DNA of 64,000 nt from an uncultured Gammaproteobacteria bacterium (GCA_964465205.1 CAYXJO010000008.1:2164-66163), one strand, 5' to 3'. Counted from the first letter of the stretch, positions 1-64,000 are shown. Notes: a model not told the origin generated them from the letters alone. Made by a program: numbers and translations.

Positions 1-2201
1 TTCTTTGATAATATGGTTAGGTCCATATTTTCTAATGTCATTAGCACACGTTCTCCGGTGCCCGCAGGCAATTGGGTAAAGTCATCAATGGCAGAAATTA
101 AGTTTTCTTTTTTGCATGCCAAATCAATCATAATTGGAAAAAGTCCGCTAATGTATTTGCGATGTTCGTCATTATCTTCGGTCTCTAATCCGCGTCGGTC
201 TCCACCCAAATCTCGCCAACGGAATCGGTGAGTTTCACTTATGACACCACCGTTATAATATCTTCTGGCGAATTGCCAAACTATATGAGGGTATTTATCT
301 TTCAGTATGTCCAGTATATCAAGACGCTGCTTAGATGTTGCATTGGTTTGAGGCATCCCAGGAAGAAATATATCTCCAAGACTGTTTATTGGCCTATTGG
401 CATATTGCCCACCTGGATCCAAAGAAGATAATTCGCACAAGATGTTTACGGCACGAGTAAAATATTCCGGGCTCCACGCTAGCGATTCCAACGCCCACAA
501 TAAACCACTGTGATTACAATCATTTGCATCGCCCATAAGAGATTGGAAAGCCTGGGGATTATTCTTGATCGTCTGTTCGACAGAGCCCATAAATTGATCC
601 AGTGATGCTTCGGCTAATATTGGCATAATATCTTTAATCGAAGCCCAATCTTCCCACTTACTTTGATGGTCGAGTATCTCTTTTACAACATCATCGACAA
701 ACGATTGAGTAGAAATATCACCCAACGCAAGAAGAACTAATGATTCGGCCATGCCTATGCGGAGCCATTCCGAATGAGGTCTTGTCTTGTTATATAGCGC
801 TGCCATCCACTGTTCGTTTTCTGGCAAATCATACTTTGGGTCATCTTTGGTAAACACTGATGTCGCGGCACTACGGAATAATTTTAGAAAGTCACCTGTA
901 ATACTAGAGGACAGCAAGAACCATGCATCTAAAGGTGACTTTAATTTCCATACATCCCCAACTTTTAGAATAGGCGAATCGTCCATAGCCAAGAGTGGAG
1001 TTAAATTCTTAATGAAGTCGCCATAATTTATGCCAGCCAATACTTCAACGACCTTTCGATCTTCTTCTTTCTTGTCATCCCACGCGCCAACAAATAATAC
1101 GGGCAGTAAAGATTTAGCCGTTTCACCCTCGGCCCACGCCGGCTTATCTGCGCCAACAATTGATTGATGGCGGCGAAATATAACCATACTTTTACCAAAA
1201 TCTCTTGCTATGCGTTGCGCGTCAATGCCGGATAAGTTGATTTTAGATAGCGCTTGTTCAATAGCCGTTCGCTGCGGGCGAGACAATTCAGTAAATCTAC
1301 CGCGCGCCCTAATGGATTTTGCTTCAGCCCCCAAGAAGACATGATGACCTTTCTGTACAGCATAACTAGCCGCTTCCCTACAGCTAGCCGGTGCAACAAT
1401 AATGAGAGGGCTTTTGTATTCCGAAACGGAACGAAACTGTTCAATATTTTCCACTTTGATACAGCGAGACAGAGACCGTATGCGTTGATTCTCTGGCGAT
1501 CGCGCAATTACACTATGGAGAAAAGCAAGTGGCTCATCCGCTGAATCGCCCCTTACTTCAATGACGCTCGGTTTCTCCTCTATCCAACTTCGGATGTATT
1601 CTTCATCTTTTAAACGACCGGCTATAATGAGCTCCGGTGTCACTGTCGGATTAGTGACAACCGACCACTCCTCCCAGAAACGACCTATATCCCGTACACC
1701 ACTTGGCAATATTCCTATCTGCCCGGCCAACCACGAGGCGACAGCTGGACATTCATTAATCCACTGCAATAATTCAGCGCCAGCTATGACTCTTACATCT
1801 TTCCATATGCTGGTTGATTTATTTTGGTTTTGCCATTCTTGAAATTTAGCAAATGGCCGCGGAGTGACAAACACAAAAGTGGTCTCACTACGCGTTAATC
1901 CCATTGGGTCGGCCGTTCTCTTGGCATAATCTTTGTTTGCTTTGACTTGGCAGGATTCTTCCATGCCTATTTCCCAGCCGGAGATACCAATAGGGAAGAA
2001 TGGAGAAGCAGCAGAGGTATCCAAAGTGCCATCCCAACCACCTTGGGCCACACCGTCGCCGCTTGGAAAGATAATCCGTTTAATATCACCCACATCGGCT
2101 GTCGCCCATATAAGGCGACAAATTAACTCCGGCAATATCCGCGAGCATTGTGTTGAATGGCTAAGCCAATATTTAATGTCTCCGTCGTTTATCCACTTCA
2201 T
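1..2201 (-). CDS. Large hypothetical protein, 3' end beyond the window (>730 aa); N-terminus MKWINDGDIKYWLSHS...
   Basis: I translated the minus strand by hand from the ATG (plus CAT 2199-2201) to position 1 and met no stop. Frame checked at three points (about 1500, 660, 20). It is absent from the ORF track only because no stop lies inside the window. No >=60-aa ORF on either strand explains this 2.2 kb otherwise. In-frame upstream ATGs near 2264 and 2290 are alternative starts. Confidence 0.6.
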   Translation of the reverse strand, partial: MKWINDGDIKYWLSHSTQCSRILPELICRLIWATADVGDIKRIIFPSGDGVAQGGWDGTLDTSAASPFFPIGISGWEIGMEESCQVKANKDYAKRTADPMGLTRSETTFVFVTPRPFAKFQEWQNQNKSTSIWKDVRVIAGAELLQWINECPAVASWLAGQIGILPSGVRDIGRFWEEWSVVTNPTVTPELIIAGRLKDEEYIRSWIEEKPSVIEVRGDSADEPLAFLHSVIARSPENQRIRSLSRCIKVENIEQFRSVSEYKSPLIIVAPASCREAASYAVQKGHHVFLGAEAKSIRARGRFTELSRPQRTAIEQALSKINLSGIDAQRIARDFGKSMVIFRRHQSIVGADKPAWAEGETAKSLLPVLFVGAWDDKKEEDRKVVEVLAGINYGDFIKNLTPLLAMDDSPILKVGDVWKLKSPLDAWFLLSSSITGDFLKLFRSAATSVFTKDDPKYDLPENEQWMAALYNKTRPHSEWLRIGMAESLVLLALGDISTQSFVDDVVKEILDHQSKWEDWASIKDIMPILAEASLDQFMGSVEQTIKNNPQAFQSLMGDANDCNHSGLLWALESLAWSPEYFTRAVNILCELSSLDPGGQYANRPINSLGDIFLPGMPQTNATSKQRLDILDILKDKYPHIVWQFARRYYNGGVISETHRFRWRDLGGDRRGLETEDNDEHRKYISGLFPIMIDLACKKENLISAIDDFTQLPAGTGERVLMTLENMDLTILSK

Positions 2202-2332
2202 ATTAAAGAGGATTAATTTGAATAATATCACTACTATACCACTTAAAGGAATCGGCATCAATCTTGATGTGATTGTGCGGCACATACCAAATATGGTATT
2301 ATAATTATAGCTATAATAATTACTTTTAATTT

Positions 2333-2596
2333 ATGTCCACCTATTTCCAAATGCCTAGTGTATGGGAAACGGCCAAAGGTATCTGGCCAGTGTTTTGGGG
2401 TGTAAGCAAAATGCTTTGGCCATTATGGTTATTCATCGCCATTATGATTCCAGTTAAGATCTTGGCGAAACGGGCGATAAGATGGGCGAATAATAAACGA
2501 CTGATGAAAGTCAAGCAGAAATGCCCAGACTGCGCCCAACTGGTGCCGCGCGAAGCCAAGAAGTGCAGCTATTGTGGAAAAATGTTTGGCATGTGA
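2333..2596 (+). CDS. Small membrane protein with C-terminal CxxC...CxxC zinc-ribbon
   Basis: 87-aa ORF with a hydrophobic helix (WPLWLFIAIMIPV) followed by CPDC...CSYC. No clear SD. Confidence 0.35.
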   Translation: MSTYFQMPSVWETAKGIWPVFWGVSKMLWPLWLFIAIMIPVKILAKRAIRWANNKRLMKVKQKCPDCAQLVPREAKKCSYCGKMFGM

Positions 2597-3560
2597 AATC
2601 AATTGCATATCTATGAATGTTATAACGTTTATAAAATTTCCCGGTATTAACACTTCAGATTTAGATATTGATTCTTTAATTCAAGAACTGAATCAGCTGT
2701 GTGTTGAAACTAGCAAAATTAATTTGAATAATTACGAGAAAGAGTGCGAACAATTATATCTTAAATATAAAACGAGCAATCCTGAGGTATCCAAAATACC
2801 GGGCATGGTCAGCAACCGATTTAAAGCAGACATACCAAAAATAAAACGTGCCATTTCCAGGGGGCAGATAACTAGCTTGTTCGTCAAGAAATTTAACAAG
2901 ATGAAGACGGACGCGGATGTTTTGTTAAAAGAGTATGACAATTTGCTAAAGAACGGAAAAGTTACTTATAATGCTTATACCAACACAAACTGCGACAAGG
3001 AACTAGAAACCGCAATCAAACAAGCCGTTGATCTGTTAAAGAAATACTACAAGGAATTAGAGAGATTAGAGCCAGCAGTCATAAGTAACGAGGATGAATG
3101 CATCGGCGATGGCCTTGGTGCGCATATACAACATGTTGTCACTGATGACCGACCACTAATAAAATTGACGCCAGATACTATCAACGATCATTTTGATGGC
3201 GAATATATCTTCCCGCCAACCGACCACTTCGCGCTAAAGAAGACTGGCGACGGGAAATTCTGCGGTCAAGAATTTAACTTAAATAAGCACGGAGAGTCTT
3301 TCAAGATATTATGCTTCTTAATAGCCAACAGGGGGCGCTGGGTAAGGGATGAGGATTTATACAAAATGCTCGGCCAAAGAAACAAGAAGCGTTTGATGAT
3401 ACAGAAGGTTGTAAAGCTAAAGAAAGACATTTTGAGCCAGACAACGAAACTCTCCAATAAATCAGACAGGAAGGCAAAGGACACATACCTAAAATGCAAA
3501 AGCAAATGGATAATTAATAGGAGTACGAAGTTGGGAAGAATGTTTGAAATTGAAGAATAA
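2574..3560 (+). CDS. Hypothetical protein (328 aa); basic C-terminal region possibly DNA-binding
   Basis: Long ORF followed by a clean rho-independent terminator. An alternative start is at the MNVITF Met (about 2615). Confidence 0.5.
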   Translation: MEKCLACEINCISMNVITFIKFPGINTSDLDIDSLIQELNQLCVETSKINLNNYEKECEQLYLKYKTSNPEVSKIPGMVSNRFKADIPKIKRAISRGQITSLFVKKFNKMKTDADVLLKEYDNLLKNGKVTYNAYTNTNCDKELETAIKQAVDLLKKYYKELERLEPAVISNEDECIGDGLGAHIQHVVTDDRPLIKLTPDTINDHFDGEYIFPPTDHFALKKTGDGKFCGQEFNLNKHGESFKILCFLIANRGRWVRDEDLYKMLGQRNKKRLMIQKVVKLKKDILSQTTKLSNKSDRKAKDTYLKCKSKWIINRSTKLGRMFEIEE

Positions 3561-3578
3561 ATTTAGAACAAACAACTG

Positions 3579-3605
3579 GCCCCGCTATTGGCGGGGTTTT
3601 TGTTT
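3579..3605 (+). terminator. Rho-independent terminator (GCCCCGC-tattg-GCGGGG + T-run)
   Basis: Stem-loop followed by TTTTTGTTTT, read directly. Confidence 0.7.
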
Positions 3606-3650
3606 TACTGTTTTCAGATGTTTTCAGATGTTTTCAGATGTTTTTCGTTT
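3601..3650. repeat. Tandem 10-bp iteron-like repeats: GTTTTCAGAT x3 perfect plus degenerate flanking copies
   Basis: tgttttactg ttttcagatg ttttcagatg ttttcagatg tttttcg, with exact 10-bp (one helical turn) periodicity. Followed by TATAAT at 3654-3659, about 200 bp upstream of the primase/helicase-like gene. Confidence 0.7.
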
Positions 3651-3866
3651 TTCTATAATTTCGTCGGCTTTGATATTCTACTATCACCAGCGAAGACATC
3701 CTATCGTTGTCTAACGCTGACAGAACGGCCGGCGCCAATTTTGAGCGTTGGTGGAAAAACAGTCTTGCCAACTGGGGAGCTCAAACCCGGTGAGCGATTC
3801 TGCCGGCCGACAAGACTGAGGAGAAATTTATTTATGTGCTCATAAATAATGTAAAAACAAGCATGC

Positions 3867-5621
3867 ATGAGCACTTTAACAATTCATATGAATAACAGCC
3901 AGAATGCTTCCGTGGCCGGAGCAAAACCAAATAAGCCACAAAATGCCAAGCTTTATACAGCACTGGTTACCGCACCAAACGGTACTGCTAATACTACGCA
4001 ATACATCTTGGAAGTCATAGGTAGCACCGCTAAAGAATTATTTTTGGACCAATTCGGGAATCTTTACATAGTTGTCCAAGTCAAAGAAACCGACAAACAC
4101 ATAAAGGTCAATTCGGAAGAGTTCATAAAATGGGTCTCCATGACGATGAACATCTTAGGTAAAATAGTCCCAAACCAGTCATCAATCAGACAGGCTGGAC
4201 ATACGCTATCTGGATACGCCGAGTATGACAAAAGCCTCGCGTCTCGCAAATACCTGTCTGTCCGCGTGGCCAAAACAGAAGACGGGGCCATCTATTACGA
4301 TCTAAAAGATAAAGTGGTAAAGATCATCGCGACGGGCTGGAATGTAACTACAAACCCTCCAATATTATTCAGAAATTTCAACATGCAATCCACCCAGGTC
4401 GATCCAGCACCAGTAGGTGTGAATGATCAAAGGTACATCTCTAACTTCGTCGATTCTTTAAATCTCAAAGATGACGCCAGTAAATTGTTAATGAAGGTAT
4501 ACTTAGCCACAAGTTTTATCCCAGATTTTGCTCATCCTATAATTCAAATATCGGGACCGAAGGGCTCGGCCAAGAGCACGCTATTTGCAAGATTAAAGGA
4601 TATCATTGATCCGTCTGTGATTAGAACACTGCCACCCATTACCAAGATGGAGCAATTCATCCAAATCGTATCGCACAACTGGGCCGCATATTTCGACAAC
4701 ATGTCGTCATTAGATGTCGAATCATCCGATATGTTTTGTCGGGCGTGCTCGGGCGCTGGCTATGTGAAGCGCGAATTGTACTCGGACGATAACGACATTG
4801 GCTATGTCTTTAAGCATCTCATTGGCATTAACGGTGTTGTTAATATAGCCAGCCGCGCCGATCTAGTTGATCGAATATTGTCCATTGAACTAGACGCGAT
4901 ATCGCCAGACAAAAGATTAACAGACGCGGCGATTTGGCAGAAACACAACGCCGAAAAACCAATGCTACTAGGCGAATGTTTCACGGTGGTATCACAAGCA
5001 CTGGCCTTAGAGCCGACACTGAAAGAACAAATACCGACTTCAACCAGAATGGCAGACTTTGCGTACTGGGGTTACTTGGTTGCCGAGGCCATGGGGATTG
5101 GTGGTATGAACTTTTTCAACACATACCGATCACTAGTTAATACCCAAGATGCCGATGTCATTGACAACAACCTACTAGCATCCGTCTTTGAACATTATGT
5201 TACCAACTATCCGATAATCATCAATGAAATTACCGCCAGTGATTTGTTGGTGGCGTTAAATAAAGAAGCGGAAAACTTGTGCCCTGATTATAAACACAAT
5301 CGAAGATGGCCAGATTCACCACAGTGGCTATGGAGACGATTGTCTGAATACCTGACAAACTTCCAACAAAAAGGTATTGTTGTACGCCAAGAACGACAGA
5401 GTAAGTCTCGCAAAATTATTATCGACAAGACCATCTACGACAATAACTTGACTATAGCTAACCAAATTGAGTTGATAAATGCTAATAACCCGATACCGTT
5501 GGAGTACGACGAGCCATTCAATGAAGCAGAAATGGAATTTGAGCAGGGATTTAAAGATCTCGTCGATCCCCTTTTAGTTGGGCACGACGACATGACGACA
5601 TTTCTTGCTTTTAATAAGTAA
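3867..5621 (+). CDS. Phage/plasmid-type replication protein: P-loop NTPase of the primase-associated (VirE / D5 / P4-alpha-like, SF3-helicase-like) kind
   Basis: Walker A ISGPKGSAKSTLFARL and Walker-B-like AAYFDNM. Its size and position next to a recombinase in a mobile-element context support the call. Family assignment is from motif memory only. Confidence 0.55.
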   Translation: MSTLTIHMNNSQNASVAGAKPNKPQNAKLYTALVTAPNGTANTTQYILEVIGSTAKELFLDQFGNLYIVVQVKETDKHIKVNSEEFIKWVSMTMNILGKIVPNQSSIRQAGHTLSGYAEYDKSLASRKYLSVRVAKTEDGAIYYDLKDKVVKIIATGWNVTTNPPILFRNFNMQSTQVDPAPVGVNDQRYISNFVDSLNLKDDASKLLMKVYLATSFIPDFAHPIIQISGPKGSAKSTLFARLKDIIDPSVIRTLPPITKMEQFIQIVSHNWAAYFDNMSSLDVESSDMFCRACSGAGYVKRELYSDDNDIGYVFKHLIGINGVVNIASRADLVDRILSIELDAISPDKRLTDAAIWQKHNAEKPMLLGECFTVVSQALALEPTLKEQIPTSTRMADFAYWGYLVAEAMGIGGMNFFNTYRSLVNTQDADVIDNNLLASVFEHYVTNYPIIINEITASDLLVALNKEAENLCPDYKHNRRWPDSPQWLWRRLSEYLTNFQQKGIVVRQERQSKSRKIIIDKTIYDNNLTIANQIELINANNPIPLEYDEPFNEAEMEFEQGFKDLVDPLLVGHDDMTTFLAFNK

Positions 5622-5623
5622 TT

Positions 5624-5893
5624 ATGCCACCACTGATATATTACATTCCTTTCGATCAATACAAGGCCGCTGTTCTCAAGAATGAAAAGCTCAAACACTT
5701 GGACGACGACCAAATCAAAGACCTTTACGAGACCCAACACAAAGTCGCGGAGATGGCCTTTGCCGAATGGCTACGATTAAAACAACTGGCGAAAGAATGC
5801 CGCGAGCGAAACGGCGATTCTTCTAAGGAAAGTGAAGCGACCACCAACCAGACCAACGAACCTGCTAACAGCGGGCCTTCGGCCACCAGTTGA
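5624..5893 (+). CDS. Small hypothetical protein (89 aa), acidic/helical
   Basis: ATG immediately after the stop of the upstream gene (TAATTATG), giving translational coupling. Confidence 0.4.
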   Translation: MPPLIYYIPFDQYKAAVLKNEKLKHLDDDQIKDLYETQHKVAEMAFAEWLRLKQLAKECRERNGDSSKESEATTNQTNEPANSGPSATS

Positions 5894-5924
5894 TTATTGA
5901 TTCCTTACATGGTAAAATACCGGC

Positions 5925-6039
5925 GATACCAATCCAACTACTAATAGCGGAACACGTAAATAATTGCGTCCAAAGATGGAAGCGTTGTTCTGCGTCAATC
6001 CGCTATTAGTGGGTTGGTATCACGCACGGACACGCTTCC
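5925..6039. promoter_or_regulatory. Interleaved inverted repeats upstream of the recombinase gene (candidate att/regulatory site)
   Basis: GATACCAATCCAACTACTAATAGCGG (5925-5950) pairs with CCGCTATTAGTGGGTTGGTATC (6000-6021). GGAAGCGT (5978-5985) pairs with ACGCTTCC (6032-6039), followed by a T-run. Confidence 0.45.
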
Positions 6040-6088
6040 TTTTTTGGTTCATATCACCTTAAAGGAATAAATAATTTATCTTAATTAT

Positions 6089-7678
6089 ATGACAAAACAA
6101 ATCAAAACTATCATTAACAACTCCGATCGTGGAGTAATTTATTATCGCGTTTCAACCTCGGAGCAAGCCGAACACGGCTTTAGTTTGGAAAGACAACGCG
6201 AACTGTGCCTCAATCACGCCAAGGCAAAAGGCATAGAAGTCATCTCGGAATTTCATGACGACGGCGAATCGGCAAAGACCGCTAACCGCAAAGGATTGCA
6301 AGACATGCTCAAATACTGCGCAGACAGGAAGAATAATATCGGCCATGTAATCTTCTACAAGATTGACCGACTGACAAGAAATGTCGATGATCATGTGTTT
6401 GTGAAGACCGTGTTAAAGAAGGCCGGTGTGAAGTTAACTTCAGTCACCGAAAGCATGGATAACGAAACTCCAGCCGGAAAATTTACCGAGAATATGTTAG
6501 CGGCGGTGGCACAATTTGATAATGATGTCCGCTCGGAACGTACGCGCGGTGGCATGTATGGATGTTTGAAAACCGGACGCTGGCCATTCCGCGCCCCCAT
6601 CGGATACCTCAACCACATTGATAGTGATAAGAAGAAATCTATCGCGCTTGATCCCAAAAGAGCTAACCTGGTAAAAACCATATTTACTGAATACGCCAAC
6701 CCCATAGTTACCCAGGAAGAGGTACGTCGTAAGGTTAACAATCTTGGGCTACGAGATGCTCATGGTCGGCAAATCCGTCCACAGTTTATCAACAAGATAT
6801 TACAAGACCGTTTCTATATTGGCACCATGACAGTAAAAGGAGTGGATTACCCAGGCACGCACGATAAATTAGTCGACGAAGAGACCTTTGAATTGTGTCA
6901 AAGAAAGTTGAGATATTATGACCGCGGCGATCATATCGCCATTGGTCGATATGACGAAGACTTCCCATTAAGACACTTCGTGGTGTGCGAAGATTGCAGA
7001 CGGCCACTAACCGCCGCGTATTCTACCGGGCGTTGGGGCAAGAAATTCCCTTACTACCGTTGCTATAACAAACAATGCCCGAGTCATAAATCATACCCCA
7101 AACAACTACTGGAAGAAGAATTCGCTAATTATCTAAAAGAGATTGTGCCCACTGAAGAGCAGATGGAAACTTACCGGATGCATGTATTGGATATATGGCA
7201 AACGAAATTCAAAGAAATCAACACTCATCGCGAAAGATTGGAGCGCGAACTGAAATCTGCTCGCGAGGAGAAGGAAGGCATTATCGAGATGAAAGCCAAG
7301 AAACAAATTAACGACGAGGAGTTCCAAGTAATGTTCACCAAAGCCAGAATCAAAGTAGACGATCTCCAAATAACGTTTGGCCAAACCGACCTGGAAGAAT
7401 ATGATTTAGATGAGGCAATTAAACACTCCATCGCCTTCGCCGCACAACTCGCGAGCTATTGGGAAAAGTCGCCGTACTTCCAACGCTTGTCTATTCAGGG
7501 TTTAATTTTCCGCCAAAAGCCTACTTATGGAGATTCGAAATTTGGAACCCCAAAATTACCGCTAATGTTTGAACAAAAACAGATTTCCGTACAGGGGAAA
7601 TCCGCTATCGTGGACCGTATCGGATTTGAACCGATGGCCTCTTCCATGCCATGGAAGCGCTCTAGCCAGCTGAGCTAA
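6089..7678 (+). CDS. Large serine recombinase (resolvase/invertase catalytic domain + recombinase domain + zinc-ribbon)
   Basis: N-terminal YYRVSTSEQ...GFSLERQRE...DDGESAKT catalytic-Ser domain. C-terminal CEDCRRPL...YYRCYNKQC zinc ribbon and coiled coil. The last about 22 codons are the reverse complement of tRNA-Ala. Confidence 0.85.
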   Translation: MTKQIKTIINNSDRGVIYYRVSTSEQAEHGFSLERQRELCLNHAKAKGIEVISEFHDDGESAKTANRKGLQDMLKYCADRKNNIGHVIFYKIDRLTRNVDDHVFVKTVLKKAGVKLTSVTESMDNETPAGKFTENMLAAVAQFDNDVRSERTRGGMYGCLKTGRWPFRAPIGYLNHIDSDKKKSIALDPKRANLVKTIFTEYANPIVTQEEVRRKVNNLGLRDAHGRQIRPQFINKILQDRFYIGTMTVKGVDYPGTHDKLVDEETFELCQRKLRYYDRGDHIAIGRYDEDFPLRHFVVCEDCRRPLTAAYSTGRWGKKFPYYRCYNKQCPSHKSYPKQLLEEEFANYLKEIVPTEEQMETYRMHVLDIWQTKFKEINTHRERLERELKSAREEKEGIIEMKAKKQINDEEFQVMFTKARIKVDDLQITFGQTDLEEYDLDEAIKHSIAFAAQLASYWEKSPYFQRLSIQGLIFRQKPTYGDSKFGTPKLPLMFEQKQISVQGKSAIVDRIGFEPMASSMPWKRSSQLS

Positions 7679-7684
7679 CGGCCC
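7611..7684 (-). tRNA. tRNA-Ala (anticodon GGC); CCA not encoded
   Basis: Hand-folded cloverleaf: acceptor GGGCCGT/ACGGTCC with the G3:U70 Ala identity pair. D-arm GCTC-AGCTGGCTA-GAGC. Anticodon arm CTTCC-ATGGCAT-GGAAG. T-arm ATCGG-TTCAAAT-CCGAT. Discriminator A. Confidence 0.8.
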
Positions 7685-7723
7685 ATTTACGTGTTGCCCA
7701 TTATATCATATTCAAAAAATAAA

Positions 7724-10700
7724 TCAAGGCTGGGCCGCAGAACTGTTAACTACTGCTTCTTGGCTGGGTAACTCTACCGCAGCAGGGGGCTCAATCGATG
7801 TTTCTTCGGCTGTCGGCACATCTGGCTCTGCAGTTGGCATAATTGGCTCCGCTGTGATTTCTGGTACGGTCGATGTTGGCACTGAATCCTGATCAAATGC
7901 TGGCGTAGAAGTGCCCGCATTGCCCACAACTGTCTCTTCGATAGCCGCATCATCAATCGGCTCAGCAGTACCAGCATCTCGCACTTGACCGTCTCCACGC
8001 CTAGCCACCACTACCCAATCAAATGTAGCGTCGCTTTGACCCCCCATCAATTCTTTTACTACAAAACCAAAAGCATCCTTCGCCTTCACAAATATACCCT
8101 TCGCTTCTTCTGATGTCAGTGTTACACTCACTTTCAATGATTGACCGCTGTCTATCATATCGCGAGTACTGGTATCAAACTTGATATATGTTTCTCCAGC
8201 CTGCAATCTACCGGAACCCGAAAACACTAGTTCCGAAGATAATGCTTGCATCGCATACACGTCCTTGTTGCCTTCCGAAGTCTGCACCACCGATACCAAC
8301 AAACCATCTTCGGTAATGCGCCACTTGTCACTACGAGCGTGCACCGCGGTCACGTTGGCCAAAATTGCGCCATTCAAATTTAACTCATTGTTCTTTACCA
8401 TCAAATAATCTGATCTCTGATCAATGGTCAATTCGGTCGAAGTGGACACAACACTATCTTTCGCCATAAAATTTGCCAAAGTAGTGCTAACATTATCAAT
8501 TGCACTCCAAATGGCACTATTGTTGCTTAATTCTTCTACCTGAAAAAAAGCCAACGACGTCGATACTATGCCCAAAGAGTCAGAGAACTCTCCAAATCCG
8601 GCCATTAATTTTTCGGTACTACTATTTAAAACGGCCAACTGATTACCGAATAACATCGTCATCTCATCTGATAACTTAACCCGAAAAGCATCGCCAAATA
8701 ATTGTAACTTAGAATCAATCAACGCCGACAGTTGTGACACAGAACTAAAATCATACTTACCAACAGCACTGGAAACTAAAATTTGCACCTCATCTTCAAT
8801 CTTCATATCGGCGATATGGCGAGTAATTTTTTCTTCCACCTGCTCCACAGTCATAGACTTATTGCGACGCGAGATCAAAACATTCACTGTACCAACACCG
8901 GAATCCAACCCTTCTAAAGCCACACCAACTGTCGAATCACCAGCATCAGCACGCATAAGATACCCTGGGGTACTACTGGCGCTAGTAAGACTATCTCCCG
9001 GACGAACAGGCCCGTTTTCTGCGCTCACTTTTGCCGCCACCTGGCCGAGCATGCCAATAATTTTATAATTCGGATCATTCTCGCGATCACCGCTCTTATT
9101 ACCAATAATTGACGGCTTGGTGGATACAACGCCCATAATATCCGGATCGGCACTGCGCGTACAGCGTTTGACGGCGTTATTTTTTGTCACATCCACGCAC
9201 ACTACTTCGCCCGATGTTAAGTCCTTGTCCTTGGTATAGAAATACTCCGCGTAGTCAGCGCCATTGGTGAGATAACTACCGGTAATATTTACACTACCAG
9301 AAACAGTAAGTGCGTAATTGGGCGTGGTCGTGCCGATACCGACATTACCGTTACCAGCAATAGTCAAATAACTACCAATATTATTACGCATCGGACCAAA
9401 GTGTAGTGAGGTGGTAGCACCAGACGTTACAGCACTACCAACTTGTATATACACATCACCATCTTCATCGGTAACCAACCTAAGATGAGATGGGGTGCCG
9501 CTGGTGTTGGCTAGCGATATACCTGCATTATTGCCCCATAAATGCAATAAATCCTGTGGCGTGCTAGTCCCAACACCTACATACCCATTACTACTCACGA
9601 ATAACGCTGGTTGAGTAGTAGAGGTATAAACTGATAACAGTGTACTAGTGGAAGCCCCTATTATAGACAATCTCGCATTTGGAGTAGATGTGCCAACACC
9701 CACTTTCCCATAATTTGTTCGGGCGATTAAAGCTACCACACCATCGTTACCACCGCCAACACCATTGCCGCCATCAATATATGTTATACCACCATTTCCC
9801 GAACCAACACCATTACCGCCAGCGATAATAATATCATAACCATTACCAACAGTAGTGCGAAAAGGGCCGATAACAACATTCTGGTCCAAAGAACCCAGAG
9901 TAACATCAAATTGATCGCCATAGGCGCCAAAAGCTGCTTTGGCCGCTGGAGATGCAGCGACATTATCTAAATAAGCGCCAAAGTTTGAAACAATTGAAGT
10001 ATTACTGTCTGAGGCGTTGGTTTTAACTCGACTGATGATGGTGGCGTTGCTTGTACCAGCAGTATAACCAGTGGAAGAAGAAAATACATACAACGGTGAG
10101 ATCGGTGTAGTAGTGCCAATACCCACATTGCCACCCATGATAGCCATGGTATTTGCTTGGGTCACAGAAAACCTAGAGCCAGTATCTAGACCAATACCAA
10201 CCGACCCGGAGCCCGAAACTGTCATGCCACTACCCATGGCCATAGTCGTGTTACCACTTGAAGCATTACCACTGCCAATAGCGACAGCGCCGTTGTAACC
10301 GTCTACTAAATTCAAACTACCAATTGCTACTCGGCCCTCCACCAAAGGTGCATCTGACCCATTGGTAACTGTTCGGTTGGCAAAACCTATAAGCACTGTG
10401 CCATGATGTACATAACTAGACGGCCCATCATCAATATGATTACTATTACCAATCAAAGCAACACCGCGATTAGTACCAGTGACCACAGCGTTCCAATCGG
10501 CTATGAATACTCCATTTCTAAAAGCCAAACTACTAGTTGCTGACAAAACACCTCCACTATTATATTGCACCTCTCCATCATTGCCGGCCACCGTTGTAGT
10601 AGCAGAACCAAAAGCGGACCACGTACCACCAGAATTTTTGAACTCTAACACACCACCATTATCACGCAAGCCATAGCCACCAGTACTGGTAATCGCGCCA

Positions 10701-13700
10701 AAGTTTATATAGCTATTACTATCTAACAAAGAAATGCTGCCGCTCACTGTCAGCGCCGCCACAGTATTAGTTGTCGCAATACCAACAAAACCAGTAGTAC
10801 CAGCTCCGTTAGACGATCCAACAAATAAGGTGGGCAAGTCACTGTTGAAACCAATCATTAAAGAATCCGCAATATTATTAACAAGCGGATTGTTTATGCC
10901 AGCTCCCACACCAATTACTGAACTTTGAACAGCTGCTGCCTGTACCGCACTGCCTATCACTATGGAGTCTCGAGCGGTCGCTTGTGCGTTAGCACCAAAA
11001 GCCAAACTACTCTCACCTGATGCTAAAACATTCTTACCAATTGCCTGCGAACTAGTGCCAATGTTCACATTATCCCATTCAGTACTACTAGCTATACCAG
11101 CACGAAACGAACCCTTGCTCGGTATCCACATCAGCCGAGTGCCAGCACCAGAAAAAGGAGTGTCGCCCGATGAACCATTAAATAACACTGAACCATTTTC
11201 AACCCCCAACCTGGCTATTACCGAAGTGGTACCCACTCCCAACTTCCACATTGCCGGGTCCCAATTAAGACCATTGTCACTAGTGATCGTAGAACTACCA
11301 TCCCACCAAGCTATTTGGTGGCTTGAACCACTTCCTTGCACACCTGTTACACCGGTAGTATTGGTAGAGATCGTGTACCAATTATCATCGCTACTGTGCT
11401 TAACTTGCACAAGACCGCCATAATCGCGCAAACCATAGCCATCCGTACCTGTTACGGAGTTAAAATTTAAGTAATTGTTACTGCCGTGCAACAACATGCC
11501 GCCTGATACCGACAGCTTAGTTGGCGGGTCTGAAATACCAATTCCAACATTCCCCGTCTGATCAATAGTCATTCTCACCACCCCAGATGAAGTGTCATTC
11601 TGTACGGTGGAGAAAGATATTTTGGAACCCTTGGCCGTATTGGTAAAACTTTGAGTAGCGCGAAAGTCAATCGACGAACCATCTAAAAACGTGCCCCAAG
11701 CACTAGTACCATAACCCACTGCAGTAATCGAACCCAGACGGTCATCATTCTGCACAGCCGAAGGCGCACTTTCGGTACCGCGCGCATAAGCCAAACCAAA
11801 AGCCGGATAACCACTACCGGGCGTTAATCCAGAATAATATGCCGCCGCAATAGCCGAGTCAGCTTGGTAGCCCCCGACAGCTACCAAGCTCAGACGGGTC
11901 AAAGGCCTACTGGTTCCTACGCCGACATATCCGGTGCTACTGCTAATAAACAAAGCTGAAGTAACAGTCCAACTAGTGCCGACACTATACAAAATATTAC
12001 CATCGGATCCGCTAGGCAAACTTCCACCACTGCTTATGTTTGCCCAATCTCCGCCACTATTTTTATATTGCATCGTACCGTTCAAGTCGCGAAATCCGTA
12101 GCCAGCAGTACCAGTAACATTATCTCCCGAGCCGAAATTCAAGTACGTAGTAGCACCAGGGCCAATACTTGATATCAAAGCATCACCATACACAGACAAT
12201 CTGGCTGGTGGATTACCAGTAACAGAGCTACCAATGCCGACATTACCGGTATGATCAATTACCATACGCGTATATGAACCATCAGAACCATTAGGTACCG
12301 TTTGAAACATGATTTTGGAACCGTTACTAGTAGAGGTAAATTGTTCCGTTGCCACAAATCTAATAACTGGACCCGCCCCAAAAGTCCAACCATCAACACC
12401 ATAACCTCCAGCTACTATTTGACCAAGATTATCTCCATTCTGAATTGCTGTCGGGCTAACAGGTGTCCCACGCGCTCGCATCAACGCGATTGTTGCGCCA
12501 GAATTATTGTCATTATAATACCACATGGATTGACCAGCACTAAAAGTATCAGTGCCGGATATGCTCAATTTAGTCAATGGATCCACAGTTCCAAAACCAA
12601 CATAACCCGTACTACTACTTATGTATATTGTCCGAGTAGCAACCCAATTGGCACCGACCGATGATATGATAGCCCCGTCTAAACCGGCAGGTACTGAACT
12701 AGTGCTAATATTCGTCCAAGCGCCATCGCTATTTTTGAATTGGATTGTGCCAAGATTATCACGGAAACCATAACCAGAGGTGCTAGTGGTGGAACCAAAA
12801 TTAATATAATTATATGATCCCTCCAATAATATGTTCCCATACACCGATAACTTCGATTCTGGCGACTCAGTACCAATACCAATATTACCACTATGATCAA
12901 TTACCATACGTGCCAATGTCGGGTTGGATAAACCATTTTGCGTAGTATACATAGCAATCCTAGAACCACGCCTACTACCGCCAGAATTAGAGAAATTTTC
13001 CGTAGCTTCAAAATTAATAAATGACGACACACTATAAGTACCACTACCTATATAACCCGACGCCAACACGCTACCAATCCAATCACCTTGTTGAACTGCT
13101 GTGGGACTGCTTTTGGTGCCACGTGAGTGCGCAAACATGACAGCCGGATACCCATCAGCGCCATGATAAAAAGAACTTATCATTGATTGTCCAAAAGAAC
13201 CAAGTGCTGATGATTCGCCTACCGCCGATATCCCGGTAGTGGGATTAGTCGTGCCTACACCTAAATACCCAGACACAGTGGTGGTGGCTAAGGTCGTATT
13301 TCTAGTTATAACAAGACTGCCGTTAGCATAAATCCCGGTCGAAGTTACTCGATTGAAGTTGAAGTTGCCTTGGGCATCAGAGATAGGAATATAAGTGGAC
13401 GTAGAAGCAGTCGAGGTGGCAGATACACCATCAAGATATTTGGAGTTAAAAGAATATGGCGCAGCAGTAATGCGTTTGCGCGGAGATAACACTTGCCCGT
13501 CGATACTAATCTCTAAATATAGATCGGAATTATTTTGAAATATAGTTGGCGACAATGAGTTGGTGCCGGTATCACCCAAATTTACACTAAATAATCCGCT
13601 AACTGGTGTAATATTTACAGTTGAAGTGGTTGGCAACGTACCGGAAGCAGTGTATAAAGCCGTTCCGCCAGACGCGTTATTGTATATAACGAATTTCATC

Positions 13701-13891
13701 GCCAAGGTGGTAGTAGCTGCTGTCCCATTCACTAACAATTTACCTTGATAAGTAATTATCGCTGGGGTGGCAGCCGCTTTTGTCGGCACGCCGTTACAAG
13801 TCGCAAAAATTGTAAACAAAACAATCCCGAATAACAAAAAGTTACGGAGTTTGCCAATTTTCCACCGTACGCTCTCAGTATATTTCCACAT
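7724..13891 (-). CDS. Giant secreted repeat protein (2055 aa) with about 20 degenerate repeats (..STGYVGVGTTNP.. / ..GNVGIGT..P..LSV..) and a Pro/Thr/Glu-rich C-terminal tail
   Basis: N-terminal signal/TM segment (LLFGIVLFTIFATCNG). Long Gly/Ser/Thr/Asn-rich beta-repeat body. A non-repeat module ...NGADYAEYFYTKDKDLTSGEVVCVD...IMGVVST... Terminator downstream. Confidence 0.85.
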   Translation of the reverse strand: MWKYTESVRWKIGKLRNFLLFGIVLFTIFATCNGVPTKAAATPAIITYQGKLLVNGTAATTTLAMKFVIYNNASGGTALYTASGTLPTTSTVNITPVSGLFSVNLGDTGTNSLSPTIFQNNSDLYLEISIDGQVLSPRKRITAAPYSFNSKYLDGVSATSTASTSTYIPISDAQGNFNFNRVTSTGIYANGSLVITRNTTLATTTVSGYLGVGTTNPTTGISAVGESSALGSFGQSMISSFYHGADGYPAVMFAHSRGTKSSPTAVQQGDWIGSVLASGYIGSGTYSVSSFINFEATENFSNSGGSRRGSRIAMYTTQNGLSNPTLARMVIDHSGNIGIGTESPESKLSVYGNILLEGSYNYINFGSTTSTSGYGFRDNLGTIQFKNSDGAWTNISTSSVPAGLDGAIISSVGANWVATRTIYISSSTGYVGFGTVDPLTKLSISGTDTFSAGQSMWYYNDNNSGATIALMRARGTPVSPTAIQNGDNLGQIVAGGYGVDGWTFGAGPVIRFVATEQFTSTSNGSKIMFQTVPNGSDGSYTRMVIDHTGNVGIGSSVTGNPPARLSVYGDALISSIGPGATTYLNFGSGDNVTGTAGYGFRDLNGTMQYKNSGGDWANISSGGSLPSGSDGNILYSVGTSWTVTSALFISSSTGYVGVGTSRPLTRLSLVAVGGYQADSAIAAAYYSGLTPGSGYPAFGLAYARGTESAPSAVQNDDRLGSITAVGYGTSAWGTFLDGSSIDFRATQSFTNTAKGSKISFSTVQNDTSSGVVRMTIDQTGNVGIGISDPPTKLSVSGGMLLHGSNNYLNFNSVTGTDGYGLRDYGGLVQVKHSSDDNWYTISTNTTGVTGVQGSGSSHQIAWWDGSSTITSDNGLNWDPAMWKLGVGTTSVIARLGVENGSVLFNGSSGDTPFSGAGTRLMWIPSKGSFRAGIASSTEWDNVNIGTSSQAIGKNVLASGESSLAFGANAQATARDSIVIGSAVQAAAVQSSVIGVGAGINNPLVNNIADSLMIGFNSDLPTLFVGSSNGAGTTGFVGIATTNTVAALTVSGSISLLDSNSYINFGAITSTGGYGLRDNGGVLEFKNSGGTWSAFGSATTTVAGNDGEVQYNSGGVLSATSSLAFRNGVFIADWNAVVTGTNRGVALIGNSNHIDDGPSSYVHHGTVLIGFANRTVTNGSDAPLVEGRVAIGSLNLVDGYNGAVAIGSGNASSGNTTMAMGSGMTVSGSGSVGIGLDTGSRFSVTQANTMAIMGGNVGIGTTTPISPLYVFSSSTGYTAGTSNATIISRVKTNASDSNTSIVSNFGAYLDNVAASPAAKAAFGAYGDQFDVTLGSLDQNVVIGPFRTTVGNGYDIIIAGGNGVGSGNGGITYIDGGNGVGGGNDGVVALIARTNYGKVGVGTSTPNARLSIIGASTSTLLSVYTSTTQPALFVSSNGYVGVGTSTPQDLLHLWGNNAGISLANTSGTPSHLRLVTDEDGDVYIQVGSAVTSGATTSLHFGPMRNNIGSYLTIAGNGNVGIGTTTPNYALTVSGSVNITGSYLTNGADYAEYFYTKDKDLTSGEVVCVDVTKNNAVKRCTRSADPDIMGVVSTKPSIIGNKSGDRENDPNYKIIGMLGQVAAKVSAENGPVRPGDSLTSASSTPGYLMRADAGDSTVGVALEGLDSGVGTVNVLISRRNKSMTVEQVEEKITRHIADMKIEDEVQILVSSAVGKYDFSSVSQLSALIDSKLQLFGDAFRVKLSDEMTMLFGNQLAVLNSSTEKLMAGFGEFSDSLGIVSTSLAFFQVEELSNNSAIWSAIDNVSTTLANFMAKDSVVSTSTELTIDQRSDYLMVKNNELNLNGAILANVTAVHARSDKWRITEDGLLVSVVQTSEGNKDVYAMQALSSELVFSGSGRLQAGETYIKFDTSTRDMIDSGQSLKVSVTLTSEEAKGIFVKAKDAFGFVVKELMGGQSDATFDWVVVARRGDGQVRDAGTAEPIDDAAIEETVVGNAGTSTPAFDQDSVPTSTVPEITAEPIMPTAEPDVPTAEETSIEPPAAVELPSQEAVVNSSAAQP

Positions 13892-13950
13892 AGATCAGAC
13901 TCCTTAATTGTACTGTGTTTATTATACCATTTTTAGGGCTTAAATAATAC

Positions 13951-13983
13951 AAAAAAGATGTGGATAAGTTCACATCTTTTTTG
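13951..13983 (-). terminator. Bidirectional rho-independent terminator (AAGATGTG-gataagtt-CACATCTT flanked by A/T runs)
   Basis: Read directly. The TGTGGATAA inside it is the hairpin loop/stem, not necessarily a DnaA box. Confidence 0.7.
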
Positions 13984-14001
13984 TTAACAAGAAGCTTTAA
14001 T

Positions 14002-17000
14002 TTACTGCTGTGTTGTTATGTCGACCGGCTTATCTGGCATAGTATTATTATCGCCTGTACTTACTGTTGAAGTTGGTGTGGGTTTATTGGGTGGCGATTG
14101 TAAACCGTCCGCCTTTTTCAGCGCTACATCCAATGCAATCGCCGCCGCATCTTGCCCGCGCAAGTCAATGTCTTCGGTTTTGGCCTGTTCATAACCCGGA
14201 CGTTCATAAGTAACATAAAACTGACTATCCGCTGCCAAAAATGTATAACGGCCATTCCTGTCGGTGATTTCGGTTGACACTAACTTGTTGAAATGTGAGT
14301 CAAACAGACGCGCCACCGCCCTATCCAACGGTTTTTTAGTGTGTTCATCATAAACAATACCCCATCCTTTGGCCTTTTGCATCACCGCCAATCTTCTAAA
14401 TAACAAGAACAAAACTATATGCACACCCAGCAATACCCACATATACCATTTTGGCGAAATATATAACGCCACAATAGTCACAAACAAACCTGTCCAAGAA
14501 ACCAAGATTTGCACATGACGCAACACTCTTTCCACATACAAACGTCGTGGTGTTTTGGACTCACCAGCCGGATCCATTGGAATGTTGGCGGTAATTGTAG
14601 TATCTTTGACCGTTACTTCGATCACTTCACCATGGTACAAATCCGTACGCCGACCATCGCTTTTGAAGTCCACCAACAACTTGGTAGGCGACACAAACCC
14701 GGCCTTAAAAGCTTCAATCTTATATTTACCCGGATCAGCAATGAAAATGTATCTACCATTTTTATCGGTTACACGTGAACGAATAATCTTACCGGATACC
14801 GCATCAACCAGACGCACTATCGCCAAATCAACCGGCATTTTACTTAAAGAGTTATACACCTGACCCCAATTTTTGCGCTTACGCCGGCCTATCAACAAAA
14901 TCGGCTGAAAAAACAATAGTTGTAGAAATGCCCACAAATTAGAGAAAGAAATAAGCGACACTGTGCCAACAGCCACCACACCTACGGCCGCCGGAGCCAC
15001 AATTTGAGTCGCTGCTTGTTCTACCACCGGATTATCTACCGTCTCTTTGATAACCTCCACTGCTCTTTCAATATTGGCGGGAATGGCCGCGGCGATAGTC
15101 GCCGGCTTCATTGTTAACCGAACTTGTCGATTAACTACGTTATTAGTAACAAGAAATCTTTGAGTCTTATGTGAATAGTATCTGTCTACATCTAACGCCA
15201 AATAATATTTACCATTTGGCACTACCCAACCAAAAACACCGTTGCGATCCGAGATTAACGGATTCAATTGTCCGTAATAATCGGCATTAAACAGTTCTCC
15301 TTTATCGTTGTACAGTTTTATATTGACCCCTTCCAAAGTAACTCCGCCGTCGCCGGTCACCACGCCTGTCGGCAAACTAGACAATTTAAAATTTACACTA
15401 TCAGTTTGACCCGATCCGTAATCTATCTCCAAAAAGGCGCTATTATCCCCATTTGGAAAAACAATATCGGTATAATATGTTTTTTGTTCATTGTCCAAAT
15501 TCAAGGCGTATTCGTTATTACCAAACCTCAACGCCACCCTAATAGGTGGCCCAGCCAACTTGACGCGTGGTACACCAACCGTAAACGCCGATCGCACCAA
15601 ACTACGTACGACACCCGCAGTATCCGGACGCAACTCAATATTGCGTGCTCCTCCCCAAAATAGTAGATCGCTAAGGTTCAAGTGTACAAAACCAGGTACG
15701 GTTATACCTCGACGACAATCAGTGGTGTTGAAAGAACAGTTGCTATTACACCGAACTACACCTTCATTCCAATCTATATTAAAATCACCGCAAGATTTCG
15801 TAATCGGCAGATTAGTTTCGCAATCTTCACCTATGTCCACAGTGCCATTGCCACAATTTTGTGGGTTGCCACAAGATAATGTGCAGTCACTGGCACAACT
15901 AGAAATACCACAACCGTTCAACGCACCATTGTCGCAATCCTCGGCTCCTTGTCTGGTGCCATCACCACACACCGGACAAACTTGAGTTTGGCACGTAGCA
16001 CTACAGGTGCTAGGGCAAATTCCATTGTTCGATCCGTGATCGCAAGTCTCTCCAGCACTAACATCAAGGTTACCATCGCCACAATTACCACCGCCTATAT
16101 GAGAACACCCTGAATAGTTATAAGTACAATTATTATTACAAGTAACTACACCGGAGTTCCAGTTGGCGTCTTGCTCGGCACAAGTACGAGTAATTGGTTT
16201 GTTTGGCTCACAATTTTCACCAGCGTCTGGCTCTCCATCACCACAATAGCCTTCATTTTCACAAACATTTCTCTTACAACTCATACTGCAGGCCTCTGGA
16301 CACACACCATTGGACCCGCCATTATCACATTCTTCACCCGCCACATCAATGAGTGAGTCGCCACAATAAGCTACTTTACAAAACACTTTGGCACCAGTGC
16401 TATAGTTGTCGGAGGTGTCTTTGGTAAAAATCTTATAATAATAATTTTTGTTTGCCGAAATACCACTATCAGTATAAGTCTGGCCGATACCGTCATAAAC
16501 CAAGACACCATCCAAATGCCCCGTAGGCTCAACATCTAGCTTTCTCACCACTTCTACTCCGGCAAAACAAGCCTCCGATAATTGATCGGGGTTGATCCAA
16601 GACAGTGCACAATTACGACTGGTGGTCACAACACCAAACTCCGAAACATTGGTAGGATTATTCAACATGTCCAACAATGTAGTGAAGGTATCATCGCTGG
16701 TACGCACTTGTTCATCACCCACTGCCGACACAACCTCGTAATGATAGGTAGTATTGCCGCACAAGTTGCTTACTAGTTGGCTATGGTTCGACAATAACGT
16801 AGAATTACCGATCATTGAACCATAGGCCGAAGTTAATCCATAATTAATCTGACTATCTGAATCTTTGTTGGTATTCCAAGTAACACTGGTAGTGGTCATG
16901 CCTGCACGAACCACTACATTATATATAGATAATGCTTGCCAAGGTGCCAACGTGCGGAACGTACCAACTACCGCCGAACCATTATTGGAGCTATCAGTAC

Positions 17001-17919
17001 AAGTGATAGTGAAACTATAACTAGTGTTCTCGGATAACCCTGATAAATTTACATTAAAATTACCGGCCGTAGGCTGATTCACTGTAGCGGCCGGACCACT
17101 ATAACTAAAACTACAATTTTGTAACCCACTCGCTCCATCATAAGCAGTCCACACCACATTCGCGGTAGTATAACTAGTCGAAGTACTGATAATAGTAATG
17201 GTCGGCCCTTCACAGTCGCCCTTGCAATTATGCGCCAGAATGCCGTCGGCAAAATAATTGTGGATATTAGACACTTCAAAGTTATACACAGTTGCCACAC
17301 TATCCACCCAACGTAAAGACCTCACCTTGACCATTTGCCCATGCTCATCTTGCAGACTGTCTCCGATATGTAGCTCGCCAGCCTCTTGCCACGCGCCATT
17401 TATATACAGTCGATGATTTGGTGTTACTTTCAAAAAATTATTAACAACTAAATATCCTGGGACATTATCGTGTTGGAACTTTTGCAAAACTTTTTCAACT
17501 TGCAGTTGTTTGGACTGCTCATCGTAACTATAAACTAAGTCACCCACAACAATATCGGCAATGCGCTTGCTAGAATTATTAGCTAGCAAAATCTTGGTAT
17601 CAGGCAAAAAACAAGGATTGCAATCCGGGTGTCCCACAGCACGACAAGTCGAGACCTGCCAACCACTACAATCTGCTTTACAACTGGCGGTACCACAGCC
17701 GTACAATGTAGAGCTAATACTAGTACAACTCGCGCTGCCACCATCACAAACTTCACCTTCATTTATAATATTATCTCCACACATCGCAGAGACAGACACA
17801 GTCATGTTGATATCAACACTACCGCTATCAGTGGCCGCCCAAGAGTCAATAAAATACCCCACCCCAATAATGGTAGTTATGACAAAAATCAAATTCATTA
17901 TAAACCTATGTTTTATCAT
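14002..17919 (-). CDS. Giant multi-domain surface protein (1305 aa): signal peptide, Hint/intein-like domain, FN3-like domain, Cys-rich CxxC..CDxG.NG.CP..C repeats, carboxypeptidase-regulatory-like (DxNGRYxF) domains and TM helices
   Basis: Motifs read from the translation. CGDGxxDxGExCD..NG.CP..CS..C repeats. DKNGRYIFIADPGKY and DRNGRYTFLAADSQFY modules. Two hydrophobic helices in the C-terminal third. Confidence 0.85.
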   Translation of the reverse strand: MIKHRFIMNLIFVITTIIGVGYFIDSWAATDSGSVDINMTVSVSAMCGDNIINEGEVCDGGSASCTSISSTLYGCGTASCKADCSGWQVSTCRAVGHPDCNPCFLPDTKILLANNSSKRIADIVVGDLVYSYDEQSKQLQVEKVLQKFQHDNVPGYLVVNNFLKVTPNHRLYINGAWQEAGELHIGDSLQDEHGQMVKVRSLRWVDSVATVYNFEVSNIHNYFADGILAHNCKGDCEGPTITIISTSTSYTTANVVWTAYDGASGLQNCSFSYSGPAATVNQPTAGNFNVNLSGLSENTSYSFTITCTDSSNNGSAVVGTFRTLAPWQALSIYNVVVRAGMTTTSVTWNTNKDSDSQINYGLTSAYGSMIGNSTLLSNHSQLVSNLCGNTTYHYEVVSAVGDEQVRTSDDTFTTLLDMLNNPTNVSEFGVVTTSRNCALSWINPDQLSEACFAGVEVVRKLDVEPTGHLDGVLVYDGIGQTYTDSGISANKNYYYKIFTKDTSDNYSTGAKVFCKVAYCGDSLIDVAGEECDNGGSNGVCPEACSMSCKRNVCENEGYCGDGEPDAGENCEPNKPITRTCAEQDANWNSGVVTCNNNCTYNYSGCSHIGGGNCGDGNLDVSAGETCDHGSNNGICPSTCSATCQTQVCPVCGDGTRQGAEDCDNGALNGCGISSCASDCTLSCGNPQNCGNGTVDIGEDCETNLPITKSCGDFNIDWNEGVVRCNSNCSFNTTDCRRGITVPGFVHLNLSDLLFWGGARNIELRPDTAGVVRSLVRSAFTVGVPRVKLAGPPIRVALRFGNNEYALNLDNEQKTYYTDIVFPNGDNSAFLEIDYGSGQTDSVNFKLSSLPTGVVTGDGGVTLEGVNIKLYNDKGELFNADYYGQLNPLISDRNGVFGWVVPNGKYYLALDVDRYYSHKTQRFLVTNNVVNRQVRLTMKPATIAAAIPANIERAVEVIKETVDNPVVEQAATQIVAPAAVGVVAVGTVSLISFSNLWAFLQLLFFQPILLIGRRKRKNWGQVYNSLSKMPVDLAIVRLVDAVSGKIIRSRVTDKNGRYIFIADPGKYKIEAFKAGFVSPTKLLVDFKSDGRRTDLYHGEVIEVTVKDTTITANIPMDPAGESKTPRRLYVERVLRHVQILVSWTGLFVTIVALYISPKWYMWVLLGVHIVLFLLFRRLAVMQKAKGWGIVYDEHTKKPLDRAVARLFDSHFNKLVSTEITDRNGRYTFLAADSQFYVTYERPGYEQAKTEDIDLRGQDAAAIALDVALKKADGLQSPPNKPTPTSTVSTGDNNTMPDKPVDITTQQ
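17227..17613 (-). other. Hint (Hedgehog/intein) / bacterial intein-like domain, residues about 103-231 of the giant protein
   Basis: Block A CFLPDTKIL. Block B VTPNHRLY (TxxH). Terminal VYNFEVSNIHNYFADGILAHN followed by Cys (+1). No endonuclease insert (about 129 aa). Confidence 0.7.
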
Positions 17920-18814
17920 ATCGTGCCTGAAGCTTTTTCATTTTAATCTTGCGAACAAATTTAAACGTCAGCATAAATACCACAATGACTACTACTGATA
18001 GTCCAACCAAACTCCACACTGGCCAATACCACACATAATCGACAGCTGTTATACTCTGTTTAGTCAAACCATACGCTATTCTAGACTCAACTTGGTAGAT
18101 ACCGGGCCACAAAACCGATCCTGCCACATCTGTTTCAAAGTTGGTAATTTTTTGGGCCCCTGCCAATACTTTATTATTGGAAAAAATCTGCTTGACGACC
18201 AAAGCGTGTCCGCGCCAACTATTTATTACCAACTCTCCACTAACTGGCACCTCGACATTACCTTTGTTCTCCAACACCAAATCAAAACGCCATGATTTTT
18301 GACTAGTCCAACTTTGTTCGCTTTCAAATTTTTTAACAAGTAAAGACTCGTATGCTGAACCAGAGACTTGTATTGTAATCAAACTCAACAAACGAGGCGA
18401 AAAACCCACATTGCTTTTACCTGTGTTTCCTGACTCAACCCCCAGACCCAAATAGTGACTCCCAGGGATTGCGTCGCGTGGAATATCAATCTCAAAAACA
18501 ACCTCACTTTTACCGCCGGGTCCCACATTTATTTCTGTGTCAACCGACTTGACCCATTGCTCTGCGGACTCCAAATTTTTACCAAATACCGGCTGTCCTT
18601 TTTCGCCCTGACGAACACCAAATACGACTGGCACAAATTTCATTCCTATGGCTTCATCGTTATCAACCTGTATCTTGGTCACTTGTGTACTACCGGGATC
18701 GGCTGTAATCAAAAAACGTACCGGACTAATGGTAAATGCCAGCGTGGGTGGCGCCCAAAAAAATGACAATGCCAATAAGAATAGTAATTTACGCCACATA
18801 AATTGCCAGCACAA
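17906..18814 (-). CDS. Secreted protein with N-terminal signal peptide and C-terminal TM anchor (302 aa)
   Basis: N-terminal LLFLLALSFFWAPPTLA. C-terminal WSLVGLSVVVIVVFMLTF followed by a basic tail. Confidence 0.7.
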   Translation of the reverse strand: MCWQFMWRKLLFLLALSFFWAPPTLAFTISPVRFLITADPGSTQVTKIQVDNDEAIGMKFVPVVFGVRQGEKGQPVFGKNLESAEQWVKSVDTEINVGPGGKSEVVFEIDIPRDAIPGSHYLGLGVESGNTGKSNVGFSPRLLSLITIQVSGSAYESLLVKKFESEQSWTSQKSWRFDLVLENKGNVEVPVSGELVINSWRGHALVVKQIFSNNKVLAGAQKITNFETDVAGSVLWPGIYQVESRIAYGLTKQSITAVDYVWYWPVWSLVGLSVVVIVVFMLTFKFVRKIKMKKLQARYDKT

Positions 18815-18818
18815 AAAA

Positions 18819-19454
18819 TTAAAAATTAGCGGAAGCGGTCAAAACTACCGTTTGACTATAACTACCCGCCACCGTAGTCGAACTAATAGCTGCTTTAAAT
18901 TCCAATACCGTAGCACTGCCCACAATCGGCGCGACAGAAGCGGCAATAAGCAGACTGCTGGTCACCGCCACATCACCGCTAGTAAGTTGATTCTCTGCTC
19001 CGCTGCCGGCCACACCAAACGCTTCAGTGCCGGCTGTCACTGTACCCCCAACCACATCCTGCAGACTACCACCCGACCAAATCGCACTTCCAACTGTTAA
19101 CGAATAACCTGTCCCCGCGTCAGTAGAGACCGTTGCGGTGGTAGAAGCACTACTTACCGTAGATGTACTCAAGGTGCCCAAATTCAAAGATGAGTCAGAG
19201 ATACTCAAACTGATATACCCCCTATCCATAGCCTGATAACCGCCACGAATTTCATAAGTGCCGTCATTCATAATTCCCACCGGCGACTCTCCCAAACTGG
19301 AATCCAAACTATACTCGCCACCAATGCTAAACACACCACCGGAATCAATCGTGTCGGCATAGATGTAGTAATCTGTGGAAGACATGGCGGCAAATAAATT
19401 CGTCGGCAAAATTAGCGCGCCTAACAATAGAATTGTAACAATGAATAATCTCAT
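18819..19454 (-). CDS. Secreted Ser/Thr/Gly-rich protein (about 211 aa from MRLFIV start)
   Basis: Signal-peptide-like MRLFIVTILLLGALILPTNLFAA. The listed ORF start at 19508 overlaps the upstream gene. I prefer the ATG at 19454. Confidence 0.6.
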   Translation of the reverse strand: MRLFIVTILLLGALILPTNLFAAMSSTDYYIYADTIDSGGVFSIGGEYSLDSSLGESPVGIMNDGTYEIRGGYQAMDRGYISLSISDSSLNLGTLSTSTVSSASTTATVSTDAGTGYSLTVGSAIWSGGSLQDVVGGTVTAGTEAFGVAGSGAENQLTSGDVAVTSSLLIAASVAPIVGSATVLEFKAAISSTTVAGSYSQTVVLTASANF

Positions 19455-19482
19455 TTGGCGAATATTAAAAACGGCGGCAAAA

Positions 19483-21762
19483 TTATTGTTGCACTGGTGC
19501 GCCCACAAGTGATCGAATCTTATTTATAATATCTTTATTATCGGGATTCAAATCTTTCACTTTATAATAATATTCTAGAGCTTTAGCTTTGTCACCGCGT
19601 GATTCATACAACAAACCTAAGCTATATAAAGCATTAGAATAATTCGGCTGAATACGCACAGCCTCCAACCAAAATTTTTCGGCGTCAGCACGATCAGTAC
19701 CCTTATTGCGATTGTAAATCAAGCGGCCATAATTGAACAAAGCGTCAGGATTTTGTAGGGCCACCGGCATAATTGTCTTATACGACTCTACTGCTTTATC
19801 CATTTCTTGTTTTTGTTCATAAGCATTGGCCAAACCAACATATGAACCAACATAATCTTGTTTCAAACGAATCGCTTCCTGATAACTCTTGATTGCCTCA
19901 TCCCACTTACCGGCCAAACTGTAATTATTGCCAAGTCTCCACCACAATACTGGGTTGGTAGGTTCTAAATCCTTGGCTTGGGTAAGTGATTTGATCGCCC
20001 AATCACGCGCCTGTTCTACAATCAATGCCGCGTTCTCATACATGGTAGACAGGTTTTCCCAAATACCAACCGAAGCCGGAGAAATATCAGTGGCAGCTTT
20101 GGCTGCGTTTACTGCTTTGGCCACCAACACACTTACATCTTGCAAATTTGGATTTTGACCCTGACTCGCGTTAGATGCTTGCAACAAATAAACTTGCGCA
20201 AGCGCGGCATTATAAACATCAGAGCTACTGCGTTGTGCCAATGCTTCAGATATTTTTTGTTCCGCTACTTTGGCATCAGTCGCCTGCAACGCTTTGGCAT
20301 ATACAGTTTCAGCGTAGTAGAGCTTGGCACCCCAAACACCCACCATTACCACCGCAGCAATCACTACGATCAAAGTAAAAGAAAAAGACAAACTATATTG
20401 AGGAGTATCATCTACTTCCCAAGACAAATATTTTATAACTCGATCACTAAGGAAAGATAGTCCAACTACAGTTAGACTTAATAAGGATACCCAGAGCCAC
20501 CACAACACTGGCCCAAAAAATAACACCGCCATACTACCGGTCAAAACAATCCAAGCCACCGCTACCAACAGGATATCCAGCCCCACCTCTTCTCCACCAA
20601 ATGGACTAATAGTAATTTTCCCGGCTTTGGCTTTCTTGTACCAAGCTTGGAAAATATGCCCCAACAAAAGTACGAACAAAAATATAAAAGTTAAAAAGAC
20701 CACAATGCCCCCCTCGGCTAAAAGCGCTATTAGGGTGCTAAATGGTTGGTTGAAACGTAAAGACCATGCTGTAGAATCATAATTGAAATCAGCCGGACGA
20801 AATTTGGAAAACTCATAACCAAACGTTCCCAAGCCACTACCAATCACGAAACTTTTTACACCCGAAAACGCGGAATTGTAAGCGATTGTCCATGATGGCT
20901 TGAGCCCAAGTGCCACTTCGGCCGGTACAGCGGATTGTAAGGACTTTGGCGTACCAAACGCAATAAATACCACAGTAAGGATCAAACCCGCAAACAGTGC
21001 TGATACACACCCCATACGAACTTCGGACACAAAACTAACACCCACTAATAATAAAAGTGCCAAGCCAATCAATAACACCCACCACAAGACGTTGAAACTT
21101 AAAAGTACTAATGATGTAAACGCCAAAATAGTAACAAAAAAGTACAACAACGAACGCCCGGTGGGAATTTCTTTGCGCAACAAGTGACCGGCCGACAACA
21201 ACAGAACCACAATTAACCACAAACCAAACTGACTATTCAGTTTATCTATAAGATTCCATGCACCCGGAGCCAAAAAGCCGATGAGATCCCACTTGAAAAC
21301 CATCTTAAAAATAAAAGTAAGTGCGGTTAGTCCACCTACTGCAATAATCGCGTCGATGATTCCACGCCAACGCTTTACGGTAGTCAAATGATTTGTGTTG
21401 AGAAAAAAGTACAATACCAAGAAGAACAAAAACATGAAGTTGAACACAAAATATTCATTACGGCCAAGAAAGCTGTCGTTGGCATTAACAGAAAAAATAC
21501 CCGACACCAATGTCACTAACAAGAATACTAGAAGCGGTAAATCAAAAATTGAACGGCGGTATTCAAATTGTTTTGACAATACTACGCGCGCCGCATATAA
21601 CAAAAATGCTACCGATACCAAACCAATGAATACATACTGTTTTGGTATGATAAACGAATTTAATAAATTGCGATCCACAAATAACGACATTGCTATTCCC
21701 GCGACTAAAAGCACCACATAGGTAAGCGTATCCAACACCTTATAGGCTGATTGGTTTGACAT
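19483..21762 (-). CDS. Polytopic membrane protein with O-antigen-ligase-like (Wzy_C-type) core and C-terminal TPR repeats
   Basis: >=10 hydrophobic helices in the N-terminal 450 aa. The C-terminal region has TPR-like AxxYxxAL periodicity (WDEAIKSYQEAIRLKQDYVGSYVGLANAYE...). Confidence 0.7.
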   Translation of the reverse strand: MSNQSAYKVLDTLTYVVLLVAGIAMSLFVDRNLLNSFIIPKQYVFIGLVSVAFLLYAARVVLSKQFEYRRSIFDLPLLVFLLVTLVSGIFSVNANDSFLGRNEYFVFNFMFLFFLVLYFFLNTNHLTTVKRWRGIIDAIIAVGGLTALTFIFKMVFKWDLIGFLAPGAWNLIDKLNSQFGLWLIVVLLLSAGHLLRKEIPTGRSLLYFFVTILAFTSLVLLSFNVLWWVLLIGLALLLLVGVSFVSEVRMGCVSALFAGLILTVVFIAFGTPKSLQSAVPAEVALGLKPSWTIAYNSAFSGVKSFVIGSGLGTFGYEFSKFRPADFNYDSTAWSLRFNQPFSTLIALLAEGGIVVFLTFIFLFVLLLGHIFQAWYKKAKAGKITISPFGGEEVGLDILLVAVAWIVLTGSMAVLFFGPVLWWLWVSLLSLTVVGLSFLSDRVIKYLSWEVDDTPQYSLSFSFTLIVVIAAVVMVGVWGAKLYYAETVYAKALQATDAKVAEQKISEALAQRSSSDVYNAALAQVYLLQASNASQGQNPNLQDVSVLVAKAVNAAKAATDISPASVGIWENLSTMYENAALIVEQARDWAIKSLTQAKDLEPTNPVLWWRLGNNYSLAGKWDEAIKSYQEAIRLKQDYVGSYVGLANAYEQKQEMDKAVESYKTIMPVALQNPDALFNYGRLIYNRNKGTDRADAEKFWLEAVRIQPNYSNALYSLGLLYESRGDKAKALEYYYKVKDLNPDNKDIINKIRSLVGAPVQQ

Positions 21763-21832
21763 ATTTAAATTAAAAAAATAAGTAATTGTTGCGACTTTAT
21801 TTTATTATAGCATATTTAATAGCAAGGAACAA

Positions 21833-21841
21833 TGTGGATAA
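21833..21841. promoter_or_regulatory. DnaA box (TGTGGATAA = TTATCCACA, perfect)
   Basis: Exact match to the 9-mer consensus. Confidence 0.5.
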
Positions 21842-21965
21842 GCCCCAAATCCCAACACTTAAATTCCTAAATTTATTCTAGCTTTCAACTACAAAAAACG
21901 GTTATTAAATAGTTGTGTTTTACAAACACACAACCCGCTTCAAACTGTTTATGAACAAAATCATT

Positions 21966-21981
21966 TGTTTCACGTGAAACA
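21966..21981. promoter_or_regulatory. parS centromere-like site, perfect 16-bp palindrome TGTTTCACGTGAAACA
   Basis: Exact match to the canonical ParB/Spo0J parS consensus tGTTTCACGTGAAACa. Confidence 0.8.
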
Positions 21982-21999
21982 TAATGCCCAAAAATATAA

Positions 22000-22010
22000 C
22001 ACGTGAAACA
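22000..22010. promoter_or_regulatory. parS half-site (CACGTGAAACA)
   Basis: Right half perfect, left half diverged. Confidence 0.4.
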
Positions 22011-22144
22011 TAAGAACTGGGTAGTTAAATAACGACCCGAAACGATTTCTCCATAACTATACAATTTTAGAACACACTAATACAAACACAGCTAAGAGCC
22101 ACAAACTTATCAACCACAACTCCAAATGAAGCTGGCTTGACTTT

Positions 22145-22160
22145 TGTTTCCCGTGAAACA
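22145..22160. promoter_or_regulatory. parS-like site TGTTTCCCGTGAAACA (1 mismatch)
   Basis: 15/16 match to the parS consensus. Confidence 0.65.
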
Positions 22161-22420
22161 CAACACAAACAAAATTAAGTGTCGACGGGGACTATAGTTT
22201 CATAAAACAAACTTTTATAACTTAGAACACAACCAACCTAAACCAACGTCGTATCGCATGATGTATATAATAGATTAACCGTAAAATCACTTTTGCCACC
22301 CTTGACATACTAAATAAACAAACGATCACACATAGCATATCGTTTACGGCCTAGCCTACACAGTAACCAAAAAAACAATTTATTATGTATTTTCTACATA
22401 CACACATATATTTTTGACAA

Positions 22421-22436
22421 TGTTTCACAGGAAACA
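22421..22436. promoter_or_regulatory. parS-like site TGTTTCACAGGAAACA (2 central mismatches)
   Basis: 14/16 match. Confidence 0.45.
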
Positions 22437-22475
22437 TCTCGTATAACTAGCAAAATATCATGTATTATGCTCGTA

Positions 22476-22538
22476 ATTTGTATACACTAGTCTATACAAA
22501 CTCACAAATCCACTGATTTATGCACAGTTTTATCCACA
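22476..22538. promoter_or_regulatory. 26-bp palindromic element aTTTGTATAcactagtcTATACAAAC followed by DnaA boxes TTATGCACA (22518-22526) and TTATCCACA (22530-22538)
   Basis: 9-bp inverted arms with an 8-bp spacer. The same element recurs twice near 42 kb with the spacer inverted. Confidence 0.6.
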
Positions 22539-22694
22539 GGGCAATATAATAAAATTATCACCATAATAACTGTTGTTTGGGGTAATGACCGTCGCACAGC
22601 TGTTTCAAACGAATAAGAGCCAACGATGCCTTTTGAGAGTATAATCCTGGTCAACAATATCAATCTATGGCTAAAATTTAGAGTTTTTAAGGAT

Positions 22695-22715
22695 TAAAAA
22701 AGGGCCTTTCGGCCC
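22695..22715 (-). terminator. Rho-independent terminator (GGGCC-gaaa-GGCCC + T-run on minus strand)
   Basis: Read directly, downstream of the 141-aa minus-strand ORF. Confidence 0.65.
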
Positions 22716-22778
22716 AAAAGTGTTTGCTAGAAACAAGTCAAAGCAACAAATTACAAAAAGTGTCTTAAAGCAATAGTC

Positions 22779-23204
22779 CTAAAGAATATCTCCATACTCA
22801 TAGGCCAATCTGGCAAGCCGGTTCTGCTCAGCTCGATAATACCCCTTTCTTTTTGGTATTTTCCGACGGTTGAGGTGTTCCTTTGGATTGGGTGGAAAAC
22901 ACGTAACCAGAGCATACACGGCTTCAGATTTGGTGCTTGGCTCCAACACAAACACCATTCCTATGTCCTTATTGAATAAGTAGACGCTTTCCGGATGTAG
23001 TTGTAGCCGAATCTTCCAGTTGTTGAGTTTCGTAACCGAAATCTGCGTAGACTCGTGCAACTGCTCGAGAATCAACTCTCGTATCTCGACTGCATTGCGG
23101 GGCACACTGATACCACATTCGTTCTGACAGCGAATGCGATATTGCAAAATCGCATGTCGCGTGAATATCATGTTGGACAACATGGTGTCCGACTGCGTCA
23201 TCAT
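22779..23204 (-). CDS. Hypothetical protein (141 aa), basic C-terminus
   Basis: Strong SD AAGGAGGTG 7 nt upstream of ATGATG, unusual for this genome. Located immediately 3' of tRNA-Ala(CGC). Confidence 0.65.
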   Translation of the reverse strand: MMTQSDTMLSNMIFTRHAILQYRIRCQNECGISVPRNAVEIRELILEQLHESTQISVTKLNNWKIRLQLHPESVYLFNKDIGMVFVLEPSTKSEAVYALVTCFPPNPKEHLNRRKIPKRKGYYRAEQNRLARLAYEYGDIL

Positions 23205-23302
23205 GACACCACCTCCTTATTGTTAGTGTTATAGCACTTGAAAGATCGTATTATAAAATCTATCACCACTAGTGAATCATGTCAAGATAGACTAAACACA
23301 TG

Positions 23303-23375
23303 TGGACCAGAGGGGAGTCGAACCCCTCACCTCAGCAATGCGAATGCTGCGCTCTACCAGATGAGCTACTGGCCC
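23303..23375 (-). tRNA. tRNA-Ala (anticodon CGC); CCA not encoded
   Basis: Acceptor GGGCCAG/CTGGTCC with G3:U70. D-arm GCTC-ATCTGGTA-GAGC. Anticodon arm CAGCA-TTCGCAT-TGCTG. T-arm AGGGG-TTCGACT-CCCCT. Discriminator A. Confidence 0.8.
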
Positions 23376-23443
23376 GCGTGCGAATATTCTACCGTATTCA
23401 TACAAAAAGTCAACTCTTGACTTACGCGACTTTCGGCCAAGCT

Positions 23444-23472
23444 ACTAATACATACTTAGTTAGTATGTATTA
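23444..23472. repeat. Perfect 12-bp-stem hairpin CTAATACATACT-tagtt-AGTATGTATTAG in the tRNA-Cys/tRNA-Ala spacer
   Basis: Read directly. Part of an about 200-nt structured spacer between two same-strand tRNAs. Confidence 0.6.
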
Positions 23473-23540
23473 GACAACATTCTTTGGCTATGCAACCGAA
23501 GCTAGGTCAACTTTATCCTCATAGGATAGAACTTTAGAAA

Positions 23541-23575
23541 CAAAAAATAAACAACCGCTCATCGGCTGTTTATTC
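23541..23575 (-). terminator. Rho-independent terminator just 3' of tRNA-Cys (CAGCCG-atgag-CGGUUG + U-run on minus strand)
   Basis: Read directly, with one G:U pair in the stem. Confidence 0.5.
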
Positions 23576-23578
23576 TTG

Positions 23579-23650
23579 AGGTACCGGTGGGAATTGCACC
23601 CACGCATAGAGGTTTTGCAGACCTCTGCCTTACTACTTGGCTACGGTACC
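23579..23650 (-). tRNA. tRNA-Cys (anticodon GCA), U73 discriminator; atypical T-loop TGCAATT; CCA not encoded
   Basis: Acceptor GGTACCG/CGGTACC. Anticodon arm GAGGT-CTGCAAA-ACCTC. T-stem GTGGG/CCCAC. D-stem has only 3 bp. U73 is the Cys identity element. Confidence 0.6.
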
Positions 23651-23700
23651 GTTTAATGGTAAAAGATTACCATTAATTAGATTTTTTTTCAAGAGCATTA

Positions 23701-25026
23701 TTACCTAATATAACCAAGCGGATTCACGCGCACGCCATTGATCTGGATTTCGAAATGTAAATGAATACCGGTGCGCCCACGCACCTTACCGGTATTTCCC
23801 ATAAGACCAATAGTCTGGCCAGCAGAAACACGATCGCCCACAGATACCAGCAGTTCGTCGTTATGACCATACAACGTACGCACGCCTCCGCCATGATCAA
23901 TAATAATATAACAACCATAGCCACTATTCCAACCGCACTGCGAAACCGCAACCGTACCCGCTTTAGCAGCATAATTGCGTGTATGCCAAGGACCAGCAAT
24001 ATCCAAACCATGATGACTCCAGCCATAGTATTGGGTAATCGTGCGCACCCCGCTCGGCCACACAAAACCAGAGGCAGATGCACCCGCAGTAGATCCCGGC
24101 ACCACCCGACGACTCACCGTACCAGTACTACGCGGCACAGTCGCGACCACCTGGCTCTGCGGCATAATACCATTCGGAATCATAATAGTCTCACCAATCA
24201 CCAAATCAGTGCCATTCTCATTCAGTTTATTAAACTTAGTAATGTCTTCTATCTTTGCACCATAGGTGGTGGCAATCTTTTTCAAATTATCTCCTTTCTT
24301 AATAGTATGCATCACACCGGTAGTGGGTGGAATCTTTATAACCTGACCGAGTTTGAGCAAAGATCTGAGACTCAAATTGTTGGCCCACATCACAGTAGCC
24401 ACACTCACATCAAAATTATACGCAATACTAGATAAAGAGTCACCGGGTTGAACTTCATAATTTACTACTTTATCACGCGTGGTAGCACCGACCGCTGCCC
24501 CAGAAATTAATATTGGCTTAGTGATCGCCATGCCCCCTGCCACTACATTACCCAATTCTTGATCATACACCAACAGGTCGCTGGCCAAACCACTACCATA
24601 GTCATTACTAAGAGCGCCTTCCCGCCAAGAAGGTGCGCTTTGTACTGCCGGGGTCAGGCTCACCGACACTTCTTCCAAGCTGTAATCCTCTGCATCCGCT
24701 ACAAACAATTTGTAAGCGATGGTTTTACGACCAAACAAATTCGGATCTACTTTATTATATAGCTTGGTTTGGGGTATAACTAAAATCAAAAATAGTATCA
24801 ATATAAGAAGTTGCAGATTGTCACGCTTAAAAATCCAACTCCCTTGGCCGGTAAAGCCAATCCGCTTCAATACATAGTTAACCTTGTAGTGCACAAACAC
24901 CAATGCGCGCCAAACCTTGCGAAAAGGAATACTAAATAGTCTGGCTGTACCATATCCCGCCCACCACAAAAAACGCTTGATTTGCATCAAACCGCGCAAG
25001 AAAAACAACAAAACGCGATATTTCAT
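23701..25026 (-). CDS. M23-family metallopeptidase (LytM-like) with two LysM domains and N-terminal TM anchor
   Basis: LysM-like VQPGDSLSSIAYNFDVSVATVMWANNL and IKKGDNLKKIATTYG. C-terminal M23 motifs YIIIDHGGGVRTLYGH...GIHLHFEIQING. Confidence 0.85.
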   Translation of the reverse strand: MKYRVLLFFLRGLMQIKRFLWWAGYGTARLFSIPFRKVWRALVFVHYKVNYVLKRIGFTGQGSWIFKRDNLQLLILILFLILVIPQTKLYNKVDPNLFGRKTIAYKLFVADAEDYSLEEVSVSLTPAVQSAPSWREGALSNDYGSGLASDLLVYDQELGNVVAGGMAITKPILISGAAVGATTRDKVVNYEVQPGDSLSSIAYNFDVSVATVMWANNLSLRSLLKLGQVIKIPPTTGVMHTIKKGDNLKKIATTYGAKIEDITKFNKLNENGTDLVIGETIMIPNGIMPQSQVVATVPRSTGTVSRRVVPGSTAGASASGFVWPSGVRTITQYYGWSHHGLDIAGPWHTRNYAAKAGTVAVSQCGWNSGYGCYIIIDHGGGVRTLYGHNDELLVSVGDRVSAGQTIGLMGNTGKVRGRTGIHLHFEIQINGVRVNPLGYIR

Positions 25027-25177
25027 GGTTTTTGGTTACTTGACTGTTGTCGTATTTTATCATAGAATAACGCTCAAATCAACCCTCGCGGGTTTTTTCA
25101 ATCTTTAATTAATTTATAGTATATATGAGCCGCTCTCATATATACTCACTTGTTTAGAAACAGTTAAACCACTTTAA

Positions 25178-27196
25178 TTGTTTCTCTCACTCAATTTGAG
25201 TATGACCACTACCATTGTGGCACTTCTAGCGCTTCTACCGGCGGTCTTGGCTATCGCCTACGGTGTCGCGCTTATCGTTTGGATCAATCGTCAGCCTACT
25301 GGCGACGAACGTATGCAGTCTATCGCGCGCGCCATACAAGAAGGCGCGAAGGCTTACCTAGCTCGTCAATACAAAACAGTAGCTTGGGTAGCCGGTATAA
25401 TTTTTATTATTATCGGATTGGCAGTAGATTGGTTCACTGCACTAGGGTTCGTGGTGGGCGCGATTTTGTCCGCCCTTGCCGGTATTATTGGCATGAACAT
25501 TTCCGTACGCGCCAACTTGCGCACTGCTGAAGCTGCCAAGCAAGGTATAGTCAAAGCGCTTACTGTTGCCGTACGCGGTGGTTCGATTACCGGTTTGTTT
25601 GTGGCCGGTCTTGGTCTTTTGGGTGTATCTGGTTTTTATTTAATTTTCAATGACATTTCCGCTTTGGTTGGCTTGGCTTTCGGCGGATCTCTCATTTCAA
25701 TTTTTGCTCGTATTGGTGGTGGTATATTTACCAAGGCCGCCGATGTGGGTGCCGACCTCGTCGGTAAGGTAGAAAAAGGTATCCCCGAAGACGATCCACG
25801 CAACCCGGCGGTGATCGCCGATAATGTCGGTGATAATGTTGGTGATTGTGCCGGTATGGCCGCAGATTTATTCGAGACCTATGCGGTGACTGCTATCGCC
25901 GCAATGGTGTTGGGTGATTTGCTGTTCCCGGGCAATGATCGTGTGGTGGTGTATCCTTTGATACTCGGTGGTGTCTCTATCATCGCTTCTATCATCGGTA
26001 CCTTTGCTATTCGTTTGGGCAAAAGTCAAAACGTCATGAATGCTTTGTACAAAGGTTTGGCCGCTGCTGGCGTCCTCGCTCTCATCGCATTTTATTTTGT
26101 CACCAATTGGCTCATGAAAAATATCGACGGTGTATTAACTTGGAAAATTTTCCTCACCGCCGTTATTGGTTTGGCCATGACCGCGCTTATGGTCTGGCTC
26201 ACCGAATATTACACTGCCACCAAATATAATCCGGTAAAAAATCTGGCCAAAGCTTCTGAGACTGGACACGGCACCAATGTGATTGCTGGTTTGGCTTTGT
26301 CTATGCGCTCTACCGCATTGCCGGTGCTCGCTATTGTGGCAGCTATTTTGGGTGCTTATTGGCTCGCTGGTATCTATGGTGTGGCTATTGCCGCCATGAG
26401 CATGCTTTCGCTCACCGGTATTATCGTAACCATTGATGCATACGGTCCTATTACCGACAACGCTGGTGGTATCGCCGAAATGGCGGAACTACCAGAAAGC
26501 GTACGCGCCATTACTGATCCGCTCGATGCTGTAGGCAACACTACCAAAGCTGTAACCAAAGGTTACGCGATCGCTTCTGCCGGTTTGGCTTCGCTCGTAT
26601 TATTCGCTGATTATACTCACAAGCTACCTTCTACCGTACAATTTCTAATCAACGATCCGAAAGTCTTGGCTGGATTGTTTATCGGTGGTCTGTTGCCATA
26701 TTTATTCGGATCCATGCTTATGGAATCTGTAGGTAAAGTAGCTGGCAAAGTAGTAGAAGAAGTACGTCGTCAGTTCCGTGAAATTCCAGGAATCATGGAA
26801 CACACCAACAAACCGGACTATGGTAAAGCCGTAGACATCGTCACCAAAGGCGCTATTGGTCAAATGATTGTGCCGGCTTTGATTCCGGTGGCGGCGCCGA
26901 TTTTGGTTGGGTTCATCTTGGGCGTAGAAGCTCTAGGCGGTGTGCTACTTGGCACGATTATCACCGGCCTCTTCGTCGCGATTTCCATGACCACTGGTGG
27001 TGGCGCTTGGGACAACGCGAAAAAACATATTGAAATGGGAAACTACGGTGGTAAAGGATCCTTTGCTCATCAAGCCGCTGTCACTGGCGACACCGTGGGC
27101 GATCCATACAAAGATACTGCTGGTCCAGCTGTAAACCCAATGATCAAAGTAGCCAACATTGTGGCGCTACTCATCGTGGGACTCTTGATTAAATAA
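25178..27196 (+). CDS. hppA: Membrane-bound H+/Na+-translocating pyrophosphatase
   Basis: [19 protein letters not shown] and [21 protein letters not shown] signature motifs, about 15 TM helices. Start may be the MTTTIVALL Met at about 25202. Confidence 0.9.
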
Positions 27197-27213
27197 TTCA
27201 AACAAAAAATATA

Positions 27214-27246
27214 AAAAAGACGCTCGGCAACGGGTGTCTTTTTTGT
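27214..27246 (+). terminator. Rho-independent terminator after hppA
   Basis: AGACGC-tcggcaacgg-GTGTCT + TTTTTTG. Confidence 0.6.
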
Positions 27247-27344
27247 AACATTCTAAAAAACACTAAAGAACCAAACTTTCGTCAAGGGTTGACAACCGCC
27301 AAAAAATAATATAAAATTCCGCATACTTATTAAATAAAATCAAT

Positions 27345-28706
27345 ATGAAACACGAACTCAAAAAACTAGACAAGTCGATGGTGGAAATCAAAATCACTGT
27401 CCTGCCCGCCGAATATCAAAAAGATTTGGAGGCGGCCGCAGTGCGCCTATCCGAACGCGCCGCCATCAAAGGCTTTCGTCCGGGCAAGGCCCCATACAAC
27501 GCTGTCAAAGAACAGCTTGGTGAAGTAAAAATTTTCGAAGAAGCCCTACAAACAATCGTTGAGATGAATTATTTCCGCGCCGTCCAAGCCGAAAAAATAG
27601 AAACAATCGGACAACCGGAAATCACTATTGAAAAAATGGCCCCAAACAATGAATTTGTGTTCATTGCCAAAGTAGCTCTGTTGCCAAAAATAGAGTTAGC
27701 CGACATCACCAAAATCAAAGTGGAACGCAAGGCCAAAGAAATTACCGACAAAGAGGTAGATAATGTGGCAAATGATTTGCGCAAAATGCAGACCAAAGAA
27801 ACCATTAAGAACGGACAAGCAACCAAAGACGACAAGGTGGTAATAGACATGGACATGTTTGTAAACAATGTTCCAATGGAAGGCGGCCAAGCCAAAGGTT
27901 ACCAAGTCTATCTGAACGAACCACATTATGTAGAGGGTTTAGCCGATCAATTGGTGGGTCTGAAAAAAGATGACACCAAGGACTTTACACTCAAATTCCC
28001 CAAAGATCATTACGATAAAAACTATGCTGGTCGCGATGTGGATTTCAAAGTCAAGGTCCACGACGTGTTTGAATTACAAGCCCAGGCGTTTGATGATACC
28101 TTTGCCAAATCTCTGGGGCAAGAAAGTGCGGAAAAACTAAAGGGTCTGTTGCGCGACAATTTAATTAAAGAAAGCGAACACAAAGAGGACCAGCGCGTTG
28201 AGGGTGAAATCTTGGAAAAATTAATTGCCGAAAGTAAGTTTGAAGAGATCCCGGAAGTATTAATCAATTCGGAAAAACAAAAAATGTTCTACGAATTGAA
28301 GCACGACCTGGAACATCGCGGGATCGCTTTCGAAAAATATTTGAAAGATATCAAAAAAACTGAAGAACAAATTTACAACGACTTCACCGAAAACGCCACC
28401 AAACGTGCCAAGGCGGCGCTGGTCTCGCGCCAGGTGGCCAAAGACAATAACATTGAAATTTCCGACGAGGAATTGAAAAAAGAAATTGACTTAATCAAAA
28501 CCATGTATGATGGTGAAGAATTAAAACGCGTAGAAGAAAACATCAAACGCCAAGAAGTAAAAGACACCATCGCTATTTCAATACAAAATCGCAAAGTGAT
28601 GGATTGGCTCAAAGAAAAAATCTTGGGCGAGAAACCAAAAACCGAAGACAAGCATGAACACGGACACAGCCATGGCGCACCCGGACACAAGTGTGATCAC
28701 TGTTAA
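27345..28706 (+). CDS. tig: Trigger factor with unusual His/Cys-rich C-terminal tail (HEHGHSHGAPGHKCDHC)
   Basis: N-terminal ribosome-binding region AAIKGFRPGKAPYNAVKEQLG, then PPIase and C-terminal arm regions. Confidence 0.85.
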   Translation: MKHELKKLDKSMVEIKITVLPAEYQKDLEAAAVRLSERAAIKGFRPGKAPYNAVKEQLGEVKIFEEALQTIVEMNYFRAVQAEKIETIGQPEITIEKMAPNNEFVFIAKVALLPKIELADITKIKVERKAKEITDKEVDNVANDLRKMQTKETIKNGQATKDDKVVIDMDMFVNNVPMEGGQAKGYQVYLNEPHYVEGLADQLVGLKKDDTKDFTLKFPKDHYDKNYAGRDVDFKVKVHDVFELQAQAFDDTFAKSLGQESAEKLKGLLRDNLIKESEHKEDQRVEGEILEKLIAESKFEEIPEVLINSEKQKMFYELKHDLEHRGIAFEKYLKDIKKTEEQIYNDFTENATKRAKAALVSRQVAKDNNIEISDEELKKEIDLIKTMYDGEELKRVEENIKRQEVKDTIAISIQNRKVMDWLKEKILGEKPKTEDKHEHGHSHGAPGHKCDHC

Positions 28707-28725
28707 AAAAGTTTGAATCAAATAT

Positions 28726-28758
28726 AAAAATCCTGTATGATAAGTGCAGGATTTTTAA
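28726..28758 (+). terminator. Rho-independent terminator after tig
   Basis: ATCCTG-tatgataagtg-CAGGAT + TTTTTAATT. Confidence 0.65.
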
Positions 28759-28767
28759 TTATTATTT

Positions 28768-29598
28768 ATGTATTTCGGCGCACATGTTTCGATTGCGGGC
28801 GGCATCCAAAATGCTCCGCTCAATGCGGCTGCAATTGGTTGCGAAGTTTTTCAATTTTTTACTCGCTCCCCACAAGGTGGTTGGGTGCCTCCGTGTGATG
28901 CGGATGTGGCGAAAATTTTTAAATTCAACTGTAAACAAACCAATCAAAAGGAATGGGTGGTACACACGCCTTATTTTATCAACTTTGCTTCGGCCAATCC
29001 GCGTATTTTCCACGCTTCTATTTCGGTGGTGCGTCAAGAACTAGACCGCGCCTCAATGCTGGGCGCAAAATATCTGATGACACATCTTGGTAGTTACAAA
29101 GATCTTGGCCACGATAGCGGACTGAAACAAGTTATTGCCGGACTTGCCGAAATGCTCAAGAATTACAAAGGCGAAACACAATTCCTCATAGAAATCTCTG
29201 CCGGTGCCGGAGAAATTATTGGTGATACATTTGAAGAAATTGCCGAAATTATTTTCGCGCCAAAATTAAAAAAATACGACATCGGCGTGTGTTATGACAC
29301 CCAACACGGATTCGCGAGTGGGTATGATGTGCGCACGCCCGCGGCGGTGGATACCACTTTCAAACAGTTTGATAAAACCATCGGGCTGGGTAAATTGAAA
29401 ATGTCACATTGCAATGATTCGCTCACCGAACTCGGATCGCGTAAAGATCGCCACACCGGTATCGGCGAAGGAAAAATCGGCCGAGCTGGATTTGAGGCGC
29501 TCATCAAAAATCCAAAATTAGAAAAAATAAATTGGTATCTGGAAACGCCAGATGATATGGCCAAAGATTTAAAAATTTTGAAAAAAATTCGGGGATAA
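28768..29598 (+). CDS. nfo: Endonuclease IV (AP endonuclease family 2)
   Basis: MYFGAHVSIAGG start, TIM-barrel AP-endonuclease-2 His/Asp/Glu ligand pattern. The length of 276 aa is typical of endonuclease IV. Confidence 0.8.
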   Translation: MYFGAHVSIAGGIQNAPLNAAAIGCEVFQFFTRSPQGGWVPPCDADVAKIFKFNCKQTNQKEWVVHTPYFINFASANPRIFHASISVVRQELDRASMLGAKYLMTHLGSYKDLGHDSGLKQVIAGLAEMLKNYKGETQFLIEISAGAGEIIGDTFEEIAEIIFAPKLKKYDIGVCYDTQHGFASGYDVRTPAAVDTTFKQFDKTIGLGKLKMSHCNDSLTELGSRKDRHTGIGEGKIGRAGFEALIKNPKLEKINWYLETPDDMAKDLKILKKIRG

Positions 29599-29599
29599 T

Positions 29600-29833
29600 A
29601 TGATAACGAAAGTTCGCGTTCTCCCACGCTCGTCGCGCAATGAAGTAGTTGGTGAAATGGCCGACGGCACTCTCAAAGTAAAACTCACCGCGCCACCGGT
29701 GGATGGCCGTGCCAACATAGCGCTGGTGGATCTGCTATCCAATTATTTTACGGTCAAAAAAATACATATAAAAATTATATCCGGCTTGACGAGCAAAAAT
29801 AAAATTGTAAAAATTGAGGAGCACCACACTTGA
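29600..29833 (+). CDS. YggU/DUF167 family protein
   Basis: LKVKLTAPPVDGRANIALVDLLSNYF...ISGLTSKNKIV matches the YggU pattern. Start overlaps the nfo stop. Confidence 0.75.
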   Translation: MITKVRVLPRSSRNEVVGEMADGTLKVKLTAPPVDGRANIALVDLLSNYFTVKKIHIKIISGLTSKNKIVKIEEHHT

Positions 29834-29897
29834 CACGCGTCCATACCAACCATAAAATACATACCAGTTACTTTCACCCTCAACCCGGGAGGCAAAC

Positions 29898-30311
29898 ATG
29901 CGCACCAAAACACGCGACAAAAGATCGGTATTAATGATTAAATTACTAAATCATTTGACCAGCAAAGGTGCCATGCTCAATATTACATCAACGCAAACAC
30001 GTAACTTTTTGGTTTCTCAACTTTATTATCACCAACAAATTCACGCTGACACAAAACCAGAAGAAGTGATTGCGCTATCAACACAAATACTGTGGGATAA
30101 CCAAATCAACCCGTTTTGTGTGTTTGACCGTGACAGGGGCATCTCGGAGTATCAGCCAGACATACTAATTTGGGATATTGTTACAAACCAACTAAGAGAA
30201 GCCGGGGTCACACCGGAGCGCATAACCGAGCTCCTCGCAGAGGGAAAACAGGTTTGGGATGAAGGCACCACAATCGATCAAATGTGTGGACGTAGAATAG
30301 ACGGTGCTTAG
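29898..30311 (+). CDS. Hypothetical protein (137 aa)
   Basis: SD GGGAGG upstream. Weak terminator-like hairpin downstream at about 30370-30410. Confidence 0.6.
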
Positions 30312-30661
30312 GGCAAATCCACCCCACCCCTATTCCAGGGGTTACACCGCAACACCCTCCAAACGGCCTTTATGCCTCCGCGCATTAGGCCGTGTTTTTT
30401 TATAGATAAATACGAATATTCGCTACAACTAGGATAAAACCGGCAATACCCGTGCGGAAAACGATGCTTAAAAAAACCATGATCTGGCGAAATGGTTCTT
30501 TGATATAACCTAATCATCCACAAAACTGGATAGCGAAAATAATAAATTGGTGTTTTCATAATAAAACCGGATAAAATTTCTTTTAAGCGGGTTTGGGCCA
30601 TTAGGCTCACCTCGAGCCCTCGCGGGCGAGAAAATCGAAAAAGATGTTTTGTCCGGTTCAA
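30308..30661 (-). CDS. yidD: Membrane protein insertion efficiency factor YidD (alternative start at 30559 gives the canonical 83 aa)
   Basis: [10 protein letters not shown]...[15 protein letters not shown]...CNPW motifs. Immediately downstream of rnpA. Confidence 0.85.
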
Positions 30662-30664
30662 ATA

Positions 30665-31057
30665 TTAGACCAAAGCTTTTATTTTCCGCAACAATGTTTC
30701 CACTTCTTGGCTAATTTCAGCGTAATTTTTGTCCTTAATACTTGGCTTTGGCACAAACATCAGAAAAAAACCACCTTGCAGACGACCGGCTTTGATTAGA
30801 AGCCTCACCACCTCACGTAACTGTCTACGCACTCGGTTGCGCACCACTGCGCGCTTATCCAACTTCAAACCCACAGAAAAGGCTAATTTCAGCTGTTTTT
30901 TAAAACTTTCTGGGTCATCTTTTTTGGGGAAAAACTGTTGATTTTTGGCCAAACTCAACCATTTGATGGTCAAAAAACTACCCCCAATCCATTGACCGTG
31001 GTTTACTATCAAGTCAAAGTCACGTTTTTTTCTTAATCGGTTGTCGTTTTGAAGCAT
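30665..31057 (-). CDS. rnpA: RNase P protein component
   Basis: Basic protein with RNRVRRQLRE motif, in the rpmH-rnpA-yidD synteny. Confidence 0.85.
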   Translation of the reverse strand: MLQNDNRLRKKRDFDLIVNHGQWIGGSFLTIKWLSLAKNQQFFPKKDDPESFKKQLKLAFSVGLKLDKRAVVRNRVRRQLREVVRLLIKAGRLQGGFFLMFVPKPSIKDKNYAEISQEVETLLRKIKALV

Positions 31058-31208
31058 ATGCCTCTATTATACCTTCGGTGAAATTACGTCGGGGTTCACA
31101 AATGAAAAATTTATTTTTCATTTGGCTCACCCCTAGTAATTATAGCACAAACCCGCCAAAAAAACTTCCTGGCGGGTTGTAAAAGTTTTGTTTTTTGGCT
31201 AAAACTGG

Positions 31209-31382
31209 CTATTTGCGCAGTCTCTTACCCTTTTTTTCATCAGACACAGTCAATTTCTTGCGTCCTTTGGAACGACGACGAGCCAACACGGCACGACCTT
31301 GCTTGGTGTGCATGCGGGCACGAAAGCCATGAGTGCGCGCGCGTTTTCTCTTTTTTGGTTGATAAGTTCGCTTAGTTGCCAT
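31209..31382 (-). CDS. rpmH: 50S ribosomal protein L34 (start at [12 protein letters not shown]; the track ORF begins at an upstream TTG)
   Basis: [24 protein letters not shown] is a near-consensus L34. Hairpins at 31095-31120 and 31160-31185 lie in the rpmH-rnpA spacer. Confidence 0.9.
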
Positions 31383-31391
31383 ATATATCAA

Positions 31392-31593
31392 AATTATTGT
31401 TTAATAATCAAACGGAATATTACACCAGTCGTTCGAATTTGTCAACCACCTGTACTTATCCACAATCTCTCCACAGTTTGTTCACAAATCACTTTTTGTG
31501 GCCCATGGTCGCCGCAAAACACATGTGTTAGAATATCCATTGCTAATCTAAAATTAAATAAAAAACGAATTTATCTCTCCAGATAAAATCGAA
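31392..31593. promoter_or_regulatory. rpmH-dnaA divergent intergenic region with perfect DnaA box TTATCCACA (31446-31454) and weaker boxes
   Basis: Read directly. This is the classical location of a dnaA promoter/oriC part. Confidence 0.5.
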
Positions 31594-33000
31594 ATGCTTA
31601 TGACTAACCACGAAATTTGGCAAGCAGTGTTAGCCGAACTAGAACTCTCTATCTCCAAGGCGAGTTTTGTTACTTGGTTCAAAGACACTGGTATTGCTTC
31701 TTTTCAGGATGGGGTGGTGTTGGTTTGCGTCCCAAATCAATTCTATCTGTCTTGGATCCAACAAAAATATCACCAAATGATACTGAAATCTCTAGAACGT
31801 ATTAGTGGTAAGCCAATTAAAAAGCTGGAGTATAAAGTAGAAAACATAAAAAATATCTCTACCCAAGCCCCGGTGTTGTCACCTGTCACCACCGAACCAC
31901 AGTTGGAATCACAAACCGAATCATTACCGGTGTCAGCTTACAATCAGTCTGTCCAAAGAAATTGTGGCGGCTTCACTCTCAACTCAAAATATACTTTTGG
32001 TAGTTTTGTGGTGGGCAAAGGATCAGAGTTGGCTTTTGCCGCCGCCCAAGCAGTCGTCAACAAGCCGGGAGAGGCCTACAACCCACTATTTATTTATGGT
32101 GGTGTGGGTTTGGGAAAAACCCACCTACTCCAAGCTATTGGTAATGAACTACTCAACCGCAACCCCAATACAACCATAATGTATGTCAGTGCCGAAAGGT
32201 TCTCGAATGATTTTATCACCTCAATCAAAGACGGTACGGCCAAAGAATTTCAAAACCGCTATCGTAACATTGACCTACTATTAATAGACGACATTCAATT
32301 TATCGCGGGCAAAGACCGCTCCCAAGAATCATTTTTCCACACCTTCAATGAGCTACACCAAGCCAACAAACAAGTAATTCTTACTTCCGACCGCCCACCC
32401 AAAGCCATTCCGGCATTGGAAGATCGTCTCAAATCTCGTTTTGAGTGGGGCATGATTGTGGATGTGGCACCACCAGATTACGAAACCAGAGTGGCTATTT
32501 TACAAAAAAAATGCGCAGAAAAAGGTTTCAACTTGGAACAAAAATCCATTGAAGCCATAGCTAGCGCGGTACAGACAAACATCCGTGAGCTCGAAGGTTC
32601 ACTCAACAAGATAATTGCCTACCATCAGTTGAAAAACATTGGTCCGACCCCAGAAACAATTAAATCTCTATTATCCAGCGCCGAATCTGCCGGCATGAAA
32701 CACTCGGTTACACCCAAACAACTAATTGACGCGGTTAGTGATTTCTACAGCATTGCCGCCGACGACATCTTGGGCAAAAGCCGTGAGAAAAAATTGTCTG
32801 CTCCACGCCAAATTATTATGTACCTCATGCGTGAAGATCTAAAAATGTCTTATCCGGCCATTGGCGAAGAGTTGGGCGGCCGTGACCACACCACCGCTAT
32901 GCACGCTCACACCAAGGTACGTAGTGATATCGAAAACGATCCTAAGCTCCGTCAAGAAATCGATAATATCAAACAAAAATTATATATTAACAATGTATAG
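31594..33000 (+). CDS. dnaA: Chromosomal replication initiator DnaA
   Basis: AAA+ Walker A GGVGLGKTHL, Walker B LLLIDDIQF, C-terminal HTH ...AIGEELGGRDHTTAMHA. Confidence 0.95.
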   Translation: MLMTNHEIWQAVLAELELSISKASFVTWFKDTGIASFQDGVVLVCVPNQFYLSWIQQKYHQMILKSLERISGKPIKKLEYKVENIKNISTQAPVLSPVTTEPQLESQTESLPVSAYNQSVQRNCGGFTLNSKYTFGSFVVGKGSELAFAAAQAVVNKPGEAYNPLFIYGGVGLGKTHLLQAIGNELLNRNPNTTIMYVSAERFSNDFITSIKDGTAKEFQNRYRNIDLLLIDDIQFIAGKDRSQESFFHTFNELHQANKQVILTSDRPPKAIPALEDRLKSRFEWGMIVDVAPPDYETRVAILQKKCAEKGFNLEQKSIEAIASAVQTNIRELEGSLNKIIAYHQLKNIGPTPETIKSLLSSAESAGMKHSVTPKQLIDAVSDFYSIAADDILGKSREKKLSAPRQIIMYLMREDLKMSYPAIGEELGGRDHTTAMHAHTKVRSDIENDPKLRQEIDNIKQKLYINNV

Positions 33001-33288
33001 ATTAAATAAATTTTGTTGATAGACTGTTGATAAACATCTCGACGCTTGTGAATAAAGTAAAAAAATTGTCCACAAATAATCCCCAAAACAGAAAAGATAT
33101 ACACAACCAAAGTTCGTTGCTCGGAGTTTTCCCCACCTCTGCCACTTGCGCCCCCATAGTCTATCAACACCAAAAAAATGTTTTCTACCCCGAATTCATT
33201 AAACAAAAAACACTTGTCCCCTCTGTCCACACCCCTTATTGTTACTAATCTATTTATATATAAATATATAACGATATAATAAGACACT
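33001..33288. promoter_or_regulatory. dnaA-dnaN intergenic: AT-rich stretch with DnaA-box-like TTGTCCACA (about 33066) and TGTCCACA (about 33224); candidate DUE ATTTATATATAAATATATAA
   Basis: Read directly. Alternative oriC location. Confidence 0.4.
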
Positions 33289-34410
33289 ATGAAATTCTCA
33301 TGCACAAAGGAGAAATTGGCTAAAGCCCTCTCCCTTACAATTGGGGTGGCAAACAAAAGTGTGAACTTACCAATTTTGGGTAATGTACTAATCCGAGCCG
33401 AAATTCAAAAAGTTGAAATTGTCGCCAACAATTTAGAGATGGCTATCATTGCCAATCTTCCGGCCAAAACCGAAACCGCCGGATCGTTTACTGTCCCGGC
33501 CCGCACCCTCGCGGACTTTGTAGCCCTCCTACCAGATGAAAAAATTGAGATAGAGTTAAAAGAAAACGAACTTGCTGTCACCTGTGGTAAATCATCGACC
33601 AAAATTAAAGGGTCACCAGCCGAAGAATTTCCAATGGTGCCAAAACTAGAAGAAGGTAAAGGTTTTACTATCAAAACCGACGATTTTAAAAGAGGTTTGT
33701 CACAAGTTTTGCCGGCAGTAGCCCGCAACGACATCCGCCCCGAATTATCCGGCATTTGTTTTAATTTTAACAGCGAGTATTTTGCTGGTTTGGTCATGGC
33801 CGCCACCGACAGCTATCGCTTAGCAGAAAAACGTATCAAATTGTCCCAGGGCGCAGAACAAGTGCGCATCATAGTGCCCGGGCGTACCGCGCAAGAAATA
33901 GGGCATGTTTTGGCCCAAGCAGATGGTGACCAGAGTGAGGGTGTGCGTGTGTTAATCGGTGAAAACCAAGTTGCGGTAAATTATGACAGCGTTCAACTTG
34001 TTTCTCGTTTGGTGGACGGTCAATATCCGGACTATACCCAAATTATTCCCAAAGACTTCAAAACCACCGCAGTGTTCCCAACTAACAACATGATGAAAGA
34101 AATAAAAGCCGCTAGTTTGTTTACGACCAGCGGTGTGAACGCGGTATCGTTGGATTTGAATGTTTCACAGGGCACCTTGGGGGTGTCATCCACCTCCACC
34201 CAAACCGGTGAGTACACATCAGAGATTAACGCCGAGCTTACTGGCGAAGAAAATTCTATTCTACTCAACCACCGCTATGTGATTGATGGTCTCAACAATA
34301 TCACTACCGACATTACCACCCTCAAAGTAATCAATGGCGATAGTCCGTGTTTGTTTGCTCCACAAGGAGATGAAACATATTTGTATATTGTCATGCCCAT
34401 CAGACAATAA
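33289..34410 (+). CDS. dnaN: DNA polymerase III beta sliding clamp
   Basis: Three-domain clamp, typical N-terminus MKFSCTKEKLAKAL. Follows dnaA. Confidence 0.9.
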   Translation: MKFSCTKEKLAKALSLTIGVANKSVNLPILGNVLIRAEIQKVEIVANNLEMAIIANLPAKTETAGSFTVPARTLADFVALLPDEKIEIELKENELAVTCGKSSTKIKGSPAEEFPMVPKLEEGKGFTIKTDDFKRGLSQVLPAVARNDIRPELSGICFNFNSEYFAGLVMAATDSYRLAEKRIKLSQGAEQVRIIVPGRTAQEIGHVLAQADGDQSEGVRVLIGENQVAVNYDSVQLVSRLVDGQYPDYTQIIPKDFKTTAVFPTNNMMKEIKAASLFTTSGVNAVSLDLNVSQGTLGVSSTSTQTGEYTSEINAELTGEENSILLNHRYVIDGLNNITTDITTLKVINGDSPCLFAPQGDETYLYIVMPIRQ

Positions 34411-34421
34411 TTTTGTATAAT

Positions 34422-34449
34422 TAAAAAACACCTTGCGAGGTGTTTTTTA
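34422..34449. terminator. Bidirectional terminator between dnaN and the PBP gene (CACCT-tgcg-AGGTG flanked by A/T runs)
   Basis: Read directly. Confidence 0.7.
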
Positions 34450-34461
34450 ATTGGTTGTATT

Positions 34462-37323
34462 TTATTTTACCACCACTTCCATGGTGCGCTCGCTTGTGCC
34501 GCCAGACTTTCCGGTTGTTATTGTTTTGAGTGTGTATGTCCCCGCACCCGGATAGTTTTTCCAGATAAAATTTAGTTTTCCGTTTTCGTCCAATTTTTCA
34601 TCTTGTGGTCGGAAGGTATAAATTAGTTTGTTGACCCCACTGCCGATTAAAAACACTTTGATATCTTTGCAGTCCAAATAGCGATACGGCGTAATGTACA
34701 TAGTACGCGGGAAATCATTTTTAGTGATACTTATCATCATACCATCTGCCCAATCAGCACTGGCCGCGTCGTCTGGTACATCAAAGTTTATTTTAATACT
34801 GGCTTCACCGCGTATTCCTTGTTCGTCTTCGGCTTGCGCCAACAAAACATGTTCGCCGCGGTGAAAATTGTTGGCAACCACACTCAAATCAAATGGGTAA
34901 GCGGCGGATACGCCTATGCTTTTTCCATCCAAATAATAATACACCTTTGATATTCCGCGTGGAGCAGTAGCACGCACCGAAATATCCAATTGTTTGGAGT
35001 TTAATTTTATACCATCGGTAGGCGACACAAACTCTACTTGTGGAATTTGTTCTGAAGAAAAAGTAGAGTCATCCAACGCCGCGGGAGGCTCCTGTAGGGA
35101 CATTATGTGTCCGGCCAGGTTCAACCGCGCCACCCAGCTTTTTAAAGCTGTCTCCCAGTTGTCGTATTGCGGATCGTCTGATGGGTTGGTTGGCATCTCT
35201 CCTCTGGGGTCACTACGTTTCACATAAAAAAGAATATCATGAGGCGGTAAATATGTTCGTTCTTCTTGTACCCCAGGTGGAGTGGACGAAGTGGCGATTT
35301 TTCCGTTTAATTTGTTGATCATTAGTTTTATGCCACCATCAGATCCACGCAGTACCGGTTTGGTGGCGTCGTTGGCTGGTGGGGTAGGAAACTGTTCAGC
35401 CTGTGTGCCTTTGAGTGATTCACTCATAAAACGATTCCAGATTTTGCCAGCCAATGTGTTGCCACCACCTTTCATAGGAGCGGGGTTGGTGTTGCCCACC
35501 CACACACCCGCAGCTAGTGATGGTGTGTATCCCATGGTCCAAGCATCCTTGTTGTTGTTGGTGGTACCGGTTTTGGCGGCTACTGGTCTATCTGACAGTG
35601 CCAGAGTACTACCCCGCCCGAAAATATAGGCGCGAGCGGCATCGTCGGACAAAACATTACTAATAGTGGCCGCGAGCTCTGGTTTGATGGCCTCCGTACC
35701 ATCGCCGGGCTTCCATTCGTACAACACATCGTTGGTAGAGTTGGTTACTTTTAAAAGCGACACTGGTTCGTGGTATAAACCATTATTGGCTAAGGTCGCA
35801 TAAGCATTGGTGTGTTCGAGCAAGTTTACTTCCGAACCACCCAACACCATACTTAGTCCGGCATCTTCTTTTAGAGTGGTGTAACCAAATCTTTTGGCAA
35901 AATCAATTGTTTCTTTTACGCCGACCAGATACAGTGCTTTCACAGCTGGAATGTTGAGTGAACCTTGTAAGGCGGTGCGAATAGTTACTAAACCACGTTC
36001 TTTGCCATCATAATTTTTGGGAGTGTAATCTCCGCCGGCACGCATATCAAAGTTAGTGGTGACATCATATAATACTGTTTCGGGTGTATAGCCTTTTTCA
36101 AAAGCGGCGGTGTAAACAAAGGGTTTGAATGATGACCCGGGCTGGCGCAAACCAAGCACCGCAACATTGAATTGGCCATCAATTTCATCGTTATTGAAGT
36201 CGCGTGAACCCACCATAGAAAGTACCTGGGCAGTTTTGGGGTCAATGGCTACCAATGCCGCATTGTTGGCATTCGCTTCTTTGGCGAACTTGTCTCCCAG
36301 TTCTTTCACTGCTGTCTCAGCAATTTTTTGTTTGTCATAATCCAAAGTGGTGATCACTTTTAGTCCACCAGTATCAATGGTTTTTTCACCAAATTGATCA
36401 GCCAGCAATTGTTTCACATACAAAACAAAGTGCGGTGCGTCCATAATTCCACCACTACGATAAATACGCAAGGCTTCGTTTTGGGCGGTGGTTTTTTCGT
36501 CCACCGTGATGATGCCTTGGTTGGCCATGAGGGCGAGAACAGTGTCGCGACGCATTCGTAGGGTATCCAAATTGTTTAGATACCTGGTTGGAGCCTGAAT
36601 TAAGGCGGCGAGAGCGGCCGACTCACCCAAACTTAGATCCTTGGCGTTTTTATGAAAATAACTTTGTGCCGCCGCTTCTACACCGTAGTTGGTTGATCCG
36701 TATGGCACCTCATTCAAATACATTTTTAAAATATCGTCTTTGGTGTATTTTTTTTCGAGACGCAACGCCAAAATCGCTTCTTTGATTTTGCGGAAATAGC
36801 TATGCTCGTCACCGATGATGGTGTTCTTGATGAGCTGTTGGGTAATAGTCGAGGCGCCACCGCCCCCCGATCGTCTGCCCAAAATATTATTGATACCTGC
36901 ACGTAAAATACTGAGCGGGCTCACTCCTTTGTGATTATAGAAATTTTTATCTTCTATTGCCACTACAGCCTTGGGGACCCATGGTGACATTTGGTCTAGA
37001 CCAATTAGTGTGCGTTTTTTGTCTTGATAAATTTCGTAAAGTAAGTGAGTACCAGTACGATCGTAAATTTTGGTACTTTGAGCCACCTGTCGGTCCACTA
37101 GTTTATTTGGGTCGGGTAAGTCGCGACTAATGAGTGCTACTGCGATTGTTCCACCCACAAAACCGGTCGCACCCAACGCTAAAAGTGTCAGGATTATCGG
37201 CTTGACCCAACTTCTTTTGAATTTGAAACGAAAACGCGGCCGGTGTGGGCGCGGTGGAGTGGGGTGTTGCTCCGGGTTGTGGTCAATTTTACCGTACGTA
37301 CGAGATAGATGTGGTATGGGCAT
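34462..37323 (-). CDS. Class A penicillin-binding protein (transglycosylase + transpeptidase) with about 250-aa C-terminal extension
   Basis: N-terminal TM. GT51 motifs EDKNFYNHKG and RKIKE. TPase motifs SGSSFKP, SLN and KTGTT. Confidence 0.9.
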   Translation of the reverse strand: MPIPHLSRTYGKIDHNPEQHPTPPRPHRPRFRFKFKRSWVKPIILTLLALGATGFVGGTIAVALISRDLPDPNKLVDRQVAQSTKIYDRTGTHLLYEIYQDKKRTLIGLDQMSPWVPKAVVAIEDKNFYNHKGVSPLSILRAGINNILGRRSGGGGASTITQQLIKNTIIGDEHSYFRKIKEAILALRLEKKYTKDDILKMYLNEVPYGSTNYGVEAAAQSYFHKNAKDLSLGESAALAALIQAPTRYLNNLDTLRMRRDTVLALMANQGIITVDEKTTAQNEALRIYRSGGIMDAPHFVLYVKQLLADQFGEKTIDTGGLKVITTLDYDKQKIAETAVKELGDKFAKEANANNAALVAIDPKTAQVLSMVGSRDFNNDEIDGQFNVAVLGLRQPGSSFKPFVYTAAFEKGYTPETVLYDVTTNFDMRAGGDYTPKNYDGKERGLVTIRTALQGSLNIPAVKALYLVGVKETIDFAKRFGYTTLKEDAGLSMVLGGSEVNLLEHTNAYATLANNGLYHEPVSLLKVTNSTNDVLYEWKPGDGTEAIKPELAATISNVLSDDAARAYIFGRGSTLALSDRPVAAKTGTTNNNKDAWTMGYTPSLAAGVWVGNTNPAPMKGGGNTLAGKIWNRFMSESLKGTQAEQFPTPPANDATKPVLRGSDGGIKLMINKLNGKIATSSTPPGVQEERTYLPPHDILFYVKRSDPRGEMPTNPSDDPQYDNWETALKSWVARLNLAGHIMSLQEPPAALDDSTFSSEQIPQVEFVSPTDGIKLNSKQLDISVRATAPRGISKVYYYLDGKSIGVSAAYPFDLSVVANNFHRGEHVLLAQAEDEQGIRGEASIKINFDVPDDAASADWADGMMISITKNDFPRTMYITPYRYLDCKDIKVFLIGSGVNKLIYTFRPQDEKLDENGKLNFIWKNYPGAGTYTLKTITTGKSGGTSERTMEVVVK

Positions 37324-37445
37324 ATGTTTGTGTCAGTATTATACCTCAACTTTTTATACTTGACAAAAATACCATTTTGTGGTATCCTATTGTGTTATAA
37401 AGCGAGAGTATCTTGTAATAAGGTACTCTTTTAAATTAACCCATT

Positions 37446-38015
37446 ATGCGCTTTGTTAAGCCAAAATTAGACCAAAAAATTATGAAGAAAACCTTACAAA
37501 TTATCGCCTTTTTGGCTGTAATTAGCCAAATGCTTGTGCCCTTCGGGGCTTGGGCAGCTGGTGATAGTGTTTTGGCTACTATTAGCCAAAATGAGCCTCA
37601 CTATGATGATTTGACACTAAAAGAGGCCCCGGGAGGCCGCTTGGTGATGCCGCACATGGCTGTGGCCAACGCCGATCAACCGGACCGTGTGGTAAAAGCG
37701 GTTATTACCGCCTATACTTCTACGCCGGATCAGACTGATGACAGTCCGGACATCGCGGCTTGGGGTGACCACGTGTATGATGGTATGATTGCCGCCAACT
37801 GGTTGCCACGTGGTACTAAAGTGAAGATTCCGTCTTTGTTTGGTGATAAAATCTTTACCGTGGCCGACCGCATGAACCCTCGTTATGGTTTTGGTCGTAT
37901 CGACATTTGGTTTGATGCCACTAAATCCGAAGCCCGCAAGTTCGGTGTAAAACGTGCTGATCTGGAAATCTATTACCCAGAAAAGCCGAATACAGAATTG
38001 GCGATGGCTAAATAA
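37446..38015 (+). CDS. 3D-domain (MltA/YuiC-like) secreted protein
   Basis: Signal peptide, then the AYTS...DDSP...G...VAAD 3D-domain pattern. Start may be the MKKTLQIIAFL Met at about 37482. Confidence 0.7.
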   Translation: MRFVKPKLDQKIMKKTLQIIAFLAVISQMLVPFGAWAAGDSVLATISQNEPHYDDLTLKEAPGGRLVMPHMAVANADQPDRVVKAVITAYTSTPDQTDDSPDIAAWGDHVYDGMIAANWLPRGTKVKIPSLFGDKIFTVADRMNPRYGFGRIDIWFDATKSEARKFGVKRADLEIYYPEKPNTELAMAK

Positions 38016-38030
38016 TACTATAAATAAAAC

Positions 38031-38064
38031 AAAAACACCCTGGCTCAAGTCGGGGTGTTTTTAA
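38031..38064. terminator. Bidirectional terminator (ACACCC-tggctcaagtc-GGGTGT + T-run)
   Basis: Read directly. Confidence 0.65.
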
Positions 38065-38071
38065 TTGGGCT

Positions 38072-39580
38072 TTATTCCTTCCCCCGATATTGTATCGCCT
38101 CGGCAACATGCGTGAGCGCGATATTTTCTTCACCAGCGAGATCGGCAATGGTACGTGCCACTTTTAATATACGATGATACGCACGTGCGGATAGGTGCAT
38201 TTGGGCGACGGCGTTACGCATTAGTTCCATTGAGGCAGCATCCAGTTTACAAAATTCTTTCATTTGCGCATTACCCATTTCACTGTTCGTAAAAATATTG
38301 TGCTCAACAAAACGACGTGATTGTATGGCGCGCGCTTCTTCTACGCGTGTGCGGATTTTTTCGGACGATTCCGCCAGTTCGGTCGCTGATAATTTTTCGA
38401 ATTCCACGCGCGGCACTTCGACATGCAGGTCAATCCGGTCGAGCAGGGGTCCGCTAATTTTTTTCTGATAACGTAAAATTTGTTGCATGGTACAGATACA
38501 TTGTTTGTCGCTGTCGCCACTGAATCCGCACGGGCATGGATTTTGTGAGACCACCAGAATGAAGCGTGCCGGGAAGGTGGTGTTACCGCTCGCGCGTGCC
38601 ACGTTCACAATACCATCCTCGAGCGGTTGGCGCAGCGCTTCGACTACGAAACGAGAAAATTCCGGGAACTCGTCTAAGAACAATACGCCGCGGTGCGCCA
38701 AAGAAATTTCACCTGGTCGGGGGATGCGACCACCTCCAACCAGCGCCGCCGCGCTACCAGTGTGGTGCGGTGCACGAAATGGTCGCGTGCGGAATAGACT
38801 GTTTTGCAATAATCCAGCCACAGAATAAATTTTGGTTACTTCCAATATTTCTTCAGTACTAAGTGGTGGCAGAATCGAAGGCAGGGTGCGCGCGAGTAGT
38901 GTCTTGCCAGATCCGGGCGGTCCGGACATGGCGATATTGTGTCCGCCAGCCGCCGCTATTTCAAGTGCGCGTTTGGCAAATTCTTGGCCCTTGATCATAC
39001 CCATGTCCAAATCATAGCTGGGGTCGACAGTATCATTAGTAGTGGGTTTTATGTGAGGTGTTATGAGAGCAACTCCGGCTAGATGAGCCATGATTTGTTT
39101 TAGACTCTCCACTGGATAAATATTTAGTCCAGTGATCAGCGCTGCTTCGTCGGCGTTCGCGCTAGGTACAAAGATTTCTTTTAGCCCTCTTTTTTTAGCG
39201 AAGATTGCAAGCGAAAGAACCCCATTCACTCGGCGTACGCTTCCATCAAGTGCTAATTCGCCAATTATTAGCGCGCGGTCTATGTGTATGTCTAAGTGAT
39301 TGCTAGCTGCGATTAGCCCCACCGCCATGGGCAGATCATAAATTGGTCCTTCTTTATGTAAATCAGCTGGCGCCAGATTGATCAAAATTCGGAAATTGAA
39401 TGGATAATCAAAACCCGAATTCTTGAGCGCACTGTGAATGCGGTCGCGTGCTTCTTGAATAGCTGTATCAGCTAGACCGACCACATTGAAGGCGGTCTGT
39501 CCGCGATTTACATCCACTTCAACATCGACCGGAACACAATCGAGGCCGACTGGGGCGGCGGAGTTTAGTTTAAAAAACAT
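38072..39580 (-). CDS. comM: Mg-chelatase-like AAA+ protein YifB/ComM
   Basis: Walker A MSGPPGSGKT, sensor motifs, and the C-terminal Mg_chelatase_C region. Confidence 0.85.
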   Translation of the reverse strand: MFFKLNSAAPVGLDCVPVDVEVDVNRGQTAFNVVGLADTAIQEARDRIHSALKNSGFDYPFNFRILINLAPADLHKEGPIYDLPMAVGLIAASNHLDIHIDRALIIGELALDGSVRRVNGVLSLAIFAKKRGLKEIFVPSANADEAALITGLNIYPVESLKQIMAHLAGVALITPHIKPTTNDTVDPSYDLDMGMIKGQEFAKRALEIAAAGGHNIAMSGPPGSGKTLLARTLPSILPPLSTEEILEVTKIYSVAGLLQNSLFRTRPFRAPHHTGSAAALVGGGRIPRPGEISLAHRGVLFLDEFPEFSRFVVEALRQPLEDGIVNVARASGNTTFPARFILVVSQNPCPCGFSGDSDKQCICTMQQILRYQKKISGPLLDRIDLHVEVPRVEFEKLSATELAESSEKIRTRVEEARAIQSRRFVEHNIFTNSEMGNAQMKEFCKLDAASMELMRNAVAQMHLSARAYHRILKVARTIADLAGEENIALTHVAEAIQYRGKE

Positions 39581-39676
39581 AAATCATCAAGTGATAATGA
39601 GCATTGGGAACAGAAGGGGTTTTTTGAGACGAAGTGATGAAGGATCTAGAAGGTATCCGTCGTGTCTAGGGTCGAA

Positions 39677-40444
39677 CTAATTAGCCCCCTCTTGTTGGCA
39701 TCTGGTTATTTTAACCTCTTTTGTCGCATCCGAACAATGGAAGTAACTTCCCGCAGAGGTTGCCACAGGGGTAATATAGGCTTTATTGGGACGGTATTTA
39801 GAGGGTGTTTCATATGGTACTTCCAGCTCAACGTTGCCATTTTGATTTTGCGTGCTATCAACAATGCCCGGCCGTAAAGATGTTATAAAATGTTTTATTT
39901 CATCGGTTGCCATGACGATTTTAAATTTAACGTTTGAACCAGAGTCACAAGCTTCCAGGGATTTAATTTTTGCATCAACAACGCAATTGGGCACCGTCTT
40001 TAAAAAATTATCTCCAAATATTTCTTCAGGCTCAATATTGTAAAGTGTGAAAAATATATTTTTATAACTTGTGCTATTTGTTGGTCCGCAGATGTGTATC
40101 TTCATTTTAATGTCTGATTGTTGGTAAATACCACCCCAGTCGCCTCCGCATAAGGTCTTATCGCTCTCTCCCAAGTTTTCAGTTTTGTTCCAGCCGCCGT
40201 TTTTTAATTGGTTCTTATAATATTCATGGACATTGCCACTGTGTGTTTCGTATGTTATGTAGGTGGCCCCGGAGTCATCCTTTTTCATCCCTATTAACAT
40301 AGAACCAGGAAACAGGAAAGATTGATCTCTGTTTGGACGACTATCGTTTTTGTTGTAGTTTTTACAGTTTATCAATATCAAAATGAATACAGCAGCTAGA
40401 ATGAATATGCCGATTATTGCAGAGCCGGCCACCTTTTTAGTCAT
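39677..40444 (-). CDS. Hypothetical membrane-anchored/secreted protein (255 aa)
   Basis: N-terminal TM AIIGIFILAAVFILILI, Cys-containing ectodomain. Confidence 0.6.
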   Translation of the reverse strand: MTKKVAGSAIIGIFILAAVFILILINCKNYNKNDSRPNRDQSFLFPGSMLIGMKKDDSGATYITYETHSGNVHEYYKNQLKNGGWNKTENLGESDKTLCGGDWGGIYQQSDIKMKIHICGPTNSTSYKNIFFTLYNIEPEEIFGDNFLKTVPNCVVDAKIKSLEACDSGSNVKFKIVMATDEIKHFITSLRPGIVDSTQNQNGNVELEVPYETPSKYRPNKAYITPVATSAGSYFHCSDATKEVKITRCQQEGAN

Positions 40445-40461
40445 ATTATTTGATTTAGTAT

Positions 40462-40920
40462 TTAGATTTTATAAACACCCCTTTTAATAATCTGGTACAA
40501 GTATAACACAAATCCGACGACGATTAAAACATCGGCGATATTGATAATAGAAGTAAGTACGAGCAAGTAGTCAATTGTGTGGCCGTGAATTATTCGGTCG
40601 ATAAAATTGGAAATCGCGCCGGTGAAAATAAACGACAAAGCAAAAATTTTCCAATGATTATTTACATCACTTTGTCCCACCAGCATTAGATAAATCACAA
40701 AAGCGAGGATTGCGAGAGTTAGCGCCAGAGTCAGGGTGTTTGGGACCGGAATACCAAAACCAATGCCTGGGTTGAGAAATGGTTGCCAACCAAAAAAGTG
40801 ACCGGCCAAATTGGGGCGACTCCAACTGTGGGTGGCTAAGTGTTTTAGCCATCTATCTAAAAATAAAAAAAGTCCGTTTACTACGATCGCCGTAAGCAAA
40901 AGGACTTTTTTGTTTGGCAT
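40462..40920 (-). CDS. lspA: Lipoprotein signal peptidase II
   Basis: Four TM helices with NPGIGFG and FIDRIIHGHTIDYL / NIADVLI motifs. Confidence 0.85.
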   Translation of the reverse strand: MPNKKVLLLTAIVVNGLFLFLDRWLKHLATHSWSRPNLAGHFFGWQPFLNPGIGFGIPVPNTLTLALTLAILAFVIYLMLVGQSDVNNHWKIFALSFIFTGAISNFIDRIIHGHTIDYLLVLTSIINIADVLIVVGFVLYLYQIIKRGVYKI

Positions 40921-40921
40921 A

Positions 40922-41317
40922 TTACAGTTCTTGAGTGATGGTTTTTTTGCATTCTACACAAGCCGAAGAAGTCGGTCGTGCTATTAGCCTTTTCTCTTCA
41001 ATTGGTTTTTTGCAATACTTGCAAATTCCGTAAGTACCCTTTTCGATATTGGTGAGCGCCTTGTTTACATCGCGCAAAGTTTTTTCCAAGTTGCCTTCAA
41101 TTGATAAGTTAGTCGCATACTCGGCCACCTCGTTGGCGTTTTCGTCTTCTTTATCGCCATAATCAGGAAACTTGCTATCATAATCATCGGTCACGTGAGG
41201 ATTTTTCTCCGTGAACAGTCCGAGCTCTTTTTCTAGGCGTTCTTTTTCTTGAATTAAACCATTTTTGATTTTTGCTAGTGCTTCTGCAGAAACAGCAGCC
41301 TGTGTTTGTTTAGCCAT
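40922..41317 (-). CDS. DksA/TraR-family C4 zinc-finger protein
   Basis: Coiled-coil N-terminus. C-terminal CKYCKKPI...CVEC zinc finger. Confidence 0.75.
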   Translation of the reverse strand: MAKQTQAAVSAEALAKIKNGLIQEKERLEKELGLFTEKNPHVTDDYDSKFPDYGDKEDENANEVAEYATNLSIEGNLEKTLRDVNKALTNIEKGTYGICKYCKKPIEEKRLIARPTSSACVECKKTITQEL

Positions 41318-41420
41318 AACAGCTAATTAGTTGGATAAATTATGTCTATAGTGTAGCAAATTTTGCTTAGATTAGTCAAGCCAAGCCCGGGCGGGCCCAC
41401 CTGATTAATTCTGGGTAAAC

Positions 41421-41476
41421 AAAAAAGACGAGTTGTACCTCATGAAATATAATTTTAAAGGTTGCTCGTCTTTTTT
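41421..41476. terminator. Long bidirectional hairpin AAAAAAGACGAG-(32 nt)-CTCGTCTTTTTT
   Basis: 12-bp perfect arms that double as A/T tails. Confidence 0.55.
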
Positions 41477-41486
41477 CACTAAATAA

Positions 41487-41663
41487 GACGAGGGTTTTGC
41501 CCCAGCGAGGCTGGAGCTAGACGATGTCGCTTAAGTAGTGTTGGATACACCTACCGCTTAGTGGCAGGGCCTCGGCGCCAGCCGTCTCATACGATCGGGC
41601 TAGTAAGAAGTGAGCTAGGCTCACAAGGAGGATGCCGTGAAAGAAGTTAAGCGAATCCGCCTC
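41487..41663. ncRNA. GC-rich putative structured ncRNA of unknown class (strand undetermined)
   Basis: About 180-nt island of roughly 60% GC in AT-rich intergenic DNA. Stops in all six frames. Internal complementary segments (CCAGCGAGGCTGG / GGCGCCAGCC). Bounded by the hairpin above and a T-run at 41664-41680. Confidence 0.4.
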
Positions 41664-41859
41664 TATTTCATTTTTTAATTTGATAGTGGTGGACTAACTT
41701 CTTTTTATAGTATTCCGCTTATTAGTTTTCGGAATGATGAAGCAGTGATTGTGTATATACTTGTGTAAAGAGCCCGCTTTCCAAATTACGTCATAGTTTT
41801 TACCTCACATTATTAAGTATAGCACAAAATAGAAGTTTTGTCAAGGGGGTGGCATTTTT

Positions 41860-41908
41860 GGCTAATTTTAGACAAAAAATCGGTAAAAAGGCTAATTTTA
41901 GACAAAAA
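41860..41908. repeat. Direct repeat GGCTAATTTTAGACAAAAA x2, 30-bp period
   Basis: Copies at 41860-41879 and 41890-41908, immediately upstream of the first 26-bp palindrome. Confidence 0.7.
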
Positions 41909-41934
41909 GTTTGTATAGACTAGTGTATACAAAC
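41909..41934. promoter_or_regulatory. 26-bp palindromic element GTTTGTATAgactagtgTATACAAAC (copy 1)
   Basis: 9-bp perfect inverted arms, 8-bp spacer. Confidence 0.65.
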
Positions 41935-41973
41935 TTTATTTAGCTGAGCTTTGCGGAAAAAGTGTGTATGATA

Positions 41974-42172
41974 TGTGGAAAACCCATATATTTTGATCAT
42001 AGTTATCCACATTAAATGTAGTTTATCCCCAGAGTTATCCACAGTTTGTATAGACTAGTGTATACAAACTTATGCACAATTGAGAATTTTATCTCGTTTT
42101 GTAGAGATATAAGCCAAAAATCAGAGAGTGTGTGCTGATAATATGCAGGAATCTCGATTACTTGTGGATAAG
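41974..42172. promoter_or_regulatory. DnaA-box cluster (candidate oriC or DnaA-titration locus) containing palindrome copy 2 (42044-42069)
   Basis: Perfect TTATCCACA at 42003-42011 and 42035-42043, and (reverse) at 42164-42172. One-mismatch boxes at 41974-41982, 42023-42031 and 42070-42078 (TTATGCACA). AT-rich ATATATTTTGATCAT. Confidence 0.55.
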
Positions 42173-42239
42173 TTGCACTTGACAATACACCTATTTAGGT
42201 GCATAGTACATATATCAGACTTAATAAGTATGTAGCAAT

Positions 42240-42443
42240 ATGGCTAAGTTAAGCCAAAAAGAGCCGATAGAACGGGTCACAATTAAGTTGCCAAAATCGA
42301 TTGCGGACTATTTTCGCAAGGCTTTTCCGCACGGAAAACGTAGTGATTTTGTGGCGGATTGTATTAATCGTTACCGCAAAGAGCAGGTGACTAGTGCTAT
42401 TGAAGACGAATTTCGCGATATTAGTAAAAAGCATTTTAACTAA
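42240..42443 (+). CDS. Ribbon-helix-helix (CopG/ParD-like) DNA-binding protein
   Basis: ERVTIKLPKSIADYFRKAF matches the RHH beta-strand/helix pattern. 67 aa. Confidence 0.5.
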   Translation: MAKLSQKEPIERVTIKLPKSIADYFRKAFPHGKRSDFVADCINRYRKEQVTSAIEDEFRDISKKHFN

Positions 42444-42453
42444 TTATAAACAT

Positions 42454-42732
42454 ATGATCGTCACCGACAAACCTATTAATTCGGTGTTCGACGACCTTTT
42501 TGCCGAGGACCAGGTATTTGTGGCCAAAGTACGAGGTGCCCTAGATAAAGACCAGAGATTGTTAGAAAAAGTCTGTCAATTTGTAGTGGAAAAAATCGGA
42601 CATGAAAATGTGGTGAATTTTGGGCAATTGGCATCCAATTTGAAAATGCATGCCTGCCTAGATTACTTAGCGATTGGTATTGTGTCTGGTAAAATCGGCA
42701 AAAGCGATATCCTGAAAATGATCAAGGTGTAA
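42454..42732 (+). CDS. Hypothetical protein (93 aa), candidate antitoxin partner
   Basis: ATG 11 nt after the upstream stop. Ends 4 nt before the MazF-like gene. Confidence 0.45.
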   Translation: MIVTDKPINSVFDDLFAEDQVFVAKVRGALDKDQRLLEKVCQFVVEKIGHENVVNFGQLASNLKMHACLDYLAIGIVSGKIGKSDILKMIKV

Positions 42733-42736
42733 CTAT

Positions 42737-43105
42737 ATGGATTTTGAACTTGATAAAATGTATTGTGGTGCTGTACGTCGCGGGGATGTGTTTTTTTGGG
42801 AAGATGAAAAAGGTGAAGAGAAGGCCGGTTTGGTGCTACAAGACGATATTTTAAACGAACGATTACCTAGTGTGTTGTTGGCTGGACTCGAGCCACACGA
42901 TAAAGGCGAAAGAATTTTTAAAAATGAAGTGTTACTCAAAAGTAACGAAACCGGACTGGGAGTAGACGCGGTATGCAAGCTTTATAAAATTTATACAGTG
43001 GATAGACGCAAGATCGTGGCGAAAAAGGGTGAGTTGGTCAAGGAGAATTTATTGAAGGTTCTACAAGCGTTGGATTTGAACTTGGGACGGTTTCGAGACG
43101 AATAG
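42737..43105 (+). CDS. MazF/PemK-family toxin-like protein
   Basis: RRGDVFFWEDEKG...AGLVLQDDILNE...VLLAGLEPH and DAVCKLYKIYTVDRRKIV...LLKVLQALDL follow the PemK/MazF beta-barrel pattern. SD AAGGTG upstream. Confidence 0.6.
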   Translation: MDFELDKMYCGAVRRGDVFFWEDEKGEEKAGLVLQDDILNERLPSVLLAGLEPHDKGERIFKNEVLLKSNETGLGVDAVCKLYKIYTVDRRKIVAKKGELVKENLLKVLQALDLNLGRFRDE

Positions 43106-43265
43106 TGTAATAAATTGGTTTACGCGAGGTGTAGAAAGAGAACTCGGGTGAGCTCAATTGAATATTTTGAGTGTTGCTATTTGTGAGTTAAATTAACGAA
43201 TAGATAGGAACAAAGGTACTTTGACATGTATACAAAAACGTTACGTTTTGGAAAAGGAGAATACC

Positions 43266-44345
43266 ATGCTAGGACCAACAGTTCAAAAAGTTGCGACGGT
43301 GGATGAAGTGACTGGCGTCGCGAAGATTCCGCGGGTCAAGAAAAAAGGAAAAAGTATGAGCAAGAGGATTGTCCTCTGGCTCAGAATTGCGTGGTTCGCA
43401 GTGCTGTATCTGGCGTGGCCGCTGTTCAAACGGTGGTTGTCGCCGGCGGCAGTGTTCTTTGTTTATCCGGGGAAGCCCTCGGACAAATACGCCTTCTTCA
43501 CTCCATGGATGGAGAAGCGCTTTCGCCCAGTGTTCCCACTGGGTGTCATGCGCCTGCCCGGCGGTCGCTTGGGTTTGATGATCGCCAAGCCGATCACAAC
43601 CGCGGAAATGGACCTGGATCCATCGTTAGCATTGCAAACGATGGAACAGATCCAAGCCGAGGTGCCGAAGGCCAAGGCGGTGGCATTGGCGGGCCGGTTC
43701 CCTGGTTACGTGCACAAGGCGGGGGGCAGCTTTCCACAACCTTTCGTGCCCGGAATTAATGGAACCGTGTTTGCCATGGTCAGTGCCGCGGACGCGTTGG
43801 CTCAAAAAGCCGGACGCCCGGCTTCGGAGTTGGCCATCGCGGTGCTCGGTGGAGCCGGCACTGTTGGTAGTAAGGTGGTCGAATCAACCAGCCACGCCTT
43901 CAAGAGTGTGGTGGCGTTCGACATCCGCTACGCGGAGGAGAGCACGAAAGGCAATGTGGTATTCAGTAGCGCGCCGCAACGCTTGCGTGATGCCGACGTG
44001 GCCATTGTACTCACCGCCGAAGGTGACCAAGTCGCCGAGCTGGCCCCGTATTTTCGGGCTGGCGCTATCGTCGCGGATGATACCCATCCGTGTATGTATA
44101 GCGAAACACGCCGACTGTTGACGGCACGCGGGGTGGATCTCTATAAGGTTGCCATGGAAGGCGACCTGAGGATGTTCCCGCGATTGCCGAACTTCAACGC
44201 GACCGATGTCCCCGGGTGTCTCCTGGAGGCAGTAACTGTTGCGTTGCGAGGGTGGGAGGTGATTGAGGACCAGGAGGAATTCAATCGCGCCGCTACCGCC
44301 GTTGGCTTCAAGCCGCGGCTGTATCGCCACCCCGACGAGAACTGA
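43266..44345 (+). CDS. GC-rich NAD(P)-binding Rossmann-fold protein with N-terminal TM (putative dehydrogenase); likely horizontally acquired
   Basis: Strong SD AAAGGAGAATACC before ATG at 43266. AVLGGAGTVGSKVV glycine-rich loop. Visibly higher GC than flanking genes. Confidence 0.6.
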   Translation: MLGPTVQKVATVDEVTGVAKIPRVKKKGKSMSKRIVLWLRIAWFAVLYLAWPLFKRWLSPAAVFFVYPGKPSDKYAFFTPWMEKRFRPVFPLGVMRLPGGRLGLMIAKPITTAEMDLDPSLALQTMEQIQAEVPKAKAVALAGRFPGYVHKAGGSFPQPFVPGINGTVFAMVSAADALAQKAGRPASELAIAVLGGAGTVGSKVVESTSHAFKSVVAFDIRYAEESTKGNVVFSSAPQRLRDADVAIVLTAEGDQVAELAPYFRAGAIVADDTHPCMYSETRRLLTARGVDLYKVAMEGDLRMFPRLPNFNATDVPGCLLEAVTVALRGWEVIEDQEEFNRAATAVGFKPRLYRHPDEN

Positions 44346-44389
44346 GGACTAACTCGTCGACCGTTCTTTCTTACTTAGAGGGCTACCCG

Positions 44390-46096
44390 TTGGGAGCCCT
44401 CGTTTTTTTTATTTATAAAAAATCAAAAATGTGCTATGATAATATCTGTATATCAGAATCTATGATATTATTGGATTTTCGTAATGTAGTAGTATTGCTG
44501 TCGTTGGCGGTAAACTTGATCTTGTTGTCCATTATTTATCGCTATGGGCGTAAAACACCGGGAGGCAACGCTTATGCGATTGCAGTTGCTAGTATTGCTG
44601 GCTGGATTTTGCCTATGGTGTTCTATCGTTCAGATTTTTTGAACCAGACTGTTTTGTGGGTGCGTGTTTTGTATATAATGGCGTCGTTTACCTCAACGAC
44701 ATTTTTTTATTTTACTTTAGTTTTTCCCGAAGGGAACAAAATACCTTGGTGGGTACACTTATTTATTGCTATTGAAAATTTGGCGATAGTTGGTTTGTGT
44801 ATTCATCCCGACTGGTTTATTCGAGGCGTTGAATGGGTGGTAAATGATGAAAAAATTATTTTGTGGGGGCCGCTGTATATTGTATACGCGATGCATGTGA
44901 GTTTGTTTTTTTTGGCCGGGTTTGTTGTGCTGTGGTTGAAGATAAATAAACAGCAAACCAAAGAAACAAAGAAACAAATCAAAATGATTTTGTTGGGGTA
45001 CTTTATCGGCGCCAATTTAGCTATGGTCACCAATTTAACTTTGCCTTGGCTCGGTTATTTCAAACTGAATTGGGCGGGGCAGGTGTGCTCTACCGCCCTG
45101 GCAGTATTCTCCACTTATGCGATTTTTAAATATCGTTTGTTGAATATTCGTTTAATCTTGACCGAGAGTTTTGTTTTGGTACTCAACCTGGTATTGTTTG
45201 GACAGTTTTTGTTATCTGGTTCGGTCGGCGTGTTCATCGCTAACGGTTTGATATTGGCCGCTGTCATGATAATCTCTTATGGTTTGATAAAAAGTAGTTA
45301 TAATGAAATATTGCGCAGAGAAGAGCTGGCAGAATTGGCTCATAATTTGGAACGCGCTAATCTACGTTTGCAAGAATTGGATCGCCAAAAAACAGAATTT
45401 TTGTCGATTGCAGCTCACCAACTACGCACACCGCTATCTATTTTGAAAGGCTTCATTGAATTGATCAAAGATGGCGCGTATGGAAAGCCGACCAAAGGCA
45501 TTACCGATTCATTGAATAACATGAATGAGAGTAACGAACATCTTATTAAATTAGTCGATGATTTTCTGGATATTTCACGTATTGAGCAGGGGCGTACTAA
45601 GTATGTGTTTGAGTCCACTGATTTGAATGCTATTATATCTGAGGCGGTACGTGAACTTGCTCCCAAAGCAACTGACAAAAAAATGAAAATAGATTATCGT
45701 AAACACAGAGGGCCATTATTGGTAGTGTTGGATAAAGAAAAAGTTTATAATGTAGTTTATAACTTCGTTGACAATGCTATAAAATATAGCGATATTGGCG
45801 CGATTGTGGTTGATGTAAAATTAGAAGATAGTGGTGTGGCTGTCCGAGTCAGCGACACCGGTGTTGGTTTTGGTAGAGAAGATGAGGCTAATTTCTTCCA
45901 GAAATTCTATCGCGGGAAAAATGTAATTGGCACAAACGTCACCGGTACTGGTTTGGGTCTGTATGTTTGTCGTCGTTTTATTGAAGCACATGGCGGCAAG
46001 GTGTGGGCGCACTCCCCAGGTTTGGGTAAAGGTAGTGAGTTTGGGTTTTGGATACCACTGTCAAATGTTGCCAAAAAAGTTTTGGTTGAGCAGTAG
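44390..46096 (+). CDS. Sensor histidine kinase with polytopic (about 7-TM) N-terminal sensor domain; no cognate response regulator adjacent
   Basis: H-box AAHQLRTPLSILKGF. HATPase_c motifs DNAIKYS, DTGVGF, GTGLGL. Confidence 0.8.
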   Translation: MGALVFFIYKKSKMCYDNICISESMILLDFRNVVVLLSLAVNLILLSIIYRYGRKTPGGNAYAIAVASIAGWILPMVFYRSDFLNQTVLWVRVLYIMASFTSTTFFYFTLVFPEGNKIPWWVHLFIAIENLAIVGLCIHPDWFIRGVEWVVNDEKIILWGPLYIVYAMHVSLFFLAGFVVLWLKINKQQTKETKKQIKMILLGYFIGANLAMVTNLTLPWLGYFKLNWAGQVCSTALAVFSTYAIFKYRLLNIRLILTESFVLVLNLVLFGQFLLSGSVGVFIANGLILAAVMIISYGLIKSSYNEILRREELAELAHNLERANLRLQELDRQKTEFLSIAAHQLRTPLSILKGFIELIKDGAYGKPTKGITDSLNNMNESNEHLIKLVDDFLDISRIEQGRTKYVFESTDLNAIISEAVRELAPKATDKKMKIDYRKHRGPLLVVLDKEKVYNVVYNFVDNAIKYSDIGAIVVDVKLEDSGVAVRVSDTGVGFGREDEANFFQKFYRGKNVIGTNVTGTGLGLYVCRRFIEAHGGKVWAHSPGLGKGSEFGFWIPLSNVAKKVLVEQ

Positions 46097-46213
46097 AGCC
46101 GTAATCATTTTTGAGTTTTGAAAAAATCGGGCAACCGATTTTTTAAATAAATGAGATTTTTGGCAATAAAAATAGGCAGCCACATGGTGGCTGCCCGCCC
46201 GAGTGTCGGGGAG

Positions 46214-46693
46214 TTATTGTTTGCCGCGAATGTGCCGCGAAATTGCTGAAGCAAGCTTCGCCAGCTCGGCATCGTCCACTCGCGGACCGTCATGCGAGGA
46301 CAAGTAGCCTTCGTAGGTGGTAAAGAACTTTGTGTCCTCAAACAGGATAGGCTTCCACTCGCACATGTTGCCGGTGCCGTGCATCGGTACCAACTTGGTG
46401 TGCGCGTGGTCGACGCCGAAGCCTTCGACGATCATGCCCGTGCGTCCAACATTCGGAAAGAACGTATCCAGATGATGCGCTACCACTTGGGATGCTCGCA
46501 TCAACTTACGATACTGTTCTTTCGGAAGGTCGAATACATAGGACGTGAAGTGGCTTTTTAGCGCCACCACCGTCACTCCTTGGGTGTTGGGGAAAATGGA
46601 CAGGAACGCGATGCAGTCCTCGTCTTCCCAGATGATGTGGCTCGGAATTTCTCCCGCCACGATTTTGCAGAATACGCACTCGCACTTTTCCAT
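46214..46693 (-). CDS. HIT-like (histidine triad) nucleotide hydrolase-family protein, GC-rich
   Basis: N-terminal CVFCKI zinc-binding motif. Degenerate HIT motif VDHAHTKLVPMHG (H-x-H-x-K). Confidence 0.6.
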   Translation of the reverse strand: MEKCECVFCKIVAGEIPSHIIWEDEDCIAFLSIFPNTQGVTVVALKSHFTSYVFDLPKEQYRKLMRASQVVAHHLDTFFPNVGRTGMIVEGFGVDHAHTKLVPMHGTGNMCEWKPILFEDTKFFTTYEGYLSSHDGPRVDDAELAKLASAISRHIRGKQ

Positions 46694-46886
46694 TGTTTGC
46701 TCCTTATGTCAGGTGGTTCGGGTAGCTGTTGAGAAATAGCAATATATTAGTATACCAAATAATGACTTGTCTGTCAATAGTTTTTTGTTCTTGTTAGATT
46801 GAGATTTTTATAATGAGATTGTTTGATAATATTAAAAGAACCCAACCACTGGTGTGGTTGGGTTGGTTGAGCGGTGTCTCATGATG

Positions 46887-47921
46887 TTAGAACTTGTAGA
46901 AACCTTCCGCGTTGGAGCAGAAGATTCTTTCTTTGGCCTCTGCTTGATGGCGAATTGGCAATCGTTCGACAGCTTGCCTAATGGCCGTGAGGGCTTCCCA
47001 ATGCGAGTGTGTCGCTTTGGCCGCCAAGTGTCGGTACTGCCTGTGTTCTGCTGGGTCGGCCCAGTGGTAAGGAATGGCTGTGACAAGTCGTTCGCCCAGT
47101 TTTGGGTGAACATACGATGCCCAACGCACCAGGTGGAATGGTTGGTCGGAGCCAAACATGAGTCGAGTGGTGCCGACCGTATTGAGTGCAAGAGTGACAA
47201 TTTCCGGATCCGGCACCAAGGCGGTGTCGAAGTTGATCTGGTGCAAGCGAGCGAGAACTTGCATCGCCTCTTTGAGTCCAGGTATTACGCGATCTGTGAG
47301 GCTGATGTGAGCCAGGCAGATACGTAATTTGGGGAAATCCCGCACCAATTGCCGTATTTGGTCAAGGCATTGGACGATGTCGGTAGGTGGATGTAGGACA
47401 ATAGGTATGTCCAGATCTTGTGCCGCCTCCAGTATCACAGGAGTGAAGTACTGATAGATATGTGTGGCCGGCGGGTTGAGGTGAAAGTAGTACATTTTCA
47501 GAGCTGACACGCGTGGGTGGTGTAACAGAGCTGTTGTATAGTCTGGATTTTCGGGTATTCCATAGAGCGCTACCCGATCTCGAGCCGGACTGTGTTTGAG
47601 CAAATAGTCGTTCGCGGCTTTTTGATCAAGACCGCGCCATACCCCAGAAAAACGCAAAGTGCGAATTGTCTTGGTGGGGTGGAATAGCCGTTGCCAGTCG
47701 CAGGATTCTTCAATGCTGAAACTGGGAAAGGTGGAGATAATATGGTCGTATGATTCTTGGTCCATCTGTCCGGCGTGTTCTGGTAGGCACGAGTGCGCGT
47801 GGCAGTCAATGATTTGATCGGGAAGCCAGCCTTCGAATTGCTTAATGAATTCTTCTTCTGCTGGCGTCAAACTTCGAGCGTGTTTTAGGTAGTCAACTCG
47901 CGGGATTGGTTGGATAGTCAT
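46887..47921 (-). CDS. Amidohydrolase-2 (TIM-barrel metal-dependent hydrolase/decarboxylase family) protein
   Basis: DCHAHS metal-binding motif. The track ORF start (48335) is an Arg-rich artefact overlapping lysS. I place the start at MTIQPIPRV (47921). Confidence 0.65.
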   Translation of the reverse strand: MTIQPIPRVDYLKHARSLTPAEEEFIKQFEGWLPDQIIDCHAHSCLPEHAGQMDQESYDHIISTFPSFSIEESCDWQRLFHPTKTIRTLRFSGVWRGLDQKAANDYLLKHSPARDRVALYGIPENPDYTTALLHHPRVSALKMYYFHLNPPATHIYQYFTPVILEAAQDLDIPIVLHPPTDIVQCLDQIRQLVRDFPKLRICLAHISLTDRVIPGLKEAMQVLARLHQINFDTALVPDPEIVTLALNTVGTTRLMFGSDQPFHLVRWASYVHPKLGERLVTAIPYHWADPAEHRQYRHLAAKATHSHWEALTAIRQAVERLPIRHQAEAKERIFCSNAEGFYKF

Positions 47922-48024
47922 GTGGCCTCCGACGGTTGGGTGGTTTTGTGAATGAGCGGTTAATTGTGGTATGGCAATTATATTGATACTAAAACACAAA
48001 TTGGTTGGTTTGTAAATACTTCCT

Positions 48025-48059
48025 AAAATAAAAAGGCACAGCGTTTGGAACGCTGTGCC
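48025..48059 (-). terminator. Rho-independent terminator after lysS (GGCACAGCGTT-cca-AACGCTGTGCC + T-run)
   Basis: Read directly. 11-bp perfect stem. Confidence 0.75.
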
Positions 48060-48085
48060 AGAGTAACTGTTGGCGCTGATTTGAA

Positions 48086-49495
48086 CTAGCGCATCAACGG
48101 AAAGAGGATGACGTCGGTCAGGTTGCGCTGATTGGTGAGGATGGCCGTGAAACGGTCGATGCCGATTCCGGCGCCGGACACTGGCGGCATGCCGTATTCG
48201 AGCGAAGCCAAGAAGTCGGTATCGAGGAACATGGCTTCGTCGTCGCCGGTGCCACGCAATGCGGATTGTTCTTCGAGTAAACGCCGTTGCAGACCGGGAT
48301 CGCCGAGCTCGGAATAAGCCTTGGCCATTTCCCATCCGTTCACCAGCACTTGGAAGGCGTCGATGACGCGCGGGTCTTGATCGTTGGGACGGGCGAGTGG
48401 GATTAGCACCGCCGGGTGGTGGAGCAGGAAGGTGGGTTGCACCAACTTGGGGCGCGACACCTTCTTGTACAGCTTGTCGATGAGGTTGCCCAAGGAAATG
48501 CCGGTGGGGATTTCTCCCAGATCGATCTGGTGTTCACGGATGATTTGCAGTAGGTCTTCGACCCGGTCGTAAGCCAGCACGTCGATACCGGAATCTTCCA
48601 ATACCAGGTCGCGGTATTCCACTTCGCGCCACTCGGCGCCGAAGTCCATATCCGTGCCCTGGTAACTGATTTGCAGTGTCCCCAAAACTTCCATCATCAC
48701 GGACCGCATGAGTTCTTGAATGAAGCTCATGTTGTCGCGATAGTTCCAGTACGACGCGTACCATTCGAGCATAGTGAACTCTTGCAAGTGAGAGGCGTCG
48801 ATCCCCTCGTTGCGGAAGTTCTTGCCGATCTCGTACACACGATCCATCCCTCCGACGATGAGTTGCTTCAGGAACGTTTCGGGAGAGATGCGCATGTACA
48901 GGTCGATGTTCTTGGCATCGTGGTGGGTCACGAAAGGATTGGCCGAAGCGCCGCAGGGGTTCTTTTGGAAAATGGGAGTTTCCACTTCCATGAACCGGTT
49001 CTGCTCCAGATGGCGCCGTATCGAAGAGATGGTCTTCGAGCGGGTGTGGAAAATGCGCCTCGCCTCTTCGTTGGCGATGAGGTCAAGGTAGCGTTGGCGG
49101 TAGCGAGTCTCCAGGTCGCTCAAGCCGTGCCACTTTTCCGGCAGGGGCATTTGAGCGGGGGTGAGCAGCTCGACTTGGTCGCACAGAATGGTCATTTCGC
49201 CGCGACGGGTACGGAAGACGTGGCCGGTGGTGCCGACGATGTCGCCCACCTTGACCTCCTTGGTCAGATTGGTGTAGCCGTCTTCGCCCAGATGGGCGGT
49301 GTCTCCAAAACACTGAATCTTGCCATCGCTGTCGGCAATGACAAAGAACGTAGCCTTGCCCATGATACGCATGGCCATCACGCGACCAGGGACAGAGACG
49401 GTGGTGTTTTCAGCCAGCAACATATCAAAGTTGCTGACCACTTCATGAGGCTGGTGGGTTCGCCGAAACGAATCTCGGAAAGTAGCGTTTGCCAT
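48086..49495 (-). CDS. lysS: Lysyl-tRNA synthetase, class II (GC-rich)
   Basis: N-terminal OB fold. Motif 2 FRNEGID...EFTMLEWY. Motif 3 LEYGMPPVSGAGIGIDRF. SD AGGAGA upstream. Confidence 0.85.
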   Translation of the reverse strand: MANATFRDSFRRTHQPHEVVSNFDMLLAENTTVSVPGRVMAMRIMGKATFFVIADSDGKIQCFGDTAHLGEDGYTNLTKEVKVGDIVGTTGHVFRTRRGEMTILCDQVELLTPAQMPLPEKWHGLSDLETRYRQRYLDLIANEEARRIFHTRSKTISSIRRHLEQNRFMEVETPIFQKNPCGASANPFVTHHDAKNIDLYMRISPETFLKQLIVGGMDRVYEIGKNFRNEGIDASHLQEFTMLEWYASYWNYRDNMSFIQELMRSVMMEVLGTLQISYQGTDMDFGAEWREVEYRDLVLEDSGIDVLAYDRVEDLLQIIREHQIDLGEIPTGISLGNLIDKLYKKVSRPKLVQPTFLLHHPAVLIPLARPNDQDPRVIDAFQVLVNGWEMAKAYSELGDPGLQRRLLEEQSALRGTGDDEAMFLDTDFLASLEYGMPPVSGAGIGIDRFTAILTNQRNLTDVILFPLMR

Positions 49496-49506
49496 TGTCA
49501 GTTCTC

Positions 49507-50895
49507 CTATTGAATGGGGTAGAGGATCGTTTCTTTGATGTTGTAAGGCAGATTGCCCAACATCAACATAAGCAGTCGATTGACACCGAGGCCAATACTG
49601 GCGGTCGGTGGCATGCCCAACTCAAGCACCCGTAGGTAATCCTTGTTGAGCGTATTGCCGGTTTCAGTTGCCTGTTGTGCCAGAGCGGACGAGATTTTTT
49701 CCGGATCATTCTCATCGGTGTAAATGTCGGCCAGGAAACAGCCTTGACTGATCAAGAACGAACGTTCGCTGGTGCCGTCCGGATTGTTGTGCACAAACGG
49801 CGACATGCCCGTTGGCAACTTGGTGAGAAAGGTAGGTACGACGATGTGTGGTACGATCAGTTGTTCGACCACTTTCATGAGCCAGGTGAACCTGGTCATT
49901 TGGTGATTGAACGCTTGTGGGAAACGCTCGGTAAGAGCTTCTCGGTTGCAGGTCTGATAGTCTCCCACCCATCGGTCGAACGCTTCTTGGAAAGGCAAGC
50001 GCACAAACGGCGTTTGGTACGAGACCGCTTGGGATTCAGTGCTGTTGTCAGTTTGAAGCATTAGGGTCTTATCGCCCTGACAATCCTGTACCACTGTTGC
50101 CACTATCTCTTCGAGCAGGTTTTCCATGTCAGTGCAACGCGCCTCTGCGGCGTAAGCCTCGAGCATGGTAAACTCAGGTGAGTGAATGTGGTCGATACCC
50201 TCGTTGCGGAATGATTGACCGACTTCAAACACTCGTTCGAATCCACCGGCGATCAAGCGTTTGAGCTTGAGCTCGCTGGTGAGGCTGAGGTGCATTTGTT
50301 TGCCGGTCGCCCGACAGTGCGTAGAGAATGCAGCGGCTTGCCCGGCTTCGAATGTCTCTTGTAGGACGCCGGTTGGGAACTCTCTGAAGCTGTGGGCATG
50401 GAGAGTTTTTCGCATGGCGTGTAAAGTTGTTGATATCTTTTTGACAAACAAGAACACGTCCTCATCTGTCATGAGATATTCAACACGATTGCGGTAGCGT
50501 AAAGCGCTACTCAATCCATGGTGTTTGTCCGGCATCGTGCCGGTGTAGATGAACATCGGCTCAGCATTGGTTACTTGTAAGGTGGGCATGCCAGTACGCG
50601 TCACGATTTTGTGACCGCGTACAGCAATGATGCTACCGAGTGGCAAACCGACCAACTCGGAGTAATTTGGTAACTGGTTGTTGAACATGATTTGAACCTG
50701 ATCCTCTTTGAATCGTGCGCCACAAAAGCAGACTTTGCCAATATGACGCCGACTGAGCAATCGGGCTCTTCCTGTGAACTGGTCGCCATCACGGGCGAGC
50801 GTAAGCAAATCTCCGTTACGCATGACTACCTCCTGGAACGGTTTGGGTTGTTGGTTAGGTTGATTTGTAAAAGGGCCTTTAAATTTCTCCTTCAA
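49507..50895 (-). CDS. Divergent full-length LysRS paralog (class II aaRS-like, function uncertain)
   Basis: Retains OB-fold N-terminus, FRNEGIDHIHSPEFTMLEAY and LELGMPPTASIGLGVNRL. The lysine/ATP-pocket region differs strongly from the adjacent canonical lysS. Confidence 0.7.
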   Translation of the reverse strand: MKEKFKGPFTNQPNQQPKPFQEVVMRNGDLLTLARDGDQFTGRARLLSRRHIGKVCFCGARFKEDQVQIMFNNQLPNYSELVGLPLGSIIAVRGHKIVTRTGMPTLQVTNAEPMFIYTGTMPDKHHGLSSALRYRNRVEYLMTDEDVFLFVKKISTTLHAMRKTLHAHSFREFPTGVLQETFEAGQAAAFSTHCRATGKQMHLSLTSELKLKRLIAGGFERVFEVGQSFRNEGIDHIHSPEFTMLEAYAAEARCTDMENLLEEIVATVVQDCQGDKTLMLQTDNSTESQAVSYQTPFVRLPFQEAFDRWVGDYQTCNREALTERFPQAFNHQMTRFTWLMKVVEQLIVPHIVVPTFLTKLPTGMSPFVHNNPDGTSERSFLISQGCFLADIYTDENDPEKISSALAQQATETGNTLNKDYLRVLELGMPPTASIGLGVNRLLMLMLGNLPYNIKETILYPIQ

Positions 50896-50896
50896 A

Positions 50897-51883
50897 TTAT
50901 AAAACCACTGCCAGTTCTCTCTTCTCGGTGTTCATCTCTACTGAATTTCCGATCGGTAAAGTAAGCATGGGATCTGTGTGACCGAAGTCAACCCCCATGA
51001 TTACCGGGATGGTTAGATTATTAAACACTGTGGTTAGTATGTTTTTTAAATTTTCCGAAGTCACCCCACTCTTATTTTGGAAACGACCAAACACCAAACC
51101 GCGCACTTTTTCCAAATAGTTGGCTTGTTTCATGTGGGTAAGCATGCGTTGAATGGTCGCAATAGATTCTTCCTCATCATCTTCCAAAAATAGTATGGAA
51201 TCATCTAAATCAAACATGTATTTGGTGCCAAATAGTTTGCTCATAGTATTCAAATTACCAGCTACCAGTTTGCCTTGGGCTGTACCCGAATTTATTATTT
51301 GCCAGCCGGTATTTGATGTAAAATTTCTGGCACGCACATCTTCTTTATCCCAAAGCAACATCTCCTCTGTCCAGTTTTCGGAGCTGGGCAGGACATATCT
51401 TTCGCCAGTACCGATTTTTGATAATACTTTTACAAATGATTCTTTGGTAAAGTTTTGGATTTCCGGATATTCCCCAAATTGTGGCAACACCATCGGGCCT
51501 AGCAAACATTTAATGTTGGCTAATCGAGATAGTGCACCGTGCATAACCGTGATGTCACTATAGCCAATAAATGGCTTGGGGTTTTTTGCAATTAAATCAT
51601 AGTTTAGTTTTTCCAGCACATCATTGGCACTATAGCCACCAATGGTAGCCATGATAGCCTTTACCTGCGGATCGGCAAACATATTATTGATGTCGGAAGC
51701 TCTCTGTATTGCTGTGCCGGCAGTAAAGTTTGTTATCGCCGAAACATGCTCGCCTAGTTTTACCACAAAACCCATCGATTCCAGCATTTTTACCCCACGT
51801 TCTAGGCGCTTGGGGCAAAAGCCCGCGATAGGCGCTGAAGGTGAAACTATACCAATTGTATCCCCCTGTTTTAATGTTAACAT
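50897..51883 (-). CDS. Peptidase S66 family protein (LD-carboxypeptidase LdcA / microcin-C immunity MccF family)
   Basis: Size, N-terminal GDTIGIVSPS and central/C-terminal conserved blocks match the S66 fold. Confidence 0.7.
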   Translation of the reverse strand: MLTLKQGDTIGIVSPSAPIAGFCPKRLERGVKMLESMGFVVKLGEHVSAITNFTAGTAIQRASDINNMFADPQVKAIMATIGGYSANDVLEKLNYDLIAKNPKPFIGYSDITVMHGALSRLANIKCLLGPMVLPQFGEYPEIQNFTKESFVKVLSKIGTGERYVLPSSENWTEEMLLWDKEDVRARNFTSNTGWQIINSGTAQGKLVAGNLNTMSKLFGTKYMFDLDDSILFLEDDEEESIATIQRMLTHMKQANYLEKVRGLVFGRFQNKSGVTSENLKNILTTVFNNLTIPVIMGVDFGHTDPMLTLPIGNSVEMNTEKRELAVVL

Positions 51884-51887
51884 AAAA

Positions 51888-52736
51888 TTATTTTTTGGCG
51901 ATAATCAGCAAAGCATTGCTACGACCTACAATATTGGTATCAGCATAATGCGCTAATTCTAGATCTAAGATTTTATCAAAATTATTTGTATCGGTTAATT
52001 TATTGGTGATTTGTTCAGTACTACCGTGCACTTTGGTCTCTTCCATGCCCGGATAAATAAAGTTTGGTCCGCCCAGTACGCGTACCTCGCTAAAACCATT
52101 ATCTAAATAAATTTTGCGGGCTTCGTCGGGGGTGAAGCAATGAATAGCAGGCATGTCATCATTGAATCTGATTTTGGAAGTTGCACGAATGCTGTCTAGT
52201 TCTTTAAGGCGATTCGTGAGAATGGAGAAGTAATAAGCATGGTATTTGTTTACCACAATACTGATGTGCAAACCACCGGTTTTTAATTTTTTTGAAATTT
52301 CACTTAAAGCTTGACCGGGACGTTCCACGAAACTGATTACATTATAAAATGAGATCGACCAGTCAAATTTTTCGTCAGCAATGCTCGACAGGTCTTCAAT
52401 GTTGCCAACCGAACAAGAATATTTTTTGTCCAATCCTTTTTGAATAATTTTTTTCTCTGCCTCGGCTAGCATTTTTGGTGAAATGTCCATTAATTGGCCA
52501 CCGGTAATTTTGTCACCAAATAAATCTTCTAGAACCATAGTCCAGCGACCGGTGCCGGCGCCGGCGTCGAGTAGTTGTACGTTTTTTTTGATGGACAAAT
52601 CGGCGCCCAACTCTTTGTGTAATACGGCTTTAAAAAATTTATCTGATAACACCCAGTATAACTGTTGATCAACATCATCATAGGCTGCGGCCTTTTGGTC
52701 GAAATACTCCACCACGTTTTGATAATAGCTGCTCAT
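51888..52736 (-). CDS. Class I SAM-dependent methyltransferase
   Basis: Motif I LDAGAGTGRW. Confidence 0.75.
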   Translation of the reverse strand: MSSYYQNVVEYFDQKAAAYDDVDQQLYWVLSDKFFKAVLHKELGADLSIKKNVQLLDAGAGTGRWTMVLEDLFGDKITGGQLMDISPKMLAEAEKKIIQKGLDKKYSCSVGNIEDLSSIADEKFDWSISFYNVISFVERPGQALSEISKKLKTGGLHISIVVNKYHAYYFSILTNRLKELDSIRATSKIRFNDDMPAIHCFTPDEARKIYLDNGFSEVRVLGGPNFIYPGMEETKVHGSTEQITNKLTDTNNFDKILDLELAHYADTNIVGRSNALLIIAKK

Positions 52737-52739
52737 ATT

Positions 52740-53858
52740 TTATGGATAAGTAATTATGTTTTTTAATCGTGGGTAGATAATGACATCGCGAATGCTGCTG
52801 CGGCAAAGGGCCCAGGCCAGAAAGCGTTCGATGCCCAAACCAAAACCGGAAGTTGTTTGATAGCCGGGCTGACGTCGTAAGTTAATGTACCATTCATATG
52901 GATCGGCAGATAGATTTTGTCTGCGTAATGAATCAAACATTTCTTCGGGGCGATCTTGTCTTTGTCCGCAACCCAATATTTCACCACCAAAAGATTTGTC
53001 TGTTAGTGCGGGAAAGATTAAATCGGCGTTGATTACCTTATTTAAATTATTGGGATCTGGTTTTTGATAAAACGGCACGCGATCGCGGTCGTAATGTGTT
53101 ATCCAAAATGGCGTTTTGGCCTGTAAAATTTTTGCCAACTCCAACTCTCCTCGTGCGCTAATATCTCGGCCGTGTTCAGTATAGTTGACCTGATTTTGAT
53201 GGCCGTTTTTTTCAAGCAAGCTCACAGCTTCATCAAAAGTTACACGAGGAAATTTATTGGCGATGATTGTATTTTGTAAGGCGGTTTGGGTAATACTGGA
53301 GCAAGTGCCGATTACGTCGACAATATTTGGTAACTGTAGTAATGCATAGCACAAGGTTTTGACGTACTCTTCTATAATCGGAAATAAATCTTCCAAGGGA
53401 GCGCGCATTTCAGCCTCACAATGAAAGAATTGATTCAAATGTCGATCGTCCCAGTCCTCGCCGCGCATTGATGGTAAATAGCAGTACACCAAATTAAGGC
53501 CGTTTAGGAGCAGCGGTTCAAATCCAAATTGCGAAGAATCTGTTAAAAAAGAATGTAAGTTACCAAATTTAATTGGGATGGCGGCGGAATTTGATCCCGG
53601 CCCCATAGGCGAAGAAACACTCGGAGTTAGCATGAATAGGTCGATTTTTTGAGCACCGTGTTTGTTATAAAAATAATCATCGCAGGTGGCTGAAATGAAA
53701 CTTCGCAGAATTAGAAGTGCACGGTAGTATTGATTGTTGGTAAGATGCAAATAATGCTCTTCCGGACTATATGTCGGAAGCGCAAAATCACTCTTATCAG
53801 CATTTTCAAAATGCGTATTTATTTGGGCAGCGTTTTTTAGTTGGTGTTCAGATAACAT
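52740..53858 (-). CDS. Stand-alone class IIb aaRS catalytic-domain protein (AsnA / AspRS-AsnRS-like), no anticodon-binding domain
   Basis: Motif-1-like YRALLILRSFISATCDDYF...LFMLTPS. Motif-2-like MRGEDWDDRHLNQFFHCEAEM. Motif-3 GFGLGIERFLAWAL. Confidence 0.65.
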   Translation of the reverse strand: MLSEHQLKNAAQINTHFENADKSDFALPTYSPEEHYLHLTNNQYYRALLILRSFISATCDDYFYNKHGAQKIDLFMLTPSVSSPMGPGSNSAAIPIKFGNLHSFLTDSSQFGFEPLLLNGLNLVYCYLPSMRGEDWDDRHLNQFFHCEAEMRAPLEDLFPIIEEYVKTLCYALLQLPNIVDVIGTCSSITQTALQNTIIANKFPRVTFDEAVSLLEKNGHQNQVNYTEHGRDISARGELELAKILQAKTPFWITHYDRDRVPFYQKPDPNNLNKVINADLIFPALTDKSFGGEILGCGQRQDRPEEMFDSLRRQNLSADPYEWYINLRRQPGYQTTSGFGLGIERFLAWALCRSSIRDVIIYPRLKNIITYP

Positions 53859-53958
53859 ACCTTAATTATAAATAGTATGATTAACTATGAGTCTACAACT
53901 AATTTTGGTATTTGTCAATCCGCACACCCAACACCCAAAAGTTGGGTTGTATTGGCTA

Positions 53959-54732
53959 TCATCTTCGGATTTTTACTACGATGTATAGCAAAAAAGCAGC
54001 TTTACGAAAAAGGCGGGCAGTAATTTTGTTGAGTTTACTGAATATGCCCACTGGGGTCTCTATGGTGAGGGCACTTCCGACGTAGCTAGTTGTTATTTGT
54101 TCAATGTTTATTTGCAGTTCTGCTGCTGAAATGCGCAAAAGTTCGCGCATTGTGCTTTCGTTGTAATTTTTTTCATCGAGCAGCCGATATCCTTTTATCC
54201 AAAATGTAAATGGTTTTAAAACCTGTAATGATAACAATTTTGCTTTGATTATCGCCGGGGAGAAAAAATTTGGCACACCAATACACAGATATCCATCGTC
54301 GGCAGTTAGTTTTATCATGTTTTTGACGACTTTTTTGGCTTGATCAAAATCATAGTGCTCAATTACACCGGTGTTCCAGCATAAATTAAACCTTTTTTCA
54401 GGTAGTTGCGGGATAAAAATATCTCCGCTGTAGAATTCCACATTATTTACGCGATGATATTGAGCTAGTTGTCGGGAGCAATGTAATGCATTCTGGGAGC
54501 TGTCCAAAAGGGTTACTGTTTTTACTTTGTTTGCTAAACGCAGCGATGAATTCCCGGATCCAGAGCCATACTCTATGATGTTTGAAGTTGCATCCAGTGG
54601 GACATTGTCGAGGGTGAATTTTTCTATTTGGTCATAGCAGTCTACCCACCAATGGTGGTTTATTTCCTGGAATGATTCAACGGGGTGATTTCGCTCAAAT
54701 TCGTGTTCCCAATCCGAAGGAGTGTTTGTCAT
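53959..54732 (-). CDS. Class I SAM-dependent methyltransferase
   Basis: Motif I IIEYGSGSGNSSL. Confidence 0.75.
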   Translation of the reverse strand: MTNTPSDWEHEFERNHPVESFQEINHHWWVDCYDQIEKFTLDNVPLDATSNIIEYGSGSGNSSLRLANKVKTVTLLDSSQNALHCSRQLAQYHRVNNVEFYSGDIFIPQLPEKRFNLCWNTGVIEHYDFDQAKKVVKNMIKLTADDGYLCIGVPNFFSPAIIKAKLLSLQVLKPFTFWIKGYRLLDEKNYNESTMRELLRISAAELQINIEQITTSYVGSALTIETPVGIFSKLNKITARLFRKAAFLLYIVVKIRR

Positions 54733-54872
54733 AGTATCTTATTATGTTATTTTGTGTTTTAATTATACCTTATTTTGTTTTTTTAAAAAACGGTTGAGAT
54801 CGTTGACAAGCTTCGGTTTTTGTGTGATGATTAGGATGGTTTATTCATAGTCATGGCGAATAGGAGGCCAAC

Positions 54873-55190
54873 ATGTTTGGATGGTTTAAACGTTTGTTCC
54901 CGAAAGTTGTCCACGACATTGACGAGTTTGTCTCGGCAATTGCGGTGGATCACCCTAGACTGGCTACAGTACGGACACGCGTCGCTTGTGGAGGTGTACC
55001 GTTAGTAGCTGCCCGTTGTCTTTCGGCATATAAGCCTAACTGCTATTTGGAGGTCGTGGGTACAGATAGCGAAGGTGGACGAGTGATTCTGATCGTACCT
55101 GCCGGCACCAACGGTCAACAGATGAATCTGGCGTTGCAGCAGTTAGTCGCAGATTTGCACGCCCGATCCATTAATCACACTTTGGCTTGA
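54873..55190 (+). CDS. Hypothetical protein (105 aa), GC-rich
   Basis: SD AGGAGG upstream of ATG. Confidence 0.55.
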   Translation: MFGWFKRLFPKVVHDIDEFVSAIAVDHPRLATVRTRVACGGVPLVAARCLSAYKPNCYLEVVGTDSEGGRVILIVPAGTNGQQMNLALQQLVADLHARSINHTLA

Positions 55191-55218
55191 GTTGCCAAAC
55201 AGAAAGGAGAACTAGACA

Positions 55219-55629
55219 ATGAGAAACACTGCCGGCATCGCTCTCTTTCTTGGCATCCCGGAAGTTGAGGTCATGATGGCTCTGGGGATGCAATTTGTGC
55301 CTTCCACTCAGGTGGAGGCTCGAGACTACTACCGCTTGTTGTCTAACGACACAAGCACCACTCGCCAAAATAAGGCTGTGATTATGCGGCTTTGGCGTAA
55401 ATTCACGCGCGAAGCCGTGTTGTCTGCCAACACTGTCGATGAGGCTAAAAGTGCCTTTTTCCGAGCCCCGGATGTTGATTCGGAGAAGGTCGCTGCTTTG
55501 AAGAAGTGGCTAAGCCTTGAGCAGAGTCGTGATGGGCTACGAGAGATCGTACGCAACACCAATAACACTGGTCGGTTGGAGGGTGTGCGCAGGTCAGCTA
55601 TTAAGAAGTTGGCCGAGATACACTTCTAG
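55219..55629 (+). CDS. Hypothetical protein (136 aa), GC-rich
   Basis: SD AAAGGAGAA upstream of ATG. Confidence 0.55.
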   Translation: MRNTAGIALFLGIPEVEVMMALGMQFVPSTQVEARDYYRLLSNDTSTTRQNKAVIMRLWRKFTREAVLSANTVDEAKSAFFRAPDVDSEKVAALKKWLSLEQSRDGLREIVRNTNNTGRLEGVRRSAIKKLAEIHF

Positions 55630-55767
55630 CTGCATGCTCTTTTGTATCTACGCAATATCAATACAGGTGTCTATCCGGATCTAGCTACGGCTGATCCGGT
55701 TTTTTGTTGACTGGCGTAAATTTACATGTTACAATTTTTGTAATTATTTTGGTAATAATAACTATTT

Positions 55768-58407
55768 ATGTGTAGGAGGAGGGTCATAATATTTTCTGCT
55801 GCTATTATTAGCAGTTTTTTTGTTTGTCTTAATCCAGTATTTGCAAAAGTGCTAATCGGCGCGGTGGCGCCACAACTATCTACCGCCGAGAATGAATATG
55901 TGGAATTATATAATTATAGTAGCACCAGTGTGAATTTGGCTGGTTGGTCTTTGAAAAAAATAGCCAGCACCGGCTCATCGTCTACGTTGGTTTCGGATTT
56001 TGGCGCTGCCCACATTGTTCCTTTTGGTTATTTTTTGGTGGCGCATAATAATTATTTACCAATTGACGGTGTGGCGGCGGATAAAGTTTATACGGTTAAC
56101 TCTAACAATCTAGCAGCTATAAATAACGGCGTAATTTTAATTGACGACGTCGGTCAATTAATAGATGCAGTATTCTGGGGTAATGTATCCTCGAGTTTGT
56201 TTGTTTCTGGCGTTGCCAATCCTGGTACTAACAAAAGTTTGGTGCGCCGGCCGGATGACGAAACAGGGAATTTTGTGGATTCTGATGATTGTGGTTTGGA
56301 TTTTTTTGAGATTGACCCGATGCCGCGTAATAGTTTGAGTGAAGCGCGGCCGATTTGGATAGTGCCAATCGAAGCCACTACGACCCCGACCACTACCGTG
56401 CCTACCACTACCACTGAGGGCGATGTAGGCACATCTTCTCTTTGGTCAATGTTACGATTGAGTGAAGTGGTGAGCGACCCCAATGAGGGCGATGAATGGG
56501 TTGAGTTGTGGAACGGCGCCAGTAGTAGTTTGGATTTGTCGGGTGGTTTGATTTGTGACAGTCGCGGTATTGACGCCAGCAGTACTGCTTGTAAAGACTT
56601 GTTGGGGGTTATTAGCCCGTTAGATTTTTTTGTATTTTCTTGGGGTGGATATTTTTTGAACAACGACACTCCTGATAGTGTGGTATTGAAAAGTCCCAGT
56701 GGCGAAATAATTGATCGACTAGATTATGGTGATGGTGGGCGAGTAAGTGCGCCCGAAAAAGGCGAATCTTTGGCACGCTATCCAGATGGTATGGGTGATT
56801 GGTGGATTACTACCGATATCACTTCTGGCACAGCGAATCATATTGTGGCACCGACTGTGGGTGGGTCGGGCGGTGGGTCGAATTATTACCCAACTACTCC
56901 AATTGTCTCCAACACCACGACTAAAGTTTTGGTAAAGAAAGATTCTGCCACATTAAGTAAAAAAGACAATAGTATCATTTGGAAAATAACTTACCCCACA
57001 AAAATTATAATTGGTGTTACAACCACCTTTGTTGCTACCGGAACGTTGGATATGCGGGGCGGAAAATTTTCTTTTATTTGGAATTTTGGCGAAGGAGTTA
57101 CTACTACCGGGGCGACACCCGGCGTAGTATTTGTTTCATCTGGCGTACATTATATAAACATTTTTGCAACCAGCACCGCCGGCAGTGTGGGTGAGAAGCA
57201 AATAAAAATAATGGTGTACCCCACTACCACTACTGCTAGTGCGGTAGTGATCAGTGCGGTGTTGCCAAACGAAACCGGCACGGATGACAGTGAATATATA
57301 AAAATAAAAAACACCGGTACCAGCACAACTGATATTTCACGCTGGAAGATTTTGTACAAAAGTGACGTGTACCAAATTCCGGCAAGCACTACCATCATTG
57401 GTGGTGATGAGCTGGTGTTTTACAAAGCGATTACCAAATTTAATTTAAACAATAGCGGTGGTGAAGTGGAGTTGCGAGACGTGAATGATTTTTTGGTGGA
57501 TGTTTTTGGCTACGGCAAAACCAAAGAGGGGGTTGAGATTGTGAGTAGTGCGACGTCGTCGGTAGGTGTGATTAGTAGTTCCACCGGCAAAGTTGCACCT
57601 ATTAAATTGGCCAGAGTGGTTGCTAGTAAAATAGCCAATGCGTATTTAGGTCTGGTTTCGCTGGAACAAGCTCGTGCGGCCGAAGATAATGTGGTGACGC
57701 GGGTGCGTGGTTTGGTGACAGCTTTGCCGGGCGTGTTTGGTAGTCAGTATTTTTATATTTTCGATGGTGTGCAAGGGTTACAAATTTATCAAAACAAAAA
57801 AGATTTTCCCGCTCTGCAGGTGGGTGACGGTGTAGAAGTGTATGGTACTTTGGGCACAGCTTATGGTGCGCGGCGTCTGCGGGTAAAGACCGATAGCGAC
57901 GTGGATATTTTGTCTACCCAGAATTCTATTAAACCTTTGGTGGTCGAGATTTCGGAAATAGATGAATTCAATTTGGGTGCACTTATTAAAATTAGTGGTA
58001 CGATCACCGAGATCAAAAGTAACTTTATGTATGTGGATGATGGCACATCGGAAGCAGTGGTGTATTTCAAAAAGGGTGCGCAAATAGATAAGAAAAGATT
58101 TAAAGAAGGAGAAAATATGGAGGTGGTGGGTGTGTTGGAGAAGGGGAGTAGTGGTTTGCAAATCTGGCCACGTTCCCAAGAGGATTTGGTGTCGTTGGGG
58201 TTGTCCGAAGATTTGATCAAGAGTCAGGCATTGTTACAACAGACACAGAATGACTCCAAGAAAATGGCCGAAACATACCTGACCACTACTGCCGGCGGTA
58301 TTACCGCATTACTTCTGGCATTTTTGGCACGAGCACGTGGGGCGTTAATTGTGGGTGGGGTCAAAAAAGTTGCTCAACTAGCTGTCAAAATTATTGGTCG
58401 AGGATGA
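55768..58407 (+). CDS. Secreted lamin-tail-domain (LTD) repeat protein with OB-fold module and C-terminal TM anchor
   Basis: Three LTD-like modules (EYVELYNYSSTSVNLAGWSL; DEWVELWNGASSSLDLSGG; EYIKIKNTGTSTTDISRWKI). OB-fold-like VTRVRGLVTAL...YFYIFDG. C-terminal hydrophobic helix. Confidence 0.65.
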   Translation: MCRRRVIIFSAAIISSFFVCLNPVFAKVLIGAVAPQLSTAENEYVELYNYSSTSVNLAGWSLKKIASTGSSSTLVSDFGAAHIVPFGYFLVAHNNYLPIDGVAADKVYTVNSNNLAAINNGVILIDDVGQLIDAVFWGNVSSSLFVSGVANPGTNKSLVRRPDDETGNFVDSDDCGLDFFEIDPMPRNSLSEARPIWIVPIEATTTPTTTVPTTTTEGDVGTSSLWSMLRLSEVVSDPNEGDEWVELWNGASSSLDLSGGLICDSRGIDASSTACKDLLGVISPLDFFVFSWGGYFLNNDTPDSVVLKSPSGEIIDRLDYGDGGRVSAPEKGESLARYPDGMGDWWITTDITSGTANHIVAPTVGGSGGGSNYYPTTPIVSNTTTKVLVKKDSATLSKKDNSIIWKITYPTKIIIGVTTTFVATGTLDMRGGKFSFIWNFGEGVTTTGATPGVVFVSSGVHYINIFATSTAGSVGEKQIKIMVYPTTTTASAVVISAVLPNETGTDDSEYIKIKNTGTSTTDISRWKILYKSDVYQIPASTTIIGGDELVFYKAITKFNLNNSGGEVELRDVNDFLVDVFGYGKTKEGVEIVSSATSSVGVISSSTGKVAPIKLARVVASKIANAYLGLVSLEQARAAEDNVVTRVRGLVTALPGVFGSQYFYIFDGVQGLQIYQNKKDFPALQVGDGVEVYGTLGTAYGARRLRVKTDSDVDILSTQNSIKPLVVEISEIDEFNLGALIKISGTITEIKSNFMYVDDGTSEAVVYFKKGAQIDKKRFKEGENMEVVGVLEKGSSGLQIWPRSQEDLVSLGLSEDLIKSQALLQQTQNDSKKMAETYLTTTAGGITALLLAFLARARGALIVGGVKKVAQLAVKIIGRG

Positions 58408-58502
58408 TTGACTTTTTCTTTTTTTTGTGGTAATTTGCTAGCAGTTTCTTTCATGTGGCTAGTACGTAACTAAACGCTCGTAAGAGAAAGGCGGATATAT
58501 AA

Positions 58503-59174
58503 ATGGAGCACGTGTTGAAAGTTTTTGGAGAGGGCTACGCTAAGTGGCGCGGGTTGGTACGGCCACTGGCTAAAGTGATCGGTCGACGGGTAAGTGCCAA
58601 CACTATTTCGGTGTTGCGCCCATTCGGGGCGCCGTTGGTGGTTCTGTTGGCCGCATTTGACCATCCCGGCATAGCCGTGGTGACATACATCATCTTGGCT
58701 TTGACAGATGCGCTAGATGGTGCGGTGGCTACCGCTCGTCAAGAAATGGGATATCAAGACGATCCCAAGCTCGGCGCATTTATGGATGCTTTCTGCGATA
58801 AGTTGTTTTGGTTGGTCATTGTGAGCGGTTTGTTCTCTATGGGTAGTTATGAGCATGTAGATGTGTGGGCTGTTGTATTATTTCTGGTGGCCTGCGTAGC
58901 GCTCGTCGTTACAGAAGGTGCCCTGGCGGTAGTACGTTTGGCGGATTACAGCTATGAGCGCACCCAGAACGGTCACGCGCACAAAGAACGATTATTACCC
59001 GCCACTCGTGCGGGTAAACTCAAGTTCGTGATTGAGTGTATTGGAGCCGGGGGATTGGTATTCACTCAACCGAACCTAGACTTTTGGTCGTTCTATGTGG
59101 CGTTGGGGTGTTTTGTAGCCGCTTTACCTTTCGCTATCAAGAGTTTGGCGGAGAAACTGCAAGCGAGACGATAG
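58503..59174 (+). CDS. CDP-alcohol phosphatidyltransferase family protein
   Basis: D..DG..AR..G...D...D pattern (LALTDALDGAVATARQEMG...FMDAFCDKLF), multi-TM. Confidence 0.7.
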   Translation: MEHVLKVFGEGYAKWRGLVRPLAKVIGRRVSANTISVLRPFGAPLVVLLAAFDHPGIAVVTYIILALTDALDGAVATARQEMGYQDDPKLGAFMDAFCDKLFWLVIVSGLFSMGSYEHVDVWAVVLFLVACVALVVTEGALAVVRLADYSYERTQNGHAHKERLLPATRAGKLKFVIECIGAGGLVFTQPNLDFWSFYVALGCFVAALPFAIKSLAEKLQARR

Positions 59175-59191
59175 TCGAACTTGCAAAAAAC

Positions 59192-59228
59192 AAAATCCGC
59201 GTCGGAGTCCCGACGCGGTATTTTTTTA
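59192..59228. terminator. Bidirectional terminator (CCGCGTCGG-agtc-CCGACGCGG + T-run)
   Basis: 9-bp perfect stem, read directly. Confidence 0.75.
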
Positions 59229-59591
59229 AAGGATTTTTGATTCTAGCATTTCCGGCATAATGCCTTTGCTAAACGAGCATTGTCTGATACAGGTAACCAC
59301 TGCTGCGATCACTTCTTCGGTGTAGCCGGGTAATCTAGTAATTGCGTTTGCGGCAATTTTTGCGCTTTCTTCGGTTTCATTTTTACTTTCATGGCTATTC
59401 TTTTGGTAAACCACAATATCGTGGAATAATGCAGCTGGTACTAGGATATCCATGTTGGCCTTTTCTTTTTTGCCAATCATTTCTACCAAATTAAGTACTC
59501 GAAGTGCGTGTTGAAAGTCATGGCTAGGGTCGTGTTTAATTTGTTTCTCTTCGGCAATCTCTAATAATTTTGCGCGGGTATTTTTTTCCAT
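59226..59591 (-). CDS. Small HD-domain phosphohydrolase
   Basis: H...HD...D pattern (FQHALRVLNLV...LFHDIVV). Confidence 0.55.
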   Translation of the reverse strand: MEKNTRAKLLEIAEEKQIKHDPSHDFQHALRVLNLVEMIGKKEKANMDILVPAALFHDIVVYQKNSHESKNETEESAKIAANAITRLPGYTEEVIAAVVTCIRQCSFSKGIMPEMLESKIL

Positions 59592-59603
59592 ATTTTTTGC
59601 GAT

Positions 59604-60221
59604 TTAAAGATTGTGTTGGGTAATTTTTATTACATGGGCATCTTCGGGTCTGGAATCTTCGGATAGTAATAATAATTCTGAATTACCAAAATGAAATTGG
59701 TGCAGAATATCTTGCCAGTTGAGTTGGTAATATGCAGCATATATCATTTTGCCAGTATCGCCATGGGTAACAAATAGGACTGATCCATCGCGGTGTTTGT
59801 TTTTGATAAATTCTATTATTTTGCGACCTCGCTCTATTAGTTGTGGGAAAGTTTCGGCACCATCTGGAGATAGAAAATAGGTAATCGTTTTAGTTTTGAT
59901 AATATTGGGTCCACAAACTTGTTCGATATTTTGGTTGGATTGGCCTGTCATGATACCAAAATCGCGCTCTATTAGATCTGGGTATTTCGTTGGTTGGGGC
60001 AAATTTAAATAATCCGCCACGGTTTCGGCCGTGACGTAAGCGCGTTGTAGTGGTGAGCTGTATATTTTGTCGAAAGTTAGCCCCACTTCTTTGATATTTA
60101 TGGCCAGCTGGCGCGCTTGTTCTAGGCCAATCGCAGTAAGCGGTTCATCGCGTTGGCCGTTTAGAATACCATTAGCATTATCCTGGTCTTGTCCGTGACG
60201 CGCCAAATATATCTTTAGCAT
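59604..60221 (-). CDS. Histidine phosphatase family protein (phosphoglycerate-mutase-like)
   Basis: N-terminal catalytic RHG motif (LARHGQ). Confidence 0.75.
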   Translation of the reverse strand: MLKIYLARHGQDQDNANGILNGQRDEPLTAIGLEQARQLAINIKEVGLTFDKIYSSPLQRAYVTAETVADYLNLPQPTKYPDLIERDFGIMTGQSNQNIEQVCGPNIIKTKTITYFLSPDGAETFPQLIERGRKIIEFIKNKHRDGSVLFVTHGDTGKMIYAAYYQLNWQDILHQFHFGNSELLLLSEDSRPEDAHVIKITQHNL

Positions 60222-60276
60222 AGTGTGACAAAATTTTTTGAAGTATTTACATTTTAGTTGATGCTATGTTTCGTGT

Positions 60277-60309
60277 CAAAAAACCCCTCGCAGTCGAGGG
60301 GTTTTTGTT
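60277..60309 (-). terminator. Rho-independent terminator (CCCCTCG-cagt-CGAGGGG + T-run)
   Basis: Read directly, downstream of the DUF378 gene. Confidence 0.7.
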
Positions 60310-60570
60310 TTACATTTTTTTCTCTGCTGTTGTGCAGCAGCCGCTCTTTTGGCAAGCCTCGCCACATTTTTTACAGCTGCAAGCAAGCAGCATGACCAAG
60401 GCGGATAAGCCTACCAAGATGTAGACAACCTTTTCTACTATTGGCCAATTTCCGAACAGAACGTTTACTAAATTAAAATTGAGCAGTCCCACTAGGCCCC
60501 AATTAAGGGCGCCCACGACAGTGAGCACTCCGGCGACCATGTGCACCGGGCACATCTTGCATTTCATCAT
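60310..60570 (-). CDS. DUF378-family small membrane protein with Cys-rich tail
   Basis: LNWGLVGL motif, two TM helices, C-terminal CSCKKCGEACQKSGCC. Confidence 0.6.
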   Translation of the reverse strand: MMKCKMCPVHMVAGVLTVVGALNWGLVGLLNFNLVNVLFGNWPIVEKVVYILVGLSALVMLLACSCKKCGEACQKSGCCTTAEKKM

Positions 60571-60653
60571 AGGATGAAAGTTAAGAATTAAGTGTGGGTA
60601 TTATACCACAAAACAACACTGTCGGCTATTTGACTGTTTTTTGTATGAGAGTG

Positions 60654-60741
60654 CGGAAGGGGAGAGATTCGAACTCTCGAGACCCTTTCGGGCCTACCGC
60701 TTTTCGAGAGCGGCGCACTAGACCAACTATGCGACCCTTCC
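60654..60741 (-). tRNA. tRNA-Ser (anticodon CGA), long variable arm; CCA not encoded
   Basis: Acceptor GGAAGGG/CCCTTCC. Anticodon arm CCGCT-CTCGAAA-AGCGG. Variable arm TAGGCCCGAAAGGGTCTC. T-arm GAGAG-TTCGAAT-CTCTC. Discriminator G. Confidence 0.8.
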
Positions 60742-60879
60742 AGTGTTTAAATATTATTCTAAATTAGCGAAAAAGTCAACGGGTTGACCAACAAAATGCA
60801 TGGTGGGTACCTCTGTTAGTTGCCGAATGTCTGTTGGTGAAAATGTGTGGGGCAAAAAATCATCAAACAATTTACTTCC

Positions 60880-61566
60880 CTATGCATGGTATCTCTTGGC
60901 ATTATTTTTGTTTTGTAAAAATTCAATCAAATCAGCAGTATCCGAATTGATTGAGTGTGTAATTACATTTGGGTTGACGAAAAAATCAGACATGGCCCCA
61001 AGGAATTGGTCGATATTTAAATCGACACGAAATATACAGATATATCTCCACACCGCCAGAATAGGGTCAATTTTATCTACCAAATGAAAAAAATTGACAG
61101 TGCAGTCGGCGGAATTATGTAGTTGATTAAGCGTGGTATTGTATATTGGTTGTAATTTTGTTGGGATGTGTCTGCAAATTATTTCAGCGGCTATGCGTTC
61201 GGCAGTTTTTTTATCATCTGGTAGTCTATATGTGTTTTTACCCAATTCCGGTGTGGTAAAGTCGGGTGTATCGCCGGCAATAATTTCTACCAGATCATGG
61301 TACGCGAGCATTCGAGCTAAGGTTGGCTTGTCTATATCTAGTCCTAATGCGGTCAATAAAATATCCGATTGATTCCCCAGATTAATTATGTGGTCAAGTA
61401 AAGACCTTTTGGGTAAATTTAATCCAAAAGTATCAATCCGTACCGCTTTGCCACTACGCGGTATTTGTGCCAGCTCGTTTATCAAATTTATGGATTTATC
61501 ACCGATATTGATTTGTACAGTAGATAGCTCGGCGAGATATTTTTGTGTCAATTGTGCTACTGACAT
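60880..61566 (-). CDS. HD-domain hydrolase (YfbR-like 5'-deoxynucleotidase family)
   Basis: LAYHDLVEIIAGDTP metal-binding motif. Confidence 0.6.
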   Translation of the reverse strand: MSVAQLTQKYLAELSTVQINIGDKSINLINELAQIPRSGKAVRIDTFGLNLPKRSLLDHIINLGNQSDILLTALGLDIDKPTLARMLAYHDLVEIIAGDTPDFTTPELGKNTYRLPDDKKTAERIAAEIICRHIPTKLQPIYNTTLNQLHNSADCTVNFFHLVDKIDPILAVWRYICIFRVDLNIDQFLGAMSDFFVNPNVITHSINSDTADLIEFLQNKNNAKRYHA

Positions 61567-61571
61567 AAAAT

Positions 61572-62501
61572 TTATTTTTGTTCACCCGGCATTCGTAATA
61601 GAATCGTAAAGTAGCTCGTGGAGCTGTCCACAGTAGGCACGCCCGCAACATCGGCTTGGTTTTGGTTGCGTACTATCTCGACTTGGGTGGCGCCAGCTCC
61701 GGCAGTGGCCATCAAGGTAGTGATTGCAGTAGGCGGTGAATCGATGTAATCATTATTGAATGAATATAATTTTTTGTAGTCATGATTTTCTAGTGCCTTT
61801 TGAGTGATTTGATCGTTGGCACGAGCCCGGTCCGTTGGTAAATAATGAGAAAAATCAATTGAGCCGACTATCAGCGTCTGATCATCTAAGTATGGCTTGA
61901 GCGATTCACCAAAATTTTTGGCACTGGCTAAATCAAAGGTGCTTTTCAAAATAATTGGCACAATGCGCGCATTGGGGAAATAGTATTTGATATACGGTAT
62001 CAGATAATTGATGGAGTGTTCGGTGCGTAAACGATTTTCATCCCACGTCACTAGTTGGGCGGTATAGAGTTTATTGGCGATGGTATTATTTGTTTCCACC
62101 GATCCAATTTTGGTGTTCCACTGCGCAATGCCGGAAATGGCTTCACCTACCCCACCGTCGGTGTGGTTGGGGCCGATGAGTATGATAGTCGTAATTTGGT
62201 CGTCAGAAATTTTTTGGAATAGTTCGGCAGTATAATGCCCAGCCAAATCATGGTGTGGCACAATTGCACCAACCACATTACCGTGGTTGGCATTGGCTGT
62301 TTTGGGATAGGCATGAATGGCACCGGCGAATATTTGCCAATTGTAATCTACTGGAATGATATAGGTGGATTTGGTATTGGTGTGGGTTGTTGCGCTATCT
62401 TTATTTGATTGTGGTGGTGTTTGCCACAACCAAATACCGGCAATAATTAAAATTACTGCCGGTATCGAAATTATTATAATTGTTTTGGGTAGCTTGGTCA
62501 T
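61572..62501 (-). CDS. Memo-like / AmmeMemoRadiSam system protein B family protein with N-terminal TM
   Basis: VPHHDLAGHYTAELF...LIGPNH...GSIDFSHY conserved His/Asp ligand pattern. Confidence 0.6.
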   Translation of the reverse strand: MTKLPKTIIIISIPAVILIIAGIWLWQTPPQSNKDSATTHTNTKSTYIIPVDYNWQIFAGAIHAYPKTANANHGNVVGAIVPHHDLAGHYTAELFQKISDDQITTIILIGPNHTDGGVGEAISGIAQWNTKIGSVETNNTIANKLYTAQLVTWDENRLRTEHSINYLIPYIKYYFPNARIVPIILKSTFDLASAKNFGESLKPYLDDQTLIVGSIDFSHYLPTDRARANDQITQKALENHDYKKLYSFNNDYIDSPPTAITTLMATAGAGATQVEIVRNQNQADVAGVPTVDSSTSYFTILLRMPGEQK

Positions 62502-64000
62502 TACTTATCAATGTTGATAGTACTGTAAGTGGAGAATGATTTGATGGTAGCGCTTTTGAGTGATTGAATTTTAATTGGTTCCACCACATATTTGCCCGGG
62601 CTAACCACGCGGGCGTAGTAACGGAAGAAATTGTTGGCACAGCCGCCGAGCCAGCCTTTGCCTACGATAAATTTTACCTTTTGTCCGTTGGTTTCGTATG
62701 GATACCAGATGTCGCAAGCGTATCCCATATCACGACCGTACATTCTGGTAGCGAGCTGCAGACCGCTTGGTAATATGTCGGTAATTTCGTATTCGCCACC
62801 CAGTGATTTTTGGGAAATGTTGAAATATACACGCACCTCTACGAATTGGCCCTCTTGGAATGTATCAGTCTGCAAACCGGAGCGAGTGAAATATTTTTTG
62901 TCCACCCAAACTAAGTTGGAGTTATTTTTTATTTCTGAGGCGGATTTTTCGAACACCGAAGTTAGCCCTACATTGCCTTCTAGTACCCCAGTAGAGATTG
63001 TTTTAAGTTGATCGGACGACACCACTACGCGGTAACTCTCGCCGTTGTCCAAAGATTTTTCAGTACGTTTACCATCGATGGTAACAAAGAATTTGGACGG
63101 TCCGGCCGGTATGAGCGGTAGTGTTTTTTGTAGGTAGAGAATTTTTTCCAGGTCGGTCAAAATATCCTTGGTGTTGTTTTCGCGGGCATAACTCCAAAAC
63201 ATTTCCGAACGTGATTCGCCTAGCCCGCCGCTCAAGATGGCAGTGAGGGTAGTGGCGGATACCACATCGTCAGTGTTTTTCGACGCATTGATACGGGCGT
63301 AGGGCTTTAATTCTTCGCCCTGATCATTCACCACACGTGTATATATTTCGCGAGCCAATTTTTGGTCGCCTAATTGCTGGGCGGCCAGTGCCAAGAATAA
63401 TTTATCATTGGTACTTAGATCATTTACTTTGGCAAAATCTCGCACTAGGATCAAGACTGGCTCGTTGAGCCCGGCCAAACCATACAGGGCGCGTACAATT
63501 TCGTCTTTGTTGGATCCCTCATTGTTTAATGTGCCGTAGAAGTAGCCGGTTAAGCTGGCGCGATCAAAACGATCGGCGGCTACGGCCGCGACTTTCGCAC
63601 TTAATTCTAATTCAGATGAGCTATATGGTAATAAAGTTATGCCGCCATTTTGATCTTGGTATTTGGAACCATCAAATTCTTCTGGTTGATCGTACTCAGT
63701 ACCAAAATATTTATTGAGTAATTCGTATCCCAGTATGCGAGCTAATTTTTGATCAACGCGATTGCCGTATGCCCAGCCCAAATAGTAAGTGTCATTCAGG
63801 AAGCGGCCACGATTTTTGTCGGTGAAGATTAAAGTGGTGGGGTTGATTTTTCCGCCTTCGATTTTGGGATTGTCTCTCAAGTCGTAAAATTTTTGTTCAT
63901 TTTCACCCAGACGCGAACTTAATACTTTGATTGGCTTAATCACAGCGTCGCTTTTGCCTTGCGCTTCGGCGCCACTGCGGATTTTGTAATCACCCGGTAA
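62501..64000 (-). CDS. Hypothetical protein, 5' end beyond the window (>499 aa)
   Basis: The frame stays open from 63943 to 64000 (…LPGDYKIRSGAEAQGKSDAV-IKPIKVL). The track start is only the first in-window start codon. Confidence 0.6.
   Translation of the reverse strand, partial: LPGDYKIRSGAEAQGKSDAVIKPIKVLSSRLGENEQKFYDLRDNPKIEGGKINPTTLIFTDKNRGRFLNDTYYLGWAYGNRVDQKLARILGYELLNKYFGTEYDQPEEFDGSKYQDQNGGITLLPYSSSELELSAKVAAVAADRFDRASLTGYFYGTLNNEGSNKDEIVRALYGLAGLNEPVLILVRDFAKVNDLSTNDKLFLALAAQQLGDQKLAREIYTRVVNDQGEELKPYARINASKNTDDVVSATTLTAILSGGLGESRSEMFWSYARENNTKDILTDLEKILYLQKTLPLIPAGPSKFFVTIDGKRTEKSLDNGESYRVVVSSDQLKTISTGVLEGNVGLTSVFEKSASEIKNNSNLVWVDKKYFTRSGLQTDTFQEGQFVEVRVYFNISQKSLGGEYEITDILPSGLQLATRMYGRDMGYACDIWYPYETNGQKVKFIVGKGWLGGCANNFFRYYARVVSPGKYVVEPIKIQSLKSATIKSFSTYSTINIDK

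Follow-up and report, generated by a model that had tools for sequence, protein, structure and literature searches.

A conserved aminoacyl-tRNA synthetase-centred gene cassette of Patescibacteria with a possible role in amino-acid–nucleotide metabolism

The window, i.e. the whole stretch of 64,000 nucleotides that was analysed, contains eight co-directional ORFs on the minus strand, which span positions 54732 to 46214 (Table 1). Their family assignments were upheld for all eight by Pfam and NCBIfam profiles. The start of LysRS-2 was placed at the ATG at 50823 (not 50895), which is preceded by a strong AGGAGG Shine-Dalgarno sequence and results in a protein of 438 amino acids; strong ribosome-binding sites had been mentioned in a preliminary description of this DNA. 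The start of the amidohydrolase was corrected to 47921.

Table 1. Genes and other features of the block and of the adjacent kinase gene (window coordinates).
Feature	Position	Strand	Assignment basis
MT_A, SAM methyltransferase	53959..54732	-	Pfam Methyltransf_31/25/11
AsnRS-like core, class IIb aaRS catalytic core without anticodon domain	52740..53858	-	PF00152
MT_B, UbiE-type class I SAM methyltransferase	51888..52736	-	Pfam Methyltransf_11/25/31 and Ubie_methyltran
MccF-type S66 serine hydrolase	50897..51883	-	PF02016 and PF17676
LysRS-2, full-length LysRS paralog, 438 aa	49507..50823	-	28% identical to lysS
lysS (LysRS-1), canonical class II	48086..49495	-	passes NCBIfam lysS
Terminator-like hairpin and T-run, end of the AsnRS-like-to-lysS operon	48035..48059	-	stem and T-run
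Amidohydro_2 protein	46887..47921	-	PF04909, 67 bits
HIT-family protein, 159 aa	46214..46693	-	PF01230, 38 bits
HisKA_7TM sensor histidine kinase, cassette neighbour	44390..46096	+	homology to neighbour kinase family

The eight genes had been described as one run closed by a single strong terminator behind lysS. Gene content, strand and families stood, but the single terminator and the single operon did not. The hairpin behind lysS (11-bp stem with 7 GC pairs, then TTTTTATTTT) is located 27 nt 3' of the stop codon, and further hairpins with a T-run follow the amidohydrolase gene (46864-46839) and the HIT gene (46196-46174). Because the scan as a whole showed no excess of terminator-like sites over shuffled sequence (13 observed, 11.3 expected), these three sites are to be read as consensus matches only. 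Promoter-like sites are present 5' of the HIT gene (46777-46749), 5' of the amidohydrolase gene, which possesses its own TATAAT and Shine-Dalgarno site downstream of the lysS terminator, and 5' of the AsnRS-like gene (53918-53890); the last of these, together with a hairpin 3' of MT_A, parts MT_A from the AsnRS-like gene. Due to these internal terminator-like hairpins and promoter-like sites, it is likely that the block comprises about four transcription units. The genes of the AsnRS-like protein, MT_B, the S66 hydrolase, LysRS-2 and lysS probably form a tight operon. The amidohydrolase and the HIT protein, which had been counted as members of the cluster, appear to be separate units beyond terminator-like sites and occasional cassette neighbours elsewhere.

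The LysRS, HIT and amidohydrolase part had also been noted as GC-richer, and the block had been regarded as imported. The former was confirmed by the GC3 values of lysS (0.745, z 3.1, the highest in the window), HIT (0.688), LysRS-2 (0.60) and the amidohydrolase (0.546). This splits the block, however, since the AsnRS-like gene, MT_B, S66 and MT_A (0.39-0.42) are ordinary here (window mean 0.464, sd 0.089), and import would apply to LysRS-2, lysS and HIT but not to the AsnRS-like/methyltransferase/S66 core. Relatives with only 59-71% identity have the same GC step, and the step is therefore not recent.

The core unit is a four-gene cassette consisting of the AsnRS-like core, a SAM methyltransferase, the MccF-type S66 hydrolase and LysRS-2. 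This cassette is modular and conserved across Patescibacteria (CPR), with the copy in the window representing type T1; no earlier description of it was found in the searched literature. It was seen in three gene orders in approximately 100 related loci. Among the 24 non-redundant loci whose flanks reach at least 4.5 kb on both sides, the AsnRS-like gene was accompanied by S66 (23/24), a methyltransferase (23/24) and a second class II aaRS paralog (21/24), with all three present in 20 of them. This second paralog is LysRS-like, AlaRS-like or HisRS-like, depending on the locus. The recurrence in three gene orders in so many loci indicates linkage beyond chance and supports a functionally linked aaRS-centred cluster, as had been proposed. 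In the compared loci, the cassette had no recurring partner among exporters, precursor peptides or MccB/ThiF-like genes, which speaks against the biosynthetic reading given below. Real aaRS genes of many specificities were found near these cassettes, and simple synteny of translation genes would fit this as well.

The constant and most conserved component is the AsnRS-like protein (372 aa), which is extended by helices at its N-terminus and contains a Gly/Ser-rich loop that is invariant, and for which PF00152 was the sole Pfam match. It had been described as AsnA/AspRS-like. It lies closest to AsnRS, however, and missed the cut-offs of archaeal AsnA (125.9 vs. 389) and of NCBIfam asnS (164.9 vs. 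342.6). The top PDB sequence match was P. horikoshii AsnRS (1x54, E = 1e-32), which was also the top fold match (TM 0.75) of the AF2 model (pLDDT 85.5); AS-AR was absent from the top 50 fold matches of this model. In the family (>120 clusters, 57-73% identity) the motif-2 Arg R132, the motif-3 Arg R345, D279, E293, E148 and R300 are invariant. We read D279 and E293 as probable Mg ligands, and E148 and R300 align with E228 and R364 of PhAsnRS. The residue pattern supports a complete ATP/Mg adenylation core without a tRNA-binding domain, and this part of the earlier assignment holds. With 57-63% identity across CPR classes, the AsnRS-like protein is at least as conserved as the housekeeping lysS. 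Enzymes of secondary metabolism are not usually conserved to this degree, which suggests a role in core physiology.

The S66 protein had been left between the MccF and LdcA subfamilies, and the comparison came out on the MccF side. E. coli MccF (3tla) was matched with 2.9e-58 and 200.8 bits, the LdcA structures with at most 92 bits (5z01, 4e-25; 1zrs, 2e-16), and the LdcA equivalog NF008424 reached 146.6 vs. a cut-off of 378. Ser109 is the nucleophile (MccF S118), Trp178 corresponds to the adenine-stacking W186 of MccF, and His302 and Glu234 in the 'GH' and acidic motifs are taken as the putative remainder of the triad. Among 72 cassette S66 proteins, Ser is present in 72, His in 71, Glu or Asp in 72 and the Trp in 70. 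These data support the MccF type, which falls short of proving a nucleotide substrate. To our knowledge, few of the MccF-like S66 proteins from Firmicutes have been characterised, and some may act in murein-peptide recycling.

LysRS-2 is a divergent, full-length paralog, as previously noted, and belongs to a distinct family of Patescibacteria (about 52 clusters). It remained below the cut-offs of both lysS models (268 vs. 468; 233 vs. 427.6). EpmA was ruled out as its identity by the model score (109 bits vs. a cut-off of 286.9) and by the OB-fold anticodon domain. The AF2 model (pLDDT 89.8) comprises an OB fold, predicted with high confidence, and a class II core with TM values of 0.83-0.85 to LysRS structures. 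In LysU numbering, R262, R480, E240, E278, Y280, F274 and the R21/F33/Q44 triad are retained, so that the lysine pocket, the motif 2/3 arginines and the anticodon-U35 triad are intact; the class IIb Arg/Phe/Gln triad is present in 50/50 members. In contrast, the Mg-binding E421, a Glu in 69/69 canonical enzymes, is a Glu in 0/52 members (mostly Phe, with Asp in 2). The second Mg-binding glutamate, E414, is replaced by a hydrophobic residue in 52/52. N424 and E428 are changed to D and L429 to E. Since these new invariant acidic residues could rebuild the Mg site, a loss of adenylation is not proven. By its residues, LysRS-2 appears to be neither an ordinary nor plausibly a 'resistant' LysRS. 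The neighbouring lysS passed both cut-offs (562.3 vs. 468; 518.6 vs. 427.6) and adjoins LysRS-2 in 9/19 distinct loci, with no adjacent lysS in the other 10. It shares the changes R412A, E414Q and N424K with every other LysRS-1 protein encoded next to a cassette, and is possibly a Lys-tRNA supplier or an AcmD-like copy.

The fourth slot, which in type T1 is filled by LysRS-2, is occupied by U378 or U380 in other cassettes. U378 resembles the AlaRS catalytic domain (profile vs. 1riq, E = 1e-12); its motif-3 Arg is present in 0/24 members, and the residue aligned with the Asp of 'IDTG' in A. aeolicus AlaRS, which we take to be E. coli D235, is a Glu in 22/24. This Asp is inferred to correspond to the D232E site of AcmF given in a review (PMC12945691). 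U380 is weakly HisRS/HisZ-like (E = 0.0055 and 0.021), and the GGGR Arg was found in 0/12 members, family and residue alignment being weak. Among the fourth-slot paralogs the tRNA-binding domain is kept in LysRS-2; the AlaRS-like and HisRS-like substitutes have no anticodon-binding domain and, judged by sequence, could not replace the housekeeping enzyme. It appears that the fourth-slot paralogs keep the amino-acid pocket and have lost parts of the ATP/Mg machinery. The pattern is complementary, with ATP-site lesions in LysRS-2, U378 and U380 and invariant motif 2/3 arginines and Mg ligands in the AsnRS-like protein.

Of the two methyltransferases, which had been regarded as parts of the cluster, MT_B fits this description: it starts 3 nt after the AsnRS-like gene, its family has the same position in 48 loci and provides the methyltransferase in cassettes of types T1 and T3, and its PDB matches are to generic methyltransferases only. 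MT_A is 35% identical to the methyltransferases of T2 (AlaRS-like) cassettes and seems to be the type of this other architecture. In L055 (type T2) and L099 (type T3), Amidohydro_2 homologues are found at a distance of 3-5 kb from the cassette. The HIT protein, possibly a phosphoramidase (HinT-like NCBIfam model, 40 bits vs. 130), has a 53% identical homologue in L001/L006, where it lies upstream of the cassette in divergent orientation, and in L032 a weaker HIT gene is located downstream; the suggested HIT link was thus found elsewhere, but here the gene is probably a separate unit. Sister T1 loci contain an RlmN/Cfr-like radical SAM enzyme with both mechanistic cysteines but without the N-terminal domain, which in RlmN is RNA-binding. 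Other sister-locus neighbours that might tailor nucleotides or amino acids are HD, NUDIX and HAD hydrolases, an APH-like kinase, PurD-like and MvdD-like ATP-grasp enzymes, a PLP decarboxylase and a racemase-like protein.

From gene content, conservation, residue patterns and folds we infer substrates, product and biological role as follows. Most likely, the cassette builds and breaks an amino-acid–nucleotide compound rather than serving protein synthesis. It would assemble and hydrolyse an aminoacyl- or dipeptidyl-nucleotide, i.e. an aminoacyl-adenylate mimic, and thereby mirror the AcmD/AcmF/AcmE set, which acts in ascamycin biosynthesis (PMC12945691). The AsnRS-like enzyme would spend ATP and activate asparagine (or aspartate), giving a constant nucleotide-linked core. 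The adjacent canonical lysS would make Lys-tRNA(Lys), from which LysRS-2, in a role modelled on AcmF, would move lysine onto an amino group of an adenosine-containing acceptor in the retained adenylate site, a step that would require no Mg-ATP. The methyltransferases, and in sister loci the RlmN/Cfr-like enzyme, might decorate the product. In the microcin C system MccB converts a C-terminal Asn to isoasparaginyl-AMP and MccF cleaves the product (PMC8323819); HIT hydrolases cut such phosphoramidates (PMC7157772). The S66 hydrolase might likewise cut the aminoacyl-N bond for immunity, turnover or biosynthetic trimming, and the neighbouring HIT, elsewhere HD or NUDIX, proteins might also act on the nucleotide. 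To the assembly of an aminoacyl-nucleotide with LysRS-2 as Lys-tRNA-dependent transferase we assign a probability of about 0.4.

A less probable alternative is that the cassette aminoacylates and methylates RNA or protein, in the way that GluQRS attaches glutamate to the queuosine of tRNA(Asp) and EpmA attaches beta-lysine to EF-P. In this case LysRS-2 would dock on a U35 tRNA, a nucleoside or residue would receive Asn or Asp from the AsnRS-like core, methylation would be the task of the methyltransferases or the RlmN-like enzyme, and S66 would take the modification off. The anticodon OB fold and U35 triad of LysRS-2, the membership of the radical SAM enzyme in a family of RNA adenine C-methylases and SET-domain and PrmC-like methyltransferase similarities at some loci agree with this, and the strong conservation of the AsnRS-like core and the nearby real aaRS genes would fit a translation-linked role. 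However, the AlaRS-like, HisRS-like and AsnRS-like proteins have no anticodon-binding domain and the RlmN-like enzyme no RlmN N-terminal domain, EpmA membership fails and an EpmB-type aminomutase is absent, and the adenine-stacking Trp together with the HIT, HD and NUDIX neighbours better fits a free nucleotide. Rather improbable is salvage or editing of cell-wall peptides, in which S66 would be an LD-carboxypeptidase on murein tetrapeptides or UDP-MurNAc-peptides and the aaRS paralogs would re-ligate or add Asx, Lys and Ala to stem peptides or cross-bridges, e.g. an L-Lys-D-isoAsn-type bridge in amino-acid-auxotrophic CPR cells. LdcA is indeed an S66 member, the paralogs imply Asx, Lys and Ala, the very amino acids found in Lys-type stem peptides and iso-Asn bridges, alanine-racemase-like and Orn/DAP-decarboxylase-like genes lie inside some cassettes, and broad conservation suits a housekeeping role. 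Against this, S66 is far nearer to MccF and retains W186, the cassettes show no recurring Mur, Fem or Mpl genes, the radical SAM, HD, HIT and NUDIX neighbours would be left without explanation, and we know of no aaRS-like ligase in murein synthesis.

The preliminary description had favoured a cluster for a LysRS-targeting compound, in which LysRS-2 would be an inhibitor-resistant, tRNA-charging copy protecting the producer. This is very unlikely, even though a second LysRS homologue adjoins lysS, an MccF-type hydrolase and a HIT protein are present, and self-resistance through a duplicate aaRS is established for albomycin, mupirocin and indolmycin (PMC9437257). The Mg-binding residues of LysRS-2 are gone, both lysS equivalog cut-offs were failed, more than half of the loci have no adjoining lysS, and the catalytic-domain-only AlaRS-like and HisRS-like replacements cannot charge tRNA for translation. 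In ascamycin the resistant copy is moreover the canonical-looking one (PMC12945691); by analogy, any donor or resistant copy in the AcmD sense would be the 'canonical' lysS and not LysRS-2. Least probable is the juxtaposition of unrelated housekeeping genes (AsnA-type, LdcA-type, generic methyltransferases, lysS) through synteny in a streamlined genome, which had been named as the alternative. In its favour, there are housekeeping members in each of the gene families, archaeal AsnA likewise consists of an AsnRS/AspRS core that lacks an anticodon domain (PMC9437257), and CPR genomes are small and gene-dense. Yet the same set of parts is retained through three gene orders, both orientations and down to 33-41% LysRS-2 identity, the AsnRS-like protein is nearer to AsnRS than to AsnA in sequence and fold, and what occupies the fourth slot is in every case a further aaRS paralog that has lesions in its ATP site. 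The original observation was thus partly confirmed, and its interpretation was partly right.

On the opposite strand, the HisKA_7TM kinase (568 aa) shares 54.5% identity, across 321 residues of its C-terminal part, with a kinase family which recurs in 19/100 loci; this recurrence near the cassette might reflect either regulation or synteny.

Beside the canonical lysS, the minus-strand gene block of the window contains a cassette, which consists of an AsnRS-like catalytic core, a SAM methyltransferase, an S66 hydrolase of the MccF type and a second aaRS paralog (here LysRS-2, a paralog of LysRS). For the analysis of its distribution, 100 related loci were fetched and their ORFs were classified, which revealed three architectures. 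In T1, the order is AsnRS-like gene, methyltransferase MT_B, S66 gene, an optional radical SAM gene, LysRS-2 and an optional lysS. T2 comprises an optional HD gene, methyltransferase MT_A, the AlaRS-like U378, the S66 gene and the AsnRS-like gene, and in T3 the AsnRS-like gene, MT_B, an optional further methyltransferase (MT_C) and the S66 gene are followed by the weakly HisRS-like U380 on the opposite strand. The window possesses a T1 cassette plus an additional MT_A of the T2 type.

Linkage was counted in 24 non-redundant loci, in which the AsnRS-like gene has flanks of 4.5 kb or more in both directions. An S66 gene and a methyltransferase gene were each present in 23 of these loci, a second aaRS-like gene in 21 (U378 9, LysRS-2 7, U380 5), and all three partners occurred together in 20/24. 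This association was kept through inversions and reshuffling, down to a LysRS-2 identity of 33–41%, and a chance juxtaposition is therefore excluded. Full-text literature searches yielded no description of the cassette or of LysRS/AsnRS paralogs in CPR bacteria and nothing specific on MccF together with aaRS paralogs; at NCBI, these proteins are labelled only as 'amino acid--tRNA ligase-related protein'. The gene association is robust, widespread and new, while all parts belong to known families and the proposed chemistry has precedents.

The gene names given to the eight minus-strand ORFs in the preliminary description were borne out by Pfam and NCBIfam. Two start codons were corrected, namely that of LysRS-2 to an ATG at 50823, which is preceded by an AGGAGG site (database homologues possess 438 aa), and that of the amidohydrolase gene to 47921.

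Positions of genes and other features in the window
Feature	Position	Strand	Basis or remark
SAM methyltransferase MT_A	54732-53959	-	Pfam/NCBIfam
AsnRS-like, 372-aa class IIb aaRS catalytic core without anticodon domain	53858-52740	-	Pfam/NCBIfam
UbiE-type methyltransferase MT_B	52736-51888	-	Pfam/NCBIfam
S66 peptidase	51883-50897	-	Pfam/NCBIfam
LysRS paralog LysRS-2	50823-49507	-	Pfam/NCBIfam
Canonical lysS	49495-48086	-	NCBIfam, 562 bits vs cut-off 468
Hairpin + T-run, terminator-like	48059-48035	-	3' of lysS
Amidohydro_2 protein	47921-46887	-	Pfam/NCBIfam
Hairpin + T-run, terminator-like	46864-46839	-	3' of amidohydrolase gene
HIT protein	46693-46214	-	Pfam/NCBIfam
Hairpin + T-run, terminator-like	46196-46174	-	3' of HIT gene
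Histidine kinase	44390-46096		GC3 0.41
ORF, 374 aa	43221-44345	+	GC3 0.667, no Pfam match
Serine recombinase ORF, large	6089-7678	+	
tRNA-Ala	7610-7684	-	
Giant ORF, 2055 aa	7724-13891	-	
Giant ORF, 1305 aa	14002-17919	-	
Predicted surface protein, 879 aa	55768-58407	+	three lamin-tail domains, PKD, weak OB-fold hit
HD-domain ORF, 121 aa	59226-59591	-	
Histidine phosphatase	59604-60221		

The eight genes do not form a single operon. Beside the three terminator-like elements listed, a hairpin was found 3' of MT_A and promoter-like sites upstream of the HIT gene, the amidohydrolase gene and the AsnRS-like gene; the terminator scan gave 13 sites in total in comparison to 11.3 expected in shuffled sequence, which is no excess, and the terminator-like elements are therefore consensus matches only. 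A tight unit is formed by the AsnRS-like gene, MT_B, the S66 gene, LysRS-2 and lysS (spacers of 3, 4, 73 and 11 nt). A scan of the whole window with Rfam at the gathering threshold, regarding riboswitches and T-boxes, detected four tRNAs only. An anti-phage defence system was rejected, as PADLOC recognized neither the aaRS paralogs nor the S66 protein or the amidohydrolase, and the hits for methyltransferase and HIT were generic.

High GC3 values were determined for lysS (0.745; z 3.1), the HIT gene (0.688), LysRS-2 (0.60) and the amidohydrolase gene (0.546) in comparison to the window mean of 0.464, and values of 0.39–0.42 for the AsnRS-like gene, MT_B, the S66 gene and MT_A. Of the formerly suggested imported GC-rich block, the GC-richness of LysRS-2, lysS and the HIT gene was retained, whereas GC3 is native in the core genes, so that a recent import of the whole block was rejected. 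The same step in GC3 was found in the relatives L022 and L001, so that the block was not recently imported; likewise, the GC-richness of LysRS-2 and lysS is common to relatives at 59–71% identity. GC3-rich genes (0.60–0.75; 43221-44345 on the plus strand, 46214-46693 and 48086-50823 on the minus strand) are interspersed with genes whose composition is native, such as that of the histidine kinase.

LysRS-2 represents a separate family of approximately 52 clusters (420–440 aa), after which canonical LysRS follow as the next matches (about 33% identity). All members with a source name are labelled Patescibacteria, and the majority is unnamed. LysRS-2 remained below the cut-offs of both lysS models (NF001756 268 vs 468; TIGR00499 232.7 vs 427.6), which are passed by the window lysS (562 and 519). 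The AF2 model (pLDDT 89.8) exhibits an OB fold and a class II core with TM scores of 0.83–0.85 to LysRS structures. The Mg2+/ATP-binding glutamates, corresponding to E414 and E421 of LysU, are missing from the family.

Residues at LysU positions in the LysRS-2 family and in canonical enzymes
LysU position	LysRS-2 family (52)	Canonical LysRS (69)
E414	F/V/A/I 52	E 59, Q 10
E421	Glu 0, mostly Phe, Asp 2	Glu 69
N424	D 48	N 68
E428	D 51	E 69
L429	E 51	L, Q or I

Equivalents of R262, R480, E240, E278, Y280 and F274 (motif 2/3 arginines and lysine pocket) are retained, the first five of them being invariant. Additionally, the OB-fold triad R21/F33/Q44 was present in 50/50 members; in class IIb structures, this Arg/Phe/Gln triad binds the anticodon base U35. 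As judged from these alignments, the active site is rebuilt and not decayed, and D424, D428 and E429 could theoretically re-create a site for a metal.

The substitutes of LysRS-2 in the sister cassettes are U378 and U380. U378 had no Pfam match, and its profile matched catalytic fragments of AlaRS (1riq, E = 1e-12). The motif-3 Arg occurs in 0/24 members and R69 in 24/24, and 22/24 members have Glu at the residue aligned with the Asp of the 'IDTG' motif of Aquifex aeolicus (A. aeolicus) AlaRS, which we take to be D235 of E. coli. By this alignment to AlaRS, the Glu of the likewise truncated U378 presumably corresponds to the D232E exchange reported for AcmF of ascamycin biosynthesis. U380 yielded weak profile matches to HisRS/HisZ (E = 0.0055 and 0.021), and Arg at the HisRS GGGR position was found in 0/12 members of a weak alignment; its assignment as HisRS-like is weak. 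According to the alignments, each variable paralog (LysRS-2, U378, U380) has a lesion in the ATP/Mg machinery and the AsnRS-like core has none. The AcmF-type combination of lost activation residues and a kept amino acid pocket is seen in LysRS-2 and U378, and tRNA recognition is kept in LysRS-2.

A lysS gene adjoins LysRS-2 in the window and in 9/19 distinct LysRS-2 loci, and no AlaRS or HisRS consistently adjoins U378 or U380. The lysS copies adjoining LysRS-2 are atypical at near-invariant sites (R412 to A/S/Q, E414 to Q, N424 to K). This trait was seen in every cassette-adjacent copy (window 48086-49495, L007, L008, L009, L010, L019, L022, L029, L049), and R412 and N424 are retained in the non-adjacent CPR LysRS of L018 and in 68 other canonical enzymes. 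Two explanations are possible for these exchanges, namely a trait of the lineage and an AcmD-type signature of resistance to an inhibitor.

The AsnRS-like family is much larger than the LysRS-2 family and very tight (>120 clusters, 57–73% identity, mean column identity 68%). Its window member was below the asnS cut-offs (164.9 vs 342.6; 162.6 vs 414), showed no PF01336 match, and its aligned region begins at position 121 of the asnS model. In the AF2 model (pLDDT 85.5), the closest fold is that of AsnRS 1x54 (TM 0.75), and N-terminal helices occupy the place of the AsnRS OB fold; the protein also has an invariant Gly/Ser loop. No exchange of R132, E134, R345, D279, E293, E148 or R300 was seen among 20 diverse members. 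Alignment to Pyrococcus horikoshii (P. horikoshii) AsnRS indicates that the arginines of motifs 2 and 3 and the two acidic Mg ligands are kept, as are the residues aligned with E228 and R364, which are regarded as ligands of the Asn side chain.

Archaeal AS-AR and E. coli AsnA resemble this protein as AsnRS/AspRS-derived cores without anticodon domain that pass an adenylate to a non-tRNA acceptor. The AsnRS-like protein differs from archaeal AsnA in its length (372 aa vs 294 aa), its N-terminal helical extension, its invariant Gly/Ser loop and its linkage to an S66 protein, a methyltransferase and a second aaRS paralog. An identification as AsnA appears improbable, since the best AsnA model gave 125.9 vs 389 and the protein is nearer to AsnRS in sequence and predicted fold; the AS-AR entry 3p8t matched with only E = 9e-9, over the C-terminal third, and AS-AR was outside the top 50 fold matches. 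Two invariant cysteines, C126 and C147, lie beside motif 2, and the invariant loop SSPMGPGSxS (residues 80–91, pLDDT <50) is predicted to be flexible and lies at the position of the 'flipping loop' region of AsnRS.

The assignment of the S66 protein to MccF was corroborated by its scores, which were 200.8 bits against E. coli MccF (3tla) and 181–192 bits against MccF-like structures of Bacillus and Listeria, in comparison to 91.9 and 63.4 bits against the LdcA structures 5z01 and 1zrs, and by the adenine-stacking tryptophan. Ser109 aligns with the nucleophile S118 of 3tla and Trp178 with W186, the residue against which the adenine of processed microcin C stacks (PMC8323819); His302 and Glu234 were assigned from S66 motifs as the remaining triad. 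Among 72 cassette S66 proteins, Ser was found in 72, His in 71, Glu/Asp in 72 and Trp in 70. By triad, loop Trp and alignment scores, the protein is a member of the MccF subfamily.

The closest worked-out precedent, by analogy, is ascamycin biosynthesis in Streptomyces sp. 80H647. There, AcmD is an extra and more resistant AlaRS copy, which makes Ala-tRNA, and AcmF is a truncated AlaRS-like protein without the residues for ATP/Ala activation (N219Q, D232E), which uses Ala-tRNA as the donor for alanylation of the sulfamate amine of an AMP mimic; the hydrolase AcmE reverses this step (PMC12945691). Like the ascamycin cluster, the window has a canonical-type aaRS (lysS) beside a degenerate paralog with tRNA recognition and without activation residues (the Mg-site-less LysRS-2), accompanied by a hydrolase. 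The window paralog is derived from LysRS (class IIb, OB fold), whereas AcmF is derived from AlaRS, and the window hydrolase is of the S66 MccF type in contrast to the alpha/beta hydrolase of ascamycin. Furthermore, the cassette contains no sulfamate or nucleocidin-type genes, has an AsnRS-like core and methyltransferases as constant partners and occurs in a CPR host instead of Streptomyces.

As the best of the readings considered, we propose that the cassette may assemble and hydrolyze an aminoacyl- or dipeptidyl-nucleotide, for which lysS, LysRS-2 and the MccF-type S66 protein would reproduce the logic of AcmD, AcmF and AcmE. The AsnRS-like enzyme would provide an ATP-dependent, Asn-derived core, to which the second paralog would attach an amino acid (Lys, Ala or another one) taken from aminoacyl-tRNA; the methyltransferases and the radical SAM enzyme might tailor the product, and S66, HIT, HD and NUDIX proteins might hydrolyze it. 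As the transfer half-reaction is free of Mg-ATP, this might be an explanation for a LysRS-2 with lysine pocket, adenine and phosphate contacts and tRNA domain, and without the Mg glutamates.

The microcin C system (MccA/MccB; immunity by MccF, MccE and MccH) shares with the cassette an MccF-type S66 protein with triad and W186, a HIT protein nearby, as MccH in some mcc clusters, and a chemistry presumably centred on the ATP-dependent activation of Asn; the MccF-type protein has here an Asn-type adenylating enzyme as its constant partner. MccB activates the C-terminal Asn and forms isoasparaginyl-AMP via a succinimide and a second ATP, and MccF cuts the amino acid or peptide part off the nucleotide (PMC8323819), and the P-N bond is the target of HIT hydrolases (PMC7157772). 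The cassette differs by its activating enzyme, which is a class II aaRS core, and by its additional aaRS paralog. No MccB/ThiF-type adenylyltransferase, MccA, MccC exporter or MccD/E was found among the recurrent neighbours of the 100 loci, and neither MccB (ThiF/E1-like) nor an Asn-ending MccA was annotated in the window block. One spacer read by eye for a precursor peptide contained a 15-codon ORF overlapping the MT_A stop, the C-terminus of which is not Asn.

A more specific form of the aminoacyl-nucleotide reading, which we regard as doubtful, is that CPR bacteria form non-hydrolysable aminoacyl-adenylate analogues without MccB or precursor peptide. These would be N-acyl phosphoramidates and thereby resemble processed microcin C or phosmidosine (with its O-methyl and prolyl groups). 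In this speculative route, the AsnRS-like enzyme would convert Asn and ATP to isoasparaginyl-N-AMP, which the MccF-type S66 protein would trim to adenosine 5'-phosphoramidate; the ATP-site-defective paralog (Lys-, Ala- or HisRS-like) would then load an amino acid from aminoacyl-tRNA onto the phosphoramidate amine, and the methyltransferase would cap the product. The phosmidosines are an example of existing nucleotide antibiotics with a phosphoramidate (PMC6429109). If the phosphoramidate route were true, it would represent a swappable family of aaRS inhibitors and possibly a general tool of CPR episymbionts against their hosts, and the neighbouring lysS would be the donor and possibly a resistant copy.

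Other functions have to be weighed against the formation of an aminoacyl-nucleotide. A tRNA or protein modification system is unlikely; EpmA/PoxA (GenX), which beta-lysylates EF-P, is likewise a LysRS paralog outside translation, and amide-bond formation by a LysRS-derived active site is established for EpmA (PMC9437257). EpmA has about 325 aa without an anticodon domain, whereas LysRS-2 has 438 aa with an OB fold and has lost the Mg glutamates. That LysRS-2 itself is an EF-P lysyltransferase of the EpmA type, which had been named as a possible refutation, was dismissed, because its score was below the genX cut-off (TIGR00462, 109.3 vs 286.9), the OB domain is present and EpmB is absent; the radical SAM enzyme of sister cassettes is RlmN/Cfr-like and not an EpmB-type lysine aminomutase. 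Quite unlikely is a role in murein-peptide salvage or editing. The S66 protein has family, fold and catalytic triad in common with LdcA and differs from it by the MccF loop Trp; as an LdcA murein LD-carboxypeptidase it was rejected (equivalog NF008424 146.6 vs 378, better MccF scores, W186 kept).

The initial interpretation of LysRS-2 as a resistant synthetase for self-protection is very unlikely. It resembles the self-resistance duplicates (SerRS of albomycin, IleRS of mupirocin, TrpRS of indolmycin) as an extra aaRS beside genes for aminoacyl-adenylate chemistry. However, those resistant copies are full active synthetases, whereas LysRS-2 is devoid of the Mg-binding residues (Glu at E421 and at E414 in 0/52 members) and failed both lysS cut-offs, and paralogs consisting of the catalytic domain only can replace it. 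Pure housekeeping synteny is extremely improbable, because the same parts are kept across three architectures, inversions and reshuffling. A conservation of the AsnRS-like protein like that of the housekeeping lysS and the lack of an exporter argue for a core physiological role over a classical antibiotic.

Recruitment of aaRS paralogs outside translation is rare, and AsnA, EpmA, GluQRS, AcmF and SbzA each revealed new enzymology. The cassette couples two such paralogs, one with an apparently intact site and one systematically disabled at the ATP site, and the disabled slot swaps among Lys-, Ala- and His-type scaffolds. It is widespread in a huge, uncultured and metabolically minimal radiation, the interaction chemistry of which has hardly been described. 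Should the product be an aminoacyl-nucleotide, AcmF-type chemistry would extend past AlaRS and Streptomyces, MccF-type hydrolases would gain a native partner pathway, and the cassette would be a sign of aaRS inhibitors in a programmable family and of a candidate effector acting between CPR bacteria and their hosts. With tRNA, protein or murein as the target, the four soluble enzymes would still represent a conserved CPR trait, of which no description was found in the literature searched.

The radical SAM enzyme of 300 aa, which is located between the S66 gene and LysRS-2 in many T1 cassettes (L011, L014, L017, L018, L040, L045, L070, L096/L097, L101; e.g. L097:4167-5090) and missing from the window cassette, belongs to the RlmN/Cfr family (188.8 bits vs cut-off 290). 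The CxxxCxxC motif and both mechanistic (methyl-transfer) cysteines are kept. Since the N-terminal domain of RlmN (first approximately 80 model positions) is missing, the enzyme may act on a small molecule, putatively as an adenine C-methylase.

Further genes in the sister loci are nucleotide-directed (HD phosphohydrolase in 12 loci, NUDIX, HAD, APH-like kinase) or amino acid- and peptide-directed (PurD-like and MvdD-like ATP-grasp proteins, an Orn/DAP-type PLP decarboxylase, an alanine-racemase-like protein as well as SDR, SET and Fic proteins). A HIT gene adjoins the cassette in L001/L006 and L032, an amidohydrolase gene is located nearby in L055 and L099, and a HisKA_7TM kinase, also present in the window, recurs in 19 loci. 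Genuine aaRS genes are often located near cassettes (ProRS/ThrRS-type in 9 loci; also AspRS, PheS and others). They occurred within a few kb in L004, L026, L040, L041, L044, L045, L050, L059, L062, L067, L087, L092 and L099; ProRS, AspRS/ND-AspRS and PheS-alpha were confirmed by HMM, and Thr, PheRS-beta, Ala, Ile/Val-type, Glu, Gly and Leu-type enzymes were judged by eye from the N-terminus. Among them, the specificity matches that of the adjacent paralog for lysS only.

Complete T1 cassettes were also detected on short contigs assigned to non-CPR organisms, namely in the MAGs of L014, L015, L017 and L019, labelled Bdellovibrionales or Gammaproteobacteria, and in L101 (JBMXRA010000026.1), labelled Desulfonauticus submarinus, on which a fragment of a transposase and a NUDIX gene are located as well. 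The presence of the cassettes there is due either to mis-binned or contaminating CPR DNA or to horizontal transfer.

In the window, the HD-domain ORF has 47% identity with the HD phosphohydrolase (215 aa) heading T2 cassettes and is apparently truncated; the histidine-phosphatase gene adjoins it. The gene of the predicted surface protein is divergent from the block. The end of the serine recombinase ORF overlaps tRNA-Ala, and the two giant ORFs are located just past it. This junction may be the edge of an integrated element. Related recombinases were found near cassettes in L020, L031, L092 and L094.
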